From Desulfobacterales bacterium (lineage in GTDB: Bacteria > Desulfobacterota > Desulfobacteria > Desulfobacterales > UBA2245), in NCBI GenBank assembly GCA_040771865.1, contig JAXGZF010000011.1, positions 62,001 to 98,347 on the forward strand: a stretch of DNA of 36,347 bases, read 5' to 3'. The notes beneath the pieces were generated by a model, which did no database searches, was not told the origin of the DNA, and was given only the letters and a program-made list of their open reading frames with translations. The position numbers were made by a program, and so were the translations under genes. Positions within the stretch are counted from its first letter, which is position 1. Each line of letters starts with the position of its first letter. Shown here piece after piece: positions 1-36,347 of the stretch.

Positions 1-474
1 AGCCAGAGCATCCGCCGTTTGCAAGGCTGAAAAAGGATCGGGTTTGGGAGGAATGCCGGGCTGTATCCCTCGAATTGATTCGAACCTGAAGTCGGGGAAA
101 AACCGACGCACCATCAACTCCGTAAAATCTTGGAGCTTGTTTGACAATACCGCCAGCTTGACGCCCTCGCGCTCAAGGGAGGAAAGAAGCTCGGGTATTC
201 CGGCATAAGGACGGCTGTGTGCAAACCAGCAGCCGGCATAGTGACGCCTCATTCCGGCCGCGCACTCCCTCGCGGCATCAAGGTCTCTTCGGTCGGAGGG
301 AAGCGCGCGCAGGGCAAGCATTTCTATTCCGTCTCCAATCATATTCCGGTAAACGAGCGGATCGTGCGACGTAAAACCGCGTTCTTCGAGCGCGGCGTTC
401 ATTGCGTCGGCAATATCCTGAAGAGAATCAACCAGCGTTCCATCCAGATCAAAAATTGCTGCGTGAAATCGCAT
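1..474 (-). CDS. HAD-family hydrolase, phosphoglycolate phosphatase-like (3' end runs off the window)
   Basis: Not in the ORF track; manual translation from ATG at 474 gives MRFHAAIFDLDGTLVDS (HAD motif I), LAVLSNK (motif II) and KPDP (motif III), open to base 1. Confidence 0.88.
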   Translation of the reverse strand, partial: MRFHAAIFDLDGTLVDSLQDIADAMNAALEERGFTSHDPLVYRNMIGDGIEMLALRALPSDRRDLDAARECAAGMRRHYAGCWFAHSRPYAGIPELLSSLEREGVKLAVLSNKLQDFTELMVRRFFPDFRFESIRGIQPGIPPKPDPFSALQTADALA

Positions 475-511
475 ATTCTCCCCTTTGAATATCAATGAGC
501 CGCATCATGAT

Positions 512-757
512 TCACCCGTTCCGTCCGGCGCACTTTGAGCCGGATTCTTCGAAGAATTCAAACAAATCCGGCTGCCAGTATTTCAGGTATGCTGGACATC
601 GGTTTCTTTGCCGGCAGTTGACTCGGCATGCCCGGGGATTCTTCCGGGTCAGTCCGTTCTTCTTGGGGCACCAGATATAGGGGCATTCTTTGCGGGTCAT
701 GTCTTTCGCACTGCAATTTCGGTCCTGCGTTTCATTTTTTTCAATGTATCGCCGCAT
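512..757 (-). CDS. Small Cys-rich hypothetical protein
   Basis: 81-aa ORF co-oriented just upstream of the HAD gene with spaced Cys (CPYIWC...CRVNC...RCPAY). True start may be the internal Met (MTRKEC). Confidence 0.45.
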   Translation of the reverse strand: MRRYIEKNETQDRNCSAKDMTRKECPYIWCPKKNGLTRKNPRACRVNCRQRNRCPAYLKYWQPDLFEFFEESGSKCAGRNG

Positions 758-1046
758 GCGCTAAATGTAAATGACCAATTGGCGGCTCTACATTAGAGAT
801 TGGCGGAACAGGGTTGATGCACGGTGATCGGAACTCAGACGATTCCATGGGATACCTGAAGGCGATTGAGAATCGATTTGCTGGAACAGCGTTGACGGAA
901 GCTTTGTTGAAAGCTTTGAGTCACCGTCCAGCAGTCTGTTCAAGAAACTCAGTTATCCTGAGGAATATCAGCCACAAATGCGCTATTACTATTCAGATCA
1001 TAATTATTTAGGCATTATTCCTTAGTTGCGTGCTATATAGTCATTT

Positions 1047-1385
1047 ATGAAAACACAGGATGGAAGAAAGCTCAGCCCAAAGACCATGGAAGAAATCCGC
1101 ATCCGAGCCGTTCAGCGGGTTCAAGACGGGGAAAGCCCCGAAAAAGTCATCAAAACCCTGGGTTTTGCGCGAGCCTGCATTTACAACTGGCTTGCCCGTT
1201 ACCGGGCCAGGGGATGGCGCGGGTTGAGAACCGGCATTCGAACGGGCCGACCGCAAAAGCTCAGCGGAAGCCAATTGACCTTGATTTACCGGACGGTGGT
1301 TGACAACGATCCGCTTCAGATGAAGTTTTCCTTAGATCAAAAAGCGGACGAAACAAGTCGGTGCGACCCTCTATTTCCAAGATGA
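1047..1385 (+). mobile_element. IS630-family transposase, N-terminal HTH fragment (truncated)
   Basis: MKTQDGRKLS...RIRAVQRV..GES...IYNWLARYR.RGW.GL......GRPQKL is a typical IS630 N-terminus. Similarity ends near DPLQMKF and no DDE domain follows. Confidence 0.8.
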
Positions 1386-1505
1386 GAGCGGGATTCGTTC
1401 GATTGTCATGGCTTTTTTCAGGCGCCCTGATCGCTCCTGTACCCCGACTTGATTATGATTACCTTGATTTATGAACTTGGGTCCATTATTTCCACCCGCC
1501 TTTAA

Positions 1506-1648
1506 CAGGCTGTTGAAAAACTGCGTCTGAGGCCGCCATTCCGCGTTGCGCGGCTCTCGCCAATGCTCACATATGCTTGAATATGCTGCGCTTGTCGTAT
1601 CGCTGCGCGCCTTGCCTGACGGCCTGATTCTTGTTTTTCAACACCCTG
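1506..1648 (-). mobile_element. 143-bp MITE, family A, copy 1 (inverted relative to the others)
   Basis: TIRs CAGGCTGTTGAAAAAC / GTTTTTCAACACCCTG, flanked by TTAA on both sides. Confidence 0.9.
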
Positions 1649-1770
1649 TTAAGGATACCTTGAAAACACACAGGGTATGAAGTAAACTGGTTATTCAAGA
1701 GTTTCGCGTATTTCGAACTTCAGAACCGACGAGATATCATTTCCGACAAACCTGAACGATTGTCTATCAT

Positions 1771-2397
1771 ATGGGACTGATCCGACTTTTATTTGAGAAT
1801 CCGCTGGCGTTTGCATTAATCGCCGTTCCTCTGCTGTATTCCATTATCTTGCATGAACTGGCCCACGGGTGGGTTGCCTGGAAAATGGGAGACCCGACTG
1901 CAAAACGGATGGGCAGATTAAGCCTCAATCCCCTGAAACATCTCGATCCGATAGGAACCCTCATGCTTCTGGTTTTCGGCTTCGGATGGGCGAAACCGGT
2001 TCCCGTGAATTTTGCCAATATCACGCAAAGCCGCGGAGGGCTGATACTGGTCTCTTCGGCCGGAATCGTGGTCAACATGATAATGGCCTTTGCCGCGGTC
2101 TTTCTGCTTCAATTTTCATCCCTGTACTCAAACAAAGTCCTCTCGGTCATGCTGTACTACATGGCCCAGATCAACATAATTCTGGCGGCGTTCAACCTGA
2201 TTCCGATTCCGCCCCTGGACGGCTCTAAAATTCTGATGGGCTTTCTGTCCTTCCGGGCGCAGCAGGTGTTTTCACGGCTTGAACCTTACGGTTTTTTCAT
2301 CATTATCGCCCTGCTATACATCGGAGCGCTGAATCCGCTCATTGATTTTTTCCGCTGGATCATTCAATCCGTGATCCGGATACTTCTCTTTCAATAA
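1771..2397 (+). CDS. Site-2 protease family (M50) membrane zinc metalloprotease
   Basis: HELAH zinc motif, GDPT, GWAKPVPVN and FNLIPIPPLDG; hydrophobic. Confidence 0.93.
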   Translation: MGLIRLLFENPLAFALIAVPLLYSIILHELAHGWVAWKMGDPTAKRMGRLSLNPLKHLDPIGTLMLLVFGFGWAKPVPVNFANITQSRGGLILVSSAGIVVNMIMAFAAVFLLQFSSLYSNKVLSVMLYYMAQINIILAAFNLIPIPPLDGSKILMGFLSFRAQQVFSRLEPYGFFIIIALLYIGALNPLIDFFRWIIQSVIRILLFQ

Positions 2398-2525
2398 TCG
2401 GATCAGTCGCTGGTATTTCGTGCCAGCGGTCCGGTCAAAAGAAATGTAAAACAGGTTCGGCAGTGTAAAACAGCGTTTTGCAGAAATTTTTTCCTTGACG
2501 ACCCCAAAAAGGCACTTGAACAATT

Positions 2526-3437
2526 ATGGTGAAAACGAATCACAAAACCGTGTCTTTGGTTCTTGGAAGCGGCGGCGCTCGAGGTCTGGCGCATGTGGGC
2601 GTAATTCGTTGGCTTGAAGAGAATGATTTCGAAATAAGATCCATAGCCGGCACCTCCATCGGAGCGCTGGTGGGGGGCGCATATGCGGCCGGGAAGCTCG
2701 GTGAATATGAGCAATGGGCGCGTTCTCTGACGAAAGTCGACATGGTCACCCTGCTGGACCTTTCATGGGAAAAGAGCGGACTGGTCAGAGGCGACAAGCT
2801 CATCAACACCTTAATCAGTCTTGTGGGGGAACAACTGATCGAAGATCTCCCCATTTCATATACGGCTGTTGCTACGGATTTAAAGGGCCAGAAGGAAGTC
2901 TGGATAAAGTCCGGCTGTCTTTTTGATGCGATCAGGGCGTCCCTTTCAATACCCCTTCTTTTTAAGCCATTTAAATACAAGGGAGTCGATCTTGTTGATG
3001 GAGCGGTTTTGAATCCTGTTCCGATTGCGCCCACCTTCGGCGACGAAACCGATTTGACCATCGCCGTAAACCTGGGCGGACATGCGGAGAGTCCGGAACA
3101 GCGCAGTGCAATGAATTCTACTCCTGAACCTCCTTCCTCTTCGTTCCAGGAAAAAATCAGACGCTTTATAAACCACCTTCAGCAATCCGTGACAAGCAGC
3201 AACAGTCGAGATTGGGGACCGTACGATATCGCCATACAGGCATTTGAGGCCATGCAGAGCGCCATAGCACGCCAGAAGCTTGCCGCCTACCCGCCTGACA
3301 TTCTCATAGAAATCCCCAGGAATGCCTGTCGGGCACTGGAATTTGACCGGGCATCGGAGATGATTGCATTGGGTTACAGAAAGGCAAAAGAGCGCCTGTC
3401 TCAAGCTGTGATGCAGAAGTTGAACAATGAACGCTAA
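2526..3437 (+). CDS. Patatin-like phospholipase (NTE/RssA type)
   Basis: LVLGSGGARGLAH, GTSIG nucleophile elbow and DGA (DGG variant) followed by NPVP. Confidence 0.93.
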   Translation: MVKTNHKTVSLVLGSGGARGLAHVGVIRWLEENDFEIRSIAGTSIGALVGGAYAAGKLGEYEQWARSLTKVDMVTLLDLSWEKSGLVRGDKLINTLISLVGEQLIEDLPISYTAVATDLKGQKEVWIKSGCLFDAIRASLSIPLLFKPFKYKGVDLVDGAVLNPVPIAPTFGDETDLTIAVNLGGHAESPEQRSAMNSTPEPPSSSFQEKIRRFINHLQQSVTSSNSRDWGPYDIAIQAFEAMQSAIARQKLAAYPPDILIEIPRNACRALEFDRASEMIALGYRKAKERLSQAVMQKLNNER

Positions 3438-3664
3438 CGGCTGGGCGCCTTTCCTCTCTCAATGCGCGGCAAAAGGGCACGCTCTATATATTCCAACTGG
3501 ATCGGCAGAGACGACGATTTGATTAGTATAAATCGATCGCGGTCGGCGGTGGAGAGCAACGAATCTGTCTGGCGAAAGCACGGTTTGCTGAAAATGGAAG
3601 CGCTGCTGCCGCAGCTTACGGGTTAAAGAAGATATCAGTTTAAATTGACGCGCGGAATACTTAA

Positions 3665-3807
3665 CAGGGTGTTGAAAAACAAGAATCAGGCAGTCAGGCA
3701 AGGTGCGCGCCGATACAACAAGCGCAGCATATTCAAGCAGATGTGAGCATTGGCGAGAGGCGCGCAATGCTGAATGACGGCCTCAGACGCAGTTTTTCAA
3801 CAGCCTG
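3665..3807 (+). mobile_element. 143-bp MITE, family A, copy 2
   Basis: CAGGGTGTTGAAAAAC...GTTTTTCAACAGCCTG with TTAA duplication. Confidence 0.9.
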
Positions 3808-3922
3808 TTAAAGCAATTGACTGGCGCCTGACGGATTTTTGCGTACAACCCTGTGCGAAAGGTGCACGGAACAGCGAGGAACCGGACAGTTTTGATCGTC
3901 AGTGCCGGTGACGGTCCCGGGC

Positions 3923-4165
3923 CTAGCGGATCAAGTCGAGAAGGCTGGCGACCTTGTTGGGCGGGCTGCCTTCGGCCAGGCTGGCAAAATCCTCTTCGGA
4001 CAGGCTTCGACGCATCAGGGCCGCCACATCGAAACGTTCCCACCAGCAGTCAAGTATCCTAGGGCAAATCCGGCCGTCGGCCGCCTGCAAACGGCAGTAG
4101 CCAAAGCGCACCGGGCCGCCCAGGCGCGGACAGCGTCGCTCCAGATTGTCAGGAAAATCGTTCAT
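3923..4165 (-). CDS. Small Cys-containing hypothetical protein
   Basis: [12 protein letters not shown]...[14 protein letters not shown] pattern; start overlaps the trpB2-like stop (ATGA). Confidence 0.7.
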
Positions 4166-4800
4166 CGACTCTTCAGGTGGGCCGGCCGCGGATAGCCTTT
4201 CACCGCCCCCAATGCTTCAGCGAGCTGAGTCTCGCTCATGCCGACATCAGTCAGCTCCCCGGACAGATACCTGTCGTAAGCTCCCAGGTCGAGCAGGCCG
4301 TGGCCGCTGAAAGTGACCACGATGGTCTTTTCCTTCCCCTCTTCCCTGGCCTTGATTGCTTCTTCCATCACGCAGGCCAGAGCGCTGCCCCACTGGCCGG
4401 CGCCGGTCTCGGTGGTGATCCGCTCGATGCCGAAGACCTTGTTGTAGTAAGCCTGGGGCACGGCCGTGTTCGGTTTGTGGCTGCCCGGCGGGCTGACGGA
4501 TTCATTCTTGAAGTAAATGCGCGCCGGAGTTCCCAGGGCTTTTTCGAATCTGGACGCCCGGGTCAACGGACTGGGCCGCCAGATTCGCAGCGCATCCAGA
4601 ACCGGCTCGGGAATATCGATCCAGCGCTGAGTGGATACCTCCTGTTCGATGAGGTTCATCGGAAAGACCGGGGCCAGATCCTCGGGTTTGATCGGGTTAC
4701 TGTCCGGTCCCAGGGGTGGGTTGAGCTTGATGTCGGAAAGAATATTATACCGCTGTAGCGGCATCCTGTCTTGCGGCAGGATGATGTTCTTGGGCTCCAT
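4162..4800 (-). pseudogene. trpB2: TrpB2-type tryptophan synthase beta-like PLP enzyme with a large in-frame internal deletion
   Basis: [32 protein letters not shown] (PLP Lys) and [13 protein letters not shown] join directly to the C-terminal EEA..AREEG....[10 protein letters not shown]. Only 212 aa, against roughly 450 for the family. GGAGG RBS precedes ATG 4800. Confidence 0.85.
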
Positions 4801-4853
4801 GCGTCTTCCTCCTTGCGCAATCTTGCGTTGGTTTTGTAAAACCGTCCTCATCG

Positions 4854-4887
4854 AAAAAAAAGTCCACCGCTTGATTCAGCGGTGGAC
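4854..4887 (-). terminator. Intrinsic terminator in the trpB2 leader (attenuator terminator candidate)
   Basis: Minus strand reads GTCCACCGCT-GAATCA-AGCGGTGGAC followed by T8, about 55 bp upstream of the trpB2 start. Confidence 0.8.
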
Positions 4888-4918
4888 CGTCATGCCATCT
4901 GTGCTTTGTAACCCGACC

Positions 4919-5005
4919 TCAGGGCATAGCGTCACACGGCATCTGCCGCCAGTATAAGAAGGAGGCCACGGAAGTTGAACACCATGAACTGAGGAAACTA
5001 TTCAT
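4919..5005 (-). promoter_or_regulatory. Candidate attenuation leader peptide MNSFLSSWCSTSVASFLYWRQMPCDAMP
   Basis: Manually translated 28-aa ORF with two Trp codons (FLYWR) ending about 30 bp before the terminator. Confidence 0.5.
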
Positions 5006-5048
5006 GCTAAATGACTACCCAATCTATGACCCGGTTGTCAAGACAAAC

Positions 5049-5615
5049 TCACACCCGCGTCATGAACTTGCCTGTTTCGGTGTTGACCCGGATCACGGTG
5101 CCGCTTTCGATATACTCGGGCACCTGAACCACCACTCCGTTGGACAGAGTGGCCGGCTTGTTGCGGTTGGTGGCCGTGACGCCTTTGATGACCGGCGGTG
5201 TATCGACAATTTCCAGATCCACGGTCTGGGGCAGTTGAATGCACAGGGGATTGCCATCGAGCAGCAGGACGATGATTCCCTCCATTCCCTCGATGAGCCA
5301 GTCGGCGTCATCTCCCAAGGCTTCGGCGCTCAGGGTGTGCTGCTCGTAGGTGCCGCTGTCCATGAAGACGTACATGTTTCCGTCGCGGTACAGATAACTG
5401 GCCGGGTGCCGTTCGAGTTCCACGTCTTCTATATCGTCGTTGCCCTTGAAGACCTGGTCGAGCTTCTGGCCGCTGCGCACGTCGAGAAAGCGCACCTTGT
5501 AGAGGGTGGCCGAGCCGCGGGCCGACGGGGTCTGAACCTCAATGTGATGGGTTGTAAAGATCTGGTTTTTCAGGCGCACCACGTCGCCTTTTTTCAGGTT
5601 GCTTGCTTTGGGCAT
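5049..5615 (-). CDS. yeiP: Elongation factor P-like protein (EfpL/YeiP subfamily)
   Basis: MPKAS.LKKG, loop TPSARGSATLYK.RF (Arg rather than the PGKG Lys) and C-terminal KPATLSNG..VQVPEYI..G..IRVNT. Confidence 0.9.
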   Translation of the reverse strand: MPKASNLKKGDVVRLKNQIFTTHHIEVQTPSARGSATLYKVRFLDVRSGQKLDQVFKGNDDIEDVELERHPASYLYRDGNMYVFMDSGTYEQHTLSAEALGDDADWLIEGMEGIIVLLLDGNPLCIQLPQTVDLEIVDTPPVIKGVTATNRNKPATLSNGVVVQVPEYIESGTVIRVNTETGKFMTRV

Positions 5616-5889
5616 AACCGCTTGCTCCTTTGCGTATCAATTGAAAAGGATCGTTCGCGGAGCGCCTTCTGGCGGTCCAAAGATCCGGCCCTTTTTATCC
5701 GATTTTACGGTTTCTGGCAATCTTTAACATCGGTCGTTGACCTTCGCAATATCCGGCCTTCGGAAGCCCGGCATCGGACAGTGCGAAACAAATCACAGCG
5801 GGGAGGATCTTCAACCCATGACAGCGTTCAACCATATCTTCAGGCTTGTTCGTATTGGGAAAAAAACCGATAATGGTATGATGACATAG

Positions 5890-6032
5890 CAGGGTGTTGA
5901 AAAACAAGAATCAGGCAGTCAGGCAAGGCGCGCGGCGATGCGACAAGCGCAGCATATTCAAGCATATGTGAGCATTGGCGAGAGCCGCGCAACGCTGAAT
6001 GGCGGCCTCAGGCGCAGTTTTTCAACACCCTG
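5890..6032 (+). mobile_element. 143-bp MITE, family A, copy 3
   Basis: Same TIRs and body; ATAG duplicated on both sides. Confidence 0.9.
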
Positions 6033-6456
6033 ATAGAGAGTTTTTTATGAAAAAAGTGTCTGGGTTAAGGTGAGTTGAAGCGCTGAAGGAAGGAAATACG
6101 CATGAAAACCAGGTGGTTTACTGTTGGATGAGAACAAGACGGCGTATGATGTTGTAAAATAAAAGGAGAGGTATGTTCAAATGAGACCGGGGAAACGATT
6201 ATTTGCATGAACTGGACGGGTCGCTTTGCGTAAAGAGATATTTCAGGGTCACGGAGGATCGTACGAATCAATTTTCAGGCCAGCACAACTTAAAAAAATA
6301 CCCCGCTCAAAATCTATCGCGAATTTTGGAATCGGCCATTTTCCTTGACGAAACTGCAATTTTCTTTTATAAATCGCAAGGATTTTTGACATTCGAAGTT
6401 CTGAAATCAACCGCATACCAGAGCTGGATGCAACTTATTATTTCTTGATTGATGTA

Positions 6457-6601
6457 TGACGCTCTCGAACAGAGTAGAAATTGAGATTCCAAGGTAAAAA
6501 GTTCGAGGCGTCGCAAATCCCGAGAAGTCAAGCGTGCCTGGCAATATTCCGGTGAATGGAATTGCCGCGCAACTTGTAAATTGGGCTTTTGCTGAACCAT
6601 C
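6457..6601. repeat. Degenerate intergenic repeat, family B, copy 1
   Basis: Core AAAAGTTCGAGGCGTCGCAAATCCCGAG and right end GCCGCGCAAC...TGGGCTTTT...CCATC are shared with 11685-11860 and 15807-15953. Confidence 0.6.
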
Positions 6602-6693
6602 TGTTTTCGGCAATCAAGAGGCTGTTGGATCGACGTTCTTACATCGGCTTTTATTCAATGCGCCAACACCTTCTGTCATGAAGAGGTTGTATC

Positions 6694-8385
6694 ATGAATG
6701 CATCCGCCATGCTGGCAAAGCGGAAAGATGAATCCATTCAAACTGCCCGGGCGGTAAAGCAAATCATCAACTCCTTTTTGATTGTATTTAAAAACTATAC
6801 TTTGTATCCGGAATATCACACCATCTGTAAAACCTCACTAGAAAAGGCAAAACCTCCTTTATATTTGTTTTTCCAGAACAATTTTCACTTCCGTATCGAT
6901 GTTCAGAAAAATGCCCTGATATTCGATTCGCAGATCGTGTTCGAAAGCGGAGAAACTGAAGAAAATCTCGCATTTATCTTTTTCCGTGACGGCATCGAAT
7001 GGCTCGAATTTCAAAGGGGTTTGACCGAAGACGAGATCGATCGGTTTTTCAAGGTATTGTACCGCTATCGCATTCTGCGCGAAGAATCTGAAGGGGATCT
7101 GGTGACCGCGCTGTGGGCCGAGGATTTTTCTCATATCCGTTACGGTGTCAAGGAAGTCTTCTGGAATGCGGACAACCTCATCGACTTGGGCGAACTCAGG
7201 GCCGCAGATCCGGAGCAGGCTACACAAAACGCAACCCAGGCCGGTCTCGCTCAGATGCAGCCGCCCGCATCCATATCGGAATGGGCGGAATCCTTTCGAT
7301 TAACTCCTGAAGATAATGAGGCCATCAAGCAGATGATCATCGAGGATGAAACCCTCGACAGAACCCAGGATGTACTGGATATTCTGGGAATCATTCTCAT
7401 AAATCTTGAGAATTCAAAGGACTTCGAAGAGATTCTGAATTACCTGAGAGAAGAGTTCTTTGACACGCTTCAGCTCGGAGAGCTGGACTTCACGCTGAAA
7501 CTATTGAAAAACCTTCATTCCATCCGGCAAAAACTCAACCAGCACAAGCCCTGGACCGCCCCGCTTTTCCGAAATTTTTTCTCCGCCTTGTGCCGTGAGT
7601 CAACGCTCGCCGTTCTGCGTCATGTGTGGCCGACAATCGGGCCCGAGAATGCAGAAAAGCAAAAACTCGTTTTAGATATTCTCACACTGCTGCCATCCCG
7701 AGCAATTTCTGCGCTGATTCCCATGATGCTGGAATGCCATCCATTGCATATTCACGACCTGATGATGGATATCGTCGTCCATCTTGCCCGCAGGAACAGC
7801 AATCCCCTCAAAAAGTTGCTGACGAATTCGAATGAGGCCATTGTGGCCTTAAGTCTTAAAGTTCTTTCAATGCTGAATCAGCCTGAAAATGTCGATATAT
7901 TCCTGAATATGACGCGCCATGATTCGGAAAATATCAGAAAACAGGCCCTTACCCATCTGCTGGCCTGTGAAGGTAACTATCTAGACGTCTGCATCTCGCT
8001 GATCGATGATTCCAGCAATGCCGTCCGATGGCTGGCTTTAAAACATCTTGGTCAAACCCGCAATTCCCGTGCGGAAAAGCTGCTGACAACCTATCTTGAA
8101 AACAAAGATGCCCGGGAAGAAAATCGAAGTCATATTTTAGACTGTTACAGAACCCTGGGTCAATGCGGCGACGATGAATGCCTTGATTTTCTGAAAAAAA
8201 CACTTTTCCCTCGAAGCTGGGTCCAAAAGCTCGGCATCGGCAACACCATTCACCAGGAAGGAGCTTTGCACGCCTTGACCGCGTTGAACCCCGAAAAGTC
8301 CGGACCGATACTGTCAAAAGCCTCCAGAAGCCTTGTCCCATCGGTCAGAACTGCCTACAAAAAAGTCCTGGCAGGAGGGAGATAG
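6694..8385 (+). CDS. HEAT-repeat domain protein
   Basis: 563 aa with C-terminal HEAT-like units (HDSENIRKQAL, DDSSNAVRWLAL, LGQCGDDECLDFL). Confidence 0.8.
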   Translation: MNASAMLAKRKDESIQTARAVKQIINSFLIVFKNYTLYPEYHTICKTSLEKAKPPLYLFFQNNFHFRIDVQKNALIFDSQIVFESGETEENLAFIFFRDGIEWLEFQRGLTEDEIDRFFKVLYRYRILREESEGDLVTALWAEDFSHIRYGVKEVFWNADNLIDLGELRAADPEQATQNATQAGLAQMQPPASISEWAESFRLTPEDNEAIKQMIIEDETLDRTQDVLDILGIILINLENSKDFEEILNYLREEFFDTLQLGELDFTLKLLKNLHSIRQKLNQHKPWTAPLFRNFFSALCRESTLAVLRHVWPTIGPENAEKQKLVLDILTLLPSRAISALIPMMLECHPLHIHDLMMDIVVHLARRNSNPLKKLLTNSNEAIVALSLKVLSMLNQPENVDIFLNMTRHDSENIRKQALTHLLACEGNYLDVCISLIDDSSNAVRWLALKHLGQTRNSRAEKLLTTYLENKDAREENRSHILDCYRTLGQCGDDECLDFLKKTLFPRSWVQKLGIGNTIHQEGALHALTALNPEKSGPILSKASRSLVPSVRTAYKKVLAGGR

Positions 8386-8387
8386 TC

Positions 8388-9821
8388 ATGTCGGAAAGAA
8401 CTGACCGACCTGACAATCGCATCATTGAAACATTGATCCGGTCCTTTTTCAGCATGGTGCAAACCTCGCGAATTCACAGGGACAATAACCAGCTTGCCTT
8501 GAAATGCGCTCATAATTTTGTGGCGAGTTGCCAGGCCGCATTTCAGAACCAAGGAGAACTTCGCCTGCGCGTCGCAAACGACCGTCTGTATGTACAGGAA
8601 GAAAAACTCAGTTTTCAGCGCGCAACGGTGGCGCTGATCCAGAATATGATTGAGTATCTGGCAAAAAGAGGCCTCGGGGGATTCAATATCTCCGAGGCGA
8701 TCCGGCAATGCCCGCTGGAAGAAATTTTAAACGCAGCCCGACTGATCAATAATGCACAGGGCCATCAGGACCCATTTGAGTGGCTTGTCTTCGAACTCGA
8801 AGCCTGCGGCACCCATTGGATCACACCGCAGCCGCATTCAGAAGCCGACCTCAGCGAACCCGCCATGGAGCTCAAGGAGCGGGCGCTGAAAACCTACAGT
8901 TATGCTTTGACCTCGGTCAAAGATGTGGTCGAGAAAGTCGCCTCGCATAAGCACCCCGGAATCCGCCATGCCACCCGCCTGGCTCAGTCCATGGTGGATC
9001 TGATGATAGAAAACGAATCGGTTTTCATGGCGTTGAGCACCATACGCGACTATGACGACTATACATTTACCCATTCGGTAAATGTAGCCATATTGTCCAT
9101 GTGCCTTGCAAAACATATCGGTGTTCCCAAGCAGTCTCTCGAAAGGCTGTCCCTTTGCGGTCTGTTTCACGATCTGGGAAAAATCGATATTCCCAAGTCC
9201 ATTATCAACAAAGAGGGCAAGCTCACCGACGAGGAATTCAAACAGATTCAGATGCACTCCCTGCTAAGCGTTCAGCACATTGCCACCCTGCGGGCATCCA
9301 GAGAGCGGAAAGCCAGCATGCTGCTCCCGCCCTTCGAACATCATCTAAAATACGACCTTTCCGGATACCCACAGACCCACCGGAAAAATCCCATCAGCTT
9401 TTTCGGAAGAATCCTGACCATTTCAGATGTTTTTGACGCCATCACATCCCCGCGCATCTACCGGCCAACCGCCCTGAGTCCGGATCGTGCGCTGAAATTC
9501 ATGTACAAAGGAACGGGAAAGGATTTTGATCCCATCCTGCTTAAAGCGTTCATCGACATGATCGGCCTTATTCCGCTTGGAACCGTGTTAGAGCTGGATA
9601 CCGGTGAGCTGGCCGTGGTCATCAAAAACGGAAAACCCGCCCATCCGGATAGGCCCAGGGCTGTCATTCTGCATAAAGATGAAAATACCGGAGAGTTTTA
9701 TAAAGGCAAAACCATCAGCCTGGCGGACAAGGATTTAACCTCTGGAAAATACCTGAGAAATATCGTGAGCACCCATCACTGTTCCAATCTGAACATACAG
9801 CCGGTGGATTTCATGATATAA
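8388..9821 (+). CDS. HD-GYP domain phosphohydrolase (putative cyclic-dinucleotide phosphodiesterase)
   Basis: YTFTHSVNV, LFHDLGK, EHH..YDLSGYP and DVFDAITS.R.Y motifs. Confidence 0.9.
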   Translation: MSERTDRPDNRIIETLIRSFFSMVQTSRIHRDNNQLALKCAHNFVASCQAAFQNQGELRLRVANDRLYVQEEKLSFQRATVALIQNMIEYLAKRGLGGFNISEAIRQCPLEEILNAARLINNAQGHQDPFEWLVFELEACGTHWITPQPHSEADLSEPAMELKERALKTYSYALTSVKDVVEKVASHKHPGIRHATRLAQSMVDLMIENESVFMALSTIRDYDDYTFTHSVNVAILSMCLAKHIGVPKQSLERLSLCGLFHDLGKIDIPKSIINKEGKLTDEEFKQIQMHSLLSVQHIATLRASRERKASMLLPPFEHHLKYDLSGYPQTHRKNPISFFGRILTISDVFDAITSPRIYRPTALSPDRALKFMYKGTGKDFDPILLKAFIDMIGLIPLGTVLELDTGELAVVIKNGKPAHPDRPRAVILHKDENTGEFYKGKTISLADKDLTSGKYLRNIVSTHHCSNLNIQPVDFMI

Positions 9822-9836
9822 GATGCCTGAAACAAA

Positions 9837-10412
9837 TTGAAAAATTCGATCCGACAAAGGGCAATGGATCTGGGAGTAGATGACGCGGCTATCATTCCCA
9901 CCGATATGATTTCGGTTGAAGATCAAATTGTTGAATTCTGCAAGGCACCGCTTTGCGAGAGCTACGGAAACTGCGCTCATTGCCCGCCGCACGCCATTTC
10001 TCCGGCCCGAATGCGTCAAAAACTGGCCTCTTACCATCAGGGTCTGGTGTTTAAAATTCACGCGCCGACCACAATGCTTCAGACTGAAGAACAGTTTCTG
10101 TTTTTTCGCAAGGTCTTTGAAGTAACCGCCGAGCTTGAAAAATTTGCCCGGTTCGTAGGGTTTGAGCGGGCCGTGGGATTGGCTGCAGGCTCCTGCAAGT
10201 CCGTTTTTTGCAAAAACGTTTCGTGCCAGCTTCTGGAATCCGGAACCAACTGCCGATATCCCGCGCTGGCCAGACCTTCCATGGAGGCAACGGGCATTCA
10301 TGTTTTCAAGCTGATTCAGGATCTCGGGTGGGAAATTCACCGAATCAGCCATGCCACTGATCCGGACCGGGTTCCTCTCGGCACCCTTGCGGCCATGCTG
10401 ATTCTGGAATAA
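9837..10412 (+). CDS. DUF2284-like metal-binding protein
   Basis: C...C..YG.C..CPP, AGSC...C...C, CRYP.LARPSMEA.GI.V pattern. TTG start uncertain. Confidence 0.85.
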   Translation: MKNSIRQRAMDLGVDDAAIIPTDMISVEDQIVEFCKAPLCESYGNCAHCPPHAISPARMRQKLASYHQGLVFKIHAPTTMLQTEEQFLFFRKVFEVTAELEKFARFVGFERAVGLAAGSCKSVFCKNVSCQLLESGTNCRYPALARPSMEATGIHVFKLIQDLGWEIHRISHATDPDRVPLGTLAAMLILE

Positions 10413-10517
10413 CGGCAATTCCGGCTGTTTCTCGTCAACGGTAACGCGTCGGGTCGGCTCTTCCTCGCGCCGGGGCACACGGATGCACTGAATATAGCCG
10501 ATTACAAAGGGTCCGAA

Positions 10518-11660
10518 TCAATTAATTTTCATCAATTCTCTGGCGATAATCAGCCGCTGAATTTCGCTGGTCCCCTCGCCGATTTCACAGATCTTCGCAT
10601 CTCTCAGGAAGCGCTCGACAGCGTAAGACCGAAGGCAACCGTAGCCGCCGTGAATCTGCATCGCCTTGTTCGCGGCTCTTGTGGCGGTTTCAGAGGCATA
10701 AAGCTTTGCCATCGAGGCCTGCATGGTGCAAGGCAACCCCTGAGCGGCCAGAAAAGCCGCCCGGTATACAAGCAACCGGGCCGCCGAAATTTCCGTAGCC
10801 ATATCGGCCAGCATCCACTGAATCGCCTGAAACGACGCAATGGTTCGGCCAAACTGCTTGCGCCTGCGTGCGAATGTCAGGGAAGCTTCAAGGGCCGCCT
10901 GGCCCAGCCCCACGGCCATAGCGCCGATTCCCACCCGGCCCTGGTCCAGAATGCCGAGGGCATCTACCAACCCCCTTCCTTCCTGTCCCAAAAGGCTGTC
11001 CTTCGGAACCCACACGTCATTGAACCGCAAAACAGCGGTATCCGAGGCCCGGCACCCCATCTTGTCCAGCCTGGCCACTACCCTTAAACCGGGCGCGCCC
11101 GCCGCAACGATGAAAGCGCTGATGCCATGGCGATCCTGATCCGGTCCGGTTCTGGCCATGACAATGTAAACACCGGCCACCGAGCCCTGGGTCACAAACA
11201 TCTTGGTTCCGTTAAGAACCCATCCACCGGCCCTTTTCTCGGCCCTTGTTCGCAAGGATGCGGCGTCGCTGCCGCTTCGAACCTCTGCCAGCGCCCAGGC
11301 GCCGAGGCTTCGGCCGCTTGCCATGGCCGGCAAGAATTCCTGTTTCTGGGCCTCATCGCCCATCTGCAAAATATGACTGCAGGCAAGGCTGTGCGCTGCC
11401 AGGGTCAACGCCGAAGCGCCGTCGCAGCGCGCCAGTTCCTCAATCGCCAGAATCAGACAGACCGGATCCAAGCCCAGGCCTTTGTAGAATTTCGGAACGC
11501 TGATCCCCATCAGGCCTTCGGCAGCCAGACTTTCCATCGCTTCGTAGGGAAAGGTCCCTTGTTCATCCCGTTTCCGGGCATGCGGCGCCACATGTATTCG
11601 GGCAAGTCCGGCAACCTTTTTCCGAAAATCCTTCTGAAATTCATCGAGCTCAAAATTCAT
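10518..11660 (-). CDS. Acyl-CoA dehydrogenase
   Basis: GAWAL.E..SGSDA, NGTKMFVT, KMGCRASDT, R.QFG..I..FQA, QIHGGYG and IGEGTSEIQR. Start placed at MNFELDE; the longer ORF-track start lies inside a repeat. Confidence 0.95.
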   Translation of the reverse strand: MNFELDEFQKDFRKKVAGLARIHVAPHARKRDEQGTFPYEAMESLAAEGLMGISVPKFYKGLGLDPVCLILAIEELARCDGASALTLAAHSLACSHILQMGDEAQKQEFLPAMASGRSLGAWALAEVRSGSDAASLRTRAEKRAGGWVLNGTKMFVTQGSVAGVYIVMARTGPDQDRHGISAFIVAAGAPGLRVVARLDKMGCRASDTAVLRFNDVWVPKDSLLGQEGRGLVDALGILDQGRVGIGAMAVGLGQAALEASLTFARRRKQFGRTIASFQAIQWMLADMATEISAARLLVYRAAFLAAQGLPCTMQASMAKLYASETATRAANKAMQIHGGYGCLRSYAVERFLRDAKICEIGEGTSEIQRLIIARELMKIN

Positions 11661-11684
11661 TGTCTGTCTCCGGTCTGAAATTCC

Positions 11685-11860
11685 TGACGGTTTCGTAAAA
11701 AGCCAACAAGCATACAGGTCTCGTAATAAATCATAATTATGATGGTAAAGTGAAAAGTTCAAGGCATCGCAAGCCCCGAGCGATGAGACCCGCTTAGCGC
11801 ACGATGCAATGACGTAAGGTGCAGCGCGACGCAGAAATGGGACTATTTATGAAGACATCA
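11685..11860. repeat. Degenerate intergenic repeat, family B, copy 2
   Basis: TGACGGTTTCGTAAAAAG...GATGGTAAAGTGAAAAGTTCAAGGCATCGCAAGCCCCGAG...GCAGCGCGACGCAG...ACTATTTATGAAGACATCA, with imperfect inverted ends. Confidence 0.65.
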
Positions 11861-12135
11861 AATCTTATATCAACTCCTTCATTAAATGACAGCCTTAAAT
11901 TTTCCAGCGGAATCGAATGCGGTCCGGTTTGAAATCAACGCGACTCCGGTATCCATTCCGAAAAGCATCGGCAAATCGGCGGCAATCTTCACACAAAAAA
12001 AATCCTTGAGCTCACCCGGAGTTTCTCTATGGCTTTTGATGAAAAATTTTTATATAAATGCGGGGATTGAAAAAAGATTTCAACTCAAATTATATGGATA
12101 TGCAAACTTCAACAGGGTTTTGAAAAACAGAAATC

Positions 12136-14322
12136 ATGAAAATATTCATCAAACAATGGCGCATTCCATTTGCTTTCTTTTTGATTCTGATTCTGACGGC
12201 GCCGGAAGCAAGCCGGGCCGATTCGCCAGCGGTTCGTTCCACCCGGGAAAACGCTCAGGTCCTGCCAGCAGAACCCCTGATAGAGGAACTCTCCCCTCCG
12301 AAACAATATTCCAAAATCAGCGGAGAAATCCTCGGCCAGCTCCGGCTGCGGCATTTCCGCAAGATTGGCATCGACGACGCCTTTTCCGATCGTTTTTTTC
12401 AACGGCTCCTGTTGGACCTCGATGAAAACAAATACCATTTTCTGAAAAGCGATATCGACGAATTCGAGGTGTACCGTTACGGCCTTGATAATGCGCTTGC
12501 CCAAAAGGACCTGATGCCCGGCTACCTCATATTTAACCGATTCCGTACACGCCAGGTCCAGCGCCTGAATTACATGATTCAGCGTATCGAGGCGGGCATT
12601 AGCCTCATGGACTTTGAGGCGAACGAGAGCCTTCAAATCGAACGCAAAAACCTTCCCTGGCTTCAAACCATGGCCGAACTCGAGGACCTGTGGCGGAAGC
12701 AGGTCAAAAATGATGTGCTGAACCTGAAGCTGGACGGGGAAACCGCTGCGCCGGAGATAGAAAAAACCCTTCGAAAACGATACACAACTCGGCTGGATCG
12801 GGTTCTGAAGATCAACGAAGAGGATGTATTCCAAATATATATCGATGCGTTGACGCACACCTTTGATCCGCATACCGAATATTTTTCACCCCACCTCTGG
12901 GAAAACTTCAACATCCGCATGAGCCTGTCCCTGGAAGGAATCGGAGCGTTGCTTCAGCAGGATAACGAATACATCAAGATAGTCAGCCTGGTGCCCGGCG
13001 GACCTGCGGACAAGGACGGACGGCTTAAACCCGGCGATCGCATCACGGGTGTCGGTCAGGGCGTGGATGGGGAGATCGAGGATGTGGTGGGATGGCGCAT
13101 CGAGGATGTGGTGAACCTGATTCGAGGTCCCAAGGAGACCGTGGTGCGCATCAAGATTATTCCAACGGACGCCCGCAACGAACATCAGACCCAGATTATC
13201 GATGTGCTTCGCAATACGGTAAAGCTCGAAGACCAGGCTGCCAGGAAACAGGTGCTGACCCTGGAAGATGGCGGCATCTCTCATAAAATCGGCGTGATTG
13301 ACATTCCAACCTTTTACATTGATTTCAAGGGCTATCAGGAGGGAAATCCCAATTACCGGAGCACCACCCGTGATGTTCGCCGCTTGCTTGAGGAACTGAT
13401 CGATGCGGGCGTTGAAGGCATCATCATCGATCTTCGAAATAACGGCGGCGGTGCGCTTCAAGAGGTCAGCTCCCTGGTGGGGCTGTTTATTCCACACGGG
13501 CCCACGGTCCAGGTCAAACATGCCAATAAGCATGTTTCTCAAATATACAACGATGAGTCGACGTTTGTCTACGACGGCCCCCTGGCGGTGGCCGTCAACC
13601 GGCTCAGCGCATCGGCATCTGAAATCTTCGCCGGTGCTATTCAGGACTACGGCCGGGGGATCATTCTCGGTTCCCGGACCTTTGGCAAGGGTACCGTTCA
13701 ATCCCTGGTCAAACTCAGCAGCGGCGAACTGAAACTCACCATCGCAAAATTCTATCGAATTTCCGGAGGAAGCACTCAGAGCAAGGGTATTTCTCCGGAC
13801 ATCGCTTTCCCCGATGTTTTTGACATTCAGCAGATCGGCGAAAGCGAGCTGCCCGAATCGCTTCCATGGGATACCATAGAACCGGTCATTTACAATCATG
13901 ATCCGGGAATCAGGAAAGCTCTGGAACGGCTGAATGAACTCCATGAAGCACGCATCGCTGCAAATGCCGATTTTATATTCACCGACGTGCTGGCCGGCTA
14001 TCTTAAGCAAAAACAGGGAGAAACCCTGATTTCACTGAACAAGGATATTCGAAAAAAGCAAAAGGATCAGGATGAAACATGGCGGCTGAATCTTGAAAAT
14101 CAACGCCGCAAGGCAAAGGGACAGCCGATGCTGGAAAAGTTGGAGGAAGATCCGGCGGAGAACGATGCGGACATGCCTTTCAATCATAATGACAATGACA
14201 AGGACAAGGAACCGGACGCCTTTGTGATGGAAGGCGGATATATTCTGCTGGACTGGATGGAGTTGTCACGGCAGAACACGAATCCCCAGAACCTGATGAC
14301 AACCAAGCTTGCCGTTGAATGA
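12136..14322 (+). CDS. prc: Carboxy-terminal processing (tail-specific) protease, S41 family
   Basis: Signal peptide, DPHT.YFSP, SLEGIGA.L + PDZ, IIDLRNNGGG.L, SASASEIFAGAIQDYGR and TFGKGTVQ. Confidence 0.95.
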   Translation: MKIFIKQWRIPFAFFLILILTAPEASRADSPAVRSTRENAQVLPAEPLIEELSPPKQYSKISGEILGQLRLRHFRKIGIDDAFSDRFFQRLLLDLDENKYHFLKSDIDEFEVYRYGLDNALAQKDLMPGYLIFNRFRTRQVQRLNYMIQRIEAGISLMDFEANESLQIERKNLPWLQTMAELEDLWRKQVKNDVLNLKLDGETAAPEIEKTLRKRYTTRLDRVLKINEEDVFQIYIDALTHTFDPHTEYFSPHLWENFNIRMSLSLEGIGALLQQDNEYIKIVSLVPGGPADKDGRLKPGDRITGVGQGVDGEIEDVVGWRIEDVVNLIRGPKETVVRIKIIPTDARNEHQTQIIDVLRNTVKLEDQAARKQVLTLEDGGISHKIGVIDIPTFYIDFKGYQEGNPNYRSTTRDVRRLLEELIDAGVEGIIIDLRNNGGGALQEVSSLVGLFIPHGPTVQVKHANKHVSQIYNDESTFVYDGPLAVAVNRLSASASEIFAGAIQDYGRGIILGSRTFGKGTVQSLVKLSSGELKLTIAKFYRISGGSTQSKGISPDIAFPDVFDIQQIGESELPESLPWDTIEPVIYNHDPGIRKALERLNELHEARIAANADFIFTDVLAGYLKQKQGETLISLNKDIRKKQKDQDETWRLNLENQRRKAKGQPMLEKLEEDPAENDADMPFNHNDNDKDKEPDAFVMEGGYILLDWMELSRQNTNPQNLMTTKLAVE

Positions 14323-14330
14323 GTCCTTCA

Positions 14331-14831
14331 TCATCCCTGGTCGATCAGCTTCCGGTCAATCACGTGCCGGTAAAGATCGTCCGGATGAACATGGGCTCCC
14401 GAAATCGCCTTGCCGCGGACCGATACTCCGGCCCGGTGAACCGAATGCCGATCCCCGGAAATCAAGGGATGCCACCAGGGTAAGTCCTTTCCTTCGGAAA
14501 CGAGCCGGTAGGCGCAGGTTTTTGGAAGCCATCTGAAACGCAGGACCGTTTCGGGCGCCATGGTCAGGCAGTCAGGCATCTGACGATGGCGATGTTCGTA
14601 GTCCGTGCACCGGCATGAGACAAGGTCGAGCAGCTGGCAGGCGACGCTGGTATAATATACTTTTCCGGTTTTGGGGTTTTTGAGCTTTTCCAGACAGCAT
14701 CTACCGCATCCGTCGCATAAGGATTCCCATTGCTCGGGCGTCATCCGGTTCAGCGGCGTTGTTTTCCAGAAAGGCGGATTCAGGTCCGGCGCCGTCGTAT
14801 TTTGGGGGTCCATACAGTCAGCCTTATTCAA
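14331..14831 (-). CDS. ycgN: YcgN/UPF0260 cysteine-cluster protein
   Basis: FWK...L..M...QWESLCDGCGRCCL.KL, WLP.TCAYR and WHPLISG. Start may be the second Met. Confidence 0.92.
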   Translation of the reverse strand: MNKADCMDPQNTTAPDLNPPFWKTTPLNRMTPEQWESLCDGCGRCCLEKLKNPKTGKVYYTSVACQLLDLVSCRCTDYEHRHRQMPDCLTMAPETVLRFRWLPKTCAYRLVSEGKDLPWWHPLISGDRHSVHRAGVSVRGKAISGAHVHPDDLYRHVIDRKLIDQG

Positions 14832-14846
14832 TGTTTTAAATCAATC

Positions 14847-15806
14847 ATGGTTGATACAAAACGCAGGGCATCCATTGTCATCGCAACATTCGAAGCCGGA
14901 AAACCCCTGATTGATTTCCTTTCCAGCCGTTTCCGGTATCATGACCGGAACCAGTGGCTGGAACATATCGATCAGAACCGCCTGATGATCAACGGTTTTC
15001 CGGCTGCCGCCGACTCCGTCCTTCAGGCCGGAGATTTTCTGGAATACTGTTTTCAATCCATTCCGGAGCCAACGGTGGATCCCGATTTTTCCATCATCTT
15101 TGAAGACCGCCATATTCTGGTAATCAACAAGCCGCCCTGCCTGCCCTGTCATCCGGCAGGCCGGTATTTTTACCATACCCTCTGGAGCCTCTTAAGAAAA
15201 GCCGGAATCTGCTCTCATATGGAGCTGATCAACCGCATTGACCGGGAAACCTCCGGCCTTGTTCTGATCGCCAAGACATCTGAGGCCGCGCACGTCTGTC
15301 GGCATCAGTTTGAAAAGCGCCGGGTTTTCAAGCGATACTTGGCGCTGGTCCATGGCCGGTTCACGGAAAAACGGATCATGGCCCGGGGCTGGATAGCTCC
15401 GGATTCCGCCAGCAGGATTCGAAAAAAACAACGTTTTTACCCCCTCGCCCGAACGCCCGCGCTCAATGCCAAGGCCTGCACAACCCTGATTTGCAAAAAA
15501 AATTCCGGAGATCGGGTCAGCCTGGTTCAAGCCGTTGCCCGCACGGGCCGCAACCACCAGATTCGGGCCACGCTGCTGGCACTGGGATATCCGGTGGTCG
15601 GAGACAAGCTCTACGGCCTGGATGAGGAGATCTTTATCCGGTTTATCGAAAACCGGCTCGATCATGCGGACATGGCCAAGCTGATGATTTCTCACCAGGC
15701 GCTTCATGCCGCTGAACTTCAATTGCTTCATCCGGAAAGCCGGCTGCCGGTCCGCTTTTTGGCGCCGATGCCGGCCGAAATGAAAAAGCTCGCCGATCAG
15801 ATATAA
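14847..15806 (+). CDS. RluA-family pseudouridine synthase
   Basis: INKP..LP.HP, NRIDRETSGL (catalytic Asp), TGRNHQIR, GYPVVGDKLYG and QALHA. Start placed at ATG 14847. Confidence 0.93.
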   Translation: MVDTKRRASIVIATFEAGKPLIDFLSSRFRYHDRNQWLEHIDQNRLMINGFPAAADSVLQAGDFLEYCFQSIPEPTVDPDFSIIFEDRHILVINKPPCLPCHPAGRYFYHTLWSLLRKAGICSHMELINRIDRETSGLVLIAKTSEAAHVCRHQFEKRRVFKRYLALVHGRFTEKRIMARGWIAPDSASRIRKKQRFYPLARTPALNAKACTTLICKKNSGDRVSLVQAVARTGRNHQIRATLLALGYPVVGDKLYGLDEEIFIRFIENRLDHADMAKLMISHQALHAAELQLLHPESRLPVRFLAPMPAEMKKLADQI

Positions 15807-15953
15807 GGGCTTCTTACAAAATCAAAATTCCAACGGCTACGTAAAAAATTCAAGATCGAGGCATCGCAAATCCAGAATATATGTCGTTCATGGGGTGCCA
15901 GGAACCGATGGATGCCGCGCCGCACGTAAACTGGTCTTTTCGCGATGTCATCA
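15807..15953. repeat. Degenerate intergenic repeat, family B, copy 3
   Basis: CGTAAAAAATTCAAGATCGAGGCATCGCAAATCC...GCCGCGCCGCACGTAAACTGGTCTTTTCGCGATGTCATCA fills the gap between convergent genes. Confidence 0.6.
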
Positions 15954-17207
15954 GGCCTGATCTTCGACCCACAGGCGGCAGAGGTTGACAATCACCTCGG
16001 CGGATTTCTGAAGCGCGATCTCCGGTATCCATTCCATCAGGGAATGAAACATCATTCCACCGGTAAATAAATTGGGCGTCGGCATGCCCATGAAGGTGAA
16101 CCTGGCCCCGTCCGTGCCGCCGCGGACCGCCGAACGGAAAGGTTGAATTCCGGCAAGCTCTATGGCGCGTTCGGCCTTTTGAATCACCTGGGGATATCGG
16201 GCCATTATACCGGCCATGTTGCGATACTGTTCCCTGGTCTGCACGGAAATCTTCAGTCCGCGGCACCGGTGTTCAAACAAGCCGGCCATCTTTCGAATCA
16301 ATTCAACGCGTCGTGCATTTTCGGAATGATCAAAATCCCGAAGGATCAGCGAAACCCTGGCCCGGCTTTCTTCCCCCGAGATGCGGGTAAGATGAAAAAA
16401 GCCTTCCCGGTTTTCAGTATGCTCGGGCGTCTCGTATTCCGGAAGCGCGGCCACGAAACGCGCGGCCAGCGAACCGGCATTAACCATTCGGTTCTTTGCC
16501 GCGCCGGGATGCACGTTCAGCCCGATGAATTCGAGATCTACGCTCACGGCATCAAAGCATTCATCCTCCAGCATGCCGATCCTGCCGCCGTCGATCGTGT
16601 ATCCGAAGTCCCCAAGCTTTTCCATGCGGATATGATCCGCCCCTTTTCCGATTTCCTCGTCCGGTGTGAACACAATGCAAAGCGTCGGATGATCCAGATG
16701 GCCAAAGGTCTGAAATGCCGACAGGACCGCCATGATTTCGGCGATTCCCGCCTTGTCGTCGGCGCCCAGCAGGGTGTCGCCCGAAGCGGTAATCAGGGTG
16801 CGGCCGACAAATTCTTTCAGTTCCGGGCACTGATCCGGGGATAGAACCAGATCCGGATTTTCGGGAAAGGCAATCCGGCCTCCGTTGTAATTTTCATGCA
16901 CCACGGGACGCACATTCGTTCCGCTGACCGACGGCGCCGTATCCATATGCGCGCAGAAGGTCAGAACCGGCGCATTCTGCCGGGATGCGGGAAGCTGCGC
17001 ATAGACATACCCGAAGCTGTCCCGCTCGGCATTCGATAGGCCCAGCGCTTCAAGCTCCCGGACCAGATGACCGGCAAACTCCCACTGACCCGGGGAGGAC
17101 GGGTGTCTGTTCGAATCCGGGTCCGATCTCGTATCAAAGGTCACGTAATTCAAAAACCGGTTTTTTGCCTCCTCAAGCAAAAAGGCTCTGATCCTGTCTT
17201 CCGGCAT
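15951..17207 (-). CDS. pepT: Peptidase T (M20B tripeptidase)
   Basis: RFL.YV..DT.S, AHMDT, TLLGADDKAGIAEI, FTPDEEIG.G, HPG.AK..MVNA and RGGTDG. AAGGA lies 9 nt before ATG 17207; alternative start at 17243. Confidence 0.95.
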   Translation of the reverse strand: MPEDRIRAFLLEEAKNRFLNYVTFDTRSDPDSNRHPSSPGQWEFAGHLVRELEALGLSNAERDSFGYVYAQLPASRQNAPVLTFCAHMDTAPSVSGTNVRPVVHENYNGGRIAFPENPDLVLSPDQCPELKEFVGRTLITASGDTLLGADDKAGIAEIMAVLSAFQTFGHLDHPTLCIVFTPDEEIGKGADHIRMEKLGDFGYTIDGGRIGMLEDECFDAVSVDLEFIGLNVHPGAAKNRMVNAGSLAARFVAALPEYETPEHTENREGFFHLTRISGEESRARVSLILRDFDHSENARRVELIRKMAGLFEHRCRGLKISVQTREQYRNMAGIMARYPQVIQKAERAIELAGIQPFRSAVRGGTDGARFTFMGMPTPNLFTGGMMFHSLMEWIPEIALQKSAEVIVNLCRLWVEDQA

Positions 17208-17320
17208 ACAATTCATTCCTTTCTCAACGAGAATCTTATCCATGTTCGCCGCCTCTGCATTCGACCTCCAAATTCGAATAAATTTAATTCATTAAAATGA
17301 TCTCGTTCAAAATGCGGTAC

Positions 17321-17351
17321 ATCTTGACAAAACCGCCTGCTTTGTCAAGAT
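17321..17351. promoter_or_regulatory. Perfect 11-bp inverted repeat between divergent pepT and thioesterase genes
   Basis: ATCTTGACAAA-accgcctgc-TTTGTCAAGAT; each arm contains TTGACA. Confidence 0.5.
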
Positions 17352-17432
17352 TAAAACTTTCCGTCAATATGTCCGCCGATGGCGCCGGCGTTTTGAATAT
17401 CCAGTTGCAACAGGGAAAGGATCGATCCGCGC

Positions 17433-18221
17433 ATGGAAGCAAAATATGAAAAAATCTTCAAGGTTCGCGTCAACGAGGTGAACTTTAAAGGAGAGCTCAA
17501 GCTTTCCAGCATGCTGAACTATTTCCAGGATGTGTCCATTGAACATTCATCCGATCTCGGATTTCCCATTTCCATGCTGATTCAGAAAAATCTCACCTGG
17601 GTGGTTTCCCGCTACCATCTGCAAATAAACCGCGCGCCGCTGTGGGGCGAGACGCTTCACGCGGTCACCTGGCCCTCGGATTCCCGGGGCCGGTTCGCCA
17701 TTCGGGATTTCGAAATACGGGACAAAAAGGACTTTTGCGTGGTTGCCGCCACCGCATCATTCATGCTGCTGGATTTTGTTCAGAAAAAAACCGTTTCCAT
17801 CGAGGAAAACCTTCCCGCGTATCCGGTCGTGCCGGCCCGGGCCGTCGCCGACAGCTTCGAACCCCTTCCCGGCCTGAAGCGGGTGGATTTTCAAAGACCC
17901 TTTCATGTACGCATGCATGACCTTGATTTAAACCACCACGTCAACAACATCTACTATGTAGAGTGGGCCATAGAGAGCCTTCCCATGGATATCGTTCAGA
18001 ACTGCCGCATCGCCCGGATCGAGGTGGCGTATCGCGGCCAGGCTGTTTATGGGGATGAAATCCTTTCCCAGGCCCAGATGACCAGTGAGGGGAACGAATC
18101 CATCGTCATCCACCGGATTATGCGAAAATCAGATGACAGGGAGCTGGCGCGCCTGAAAACACAATGGGCCCACGCCCAGAGCGGCTGTCATGATGTCTTT
18201 AAAGCCAAGCGTCTGGCCTAG
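17433..18221 (+). CDS. Acyl-ACP thioesterase family protein
   Basis: Double hot-dog pattern: YFQD....H, WVVSRY, DLDLNHHVNN..YVEW. Confidence 0.9.
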   Translation: MEAKYEKIFKVRVNEVNFKGELKLSSMLNYFQDVSIEHSSDLGFPISMLIQKNLTWVVSRYHLQINRAPLWGETLHAVTWPSDSRGRFAIRDFEIRDKKDFCVVAATASFMLLDFVQKKTVSIEENLPAYPVVPARAVADSFEPLPGLKRVDFQRPFHVRMHDLDLNHHVNNIYYVEWAIESLPMDIVQNCRIARIEVAYRGQAVYGDEILSQAQMTSEGNESIVIHRIMRKSDDRELARLKTQWAHAQSGCHDVFKAKRLA

Positions 18222-18225
18222 CGCT

Positions 18226-18627
18226 TCACCGGATGCGCTTACGGAATCTGTATCCGCTGGAAAAGCATCCACCCGAGATAAGCGGGCGGAATCCGATCAT
18301 GAACCGGCTTGACTCGTAATAGGTTTTTCCATGAGTAAGAAACACGGCCAGAACCAGACCCGCAAACACGGCAGACGCCCTGAGCCCCATGGACAGGCAG
18401 CTCCATTTCAGAATGGCCGAATCCAGAACGCTGAAAACCAGCGCCGAGAAAAGCCCGAGCACCGCAATGCAGCTGAGCCGTATCCGCACAAGGACCGGAC
18501 CCAGGTATCGAAACCATTGCGTATTCTGAAGAAAATCCGTGTAAAGATTGGCGCCCACCCCCGGCACCAGACCAGAACCGGTTCCCAGAACAACAATCAG
18601 CAAAACGGCATGATCGTTATATCGCAA
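18226..18627 (-). CDS. Possible small membrane protein
   Basis: Three hydrophobic segments; fills the gap convergent on the thioesterase; no recognisable motif, start uncertain. Confidence 0.3.
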   Translation of the reverse strand: MRYNDHAVLLIVVLGTGSGLVPGVGANLYTDFLQNTQWFRYLGPVLVRIRLSCIAVLGLFSALVFSVLDSAILKWSCLSMGLRASAVFAGLVLAVFLTHGKTYYESSRFMIGFRPLISGGCFSSGYRFRKRIR

Positions 18628-18919
18628 GCCTCATGGCCGAAACTCGGAAACCGGTTCATCACTCTTCGACGAAATTCATCGAGGCTTCACCAGCTGTTGA
18701 CGGCGTTTTTTTAATGAATCGCCCTTGCAATTCGATTCCGGTTTATCGACTGAAGCTCGAACTGTCCCTGCATTCAAATCAGGAATATAAACCGCCGTTG
18801 TTGATTTTGAATCGACCCAACGGGTAATTTGAATTTAATATGTTGATTTTATTATATGTTATTATTCAGATATAGTTTGACTTTCGCGAAAACCTTTTTT
18901 AGTTTGATGCTGGCATTAG

Positions 18920-19062
18920 CAGGGTGTTGAAAAACAAGAATCAGGCCGTCAGGCAAGGCGCGCGGCGATACGACAAGCGCAGCATATTCAAGCATATGTG
19001 AGCATTGTCGAGAGCCGCGCAACGCGGAATGGCGGCCTCAGACGCAATTTTTCAACAGCCTG
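18920..19062 (+). mobile_element. 143-bp MITE, family A, copy 4
   Basis: Same TIRs and body; TTAG duplicated on both sides. Confidence 0.9.
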
Positions 19063-19124
19063 TTAGACTCGTCTGATCTTACGTTTTTAATTTAACACAA
19101 TAAAACAATCAGTTAAGGACTGCC

Positions 19125-20675
19125 ATGAACACTCATTCCAGTCGTCCGGGAAAAACCGCTTCCCAGAAAATGGGTCTGCTTTTAGGCCCCCTTCTTTTTG
19201 CCGTATTTTTGTTTCTGGATCTTGAACCCGGAAACCCGATCGTCACCCGGATGGCGGCCGTAGCCGTTCTCATGGCCACCTGGTGGATCACCGATGCCAT
19301 TCCCCTGGCAGCCACCGCGCTCCTTCCGATGATCCTCTATCCGTTGCTGGGCATTTTGAAGGCCAATTCAACGGCCCCGATTTACTTCAACAGCACGATT
19401 TTTCTTTTCATGGGAGGTTTTATCATCGCCCTGACCATGGAAAAGTGGAATCTTCACAAGCGGATTGCGCTCTGGATCATCCGGGTGGTCGGAGGCGGGC
19501 CGGCCAGAATCGTTCTGGGATTCATGATCGCTGCGGCCTTCCTGTCGATGTGGATATCCAACACGGCTACGGCCATCATGATGCTGCCCATCGGCATGGC
19601 GATCATCTATGAGATGGAAGCGAAATTTTCGCCCGCTCAGACGCACAACTTTACGGTGGCCCTGATGCTGGGCATTGCCTATGCCTGTTCGGTGGGAGGA
19701 CTGGCCACCATTGTCGGAACCCCGCCGAACCTCTCCTTTGTCCGCATATTTGAAATTACCTTCCCTCAGGCCGGCTCGATTACCTTTGGTCAGTGGATCC
19801 TGCTGGGGCTGCCTCTGGGCGTAAGCCTTCTGCTCATCATATGGATCCTGCTGACCAGGGTGTTTTTCCGAACTCCTGCGTTTCTGAAAATCGACCGCAG
19901 CGTTGTGGACAACCAGTACAAAGCGCTTGGTCATATGTCTTACGAGGAAAAGGCGGTGGGAGCGGTCTTCGCCATCACCGCCCTGCTCTGGGTATTCAGA
20001 GTCAAACTTCAGATCGGCGCCCTGAATATTCCGGGCTGGTCCCAGATGCTTCCCTTTCCGGAACTGGTCGACGACGGCAGTGTGGCGCTTCTGATGTCAA
20101 CCACCCTGTTTCTGATTCCAACCCGAAGCGTTGATGCGTCTTCGGCCACACTGACCGACGCGGAAGTCATCACCCGTCTGCCCTGGAACATCGTGCTGCT
20201 TTTCGGCGGCGGGTTTGCGCTGGCCAAGGGTTTTCAGGTGACCGGACTGGCCGCTCTGATCGGCAATAAATTTTCCACGCTGGCCGGCATTTCCCCCTAC
20301 CTGATGGTTATGGTGATCTGCACAAGCATCACCTTTTTAACCGAGCTGACCTCCAACACCGCCACGACGGAGATGATTCTGCCGATTCTGGCGTCGGTCG
20401 CAGTCGCCATGCGAATCAACCCTCTGATTCTGATGATTCCGGCCACGGTGTCCGCATCCTGCGCCTTTATGATGCCGGTCGCCACGCCCCCCAACGCCAT
20501 TGTCTTCGGAAGCGGCCGGATCAAGATCTCGGAAATGGCCAGAATCGGCCTGTGGATCAATCTGATCGGCGTGTTGGTTATCGCCGGCCTATTCTTTCTG
20601 GTCGGAACGACTCTTTTTTCCATCGATCTGAATTCATTACCGGTCTGGGCGAACTTCGCCGGCCAGGGAAGGTAA
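19125..20675 (+). CDS. SLC13/DASS sodium:dicarboxylate(sulfate) symporter
   Basis: WWITDAIPL..T.LLP, LSMWISNTAT, GTPPN, TELTSNTAT and AFMMPVATPPNAIVF. Confidence 0.95.
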   Translation: MNTHSSRPGKTASQKMGLLLGPLLFAVFLFLDLEPGNPIVTRMAAVAVLMATWWITDAIPLAATALLPMILYPLLGILKANSTAPIYFNSTIFLFMGGFIIALTMEKWNLHKRIALWIIRVVGGGPARIVLGFMIAAAFLSMWISNTATAIMMLPIGMAIIYEMEAKFSPAQTHNFTVALMLGIAYACSVGGLATIVGTPPNLSFVRIFEITFPQAGSITFGQWILLGLPLGVSLLLIIWILLTRVFFRTPAFLKIDRSVVDNQYKALGHMSYEEKAVGAVFAITALLWVFRVKLQIGALNIPGWSQMLPFPELVDDGSVALLMSTTLFLIPTRSVDASSATLTDAEVITRLPWNIVLLFGGGFALAKGFQVTGLAALIGNKFSTLAGISPYLMVMVICTSITFLTELTSNTATTEMILPILASVAVAMRINPLILMIPATVSASCAFMMPVATPPNAIVFGSGRIKISEMARIGLWINLIGVLVIAGLFFLVGTTLFSIDLNSLPVWANFAGQGR

Positions 20676-20695
20676 ACCGAAACAAGGAAAACGTC

Positions 20696-21928
20696 ATGAA
20701 TCCTTCAGGATTTCGCGTTGTCAATCGCATCCTGCCCGCGATTGCATTTTTACTGGCATTATGTCTTGCCGCGCCCTTCATCGCCGGTCCGCCTGCGGAC
20801 AAGCAGGCGACTGTCAGCATCGGCGCCCTTGTCCCGCTGAGCGGCAATTTTCAGAGTTTCGGCGTTGTCATGAAAAATGCGATGCTGCTGGCTCAAGAAA
20901 CAGTCAATCAGGAGGGGGGGATTCACGGAAGGCCGCTGCATGTTATTTTTGCCGATACACAGGGCCGGGCTTCCCTTGCAGAATCGGTGGTCAAGGATCT
21001 TGCCGAGAATCAAAAGGCGGTTATGCTGGTCGGCGGATATTCCAGCGATGCCACTTTCAGCCTGGCAAAGTCCGCCGAACGGCGCGACGTTCCCTTTGTG
21101 GTCTGCACGGCTTCGGCGGATCGAATCACCCGAATGGGATGGAAGAACATCTATCGGATCAATCCACCCATCAGCGAATACACGCAGGGGCTGGAGGATT
21201 TCTGGATCAAGGAATTCCGCCCGAAATCGATCGCCATCATCTATGAAAACAGCATGTTCGGCACGGACGGCGCCAGACGCATGATTGAGTTCTGCCGGGA
21301 AAACGCCATTGAGCTTCGGGCGAATATCCCCTACGATAAAACCATGACCCGACCGGCGTATTTCCGTTCGCTGATCGCGCCGTTGACCCTGGATCCGCCG
21401 GAAGTCATCTACATGATCTCTTATCTGGAAGACGCCGTCATGCTGGTCAGACAGATTCGGGCAGTCAAAATCGACTCGCTTCTGTGCGGCGATGCGGGCG
21501 GTTTCACCCTGAACGAGTTCATTGAAAAAACCGGTCAGGATGCGGAAGGCCTTCTGACCACGACCCTCTGGTCAAAGCATCTGCCATATTCCGGAGCCGC
21601 CGATTTTCACGAAAACTACCTCAAGCGGTTCAATGATACGCCGGATTATCACGCAGCCGAAGCTTACGCCGCTGTTCGGGTCGCAGCCGATGCCCTGAAA
21701 CGGGCCGACAGACATTCGCCTCAGGCGATCCGCATGGCCCTGAATCAGACCGTCCTGGCAACGCCCTTTGGTCCGGTCAAGTTCTACAACTATCATCTCT
21801 ATGAAAGACAGAACAGCATTCGGACCCTGGTGCTTCAAATCATCAACGGCAAATTTACCCTGATCTGGCCGCCTGAGTTCGCTGAATCCAGTTTCATTCC
21901 GCCGGCGGCACTCCGTGCGTTGGATTGA
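20696..21928 (+). CDS. Branched-chain amino acid type ABC substrate-binding protein
   Basis: N-terminal hydrophobic segment, IG.L.PLSG, N..GGI.GR.L.V...D and GGYSS. AAGGA RBS precedes ATG 20696. Confidence 0.9.
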   Translation: MNPSGFRVVNRILPAIAFLLALCLAAPFIAGPPADKQATVSIGALVPLSGNFQSFGVVMKNAMLLAQETVNQEGGIHGRPLHVIFADTQGRASLAESVVKDLAENQKAVMLVGGYSSDATFSLAKSAERRDVPFVVCTASADRITRMGWKNIYRINPPISEYTQGLEDFWIKEFRPKSIAIIYENSMFGTDGARRMIEFCRENAIELRANIPYDKTMTRPAYFRSLIAPLTLDPPEVIYMISYLEDAVMLVRQIRAVKIDSLLCGDAGGFTLNEFIEKTGQDAEGLLTTTLWSKHLPYSGAADFHENYLKRFNDTPDYHAAEAYAAVRVAADALKRADRHSPQAIRMALNQTVLATPFGPVKFYNYHLYERQNSIRTLVLQIINGKFTLIWPPEFAESSFIPPAALRALD

Positions 21929-22258
21929 ACCCGGCCAAGAAATTTGACTTCTGAACAAAGGCCGCAATGCCGAGGCGCTTGAGAAGCGCGCCTTCCTGAC
22001 GATACAGGAAAACCGGCGCCTTGTGGCGGGAAACGACTGCTTCGATTTCGGCTTTCAAGTATTTCTCCTGAAGCCTGCACGTTGCGGACGCGGCGCTCAC
22101 CCAAGAAACATCGCATTATCTCAAGAAATTCCATGTTTTTATTGTCGTTGATAAAACGATGAAAAAATCTTATAAAAAACGCATAAGCACTCAAACAGGG
22201 GGTGTTGGTATATTGAGTTGCGAATCCACACATAACCTTTGACGCAAGGAAGGCAATT

Positions 22259-22828
22259 ATGAAACGGATTCTTTATCAATTGGGCCTTGTAGTGGGATTG
22301 CTGTTCATCTTGCTGTTCGCGGCCGGAACGGCGACCGCACAAAAACCCTCATGGGACGACGGAGGCAAAAAAGGCAAGATGTCCAAAAAGACAGAGTCTC
22401 CGGACCCGCAACGGATGCAGCCGGAAGACCGGCGTCAGGAAACCCGCCATCAACAGGAGTACAGGCACTCAGGCCCTCCGCAAGAGGACCGCCATGGCGA
22501 CAGCAGACAGCCGAGATTTTTCACGGGCTACGACCGTTCTCCCATCGATCTCTACTATGCGGATCAGTATCGCCGCGGCAAGTGTCCTCCGGGGCTGGCC
22601 AAAAAAGGCAATCAATGCATGCCCCCGGGCCAGGCTAAAAAATGGAGGCTGAATCATCCCCTGCCCCGGGAGGTGATCTTCTACGATCTGCCTCAGGAAG
22701 TCCTGGTGCACCTCGGACCGCCGCCGGCCGGACACCGTTTCGTGCGCGTGGCTCAGGATATTCTGCTGATCGCCGTGGGCACGGGCATGGTCATCGACGC
22801 CATCGAGGATCTGGGTCGAATCTACTGA
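22259..22828 (+). CDS. RcnB-like periplasmic protein
   Basis: Signal peptide, low-complexity linker and CPPGLAKK...CMPPGQAKKW...GPPP.G.R.VRV..DILLI..GTG.V.DAI. Confidence 0.75.
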   Translation: MKRILYQLGLVVGLLFILLFAAGTATAQKPSWDDGGKKGKMSKKTESPDPQRMQPEDRRQETRHQQEYRHSGPPQEDRHGDSRQPRFFTGYDRSPIDLYYADQYRRGKCPPGLAKKGNQCMPPGQAKKWRLNHPLPREVIFYDLPQEVLVHLGPPPAGHRFVRVAQDILLIAVGTGMVIDAIEDLGRIY

Positions 22829-22858
22829 TCGCGCCAAGCAGATCCACATTTCTTCAAC

Positions 22859-23029
22859 GCCGACCGTCTTTCCTTAATTCTTTGTGAGAATCAGAAATAT
22901 GGTTCGAATCGCATCCTGTTTTCATGAAGCCCGCTTTCGGCATTCGAAAGCGGGCTTCATGCCTGATTTCGCGGGTCATTTTTAAGTGAACGGATTTTTA
23001 TTTCAACAGGTTCGCCTTGTCAGGCCCCC
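22859..23029 (-). repeat. Family C repeat, copy R1 (diverged), with a 17-bp perfect hairpin at 22923-22961
   Basis: Collinear with R2-R6. Hairpin CATGAAGCCCGCTTTCG-GCATT-CGAAAGCGGGCTTCATG; shares TTTATTTCAACAGGTTCGC with R6. Confidence 0.75.
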
Positions 23030-24942
23030 TTACCCTTCGGTTCAAGCCGGCATGTCGATGTTGTGAAAACGTCTTTATCGACGCGTTCCAGACACCGCCA
23101 TCCCGTCCGGCTTAAAAATTCGCCGGCCGCATCGACCTCGGGTTCAAAAACAAAAAAGCAGACCTCATCCTCTTGTTTAAATCGCGTGCGGTCTCCAACC
23201 GGTGACAGAACGCCGTTTCGGCGCACCGCAACGGCGATCAAACCGTTTCCGGAATAACCGGCCGTAGGGCCGGCTTCGGCGTCGCCGGACGGCTCGGACA
23301 CGCATTGCCACCGCTGAAGATGGACCTGTTTGGATTTGAAGCGACGATTCCAGACCTCCACATCGACCGGCACGCTGAAAATGAGTTCGGCTGCGGATTG
23401 ATGCAGCATCCGGGTTGTCAGAGACCCCGTGTCGGTCTTCAGAGCGGCCCAGAGGGAAACCATCCTGGACTCTTCCTTCACTTTCTGAATGAACAGGTAG
23501 TTCACCTCGTCATTGGCGGTGAGCCCCAACGCGCCGCGGCGAATGTCTATTTCCGCCCGCAGCAGGCTTCTGGACTCAAGACCGTTGCCGTATATGACGC
23601 GGGTGCAGTCGTTTTCAGCCGCCGTGCAATGGTCCGCATTGGAGTCGATGAAAACGACCTCCTGACCGTCTTCCTTGAACAATCTGGCCAAACCGCGCGC
23701 CAGTGAGTTGGCGCCGAGAATGACCCAGCCTGACTGGCTGGGACGCAGCAACCCCAATAAGCCCGCCACGAAGCCGCCGGTAAGACCGGCGAACACGACG
23801 GTCACGGCAATCACCAGGAAAACCAGAGCTCGCAATTCGTAGCCGCCGGCCAGCCCCTTTTCGTTAAAGGCGGCGGCAAAAAAGGAAGCCACGGCCGCGG
23901 CCACAATCCCCCGGGGACCGATCCAGGCGATGAAAAAGCGCTCCTTCCAGTTCAGCCCGGCGAAACCGGTTCCGGCAAACACGGCCGCCGGACGGACCAG
24001 GAACATCAATGCCAGAACAACCCACATCGCAGGACGGCCGAGACCGGCGACCTGATCCAGGCGCACATCGGCGGCCAGCAGAACAAAGAGCATGCCGATC
24101 AACAGAACGGTCAGCTCCTCCTTGAATTCCACCAGATCCCGCAATGCGTAAGTGCTGAAATTGCCGATGATGATGCCGGCCATCGTCACGGCGGCGATGC
24201 CGCTTTCCGGAAGAATTGTGTTGCTGCCCTGAAAAAGGGCCAGAACGGCGGCCAGCGTGAACACGTTCTCGGTCCCTTCCGGAATCAACCGCCTGACCCG
24301 GTAAAGCGAAATCAACAAAAAACCAACCGCAACGCCGCACAGTGCGCCGAAACCGAGACGGGAAACGACGTGCCAGCCCCATACCAGCAATGTGCCGCGG
24401 GCGGGACTCAGAACCGCTTCGAGGACCACCGTGGCCACGACCGCGCCGAGAGCGTCGATCAGAACGCCTTCGGCCTCCAGCACCGTGGCTACCGATCGTT
24501 TGACCCGCAACCGTTTCAACAACGGGTTGATCACGGTGGGGCCGGTCACCATGACCAGGGTGCCGAAAAGGAGCGCGTTTTTCCAGGGCCAGTGCATGAT
24601 AAAATGCACGGATGCGGCGGCGCCGGCAACCGTCAACAGGCCGCCGAGGAGAATCAACTGCCGGATGGAGCGCTGGGCGCGTTTCAGGCGTCTGAATTCA
24701 AGGTTGAGCCCGCCTTCGAAAAGAATGACGGCCACGGCGAACCCGGTCAGAATGTTCAGGGCCGTGCCGAGGCTCTCCGGACGAATGAGGTTCGCGCCGT
24801 CCGGACCCAGGGCGACTCCGGCGGCCAGCAGCAGGACGATGCCCGGAATGCGCAGGTGGTGCGCCAGAGCCTGCGCGATCATGCCCATGGCCAGCGCCAG
24901 GGCAATGGTCAGACCCGGATGATTGAAAACGGACGGCTCCAT
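23020..24942 (-). CDS. CPA1 (NhaP-type) cation:proton antiporter with C-terminal TrkA-N-like domain
   Basis: PGIVLLL..G..LGP, VILFEGGL.L, TGPTVI.PLL, LE.EGVLID and GPRGIVAAAV, followed by soluble ILGAN..AR...IDSN. Confidence 0.92.
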   Translation of the reverse strand: MEPSVFNHPGLTIALALAMGMIAQALAHHLRIPGIVLLLAAGVALGPDGANLIRPESLGTALNILTGFAVAVILFEGGLNLEFRRLKRAQRSIRQLILLGGLLTVAGAAASVHFIMHWPWKNALLFGTLVMVTGPTVINPLLKRLRVKRSVATVLEAEGVLIDALGAVVATVVLEAVLSPARGTLLVWGWHVVSRLGFGALCGVAVGFLLISLYRVRRLIPEGTENVFTLAAVLALFQGSNTILPESGIAAVTMAGIIIGNFSTYALRDLVEFKEELTVLLIGMLFVLLAADVRLDQVAGLGRPAMWVVLALMFLVRPAAVFAGTGFAGLNWKERFFIAWIGPRGIVAAAVASFFAAAFNEKGLAGGYELRALVFLVIAVTVVFAGLTGGFVAGLLGLLRPSQSGWVILGANSLARGLARLFKEDGQEVVFIDSNADHCTAAENDCTRVIYGNGLESRSLLRAEIDIRRGALGLTANDEVNYLFIQKVKEESRMVSLWAALKTDTGSLTTRMLHQSAAELIFSVPVDVEVWNRRFKSKQVHLQRWQCVSEPSGDAEAGPTAGYSGNGLIAVAVRRNGVLSPVGDRTRFKQEDEVCFFVFEPEVDAAGEFLSRTGWRCLERVDKDVFTTSTCRLEPKGKGA

Positions 24943-25023
24943 GGAATTGATTCGATCCTGTTTCCCGGCCCGTCTTGAAACACGCGGGCGTTGCCAATGC
25001 CTGTCTACGGGCTTTCAACATAC

Positions 25024-25058
25024 CATAAATACAAGAGAACCGCTATTGATATGCGCCG
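25024..25058 (-). promoter_or_regulatory. Shared upstream motif (copy before the antiporter)
   Basis: 26/35 identical without gaps to 27533-27567; followed on the minus strand by TGG-TATGTT (extended -10-like). Confidence 0.55.
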
Positions 25059-25236
25059 TTGCCGCTATTTTTTAAAACCCGGTCGGTTTCATTGTCTAGG
25101 ATTGCATCCCGTTTTTTTTCGGTTTGTTTCCGGCACCCGCAGGTGCGTCATGACGCCTTGTTCCGCGGAACATTTTAAAGTCAACTTTTTTCAATGCGCG
25201 GCGGCCTTCTGTCCGGCGCCCGGCATCTTCCTGTAA

Positions 25237-25379
25237 GAGGGTGTTGAAAAACAAGAATCAGGCCGTCAGGCAAGGCGCGCGGCGATGCGACAAGCGCAGC
25301 ATATTCAAGCATATGTGAGCATTGGCGAAAGCCGCGCAACGCTGAATGGCGGCCTCAGGCGCAGTTTTTCAACAGCCTG
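25237..25379 (+). mobile_element. 143-bp MITE, family A, copy 5
   Basis: Same body, first base G instead of C; GTAA duplicated on both sides. Confidence 0.9.
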
Positions 25380-25390
25380 GTAAACGAGGC

Positions 25391-26047
25391 TCACTGAAGC
25401 TCCTTGATCTCTTTCAGATCCGCCTCTTTGCCTAACATCACAAGAACATCGCTGCCCTTGACGGTGAAATCGGGGCTAGGCACCATAACGAACCGCCCCG
25501 GAACCAGCTCTTTGACGGCGATGATATTGATCTCGTAGCGCCTGCGCAGATCCAGATCACTGAGCGACTTGCCGATGAAAGACGGGGGCGCGTTGACCTG
25601 GGCGATGGTATAATCTTCCGCCAGGGGCAGAAACTCCAGAATGTTGGGTGAGGTCAGCCGCAGGGCCAGGCCTTCGGCCATATCCATGCTGGGCCGAATG
25701 ATCTCCGTGGCGCCCAGCTGTTTCAGGATCTCTCCGTGATCGTCATCCTCGGCCTTGACGATGATGCGCTTGATCCCCAGACGGCTGAGGTGGAAGCAGA
25801 TCAGGATGCTGGGCTTGATATTTTCACCCGTGCTCACGATGACGGCGTCCATCTCATCGAGTCCCAGCGCTTTGAGCGCCTTGATGTCGGTTACGTCCTG
25901 CACGATGGCGCTGGTGCAATAAGGCTCGATGGCCTGCACCCGCTCCTTGTTGCGATCAATGGCGATCACCTCGTTTTCGTTTTCATACAGTGCTTTGGCT
26001 ACATAGTATCCGAAGCTCCCGGTACCGATAACGGCAAATCGTTTCAT
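25391..26047 (-). CDS. ktrA: KtrA/TrkA potassium uptake regulatory (RCK) subunit
   Basis: FAVIG.GSFG..VA..L...EVIAID Rossmann motif, GATEIIRP and a C-terminal RCK-C domain. Confidence 0.9.
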   Translation of the reverse strand: MKRFAVIGTGSFGYYVAKALYENENEVIAIDRNKERVQAIEPYCTSAIVQDVTDIKALKALGLDEMDAVIVSTGENIKPSILICFHLSRLGIKRIIVKAEDDDHGEILKQLGATEIIRPSMDMAEGLALRLTSPNILEFLPLAEDYTIAQVNAPPSFIGKSLSDLDLRRRYEINIIAVKELVPGRFVMVPSPDFTVKGSDVLVMLGKEADLKEIKELQ

Positions 26048-26065
26048 GGCTGCCTCACGCTTTGC

Positions 26066-27430
26066 TTATCCGATCATCATGTTCTCCTCGGCGTACTGAA
26101 TGCCTCTCGTCGAACCTCCCCCCGCGATAATGTAGGTAAAGGCCGGAACTCCCACCCGGCCGACGATCATCAACCCGATGATTACGAGTTTTCCGGACAG
26201 GGTCAACACCGGGGTGACGCCCATGGAGAGGCCCACCGTCCCGAAGGCCGAAACCGTTTCAAAGAGAAAGCTTAAAAATTGACGATTCCCCTGTATGCGC
26301 ACGCCGTGATCCGGATCGATGAACAGAATCGCAAAGACGGCGATACAGATGACGGCCAGCGAAAAAACCAGCACGGAAATGCTCTTGGTGACCGTCTCGT
26401 CCGGAACGGTCTTGCCGAAGAGATTCACGCATTTGCAGCGTATCAGGCGGCTCCAGGAAAAAGCGGTCAGCACGGCGAATGTCGTCGTCTTGATGCCGCC
26501 TCCGCAAGACCCCGGGGAGGCGCCCACCAGCATCAGAAACATCATGAACAGCAGGGTGGCCGTATTCAGGGAGGCAATATTCAGGGTATTGAACCCGGCG
26601 GTACGGCAGGTCACGGATTGAAATGCCGCGGCCAGAAGTCCCTTGCCCCATCCCAGAGTGGGGAGCAGAGTCCGTTCGGATACCAGGATCACCAGGATGC
26701 CGGCCAGGGTCAGCCCGATGCTTGCCGCGATCACGCTTTTGGTCTGAATCGACACCTTGCCGGTTTCCCGCGAAACAGCGCGGCGGTAGAACTCATAAAC
26801 CACCGGGAAACCGATGCCGCCCAGAATGATCAAACCGCACACCGTCAAATTTAAGACCACGGACGACCGGCCGGCCATCAGACTGTCGCTGAATTGCGAA
26901 AAACCGGCATTGCAAAAAGCGGAAACGGAATGGAAAACGGCCTTGTAAATCGCCTCGCCAGGCGGGAAGGCGGAGCGCCAGTAAAAAAACAGGATCACGG
27001 CGCCCACGGCTTCGATCGAAAGCGTAAAAATCAGCACCGAGCGGATCAGTGAATATATATCCTCCCGCGGCGTATGGGAAAACACCTCCTGCATCGCCAT
27101 GCGCTGCTGAAACACCACCTTTTTGCCGATGATCTGAAACAGAGCCACTGAAATCGTCATGATCCCCAATCCGCCGATCTGAATCAGAAAGAGGATCACC
27201 CCCTGGCCGAATGCAGTGAAACAGGAACCGGTATCCACCACGATCAGTCCGGTTACGCACACGGCGGAGGTCGCCGTAAACAATGCGTCGATCGCGCCGA
27301 TGCAACCACTTGCCGTGGCGGCCGGCAGCATCAGAGCCGATGTGCCGGCGGCAATGGCCGCCAGGTAGCTCATGAACAGCAGGCTGGTGGGATGCATTCG
27401 ATTTAAGCGGCTTTGTAGCCAGTTGGACAT
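26066..27430 (-). CDS. ktrB: KtrB/TrkH potassium uptake membrane subunit
   Basis: FTATSAVCVTGL, SAFCNAGF, RTAGF, PGSCGGGIKTTT and SAFGTVGLSMG pore loops. Confidence 0.93.
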   Translation of the reverse strand: MSNWLQSRLNRMHPTSLLFMSYLAAIAAGTSALMLPAATASGCIGAIDALFTATSAVCVTGLIVVDTGSCFTAFGQGVILFLIQIGGLGIMTISVALFQIIGKKVVFQQRMAMQEVFSHTPREDIYSLIRSVLIFTLSIEAVGAVILFFYWRSAFPPGEAIYKAVFHSVSAFCNAGFSQFSDSLMAGRSSVVLNLTVCGLIILGGIGFPVVYEFYRRAVSRETGKVSIQTKSVIAASIGLTLAGILVILVSERTLLPTLGWGKGLLAAAFQSVTCRTAGFNTLNIASLNTATLLFMMFLMLVGASPGSCGGGIKTTTFAVLTAFSWSRLIRCKCVNLFGKTVPDETVTKSISVLVFSLAVICIAVFAILFIDPDHGVRIQGNRQFLSFLFETVSAFGTVGLSMGVTPVLTLSGKLVIIGLMIVGRVGVPAFTYIIAGGGSTRGIQYAEENMMIG

Positions 27431-27532
27431 TTGGTCTCACTATCCACATTCGTTGTTTGCGACTTCGGCCTTCTTCCGGGTCTTTTCATAAACCTCCCTG
27501 AATAGATGCCTGCTTGCCGCCTATCGGAATAG

Positions 27533-27567
27533 CACAAATACTTGTAAAAGGCGATTGATATGCACCG
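27533..27567 (-). promoter_or_regulatory. Shared upstream motif (copy before ktrB)
   Basis: CAYAAATAC-N9-GCKATTGATATGCRCCG on the + strand, matching 25024-25058. Confidence 0.55.
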
Positions 27568-27643
27568 GCACCGTTGTCCTTTTATAAATCTTCTCTGATC
27601 GTGCGATTGCTGCGGATTCAGCCGGACGGTCCGCTTCCGAACC

Positions 27644-27744
27644 GCCGGCCGACTTTCCCTGGTTCTTTGTGAATTTCAGAAATACGGTTCGAATCGCACC
27701 CTGTTTTCATGAAGCCCGTTTTCGGCATTCGAAAGCGGGCTTCA
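27644..27744 (-). repeat. Family C repeat, copy R2 (partial; cut off by a MITE variant)
   Basis: About 100 bp closely matching 22859-22959, including the GAAGCCCG...CGGGCTTC hairpin. Confidence 0.8.
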
Positions 27745-27745
27745 A

Positions 27746-27854
27746 CAGCAGGATGTTGAAAACAAGAATCAGGGCGTCAGACAAGGCGCAGCAAGCATGC
27801 GCGAGAAGCCGCGCAACGCCGCATGGCGGCCTTGGCGCGGCTTTCAACGCCCTG
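27746..27854 (+). mobile_element. Short diverged variant of MITE family A
   Basis: CAGGATGTTGAAAACAAGAATCAGG...GCCGCGCAACGCC...TTTCAACGCCCTG; central hairpin missing; TCAA on both flanks if the left end is taken at 27746. Confidence 0.75.
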
Positions 27855-29051
27855 TCAAGCCTTGAATGCATTGACCCCTTCATTCCAGGCCTCCATCATG
27901 CGTTCACCGATTTCGCGAAACTCCGGGTGGTCGGCAATATAGCCGGGAATCAGCGCCCGGGTCTCGGTCACGGCCTGGGCCATCCGGTCGATGATGCCGG
28001 CAGCCGTTGCCGGCGGCAGCGAAAGATGGGCCACGGAAAAGCGATCCAGCAGCTTGCGCGGCCACCACTTCCTGGTTCCCGCAAGCGTCAGGGCAGGAAC
28101 GTCGTTTCGAATATAGGCCGTGGTTGTCACCAGATCATAAACCGGCGCCAGTTCGACCATGCCCATGGGGTCTGCGTACAGCACGCCGAAGTTTTTCAAA
28201 TGCGCGTCGCCGTTTCGCAGCATGACCGACAACGCCAGGGTGGAAAAGAACTGTTCCCTGGCGGTCTTCAGGCAGGGCCCGGAAACAAACTCCCGAATCG
28301 TTTTGGCCGCGCGTTCATAGCTGCCAGAGTATTTCTGAGAGGTTCCCAGGGCCTGAAGGCTGCACATGTCTTCAAAGCCGATGGAGTCTCCGTCGGAAGT
28401 AACGTCAAATCGGCGCATAATGAAAAGACCGCCGTTATTCGAAAGAAAGAAATCCGGGGTCGGCAGTCCGGCGCGTCGGGCCGCCGTCATGCAGAAATAC
28501 TCGTTGGCGGCCAGAAACGGGTAATCAGCGCCCCACGACTTGACGATATAACCTGCCGAAGCCAGAGTGCTCCGTTCGGATGCCTCCAGCAGCACCTTGG
28601 GCTGAACGCCGGATATGCCGGAACGCAGGGCATACCTGTCCACGAGTTCATGAAACAGTTCCGCGGCGTCGGGATAGGCAAGCAGCTCATCCAGAGACTC
28701 AGGCGTTTCGGAAACGCGCGGGAATGAATCGCCGGAAAGCGCGAACCGGTTTCTCCCCACCTGATTTCCGCCCGTTACCCGCAGAATGGACAGATCATCC
28801 TCGCCGATGATCTTGGCAATGGCCCTGCGAATGGCATCCAGCAGGGCGCCCTCCGGAAGGTTCATCTGGAAGACGGGATGCAGTTCGCGGCTGACCCAGC
28901 TCTCAATCCGCACCGGCATGGTCAGGGACACCTGAGCATCAGCGCTTGCATCCGGTTCATAGGCAAACACGTATTTCTGCTGCCGCTCACGGGCCAGAAG
29001 CCCGGAACGCCGGTTGCCCGACCACACGGAAAGGGAGGAAACGCCCGGCAT
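27855..29051 (-). CDS. hipA: HipA-family Ser/Thr kinase toxin
   Basis: N-terminal F.Y...VSLTMP, GISGVQPK Gly-loop, NEYFCM, FEDMC, NGDAHLKNF and LAPVYD. Confidence 0.93.
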   Translation of the reverse strand: MPGVSSLSVWSGNRRSGLLARERQQKYVFAYEPDASADAQVSLTMPVRIESWVSRELHPVFQMNLPEGALLDAIRRAIAKIIGEDDLSILRVTGGNQVGRNRFALSGDSFPRVSETPESLDELLAYPDAAELFHELVDRYALRSGISGVQPKVLLEASERSTLASAGYIVKSWGADYPFLAANEYFCMTAARRAGLPTPDFFLSNNGGLFIMRRFDVTSDGDSIGFEDMCSLQALGTSQKYSGSYERAAKTIREFVSGPCLKTAREQFFSTLALSVMLRNGDAHLKNFGVLYADPMGMVELAPVYDLVTTTAYIRNDVPALTLAGTRKWWPRKLLDRFSVAHLSLPPATAAGIIDRMAQAVTETRALIPGYIADHPEFREIGERMMEAWNEGVNAFKA

Positions 29052-29296
29052 CAGACGATCTCCTCTTCACGGAGTTCTTCCAGCGTGGGCGGTCTGCCCG
29101 CGGGGCGAACCCGCAGTTCCAGGCCGAGGAATTCAAGCGCCCGGATCAGCTTGCGCACGCCGATTTCCTGCACGGTTCCGTTTTCGATCTGCCCGATGGT
29201 GGTGCGGCTCATGCCGATGGCTTTGGCCAGATCCGCCTGGGTGATTTTGCGGGTCTTTCGCGCCTGTCGAATTTTTTTTCCAATAGCAAACAGCAT
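29051..29296 (-). CDS. hipB: HipB-like XRE HTH antitoxin
   Basis: IG..IR..RK...TQ..LA...G.SR.TI..IENG; stop overlaps the hipA start (TGATG). Confidence 0.88.
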   Translation of the reverse strand: MLFAIGKKIRQARKTRKITQADLAKAIGMSRTTIGQIENGTVQEIGVRKLIRALEFLGLELRVRPAGRPPTLEELREEEIV

Positions 29297-29298
29297 AA

Positions 29299-29358
29299 AT
29301 GCATTATATGTAAATCATTTTATGTTTTCAATGCTTATTTGCATTTGATATAATGCAT
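29299..29358. promoter_or_regulatory. Inverted repeat upstream of hipB (putative autoregulatory operator)
   Basis: ATGCATTATAT (29299-29309) and ATATAATGCAT (29348-29358) in an AT-rich promoter region. Confidence 0.55.
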
Positions 29359-29907
29359 ATCATGCCCGGCGGTCCATTTTGCCGGCTGGCCGCCGATTGC
29401 GGCATCTCCGTGGATACGGCCCGGCGCTGGATCTCGGTGCTGGTTGCCAGTTTCATCGTTTTTCTCCTGCCGCCCCACCACCGCAATTTCAACAAACGGG
29501 TGATCAAAAGCCCCAAGCTCTATTTCTACGACACCGGCCTGCTCTGCCATCTGCTGGGCATCCGCCAGGCGGACCAGCTCGTAAACCACCCGCTGAGAGG
29601 CCCCGTTTTCGAAAACCATGTGGTGGCGGAAACCGCCAAAGCCTATACACACCACCGCCGGACCCCGCCCCTGTTTTTCTGGCGCGACCGGTCCGGTCGT
29701 GAAATCGATCTGATCATCGAAGAAGCCGGCACCCTCTTTCCCGTGGAGATCAAATCGGGCATGACCGTATCGTCGGACATGCTCGACAGTCTGCGCTGGT
29801 GGACCGCTCTCAGCGGTCAATCAACCGCCTGCGCCACCCTCGTCTACGGAGGCGGCGATTTCCAGACCCGTCACGGAATCGCCGTACGGCCCTGGTTCGC
29901 GATCTGA
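29353..29907 (+). pseudogene. DUF4143 C-terminal half of an AAA_14-DUF4143 ATPase (5'-truncated)
   Basis: LA.D.GIS..T...WISVL.ASF, KRVIKSPKLYFYDTGL, FEN.V..E and EIDL...PVEIKS; Walker A/B domain absent. Confidence 0.8.
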
Positions 29908-29915
29908 TCCGCCTC

Positions 29916-30082
29916 CGCCCGCTTTTTCATGGCGCTTTTTGAGGATTGGAAATACGATTCGGATTGTGCCTGTTTTCTTAAAGCGGGCTTTTTGTCACCC
30001 AAAAGTGCGTTTTAAGCCCTTTTTCGCGGCTCATTATTATTAGAATTGTTTTTATTTCAATATGTTCGCTTGGCCCGACCCC
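29916..30082 (-). repeat. Family C repeat, copy R3
   Basis: Near-identical to 31708-31874; ends in GCTTGGCCCGACCCC. Confidence 0.9.
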
Positions 30083-30109
30083 GAAACCACAAGCCACAAG
30101 CGGGAACAT

Positions 30110-31267
30110 TCATAAAAATTCACCGGACATAAACGGGTTTTCGATTCGGATGCCGCTTACGGTCAGGCTTTTCTCGCCGTTATAGAAAATACGTCCTTCC
30201 TGGCAGCGGTCGCCCGCGACATTCCGAAACCGCTCGATCCCCTTGATGAACTGAGGGTGAAAGGTCTCCGCCGATTTGATTTCCACGGGAATCAATTTTC
30301 TTTGCGCTTTAAAGATAAGATCCACTTCGTTGCCGTTGGTGTCCCTGTAAAAATAGAGTTCAGGTCTTTTCCCTGCATTGGTCTGGTTTTTCAGGATTTC
30401 CAGAAGAACCAGGTTTTCAAAAAGCGCCCCGCGCAAAGGATCGCGACTGGCCTGTTCCGCGGTTTCGATGCCCAGTAGAAAGGAGAGAAGCCCCGTGTCG
30501 CTGAAAAAGATTTTCGGTGATTTGATAACCCGCTTTCCGATATTTTCGTGAAAAGGAGCAAGTTCCCAGACCACGAAGGAAGCCTTGAGAACGCTTATCC
30601 AGTTCTTGACGGTCGTTCCCGAAACACCGACATCGTTGCTGAGGGAGGCATAGTTGATCACCTGTCCGACCCGGCCGGCAAGAAGGACAAAAAACTGCTG
30701 AAACTGCCTGAGATCTTTCAGATTGATCAAGGCGCGGACATCTCTTTCCACATATGTTTGGAGATAACTGTTGAAGAAACGGCCCGGCGCAAGTCCGTCC
30801 TCATGAAGACGCGGGTAAGCGCCCTTCACGATCAAATCGAACGGGTCCCAGTCCTGCCGATAATTCTGCAATTCCTTGAAGGAAAACGGGAAGAGGGTCA
30901 ATACCGCCGTCCGGCCGGCCAGAGATTGGCTGATACCCTGCTGAAGTTCGGGCTGGTGGCTCCCGGTCAGGATAAACATGCTCCTTTTCCGCGTAGCATC
31001 CACAATGCCCTGAAGATATGAAAGCAGTAACGGAAGACGCTGAATTTCATCCAGCACCGCGCCTTCCGGAACCCTCGAAAGAAAGCCTCTGGGGTCCGCC
31101 TCCGCAGCCATGCGGACATCCGGATCTTCGAGGGAAAAATACGGCTTGTCCGGAAATGTTGTCCGGGCAAGGGTGGTTTTCCCCGATTGACGCGGTCCCA
31201 GGATGGTCGCCACCGGATATTCAGCGACGGCGGCAAGCAGCTCGGATGTGATGTCTCGCGTGATCAT
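30110..31267 (-). CDS. AAA_14 + DUF4143 ATP-binding protein
   Basis: GPRQSGKTT Walker A, LDEIQ Walker B, LTGS, SLAGR, YVERDV, KSPKIFFSDTGL and EVD...PVEIKS. Confidence 0.93.
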   Translation of the reverse strand: MITRDITSELLAAVAEYPVATILGPRQSGKTTLARTTFPDKPYFSLEDPDVRMAAEADPRGFLSRVPEGAVLDEIQRLPLLLSYLQGIVDATRKRSMFILTGSHQPELQQGISQSLAGRTAVLTLFPFSFKELQNYRQDWDPFDLIVKGAYPRLHEDGLAPGRFFNSYLQTYVERDVRALINLKDLRQFQQFFVLLAGRVGQVINYASLSNDVGVSGTTVKNWISVLKASFVVWELAPFHENIGKRVIKSPKIFFSDTGLLSFLLGIETAEQASRDPLRGALFENLVLLEILKNQTNAGKRPELYFYRDTNGNEVDLIFKAQRKLIPVEIKSAETFHPQFIKGIERFRNVAGDRCQEGRIFYNGEKSLTVSGIRIENPFMSGEFL

Positions 31268-31372
31268 AGGTACTTATACCAATAAATTATGAAAATCTCA
31301 AGTTGAACTTTGGATTCTCATAAACTGACTGTTTCTAACGGACATCCCCGTCCGCATGCTCGAATAGGCATC

Positions 31373-31708
31373 CTATTTGAAAGCTTGGCCCCGTTCAATC
31401 ACTGCAAGGTTCAGAAGCAATGATTCAACCAAATCCAGCATTTGATTGAGTTTTTCGCCGAAATCATCGGCCGAAAAGCTTCTCAGGCTCATGCCGGCGT
31501 GGTTGATGTCGTTTCGCAATTCCCGCAAGGTGGAAGCCGCTTTTTCTATCTCCGGCACGGTTTGAATCGCCCTGACCAGCCGGCGGGTCAGTTCTTTATT
31601 GTCTCCGGCATCGCGCTTCCAGTCGTTTTCGGGCTTTTTCCGATTTACGATGTCTAACGCCTGGGATGCAATTTCACGTGTTGTGATATCGGTGATCTGT
31701 TCCGACTC
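31373..31708 (-). pseudogene. C-terminal HEPN fragment of a Csx1/Csm6-like (TM1812-type) nuclease
   Basis: Frame is open from the edge of repeat R4 with no convincing start: ...REIASQALDIVNRKKPENDWKRDAGDNKELTRRL...LRELRNDINHAGM (RxxxxH motif)...FGEKLNQML. Confidence 0.7.
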
Positions 31709-31874
31709 GCCCGCTTTTTCATAGCGCTTTTTGAGGATAGGAAAAACGATTCGAATTGTGCCTGTTTTCTTAAAGCGGGCTTTTTGACACCCAAAAGTGC
31801 GTTTTAAGCCCTTTTTCGCGGCTTATTTTTATTTGAATTCTTTTTATTTCAATATGTTCGCTTGGCCCGACCCC
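31708..31874 (-). repeat. Family C repeat, copy R4
   Basis: Near-identical to R3; ends in GCTTGGCCCGACCCC. Confidence 0.9.
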
Positions 31875-31887
31875 GTATCCCTAATCG

Positions 31888-31982
31888 TTTTTTGATATCA
31901 AAAAGTGCATTTTAAGCCCTGTTTTGCGGCTGATTTTTAATTGATTTGTTTTGATTTCAAAATCTTAGCTTGGCCCGACCCC
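31888..31982 (-). repeat. Family C repeat, copy R5 (short, in tandem with R4)
   Basis: TTTTTGA...AAAAGTGCATTTTAAGCCCTG...ATTTCAA...GCTTGGCCCGACCCC. Confidence 0.85.
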
Positions 31983-32530
31983 ACTTCCATATATGCCTGC
32001 CGGCTGAAAAAGGATCTGTTTTGGATTGCATCCCCCAGGCGCTCCAGTTCGGGATTGTCTGTCAATGTTTCTTTGGCCTTATTAAAATATTCTTCAATCG
32101 TGCGTTGAGGGTTTGGTGCGCCGGATTGCGGGTCCACGAATGCCAGCGCCACAAGCAAACCGAAATTCCAATCCGCCATTCCGGGCGCTTTTCGAAGTTC
32201 TTTGTACAGATCATGAAGGAGATCGACATGGCTCTCGGGAACCGTTTTTTCCTCTAACAGGGCGTTGAAAAACAAGACTCAGGCCGTCAGGCAAGGCGCG
32301 CGGCGATGCGACAAGCGCAGCATATTCAGGCATATGCGAGCACTGGCGAGAGCCGCGCAACGCTGAATGGCAGCCTCAGGCGCAGTTTTTCAACAGCCTG
32401 CCAAGGCAAGCTCCCACCGAAAAAGAGGAACATCCATCGACAGATGTTCAAGAATGCATTGGACCCGCTGTTCCGCATTCTCCCCGCTGTCATAGAGGCT
32501 TAGGCTCGGACTTTCATACCACAGACTCAT
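31983..32530 (-). pseudogene. Hypothetical gene split by MITE copy 6 and 3'-truncated by repeat R5
   Basis: AGGAGG RBS before ATG 32530 (MSLWYESP...). Removing the MITE plus one 4-bp duplicate joins RWELA to LEEKTVPE in frame, and the frame runs into GGGGTCGGGCC without a native stop. Confidence 0.7.
32258..32400 (+). mobile_element. 143-bp MITE, family A, copy 6 (intragenic)
   Basis: Same TIRs and body; flanks CTAA / CCAA (one mismatch). Confidence 0.9.
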
Positions 32531-32560
32531 TATCGATCCTCCTGTTCCATCGTATTCATT

Positions 32561-32673
32561 CCGTTTCCTTAGAGCCCGCTTTTTGACGCCCAAAAGTGGG
32601 TTTTAAGCCCTGTTTTACGGCTCATTTTTATTAAAATTCTTTTTATTTCAACAGGTTCGCTTGGCCCGACCCC
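32561..32673 (-). repeat. Family C repeat, copy R6
   Basis: Hairpin TTAGAGCCCGCTTTT...AAAAGTGGGTTTTAA and terminal GCTTGGCCCGACCCC. Confidence 0.88.
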
Positions 32674-33109
32674 ATGCCTCGTCAAAATTTGTAGTGAATA
32701 CGCAAGGGACAAGACGGGTAGTCAATAGTGAGCCGATGACACGGTGGGCAAACGATGGGGTTCCTTTTCTAATTGCCTTTTCTATGTATTTTCGGCGATC
32801 TTCTGGGGCAGGGAAAATGGCTTCAAATGCCGCTGCATATTCAGTCGGATCGTCAGCTGGCGGAAGAACAGCGTGATTGCTGGAAAATAGATTCGTCCTT
32901 TCAATCCAGAGTGGGTCGTTGGTGTCCACTTCCCTACGGCCAACACCGGACAACTGACAAAATAATCGCTTTTTGAAGTCCTGGATCATTGCATAGCCAG
33001 TAGGAATACCTGCGGAGGCGGACGCACCGGCACCTAGGAGCCAGGTAAACTGCTGCGGCTTCAGGCAGAACATATTTGCGAACTGCGGTCCGGTTAATGT
33101 CCTTATCAT
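32648..33109 (-). pseudogene. SIR2-like NADase, N-terminal fragment truncated by repeat R6
   Basis: WLLGAGAS.SAGIPT, PS.AH and FTTNFD motifs. The last residues (WGRAKRTC) are encoded by the repeat, and the catalytic-His region is missing. Confidence 0.85.
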
Positions 33110-33176
33110 TCGCTGTTCTTAATCCTATTTTTTATGCATAAGCCCTTGAAACTTACTGTGTGCACCTACGATTGCT

Positions 33177-34961
33177 CTATTGTTTCTCAAAAACTTCGAT
33201 CAAATTCCCATCCGGATCGAGACATCTGAAAAACCGGCGAGATGATTGTCCCCAGTTTTCAAGTTTGGTCACAATCTGGACCTTGTTTTCCATAACCGCT
33301 TTAAATTTGTTCGGGATCTCCGCCACTTCAATATAGAGAAGAGACCGGAATCCGACTCCAGGGAAGTTCTTAGCGTAAGATGCGGGTGCGAGGACCAGCC
33401 CTTGGTGGAAGACAACCACGTCCTGCGATTCCTTCTTGATGCTAAGCCCCAGCAGCCCCTTATAGAAGCGGACCGACTTTTCCATAGAATACACCGGCAG
33501 CTTCGGACCAAAACTCAATCGCTCCAGCAAGGGCTGGGGTTGGCGCTGATTTTCTGAGGTTTTCCCTATAAATGAAGTGATGGTGGTTCGCCGCTGAGCC
33601 GGTTGCCATCCGAAGTCCCCCTTGGAAATCTTGTTGAGATAGATTGTTTGGCCGTCTTCCGTAGTGAGTTTCAGGAATTCAACCTTGAATTTCCCGCTGC
33701 TTCCGACCTGATCCGGGCTACGGCTCACCGTCGCCTTGCGGCGATCGGGAAGTCTGGTTTCCCTCGCGTTGGGAGCCGCCACCACGTCGTCGATCCAGTT
33801 CTTGAGGGAGGTCCTTCTGAGCGGCTCAATACTGGCCTTGTCATCTACTTGGCCACCCGCCAAGCGCGACGCGCATTTCTCGATATAGCTCGCGTCCTGG
33901 ATACCTTGTTTTACCGTCGATAGCCAGTCTGAACCATTGATACAGCCGAGCAGGCCGCCTGTCATCGAGGCAATCGTGTCGGTGTCCGAACCGATTGCGA
34001 ATGCGGCCTTCACCACGCCGTTGATCGGGTCGGCGGCGTGGCGCGACGCGAGATACACCGCCGCGATCGCCGCCACGGTCCCGGCACCGCTAATCTTGCT
34101 GAAGCACTGGAGCTTTTTCAGCACATCGTCATCGAAACTCAACGCCCCCTTCGCGAGTTCTGTTCTGCAGACCTCGAGATATTCCAAGACCTCGGCCTTG
34201 GCCGATTCCCAAAGCTTTGCGTAGGCTTGGAGGCTTTTTTCCGCTTGGCTCTTCCATTCGGGCTGGATGGTCGGGGCGGTTGGAAAAGTGGACCAGACCT
34301 CTGCGTTTTTGATCAAATCCTCCACCAATTCACCATACGCCAGTTTCGAATCCTTGCGGAAAGCCGCCCACAGTGCGAAACCGTAGGCCAAAGCGCCCAA
34401 AAGCGCCCGGGGGTGTCCATGGGTCGTGACGCCGTCAAGGAATATGTTGGCGGCGATCTCAGGATACTCTTTTTCGCCCAAGCGCAAGACATGCGGCAGG
34501 ACGCGCATCGCGACACCGTTGCCGCCCGCGTCGAAATAACGCTTCACATCCTGGGGCTTCCGGTTCGGACTCCATGGCGCGATCCCATCCAGCCACGAAT
34601 CGATCGCTCTCTTGGTCGCGCCGCCCCCGCCACGTTCATAAGCGGACCAAAAGGGCAGCTCCACCTGAGTGAAGTAGTCCCACCAGACCTCCCCTTTCAA
34701 AAGCGACCGGCAGAGGCAAAGAATAAGCTGTGTGTCGTCGCTGTACTCGCCAGCCTCAATAGTCTCCTCGTGAGGAAAAAAACGCCCACCCGAGCGGCGG
34801 GTCCAGCTTCTGAAATCATGGAGACGGCCCTGTGGTTGTTTTTGCACTTTCGACTTGCCGACCCGTTCATTCGGCCAGCCTAACGCGTCGCCGCAGGCCG
34901 CAGCCAGCATGGCACCCACGGCCTTGCTCGCTTTCAACTTTATTGTAATGTTATCGGCCAT
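33177..34961 (-). CDS. ADP-ribosylglycohydrolase (ARH/DraG family) fused to a C-terminal VOC/glyoxalase-like domain
   Basis: GAML..ACGDALG, YSDDTQL, GNGVAMR, THGH and GSDTDTIASMTG.L.G; C-terminal V.SMEKS.RFY..LLGL...FRCLDPDGNLIEVFE. Confidence 0.9.
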   Translation of the reverse strand: MADNITIKLKASKAVGAMLAAACGDALGWPNERVGKSKVQKQPQGRLHDFRSWTRRSGGRFFPHEETIEAGEYSDDTQLILCLCRSLLKGEVWWDYFTQVELPFWSAYERGGGGATKRAIDSWLDGIAPWSPNRKPQDVKRYFDAGGNGVAMRVLPHVLRLGEKEYPEIAANIFLDGVTTHGHPRALLGALAYGFALWAAFRKDSKLAYGELVEDLIKNAEVWSTFPTAPTIQPEWKSQAEKSLQAYAKLWESAKAEVLEYLEVCRTELAKGALSFDDDVLKKLQCFSKISGAGTVAAIAAVYLASRHAADPINGVVKAAFAIGSDTDTIASMTGGLLGCINGSDWLSTVKQGIQDASYIEKCASRLAGGQVDDKASIEPLRRTSLKNWIDDVVAAPNARETRLPDRRKATVSRSPDQVGSSGKFKVEFLKLTTEDGQTIYLNKISKGDFGWQPAQRRTTITSFIGKTSENQRQPQPLLERLSFGPKLPVYSMEKSVRFYKGLLGLSIKKESQDVVVFHQGLVLAPASYAKNFPGVGFRSLLYIEVAEIPNKFKAVMENKVQIVTKLENWGQSSRRFFRCLDPDGNLIEVFEKQ

Positions 34962-35649
34962 GAAGACCTCCGTTCTTATATAGCGTTTCCGACGCCCGGT
35001 CTCCGCGTTGAATCATCCGCGAGAGCGAGGTTTTGTTAAAGAAGTCCGGAGCGATGTAAATCGGTTTATCAATAGTGATTCCCTGCAGGCGCAGTCGGCA
35101 AATTTCCCGTTGTGCCTGCTCTTCTGTATGAACAGCGATACCGGCAATTGAATCAAGTGGAATCGGGTCCCTGAGAAGAACTTCCGCCTGTATATCAGTC
35201 GGCGCTGCGGGAAGATGTCTCGCGGACCGAGTATAAGCAGTGAACCCGGGAGATGTCGGGGCAAAAAGAGAGCGGAACCCCTCAATCCCCGTTCGGATGT
35301 ACCCGCCGCGAGAGCGTGCCGCGTTGCACGGGCAAAAACATGTCTCAGGGTGCCACAGGTAACTGGGATCGATCATCAACACGACCCAGTCCTTGAAAAG
35401 AGGCTCACGTTCCCGGACCTTGAGGAAGTAATAGGTGTTCGGGTACTCGATGGAGCAACAGATCAGATCGTTTCTTCCGTCAAACCGTTCCGTGTCTGTC
35501 GGATTGTGCGGTAAATCATGTTCCTGTAGCGTCCTGGTCGAACAAAGCCCCAACGGATAGTCAAAGATATGGGCCAGGCTTCGCGACTGCGTGAAATGGC
35601 AGATCCGGGTGATCCCACGACTGGCGCACTCTTGTCGGATCAAGTTCAT
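34951..35649 (-). CDS. DarT-like (DUF4433) DNA ADP-ribosyltransferase
   Basis: N-terminal HFT...L..I...GL, RFDG....ICCSIEYPN..Y, NAA and QAEVL....IP...I, which carries the catalytic-Glu motif of DarT. Confidence 0.8.
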   Translation of the reverse strand: MNLIRQECASRGITRICHFTQSRSLAHIFDYPLGLCSTRTLQEHDLPHNPTDTERFDGRNDLICCSIEYPNTYYFLKVREREPLFKDWVVLMIDPSYLWHPETCFCPCNAARSRGGYIRTGIEGFRSLFAPTSPGFTAYTRSARHLPAAPTDIQAEVLLRDPIPLDSIAGIAVHTEEQAQREICRLRLQGITIDKPIYIAPDFFNKTSLSRMIQRGDRASETLYKNGGLHGR

Positions 35650-36347
35650 GGCTTGACCCTCTGGTAGAGTGACTCGTCTGTCGGGAGCAGTGGCGTGAGC
35701 GCACCGCTGTAAAGCAGGATCAGGTTCGTTTTCGCCCGGGTCGCCGCCACATAGAGAAGTCTGCCGTCGTGGGTGAGGGCGTCTTCTTCCCCGTGGGACG
35801 CTATGTAATCCTTGTCAGGAAGGTTGTCGACGTCCAGAAAAGGAACTATCACCACATCAAACTCAAGCCCCTTAGCCGCATGGTAGGTGCCGTGGTATAT
35901 GCCGGGGCCGTCGTTCCAAACCTTAAGGTCGCGATGAAGCCTGGTCGCCTCGCCCCCGAGGGCCGCGCTGAAGACCTTCTCCTGCGCCCTGTCTCTTACG
36001 AGGATGGCAACGCTCAGTGTTTTGGCGGCGCTCCTTGCTGCCTTAAGGGCGATCTCCACCTGCTGCTTCCTGTCCCCGCACTCGACCAAAGTAGGCAGAG
36101 CGCCATCAGCTCTTGGGGAGGTCGGCTCAACCAGATCAGGGATATCGTGAAAGAAAGGCATCCTTGAGATTGCCAACCCAAGCTGGGCAATCTGTTTGGT
36201 GTTCCGGTAATTTTCCTTAAAGAACCATTGCTGGGGGATGTGCAACCCAGCGGAGCGCCAGCTCATCCGCTGCCCGTAGATTTGTTGGGCGACATCCCCG
36301 AAGAACGAAAGAGAACCGTCCTCGGGAATCGCCGCTACCAACGAGCG
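35646..36347 (-). CDS. UvrD-like superfamily 1 helicase, C-terminal part (5' end outside the window)
   Basis: FGD.AQ.IY (motif III), ENYRNT.QIA (IV), TYHAAKGLEFD.V (V) and LLYVAATRA (VI); frame is open to the window edge. Confidence 0.9.
   Translation of the reverse strand, partial: RSLVAAIPEDGSLSFFGDVAQQIYGQRMSWRSAGLHIPQQWFFKENYRNTKQIAQLGLAISRMPFFHDIPDLVEPTSPRADGALPTLVECGDRKQQVEIALKAARSAAKTLSVAILVRDRAQEKVFSAALGGEATRLHRDLKVWNDGPGIYHGTYHAAKGLEFDVVIVPFLDVDNLPDKDYIASHGEEDALTHDGRLLYVAATRAKTNLILLYSGALTPLLPTDESLYQRVKP

Follow-up and report, generated by a model that had tools for sequence, protein, structure and literature searches.

Repeat family C is most probably (roughly 0.75) the terminal module of a TIRYT or "TIRtron"-type element, a small mobile element with one gene, which codes for a RAYT-like Y1 HUH tyrosine transposase. 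Its end is present as six orphan copies, which mark the breakpoints of a patchwork defence/toxin-antitoxin island in the window, which is the whole stretch of DNA analysed (36,347 nt from a Desulfobacterales bacterium, assembly GCA_040771865.1, contig JAXGZF010000011.1, positions 62,001–98,347 of the forward strand). All six are gene-proximal (5′) modules without the transposase gene. The identity of the end, the associated enzyme family, and the absence of target duplications are established, as are the full, miniature, and orphan forms, the recurrent co-oriented orphan arrays, and the synteny between two related genomes, which is interrupted at the module boundaries. The repeat does not represent a new kind of site. 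The first-pass annotation had allowed that it might be simply the end of a known IS, and it is the end of an element whose architecture was already described in 2013 as TIRYT/TIRtron (PMC3733652). Overall, the observation in that annotation is partly confirmed and its interpretation is partly supported.

Copies of family C in the window

Repeat search and alignment of the window identified six collinear copies (R1–R6) in one orientation at 22859–32673, as the first-pass annotation had described; repeat search and nhmmer gave no copy in the rest of the window. The exact end reported for four copies was also recovered: GCTTGGCCCGACCCC has four occurrences in the window, each on the + strand, with their last letters at 30082, 31874, 31982, and 32673. 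For this 15-mer 0.17 occurrences are expected in the window, and a count of 4 was reached in 0 of 100 shuffles. A degenerate 28-mer that R1 also fits has five + strand matches in the window versus 0.00 expected. No inverted partner of the end was found in the window, and the repeat has no match in Rfam. The modules are as follows.

22859–23028, + strand: R1, orphan terminal module with the variant end GCCTTGTCAGGCCCC; nhmmer match at 22925–23028
27643–27878, + strand: R2, inner module part (27643–27744), then a nested D1-type MITE piece (~27745–27850), then a probable degenerate terminus
29893–30082, + strand: R3, orphan terminal module with the GCTTGGCCCGACCCC end, found by repeat search and nhmmer
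31685–31874, + strand: R4, orphan terminal module; its inner end adjoins the Csx1/HEPN C-terminal fragment
31876–31982, + strand: R5, short module (~95–107 nt), head-to-tail, 13 nt past the R4 sharp end
32555–32673, + strand: R6, minimal module (~115 nt) of inverted-repeat tip, AT-rich spacer, and palindrome

R1–R4 and the copies in sister genomes (Desulfobacteraceae) have a common inner boundary ~185–195 nt from the sharp end, whereas R6 extends ~115 nt and R5 ~95–107 nt; the inner end is less ragged than previously described. Nor is R2 merely a short copy, given the nested MITE and a degenerate terminus (...TTGACCCC) that probably survives at 27873–27878; its ortholog in a sister genome, L039, has an intact end. 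R3 and R4 are 94% identical over 173 nt, their likeness extends ~25 nt further inward, and the motif CCACAAG occurs twice in the flank directly after the R3 sharp end. The R1 palindrome (22921–22961) has a perfect 17-bp stem with a DNA fold of −22.5 kcal/mol (z −8.3). The island also holds other mobile-element debris, namely D1 MITEs and an IS630-like fragment.

Comparison of cargo order between strains shows that the segment from R1 through the Kef-type exchanger gene and ktrAB to R2 is shared with L039 at 92–95% identity, including, by synteny, an orthologous copy of R1. Divergence starts past the R2 sharp end, where the cargo differs, and past the R1 inner end. If the window derives from a short-read metagenome assembly, joins through a 110–190-nt repeat could be chimeric, and a plain insertion would mimic truncation; independent support for the window junctions, through L039, covers R1 and R2.

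Genes of the island and their junctions with the modules

The cargo between the modules had been listed correctly. The genes there and directly beyond R6 are the following.

23020–27430, − strand: ktrB, ktrA, and Kef-type Na/H exchanger, with a D1 MITE inside at 25228–25392
27855–29296, − strand: hipB (29051–29296) and hipA (27855–29051); the hipA ORF reaches ~23 nt into the putative R2 terminus
29353–29907, + strand: DUF4143 gene, 5′-truncated (profile positions 35–160 of 160), ending at the inner side of R3
30110–31267, − strand: AAA_14+DUF4143 ATPase, complete, PADLOC candidate PDC-S01; stop 28 nt before the R3 sharp end
31373–31708, − strand: Csx1/Csm6-type CARF-HEPN C-terminal fragment
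31983–32530, − strand: the "32530 gene," function unassigned, with an RBS and its ATG at 32530; a D1 MITE (32249–32413) interrupts it
32674–33109, − strand: SIR2-APAZ N terminus (145 aa, pAgo-associated), ending exactly at the R6 sharp (GGGG) end

The SIR2-APAZ fragment matches positions 1–130 of a 558-position profile (E 2e-56), which bears out the proposed cut at the GGGG end; the window contains neither the remainder of this gene nor the pAgo gene. The Csx1-like fragment does begin at an inner end, its frame being open up to that of R4. For the 32530 gene, said to be cut in the same way, the frame enters R5 without a stop of its own, but homology did not confirm a truncation and the D1 MITE also splits the gene. 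The Kef-type exchanger ORF has its stop 8 nt inside R1.

The same end in other genomes and its linked gene

A scan of 185,579 species genomes with a 28-nt degenerate end pattern yielded at least 80 loci; as this number is a lower bound and the pattern is more likely to pick up the TTGAAA-bearing end, the census is neither complete nor unbiased. Among the matches listed, the end occurs in Thioalkalivibrio, Desulfobacterota, Terriglobia, Nitrospirota, Aminicenantes, and Omnitrophota, and similarity between loci drops abruptly beyond CCCC. Among these matches, 14 loci carry on the opposite strand an ORF of one family (~260–300 aa) whose start lies ~60–140 nt inward of the sharp end; no other neighbour of the end recurs among the matches. 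Pfam Y1_Tnp was found in eight of nine linked ORFs tested. The best NCBIfam match was REP_Tyr_transpos (REP-associated tyrosine transposase, NF047646) in eight of eight, with scores of 54–72 bits that fall short of the 80-bit cutoff. Neither the HUH histidines nor the catalytic Tyr vary, and a profile of the linked proteins has as its best PDB match TnpA_REP, 4ER8 (E 5e-5). These matches support the link to a single-strand HUH enzyme of RAYT type that had been suggested for the repeat; the IS91-like Y2 chemistry suggested with it is not supported, and no Y2 Rep-like HUH gene is linked to the ends among the matches listed. In the window, tblastn agrees that there is no transposase gene or remnant (best E-value 0.047), so an active module would depend on an enzyme supplied from another part of the genome.

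Full elements are ~930–1080 bp long with one gene, and the sharp end of family C is the outer tip of their terminal inverted repeat; it is therefore where cleavage and rejoining by the transposase would take place. The gene lies between inverted copies of the end, with inverted arms of 19–33 nt in four of five elements examined by repeat search. The earlier statement that terminal inverted repeats are lacking thus holds for the window but not for the family. Among the matches listed there are 40 inverted-end pairs, some overlapping, spanning 168–1140 bp. Flanking direct repeats or target duplications were visible at none of the 40, in agreement with the original description, and no common target was seen in the flanks of the ends. 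The terminal module consists of the outer tip (GGGGTCGGRCCAAGC..TTGAAA), an AT-rich spacer, and a pseudo-palindrome; the copies in the window have a strong palindrome, but across the family it is weak (z below −2 in 21 of 69 among the matches listed), and RNAalifold gave no consensus structure across the family.

Tn3-family inverted repeats start GGGGTC, and one-ended transposition is known for that family. Family C also begins GGGGTC and could be read as an inverted repeat belonging to a transposon of the Tn3 family or another DDE group, or as a DDE-type MITE. This reading is very improbable: the 40 inverted pairs lack target duplications, the elements are only ~930–1080 bp, and no large DDE transposase recurs near the ends among the matches listed, where the Y1 gene alone is recurrent.

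Orphan modules and junctions

With the nhmmer model, 167 ends among the matches listed resolve into 34 bounded elements (20 of 167–410 bp and 14 of 645–1082 bp) and 99 orphans. Orphans in other genomes retain variable pieces of the transposase gene, from amino acids 1–26 up to 1–135, or C-terminal pieces. Truncated units are also found duplicated with different flanks, as in L041, where a 297-nt unit occurs twice with 99% identity; R3 and R4 are a similar case. In the lineage of the window, units of ~190 nt that all stop inward at the same boundary are found at no fewer than five different sites. Tandem micro-duplications are present at 29 of 166 sharp junctions among the matches listed versus 100 of 7988, a 14-fold enrichment that points to activity at the end itself.

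These data bear on a possible but doubtful explanation, that the copies are inert relics: six decayed insertions piled up in a permissive accessory island, orphan modules without one-ended mobility, the gene cuts, strain differences, and co-orientation reflecting ordinary deletions, homologous recombination, and chance. It accords with the missing enzyme, the other debris in the island, and the many copies that adjoin housekeeping genes (e.g. ftsZ, tex, and biotin carboxylase), and a ~870-nt unit found right after a resident sharp end in L043 and L057 and missing in L056 can be read as a loss through direct-repeat recombination. The chance probability that six of six copies are co-oriented is only ~0.03. 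However, orphan ends cannot come from recombination between complete, symmetric elements, and the excess of orphans over bounded elements, the recurring ~190-nt units, the duplicated L041 unit, and the micro-duplications all count against it.

Orientation, arrays, and cargo

Neighbouring orphan ends within 6 kb in the window and among the matches listed are in the same orientation in 25 cases and opposite in 6, a bias that arises partly from the removal of inverted pairs as elements. Without the window the ratio is 22:6, by locus it is 16:5 (p 0.027), and for pairs >1.3 kb apart it is weaker (11:3, p 0.057). Orientation has no tie to local GC skew (21 versus 13 loci among the matches listed, p 0.23), which gives no support to a lagging-strand rule of the IS608 type.

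Arrays of co-oriented modules that enclose small cargo of toxin-antitoxin or defence type are present in L001, L041, L006, L076, and the window, and head-to-tail module pairs 88–190 nt apart in L005, L015, L023, L031, L041, and the window. In L001 the modules come immediately after a degenerate end, a DUF1016 gene of L006 is likewise cut at a sharp end, and in L041 a gene 3′ end plus module forms a cassette-like duplicate. Toxin-antitoxin genes make up 14 of 150 ORFs beside orphan ends versus 5 of 150 (p 0.055; strict count p 0.20; among the matches listed); 8 of the 14 come from two loci, and the enrichment is weak.

An integron-like gene-capture platform, in which the sharp end serves for recombination or as an origin and units of module plus adjacent genes are captured and inserted beside resident ends in one orientation, would account for the arrays, the head-to-tail pairs, the L001 and L041 arrangements, the ~870-nt unit, and the cargo difference at R2. 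It is nonetheless unlikely. All-against-all comparison of flanks among the matches listed revealed no cargo travelling with the module between genomes, genes do not keep one orientation with respect to the module (that in L041 is opposite to that in the window), the toxin-antitoxin enrichment is marginal, an attC-type core site is absent, and every supporting pattern can also result when homologous recombination acts after an insertion. Neither an integrase nor another recombinase is a recurrent neighbour of the ends in the window or the matches listed. The site-specific recombination site proposed earlier is not supported. Because co-oriented arrays recur and cargo differs at repeat boundaries, the term "cassette-like" keeps some descriptive merit; the integron-like shuffling of defence cargo attached to it is unsupported.

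Promoter-like sites within the modules

Five modules contain an inward-facing sigma-70-like site, in each case a consensus match.

30033–30060, − strand: TTGAAA-16-AATAAT, within R3
23006–22978, 31852–31825, 31960–31933, and 32651–32624: equivalent sites in R1, R4, R5, and R6

Such sites, together with a palindrome that could serve as a + strand terminator and the upstream positions of R2 (ktrBA), R4 (Csx1 fragment and ATPase), and R6 (32530 gene), would suit a host regulatory or transcribed repeat, i.e. a shared promoter/5′-UTR or small RNA recruited before island genes. The modules hold 5 of the 12 sigma-70-like sites of 22700–32800, where 5.4 are expected for the whole region and the TTGAAA box itself belonged to the search pattern. 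That interpretation is improbable: the promoter reading is a consensus match, Rfam offers no match, and for R1, R3, and R5 there is no gene that such a promoter could drive. The occurrence of the same end across many phyla with an attached transposase gene fits a mobile element and not a host regulon.

Comparison with known systems

The TIRYT/TIRtron of Di Nocera et al. 2013 (PMC3733652), which corresponds to TnpA_REP subclass 2.1 in Quentin et al. 2018 (PMC6006769), is described in both accounts as RAYT-like genes between long inverted repeats that start GGGGWSAS and occur single, dimeric, or grouped. Family C likewise has a RAYT-like Y1 HUH gene within long terminal inverted repeats rather than REPs, a GGGG start (GGGGTCGG matches seven of eight GGGGWSAS positions and the L066 left ends, GGGGTCAG, all eight), and moderately abundant repeats found singly, as dimers, and in groups. 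It differs in the ~130-aa C-terminal part of the main clade, which has no Pfam HTH match, whereas subclass 2.1 tails are reported as Bac_DnaA_C, HTH_23, or HTH_28-like. Four features seen here go unmentioned in the available parts of PMC3733652 and PMC6006769: a composite module of ~110 nt, orphan units whose inner boundary is fixed, micro-duplications at the junction, and arrays in defence/toxin-antitoxin islands. Both accounts call for biochemical tests of TIRYT.

RAYTs (TnpA_REP) with their REP/REPIN/BIME repeats are the closest enzyme family by NF047646 and 4ER8, and share the plan of one gene with many short non-coding copies as singlets, doublets, and clusters. In Thioalkalivibrio the Y1 gene lies at a conserved site across species, as for domesticated RAYTs. 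REPs, however, are 20–40-nt GTAG-tagged hairpins, whereas the repeats here measure ~110–190 nt and have a sharp outer terminus, most lineages show only a weak hairpin, and NCBIfam scores are under the family cutoff. IS200/IS605 elements and PATEs resemble family C in the Y1 HUH enzyme, precise ends, short non-autonomous derivatives, and absence of target duplication, but IS200/IS605 have unlike left and right ends without inverted terminal repeats and insert 3′ of a fixed tetra- or pentanucleotide; the ends here are inverted repeats with no common target in the flanks and no lagging-strand signal. IS91/ISCR/Helitron elements also have one defined and one variable end, and adjacent DNA is sometimes duplicated with the end (compare L041 and R3/R4), but they use Y2 Rep-like HUH enzymes and ori/ter ends. 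Integron attC arrays have co-oriented repeats between small, often toxin-antitoxin cargo of strain-variable content; here there is no intI and no R″/R′ core site (no GTTRRRY at the boundary), and the repeat belongs to a transposon.

Proposed origin of the island

With family C as the end of a TIRYT-type element, and assuming a trans-acting enzyme encoded outside the window, (i) the Y1 enzyme would nick single-stranded DNA right after ...GACCCC, a position suggested solely by the sequence boundary; (ii) one-ended or truncated copying from the nick could yield orphan units able to multiply; (iii) the co-oriented modules would then provide portable homology for RecA-type deletion or exchange of intervening DNA, leaving genes cut exactly at the sharp end (SIR2-APAZ) or beginning at the inner end (Csx1); and (iv) transcription from the inward promoter-like site may extend into the DNA that is now downstream of it. 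The traits of the family that remain of interest are the co-orientation of orphans, the junction micro-duplications, and the toxin-antitoxin-rich arrays in other genomes.

Repeat Copies and Cut Genes in the Window

Repeat finding and alignment gave six collinear copies of the family C repeat in the window (R1 to R6, 22859-32673), whose sharp end is the outer terminus ...GACCCC. The 15-mer GCTTGGCCCGACCCC occurs four times, on the plus strand only, with ends at 30082, 31874, 31982, and 32673, as compared with 0.17 expected, and a count of four was reached in 0 of 100 shuffles; a degenerate 28-mer that also fits the variant end of R1 has five plus-strand matches (0.00 expected). There is no inverted copy of the end in the window. 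The repeat is real and far beyond chance, and the first-pass annotation, which described six co-oriented copies, four of them with the same exact sharp end, is largely confirmed. The inner end varies less than had been claimed: in R1 to R4 and in the copies from sister genomes it falls at a common boundary, about 185-195 nt away from the sharp end, and ~190-nt units with one inner boundary are found at no fewer than five sites in this lineage. A copy of a second repeat family (D1) is nested within R2, which has probably retained a degenerate terminus at 27873-27878; the orthologous copy of R2 in a sister genome ends intact. R3 and R4 are 94% identical, with similarity extending ~25 nt past the module (the terminal unit of the element type described below), and R4 and R5 lie head to tail with 13 nt between them. 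The outer flank of R3 (30083-30100) has CCACAAG twice. Searches of the window for Rfam families at the gathering threshold and for tRNA or tmRNA genes gave no match, so that a tRNA-linked island attachment site or a known RNA is not supported.

The gene annotation agrees with the first-pass gene map. The features, in minus-strand order, are as follows.

33177-36347 (-) region: at its upstream side, the C-terminal part of a UvrD/GajB-like helicase, continuing past the window edge
34951-35649 (-): DarT-like gene
33177-34961 (-): 594-aa ADP-ribosylglycohydrolase and glyoxalase fusion, in the slot expected for the macrodomain protein DarG
Next: N-terminal piece of a SIR2-APAZ gene
Next: unassigned gene starting at 32530, split by a D1 copy and running into R5
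Next: R5, then R4
Next: C-terminal Csx1/HEPN fragment, then a complete AAA_14-DUF4143 ATPase gene
Next: R3
Next: 5'-truncated DUF4143 gene (other strand), then hipBA
Next: R2
Next: ktrBA and a Kef-type exchanger
Next: R1, then the first conserved gene

The SIR2 gene had been described as cut at the sharp end, and the remaining piece, 145 N-terminal residues that match positions 1-130 of 558 in a profile of pAgo-associated SIR2-APAZ proteins (E 2e-56), does stop exactly at R6. The frame of the Csx1/HEPN fragment is open up to the inner end of R4. A search of the ESM Atlas with the fragment of the 32530 gene gave no score of 0.9 or higher. A lone 112-aa ORF at 1047-1385 (+) has IS630-type transposase HTH domains only and is probably a remnant of another insertion sequence.

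D1 is an imperfect palindrome of ~165 nt with the ends GTTGAAAAAC and GTTTTTCAAC, present in the window in six copies on the plus strand and one on the minus strand.

1500-1676 (-): D1
3656-3820 (+): D1
5881-6045 (+): D1
18911-19075 (+): D1
25228-25392 (+): D1
27745-27850 (+): D1, partial
32249-32413 (+): D1

One copy is nested in R2, and another splits the 32530 gene. A (G)TAA duplication brackets the copy at 25228-25392, and the orthologous site in the sister genome L039 (7138-7141) lacks this copy; both traits suggest a DDE-type MITE that has moved recently.

Architecture of the Element in Other Genomes

A 28-nt end pattern matched at least 80 stretches in the species-genome collection, and the matches listed include Thioalkalivibrio, many Desulfobacterota, Terriglobia, Nitrospirota, Aminicenantes, Omnitrophota, and others; the pattern favors the TTGAAA-bearing end, and some of the loci listed are orthologues of one another and hence not independent. 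Among these loci the last 28 nt are near-invariant, and similarity is abruptly lost past CCCC. Inverted copies of the end lie on both sides of a Y1 transposase gene, with inverted arms of 19-33 nt in four of the five elements examined (none in locus L069). The 40 inverted-end pairs listed, some of which overlap and which include L069, span 168-1140 bp, and flanking direct repeats (target duplications) were found at none of them. In L057, a Thioalkalivibrio locus, inverted similarity reaches ~90 nt inward. There (10816-10935), as in other full elements, the module of the 3' inverted repeat overlaps a conserved peptide at the transposase C terminus (..AAYxADFGxEK..), so that the subterminal palindrome belongs to the coding region on one side of the element and lies in non-coding DNA on the other.

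An nhmmer model of the module found 167 sharp-terminus ends in the window and 76 loci listed. These ends make up 34 bounded elements (pairs of inverted ends), 20 of them miniature (167-410 bp) and 14 of 645-1082 bp, and 99 orphan ends, which have no inverted partner. Orphans elsewhere have variable pieces of the transposase beside the fixed end, from residues 1-26 up to 1-135, or C-terminal pieces. A truncated unit of 297 nt is present twice in locus L041, at 99% identity and with different flanks. At 4339-4395 of L042 two ends stand head to head with 6 nt between their inner sides, a minimal palindromic "element" of two inverted-repeat tips alone. The full element is found at one chromosomal site in several Thioalkalivibrio MAGs (L021/L043/L056/L058 and L025/L057/L060), with outer flanks of 76-92% identity across ~1.5 kb, a pattern suggestive of vertical inheritance, such as has been reported for domesticated RAYTs. 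RNAalifold gave no consensus structure for 69 modules, and single-sequence DNA folds gave a strong hairpin in some lineages only.

Each module in the window has an inward site that matches the sigma-70 consensus, TTGAAA-16/17-AAAAAT. Of 12 such sites in 22700-32800, five are inside modules, with 5.4 expected for the whole region; because the search pattern itself included the -35 box, it is only the presence of the promoter-like site in the window copies that is informative. A sigma-54 promoter reading was dropped after sequence inspection.

The Associated Enzyme

All-against-all clustering of ORFs within 6 kb of the ends, among the loci listed, gave a single recurrent neighbor, an ORF of ~260-300 codons found in 14 loci, on the opposite strand and starting 60-140 nt inside the end; no recombinase other than this Y1 protein recurs near the ends in these loci. 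Pfam Y1_Tnp was detected in eight of nine neighbor ORFs tested. The best NCBIfam match is the REP-associated tyrosine transposase (NF047646) in all eight tested, which scores above the IS200 model, with weak matches only to NF033573. The aligned transposases have the HUH histidines and the catalytic tyrosine without exception. A profile of eight proteins matched Escherichia coli TnpA_REP (PDB 4ER8) at E 5e-5, with the ISDra2 transposase ranking lower, and phmmer with one protein against the PDB gave nothing at E 0.01. The HUH/RAYT half of the earlier interpretation is supported by these matches. The protein family is very large, with at least 7985 of 8000 scored protein clusters at E 1e-10 or better, and its members are named "transposase" or "REP element-mobilizing transposase RayT" in their sources. 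A protein search of the plasmid collection gave 25 records, all below 60% identity, the best rows listed being at ~25-33%. The first-pass statement that the window has no candidate enzyme holds: no transposase gene or remnant was found in it (best tblastn E 0.047).

Comparison with Known Systems

RAYT-like genes with long flanking inverted repeats were named TIRYTs, and their units TIRtrons, by Di Nocera et al. (2013, PMC3733652). In the passages of that paper on these repeats, they form moderately abundant families that occur singly, as dimers, or in groups, some begin with GGGGWSAS, and TIRYTs are proposed to spread them. The related loci have a Y1 HUH protein homologous to TnpA_REP between the repeats (the window is without the gene), and the gene stands between long terminal inverted repeats and not REP hairpins. 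The majority end, GGGGTCGG, agrees with GGGGWSAS at seven of eight positions, the left ends of L066, GGGGTCAG, at eight of eight, and that of R1, GGGGCCTG, at six of eight. The 99 orphan ends, the 34 bounded pairs, the head-to-tail pairs, and the arrays correspond to the singles, dimers, and groups described. The architecture is one already described as TIRYT/TIRtron, a barely studied kind, and the window copies are therefore classed by sequence comparison as orphan 5'-side modules of a TIRtron-type element. Some members of this clade may already be among the published TIRYT genes and repeats. Quentin et al. (2018, PMC6006769), in the part that treats TIRYTs, equate them approximately with TnpA_REP subclass 2.1, whose proteins carry an HTH-like extension at the C terminus. 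In the main clade here Pfam at E 1e-3 detected Y1_Tnp only and no Bac_DnaA_C/HTH_23/HTH_28-like tail, and assignment to subclass 2.1 is therefore not supported.

Other known families differ. REPtrons have GTAG-tagged REPs of 20-40 nt, whereas the modules here are ~110 nt and lack a GTAG-tagged hairpin, and the NCBIfam scores (54-72 bits) are below the equivalog cutoff of 80. IS200/IS605 elements have differing hairpin ends without terminal inverted repeats and insert 3' of a fixed short target, in contrast to the inverted repeats and variable flanks found here. The Y2 HUH Rep-type proteins of IS91, ISCR, and Helitron elements act at an ori end, and IS91-like one-ended transposition was among the mechanisms suggested at first pass; the sole recurrent neighbor among the loci listed is a single-tyrosine Y1 protein, and this reading is not supported. 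Members of the Tn3 family have inverted repeats of ~38 bp, a 5-bp target duplication, and a DDE transposase of ~1000 residues; neither duplications nor a recurrent large transposase were found among the loci listed, and the Tn3 reading was dropped. An integron would have attC cores of the form RYYYAAC...GTTRRRY, whereas the boundary here follows GACCCC and the base before TT in ...TTNGC... is variable; no integron integrase was found in the window ORFs or annotated arrays, and the attC reading was likewise dropped. Literature searches on the terminal 12-mers gave unrelated primer matches only, and those on tyrosine or HUH transposases with terminal inverted repeats and toxin-antitoxin genes found no such arrays described.

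Junctions, Orientation, and Cargo

Short tandem repeats are often present outside the sharp end, in which the unit, repeated 2-5 times, consists of a suffix of the terminus (C, CC, CCCC, GACCCC, up to TGGTCCGACCCC) and the first 6-12 nt of the flank. Units of at least 8 nt with one mismatch or fewer were found at 29 of 166 junctions, as compared with 100 of 7988 random positions, and units of at least 10 nt at 15 of 166 as compared with 20 of 7988. Examples are the following.

L013, 6195: micro-duplication
L024, 10001: micro-duplication
L036, 10001: micro-duplication
L069, 10001: micro-duplication
L074, 10028: micro-duplication
L078, 6119: micro-duplication

We speculate that they were left by recurring rounds of nick-primed synthesis that slipped at the terminus.

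Neighboring orphan ends within 6 kb are co-oriented in 25 cases and opposed in six (22:6 without the window; 16:5 by locus, p 0.027), a short-range bias inflated by the removal of inverted pairs within 1.3 kb as bounded elements; for pairs more than 1.3 kb apart, with two misclassified L021 pairs dropped, the ratio is 11:3 (p 0.057). By a lenient motif, head-to-tail neighbors were found for 17 of 161 ends and in 324 of 4000 random windows, a difference that is not informative. Local GC skew, a crude proxy, gave no significant replication-strand bias (21 negative and 13 positive loci, p 0.23), which lends no support to an IS608-like lagging-strand rule.

Arrays in other loci have cargo of toxin-antitoxin or defence type, as follows.

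L001: PIN-Phd, DUF4160/DUF2442, ParE, RHH-PIN, HigBA
L041: PIN, DUF433/DUF5615, HicA
L006 (sister genome): ResIII, DUF1016, DUF3800, phosphatase
L076: RHS, DUF3800, intact TIRYT

In a sample of ORFs, toxin-antitoxin-type Pfam families are marginally enriched near orphan ends, with 14 of 150 ORFs within 1.5 kb and five of 150 ORFs at 4.5 kb or more (p 0.055), where the near set takes in short contigs, which is impossible for the far set; L001 and L041 account for eight of the 14, and p is 0.20 with three ambiguous families dropped. Many modules adjoin housekeeping genes. The sister genome L039 (Desulfobacteraceae UBA2245) has R1-kef-ktrAB-R2 in common with the window at 92-95% identity. Past the sharp end of R2 it has 250 bp, another module, RhuM, and an IVP protein, as compared with hipBA onward in the window, and at the inner end of R1 it has an extra 1.7 kb. 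Independent support for the junctions covers R1 and R2 only, from L039; should the window have been assembled from short metagenomic reads, joins across these repeats could be chimeric. A ~870-nt unit that ends in a module directly follows the sharp end of the full element in L043 and L057 and is missing from L056. At 9324-10043 (+) of L006, a DUF1016 (YhcG-like) N-domain (positions 1-114 of 137) runs into the sharp end of a module at 10001, a second instance in which the terminus truncates a defence-type gene. The integron-like gene-shuffling array proposed at first pass is not supported: among the loci compared no cargo was seen moving with a module between genomes, the window ORFs and annotated arrays gave no integrase, and the Y1 protein is the only recurrent recombinase.

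Another co-oriented repeat family is present in the toxin-antitoxin-rich arrays, with the terminus ...GCAACGTCCCCC(AAAA) or ...CGTCCCC, again a terminal C run; the repeat may represent the end of another, related element.

L041: 722-767, 1833-1878, 4858-4903, 5423-5468, 6613-6658
L001: 4361-4377, 4538-4554, 3383-3430

Proposed Mechanism and Implications

From the known behavior of HUH Y1 enzymes, the transposase would nick single-stranded DNA after ...GACCCC; processing of single-stranded REPs by TnpA_REP is described in PMC8266576. One-ended or prematurely stopped copying could then leave orphan units, and co-oriented modules would provide homology for deletion or exchange of the intervening DNA. 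Two steps, insertion of a module into a gene and then recombination with another co-oriented module, would explain the genes cut at the sharp end (SIR2-APAZ here and DUF1016 in L006) and the Csx1 fragment that begins at an inner end. A more far-reaching proposal is that the orphan modules are active one-ended origins, at which a Y1 transposase provided in trans would nick after GACCCC, copying by strand displacement would leave the stuttered duplications, and units of module plus neighboring DNA would land beside resident ends and over time build co-oriented arrays of toxin-antitoxin and defence cassettes. We consider this improbable, at roughly one chance in eight; if true, it would be integron-like capture by an HUH enzyme instead of a tyrosine recombinase.

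The supposed new recombination site is replaced by a concrete, testable element. TIRYT-type elements, named in 2013, are very widespread, and the 28-nt terminus that they carry hardly differs between phyla. The sharp boundary and the enriched micro-duplications give a precise guess at the position of the enzyme's cut, by which the function of RAYT-like enzymes with inverted repeats could be assayed with oligonucleotides. For annotation, the modules of ~110-190 nt are likely spots for assembly breaks or wrong joins, and they mark breakpoints at which defence genes (SIR2-APAZ, Csx1, and DUF1016) are truncated.

Follow-up and report, generated by a model that had tools for sequence, protein, structure and literature searches.

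A probable DarHTG-type operon of helicase, DarT toxin and ARH-fold antitoxin genes in a Desulfobacterales genome

Several described systems pair a DarT enzyme with an antitoxin. In the DarTG2 systems of Thermus, EPEC and M. tuberculosis, a toxin that ADP-ribosylates DNA bases is combined with an enzymatic eraser, the macrodomain protein DarG; in DarTG1 of E. coli C7, DarT1 (structure 8baq) is partnered by a NADAR protein (PMC11543638). A third arrangement, DarHTG (Liu-DS3), was described in NAR in April 2026 (PMC13069673). According to the available part of that report, the E. coli operon comprises a helicase (DarH) that lacks a 2B domain, a DarT and an ARH-like antitoxin (DarG3) that resembles eukaryotic and archaeal ARHs; it gives E. 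coli protection against phages, blocks T4 and T7, and requires for defense both the active site of DarT and the helicase's ATP-binding residues. The same text states that construction of a DarG3 mutant in E. coli failed and that the system is commonest in Thermodesulfobacteriota and Bacteroidota. The strings "DarT3/DarG3" in a Vibrio preprint are reference superscripts, not gene names.

Here we analyzed a 36,347-nt stretch of DNA from a Desulfobacterales bacterium (hereafter the window), the end of which is also the end of its contig, C11. We consider it likely, at a probability of about 0.75, that three genes at this end form a DarHTG-type toxin-antitoxin or abortive-infection operon, darH-darT-darG3, as judged from architecture and fold and not from sequence homology to the prototype. 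The original prediction, which had proposed a helicase-DarT-ARH system and knew of no characterization of the combination, was correct in its idea, but the idea had already been published as DarHTG in 2026. Those of its listed refuting conditions that could be examined computationally were all decided in its favor. Set against the available description, the locus resembles DarHTG in having a UvrD-like helicase gene directly upstream of darT, co-oriented with it and here overlapping it by 4 nt, a DarT with the catalytic glutamate (E156, equivalent to DarT1 E152) and an antitoxin whose ARH fold is nearest ARH3 and MJ1187; many of the related loci found here also come from Thermodesulfobacteriota and Bacteroidota. 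It differs in that the N-terminal half of this copy's helicase is missing from the assembly and in that its DarG3 carries a small beta domain and a VOC domain. Neither VOC nor glyoxalase is mentioned in the available text of PMC13069673, and the prototype DarG3 may therefore differ from the protein described here.

Operon architecture and conservation of the triad

The three reading frames lie on the minus strand. The darH frame (35646..36347) is cut by the contig end and encodes residues 236-468, the last 233 aa, of a UvrD-like SF1 helicase, with motifs III-VI (UvrD_C, 6.9e-18 against Pfam profiles). Next to it lies darT (34951..35649), an intact gene for a 232-aa DarT1-like DNA ADP-ribosyltransferase toxin that matches PF14487 at 2.2e-20 over positions 1-200 of the 201 in the profile, and then darG3 (33177-34961), also intact, whose 594-aa product joins an ARH domain (ADP_ribosyl_GH, PF03747, 5.9e-42) to a C-terminal VOC domain (Glyoxalase, 8.5e-9; Glyoxalase_2, 3.3e-8). 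The stop of darH and the start of darT share an ATGA at 35646-35649, and the frames of darT and darG3 overlap by 11 nt; the co-orientation, coordinates and overlaps given in the original prediction were all verified. Its description of all three genes as intact holds for DarT and the ARH protein and fails for the helicase, of which only residues 236-468 of ~468 are present.

With the DarT profile we found 41 related loci spanning many phyla, with a helicase upstream in 39, an ARH gene downstream in 37 and both, arranged as in the window, in 35; of the four loci for which no ARH was matched, three are contig ends. This order is kept far more often than expected by chance, and the neighborhood survey that had been proposed as a check thus found the triad, with its SF1 helicase, to be conserved. 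Triads occur on a Ralstonia megaplasmid, two Streptomyces plasmids and a Rhodococcus plasmid (DarT identity 30-47%). A profile search with divergent DarTs returned 1,162 DarT clusters (E ≤1e-5), not all of them necessarily triad-linked, and 2,768 clusters contained an ARH domain (E ≤1e-3). The 120 matches listed from these searches (for DarT, 120 of the 1,162) included no E. coli entry, and blastn of three triads (the window, L038 and L042) against 5,426 E. coli genomes gave no match; 400 sampled genomes from the class of L038 gave just two matches, both weak. In a tree of 16 DarTs, seven of the eight triad DarTs formed, together with that of L038, a supported clade (96/99), and the eighth, L058 (branch length 3.06), grouped with NADAR-linked DarTs. 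The survey shows the DarHTG architecture, which experiments have addressed in one E. coli operon, to form a large family that is strongly conserved and passes between phyla.

The predicted DarT toxin and its likely target

The 232-aa protein is a DarT homolog, as originally proposed. Its sole match among solved structures is the guanine-specific DarT1 of E. coli C7 (8baq, 1.2e-22), and no DarT2 chain was found among its PDB sequence matches with E up to 1. The HFT and QAE motifs that had been noted were located at H18-F19-T20 and Q154-A155-E156, and the protein also has R55, D57, S66 and N109. In the available part of PMC11543638, R52, D54, N104 and E152 are essential in DarT1; these align to R55, D57, N109 and E156 of the window protein. 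N109 and E156 are kept in all 16 aligned DarTs, while one of them has Lys at position 55 and two have Glu at position 57, none within the triad clade. DarTG1 is thus the system with the closest solved DarT and the same residue set, but the window protein has an extra C-terminal tail of ~45 aa (~residues 186-232), which is family-specific, and the Tyr that the triad clade has at the position of DarT1 M71; in addition, an ARH-VOC protein stands in the place of NADAR and a helicase gene has been added. The nearest plasmid DarTs outside the triad have NADAR-DarT1 partners in all four cases tested. With DarTG2 the locus has in common a DNA-base ADP-ribosylating toxin and an enzymatic eraser as antitoxin, but it has an ARH-VOC gene downstream of darT and no adjacent macrodomain DarG. 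Moreover, the position of the thymine-coordinating H119 of DarT2 is occupied here by Asn109, a correspondence taken from the available part of PMC11543638, the alignment itself containing no DarT2.

In the mechanism that we propose, DarT would be the toxin and would use NAD+ to ADP-ribosylate bases of single-stranded DNA. As the DarT1 active-site set is kept, including the base-coordinating Asn, the sequence suggests that its target is most likely N2 of guanine in ssDNA. This prediction should be interpreted cautiously on one count, however: phage T4 carries AdfN, a NADAR protein that removes guanine-ADPr, and the macrodomain protein AdfM, yet E. coli DarHTG acts on T4 in the available account, which makes a guanine target doubtful to that extent. 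Guanine targeting by this DarT clade is a testable point that goes beyond the available text of PMC13069673.

The ARH-fold protein in the antitoxin position

The antitoxin position is occupied by an ARH-fold enzyme and not by a macrodomain or NADAR protein, as the original prediction had recognized. The ARH domain of darG3 (33852..34961, minus strand; residues 1 to ~370), the predicted antitoxin, has complete two-metal-site motifs, and D25, SDDT (S74-D75-D76-T77), H181/H183 and DTDT (D326-T327-D328-T329) are invariant among 28 aligned homologs; the SDDT and DTDT motifs had been identified previously. Its sequence matches are to Lmo0067, MJ1187 and DraG, and its model (pLDDT 83.3) was matched by Foldseek to ARH3 (6g1q, 2.6e-10) and MJ1187 (5.4e-9), and also to Tri1. 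DraG, Tri1, ARH3 and MJ1187 (PF03747) have the fold and the metal-binding motifs in common with DarG3, but they are single-domain proteins of ~300-370 aa that act on proteins, whereas DarG3 is 594 aa long, carries two additional domains and is paired with a transferase predicted to act on DNA.

The first of these domains is a small beta domain (33612..33776, minus strand; ~residues 396-450), defined by conservation and the model, in which L404-P405 is invariant, D406 and R408 are near-invariant, and four strands are placed at 401-447 with a pLDDT of 84-95. A disordered linker (453-485 in the model) follows, and then the VOC domain (33180..33506, minus strand; residues 486-594), which has the glyoxalase/bleomycin-resistance fold, modeled as two beta-alpha-beta-beta-beta units. 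The VOC domain matches Atu1872 (2qnt) at 7.3e-6, has a Tyr in place of a His in an alignment with FosB, and is probably no standard metal enzyme. It was detected in 32 of the 41 loci, and in a few variants the beta and VOC region is replaced by RhuM; in the ESM Atlas, residues 396-594 retrieved generic VOC clusters only, at 0.82, which is under the useful range. We speculate that the tail serves as an interchangeable accessory part, with a possible role in dimerization, partner binding or sensing. A complex prediction for DarG3 and DarT scored 0.00 against a mark of 0.32 and gives no verdict for or against binding.

Its position, its conservation and the failed construction of a DarG3 mutant in E. 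coli together argue for an antitoxin role for DarG3. The ARH domain would hydrolyze the N-glycosidic bond between ADP-ribose and the base, leaving the host genome clean. The original prediction had allowed for a macrodomain or NADAR partner just outside the window as the real antitoxin; 132 flanking ORFs of 20 related loci contained 0 Macro, NADAR or NADAR-DarT1 matches. The genome itself (13 contigs) has one DarT and gave no NADAR match (PF08719, PF22397), the second of these profiles also going unmatched in control genomes. It has a single macro gene (4e-47 against Pfam Macro), ~0.8 kb from the start of contig C3, which we considered as a possible neighbor across the window's contig end. This placement found no support: nothing equivalent to the macro gene lies near the 41 related loci, and in the closest relative an Mrr-like gene, not a macro gene, lies upstream of the helicase.

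It is also conceivable, at somewhat less than even odds, that DarG3 represents a third eraser fold for DNA-base ADP-ribose, with a tethered beta domain plus VOC module as a swappable regulatory part (VOC or RhuM) that holds DarT or senses infection. If so, the ARH domain may cut guanine-N2-ADP-ribose, in which a guanidine-like nitrogen forms the N-glycosidic bond and which is chemically near the arginine-ADPr that DraG and Tri1 cut; alternatively, DarG3 may cleave a linkage that resists the phage NADAR (AdfN) and macrodomain (AdfM) proteins, which would account for the action of DarHTG on T4. Activity of the ARH domain on DNA, as predicted here, and the conserved VOC tail of the antitoxin are further testable points beyond the available text of PMC13069673.

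The helicase, the island and rival readings

For the fold of DarH we used a full-length relative of ~468 aa from locus L002, which over its last 233 aa is identical to the window protein (tblastn) and whose model is of moderate quality (pLDDT 76.9). The model resembles PcrA, UvrD and Rep (Z 20-21.5). Residues 283-466, the 2A domain, align without interruption to the 159-residue C-terminal domain of HelD (Z 19.7, rmsd 2.2), so that a 2B insertion could not be accommodated; the protein is 468 aa long, compared with the ~620-650 residues resolved for PcrA and UvrD. By this model of the L002 relative, DarH is a compact SF1 helicase without a 2B domain. Among 19 helicase homologs FFGDVAQQIY, YRNT, GLEFD and TRAK are invariant, as are GSGKT and DEGQD, which belong to the half of the gene that the window's copy is without. 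HelD is an RNA-polymerase recycling SF1 motor. HelD/helicase IV is the best helicase match both among solved structures (6wvk, 9.9e-15) and in NCBIfam (HelD_BACSU, 3.6e-17), but the helicase scores far under the family cut-off (61.5 versus 419 bits), and the N-terminal and clamp-arm parts of HelD are missing from it (468 versus ~775 aa). Identity with GajB of Gabija was rejected: the PADLOC GajB matches are partial and to the common UvrD core, and the conserved partners are DarT and ARH, with no nuclease. In the proposed mechanism DarH would most likely expose or track single-stranded phage DNA, or release DarT upon infection.

One may postulate that the operon is a protein-directed reversible switch of the DraT/DraG or Tre1/Tri1 kind, in which the DarT-like enzyme modifies a protein on arginine, with the helicase and phage proteins as possible substrates, and the ARH enzyme reverses the modification. 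In sequence, the ARH protein comes closest to hydrolases specific for arginine (in NCBIfam, DraG at 1.1e-10 and Tri1 at 2e-4, both far under their cut-offs, with 41 versus 337 bits for DraG), its PDB matches include DraG and Tri1 chains, and the available part of PMC11543638 describes ARH enzymes chiefly as acting on proteins. The transferase is, however, a full-length DarT and not a DraT, it retains two features of DarT1, which modifies DNA, namely the Asn that coordinates the base and the Asp/Arg of the proton relay, and no DraT- or Tre1-like ART was found in the triads (flanks of 20 loci), all of which makes such a switch very improbable. A housekeeping module for growth control or DNA damage, comparable to the DarTG of Mycobacterium tuberculosis that tunes replication, also deserves mention, given that DarTG can regulate replication and transcription in the available part of PMC12170906. 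This seems decidedly unlikely for a set of genes with so patchy a spread (matches in 2 of a sample of 400 further genomes of the phylum and in 0 of 12 of the order) and with mosaic identity among near relatives; the relatives lie in variable islands beside R-M (HsdR), BREX, ABC-3C, SIR2-pAgo and TIR genes (flanks of 20 loci), and in E. coli an operon with this gene arrangement stops T4 and T7, according to the available text of PMC13069673.

A further alternative accepts the assignment and concerns the state of this copy, which could be a decaying remnant with a helicase truly truncated in the genome and a DarT/DarG3 pair that persists alone by addiction. The N-terminal half of the helicase is absent throughout the 13-contig assembly, which holds residues 236-468 only; there are dispersed repeats at the breakpoint, the relative L017 has a split helicase, and the adjacent SIR2-APAZ gene is down to 153 aa with its pAgo partner gone, which indicates that the island has undergone decay. 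Nevertheless, the gene breaks off precisely where the contig ends, as expected from an assembly gap, the remaining 233 helicase codons are open with 98.4% DNA identity to an intact relative, and DarT and DarG3 are intact, such that we regard a remnant as unlikely and prefer a DarHTG-type operon interrupted by the end of its contig.

Horizontal acquisition is the likely origin of this operon, which lies at the margin of a small island of accessory genes; the phage collection searched contained no DarT match. The original prediction had described an island rich in defense genes, which was generous: the genes in the first 27 kb of the window are housekeeping, and the accessory stretch spans 27.8-36.3 kb. 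Besides the triad, this stretch contains HipBA, an AAA_14/DUF4143 ATPase, a DUF4143 fragment and the SIR2-APAZ remnant, and the ATPase corresponds to the PADLOC candidate PDC-S01.

Genes of the triad and their setting

The triad on the minus strand begins with the 3′ part of darH (35646-36347, 233 aa, open at the window end), which matches Pfam UvrD_C at 6.9e-18. It is followed by darT (34951-35649, 232 aa), with a match to Pfam DarT (PF14487, 2.2e-20) over profile positions 1-200 of 201, and by darG3 (33177-34961, 594 aa), in which an ADP_ribosyl_GH domain (residues 16-347, 5.9e-42) is joined to a C-terminal Glyoxalase/VOC domain (residues 488-590, 8.5e-9). The features on which the original prediction relied are borne out: the ATGA stop/start overlap of helicase and DarT and the 11-nt overlap of DarT and ARH can both be seen in the sequence, and the HFT and QAE motifs of DarT and the SDDT and DTDT motifs of ARH are present and invariant in alignments of homologues. 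The description of three intact genes holds for DarT and ARH but not for the helicase, of which just residues 236-468 are present because the window ends where contig C11 ends; the N-terminal half was absent from the whole 13-contig assembly (98.3% complete by markers). The proposed island rich in defence genes also proved smaller, as the initial 27 kb hold ordinary housekeeping genes and the accessory stretch covers just 27.8-36.3 kb.

This stretch starts with HipA (398 aa), a kinase toxin, and its HTH antitoxin HipB (81 aa), at 27855-29296 (-). Pfam and PADLOC then identify an AAA_14 + DUF4143 ATPase, which matches the PADLOC candidate PDC-S01 at 5.1e-103, and a DUF4143-only fragment of 184 aa adjoining it on the opposite strand; the pair occupies 29353-29907 (+) and 30110-31267 (-) and is connected by a 21-nt inverted repeat (29738-29758 / 30271-30291). 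Scattered between the accessory genes are four copies (29916-30088, 31708-31880, 31889-31991 and 32507-32682) of a direct repeat of 103-173 nt, possibly a MITE or cassette boundary, that has 8 matches genome-wide. Directly downstream of darG3, a 153-aa ORF (32648-33109, -) preserves just the N-terminal end of a SIR2-APAZ gene, covering positions 1-130 of the 558 in the PADLOC profile (1.8e-56), and one repeat copy sits exactly at the point of truncation. In the nearest related locus, L002, DarG3 is followed by a complete 622-aa SIR2-APAZ protein and a 479-aa short pAgo (4884-8188); collinearity with the window ends within the SIR2-APAZ gene, at window position 32681.

Conservation of the triad and probable membership in DarHTG

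A search with DarT recovered 293 clusters, 55-92% identical and spread over many phyla. A profile scan for DarT, with one genome per species, yielded 41 loci, in which partners were counted by tblastn of the window's proteins. The helicase lies directly upstream of DarT in 39; it was not detected in L019, where the contig starts within DarT, or in L028, where DarT is shortened and the contig measures 1.2 kb. ARH lies directly downstream in 37; three contigs (L004, L039, L041) end at or in DarT, and only L038 truly departs from the pattern. In 35/41 loci DarT is flanked by both partners, and plasmid-borne triads with 30-47% DarT identity occur in Ralstonia solanacearum, Streptomyces sp. NBC_01220, Rhodococcus sp. 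WAY2 and Streptomyces tsukubensis; the triad is conserved elsewhere. The system is rare and patchy in distribution: a match occurred in 2 of 400 further genomes that were sampled across its phylum, and in none of the 12 from its order. Identity between window 32681-36347 and L002 1628-5312 is mosaic, ranging from 100% down to 82% per 200-nt block (98.4% in the helicase part, 91.6% in darT and 89.4% in darG3), which suggests recombination among operon alleles.

The original prediction knew of no characterisation of this combination, a statement overtaken by the April 2026 description of the same combination in E. coli as DarHTG, or Liu-DS3 (Nucleic Acids Res, PMC13069673); the observation itself was essentially right and its interpretation sound. 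According to that paper, DarHTG consists of DarH, a UvrD-like helicase without a 2B domain, DarT, and the antitoxin DarG3, which resembles archaeal and eukaryotic ADP-ribosylglycohydrolases, unlike either known DarG type. The E. coli system lowered T4 and T7 plaquing, defence depended on the catalytic residue of DarT and on the ATP site of the helicase, construction of DarG3 mutants failed, and the system is commonest in Thermodesulfobacteriota and Bacteroidota (PMC13069673). The main text contains neither "glyoxalase" nor "VOC", though supplementary figures or tables may show the domains of E. coli DarG3, and we found in the article's text no biochemistry of the modification or its removal. 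A full-text literature search found no further papers on the helicase-DarT-ARH combination.

Helicases of the related loci measure ~466-477 aa, and every SF1 motif is invariant. The full-length L002 helicase is identical to that of the window over their common 233 aa (tblastn), and its predicted fold (pLDDT 76.9) resembles PcrA (Z 21.5 over 412 aligned residues) as well as UvrD and Rep. As modelled, it is without a 2B domain, because the protein has 468 aa and its 2A domain (283-466) is uninterrupted, aligning as a single unit with the C-terminal domain of HelD (159 residues; Z 19.7, rmsd 2.2). In this it resembles DarH, and the DarG3 model of the window is nearest to ARH3 and MJ1187, as the paper says of E. 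coli DarG3. Architecture and predicted fold, not sequence homology to the E. coli prototype, are our grounds for assigning the window locus to the DarHTG type. The architecture itself is already known, and the locus is a further copy; the predicted eraser chemistry, the target base and the role of the VOC tail are all directly testable. Elsewhere, the helicase of L017 (5602-7004) is split into 330-aa and 93-aa ORFs.

DarT, its predicted target and the predicted eraser

The 232-aa protein is a DarT homologue, as originally proposed: in addition to PF14487, the one solved structure that it matches is that of E. coli C7 DarT1 (8baq, 1.2e-22), and no DarT2 chain was matched at E up to 1. Key residues of DarT1 are E152, N104, R52, D54 and M71, of which N104 coordinates guanine and has His119 as its DarT2 counterpart (PMC11543638). 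These residues, numbered one higher in the deposited chain, align to E156, N109, R55, D57 and Y74 of the window's DarT. We aligned 16 DarTs, of which 8 belong to triads, 4 have NADAR partners and 4 are others. All of them carry Asn109 and the glutamate of QAE; Arg55 is present in 15 (a Nostoc protein has Lys) and Asp57 in 14 (two have Glu), and the triad clade has Tyr in place of Met71. In a tree of these proteins, seven of the eight triad DarTs and L038 form a supported clade (96/99), with the long-branched L058 outside, and the nearest non-triad DarTs on plasmids have NADAR-DarT1 partners in 4/4 tested.

The most likely reading of these residues and partners is that the window's DarT ADP-ribosylates guanine N2 in ssDNA, and that ARH most likely took over from NADAR as eraser of the guanine adduct. 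One alternative raised in the original prediction, that a macro or NADAR partner hidden nearby is the real antitoxin, finds no support, as none of the 132 ORFs that lie 4 kb or less from the triad at 20 loci matches Macro, NADAR or NADAR-DarT1 (E up to 1e-5). Searches of the window's own genome found one DarT, nothing for either Pfam family of NADAR, and a single macro gene on contig C3, to which no gene near the related triads corresponds. The guanine reading carries one reservation. T4 has a NADAR that counteracts DarTG1 (AdfN) and a macrodomain that does the same to DarTG2 (AdfM) (bioRxiv 10.1101/2025.11.20.689424), and DarHTG nevertheless acts on T4; its adduct, or the kinetics of that adduct, may therefore not be the same as in DarTG1. 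In uninfected cells the ARH of DarG3 would strip the adduct, and on infection the helicase could supply or track ssDNA or trigger DarT release.

Several DarTs of the triad clade among the matches listed (proteins P0082, P0092, P0095, P0097, P0105, P0118; also L028) have just 186-191 aa and are without the N-terminal part bearing HFT; they may be decayed copies or miscalled starts. In Anaerobiospirillum (L038, 4442-7589), the helicase is accompanied by a protein of 497 aa that bears its DarT domain at the N terminus, and no ARH lies within the next 1 kb. On a Nostoc plasmid (L056, 1-4047), next to BREX genes, a large AAA protein is encoded together with a DarT of 531 aa, extended at its N terminus, and an ARH of 505 aa that has no VOC.

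DarG3 domains and flanking genes

In the DarG3 model (pLDDT 83.3), the ARH domain (1-~370) is followed by a helix and a beta domain of four strands (401-447), after which a disordered linker (453-485) leads to the VOC domain (487-594); the best Foldseek matches of the model are ARH3 (6g1q, 2.6e-10), MJ1187 and Tri1. VOC was detected in 32/41 loci, is kept down to ~26% identity (Burkholderia) and is found in the Ralstonia and Rhodococcus proteins; it was undetected in one Streptomyces plasmid triad protein. Among the 33 DarG3 genes that no contig end interrupts, VOC is present in 32 and replaced by RhuM (PF13310) in one (L024, 7674-10130), as it is in four protein clusters among the matches listed (P0226, P0230, P0232, P0240); these variants measure ~812-818 aa. 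The C-terminal module is therefore exchangeable. RhuM has been proposed as a toxin by Anantharaman et al. (PMC3710099). When the DarG3 VOC domain is aligned to FosB, the near-invariant Y543 occupies the position of a FosB His. We take this His to be a metal ligand of FosB, and speculate that the VOC domain could serve in binding or dimerisation and not as a metal enzyme.

Related triads are flanked by defence genes, including HsdR, BREX BrxL/PglZ, ABC-3C, SIR2-APAZ/pAgo and TIR. At five of the 20 relatives surveyed, the closest ones included, a HARE-HTH + Mrr_cat gene (type IV restriction-like, PADLOC PDC-S02) abuts the helicase start (L002 2-922, L006 4515-5600, L007 4481-5530, L012 1851-2909, L022 4481-5530); such a gene may lie just past the window's contig end, and could be either a fourth part of the system or an incidental neighbour. 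Additional stand-alone ARH genes (329-344 aa) occur downstream of some triads (L012 6782-7771, L021 12248-13282, and a fragment in L014 at 9403-9750), and in L012 this gene is followed by a DUF2188 gene.
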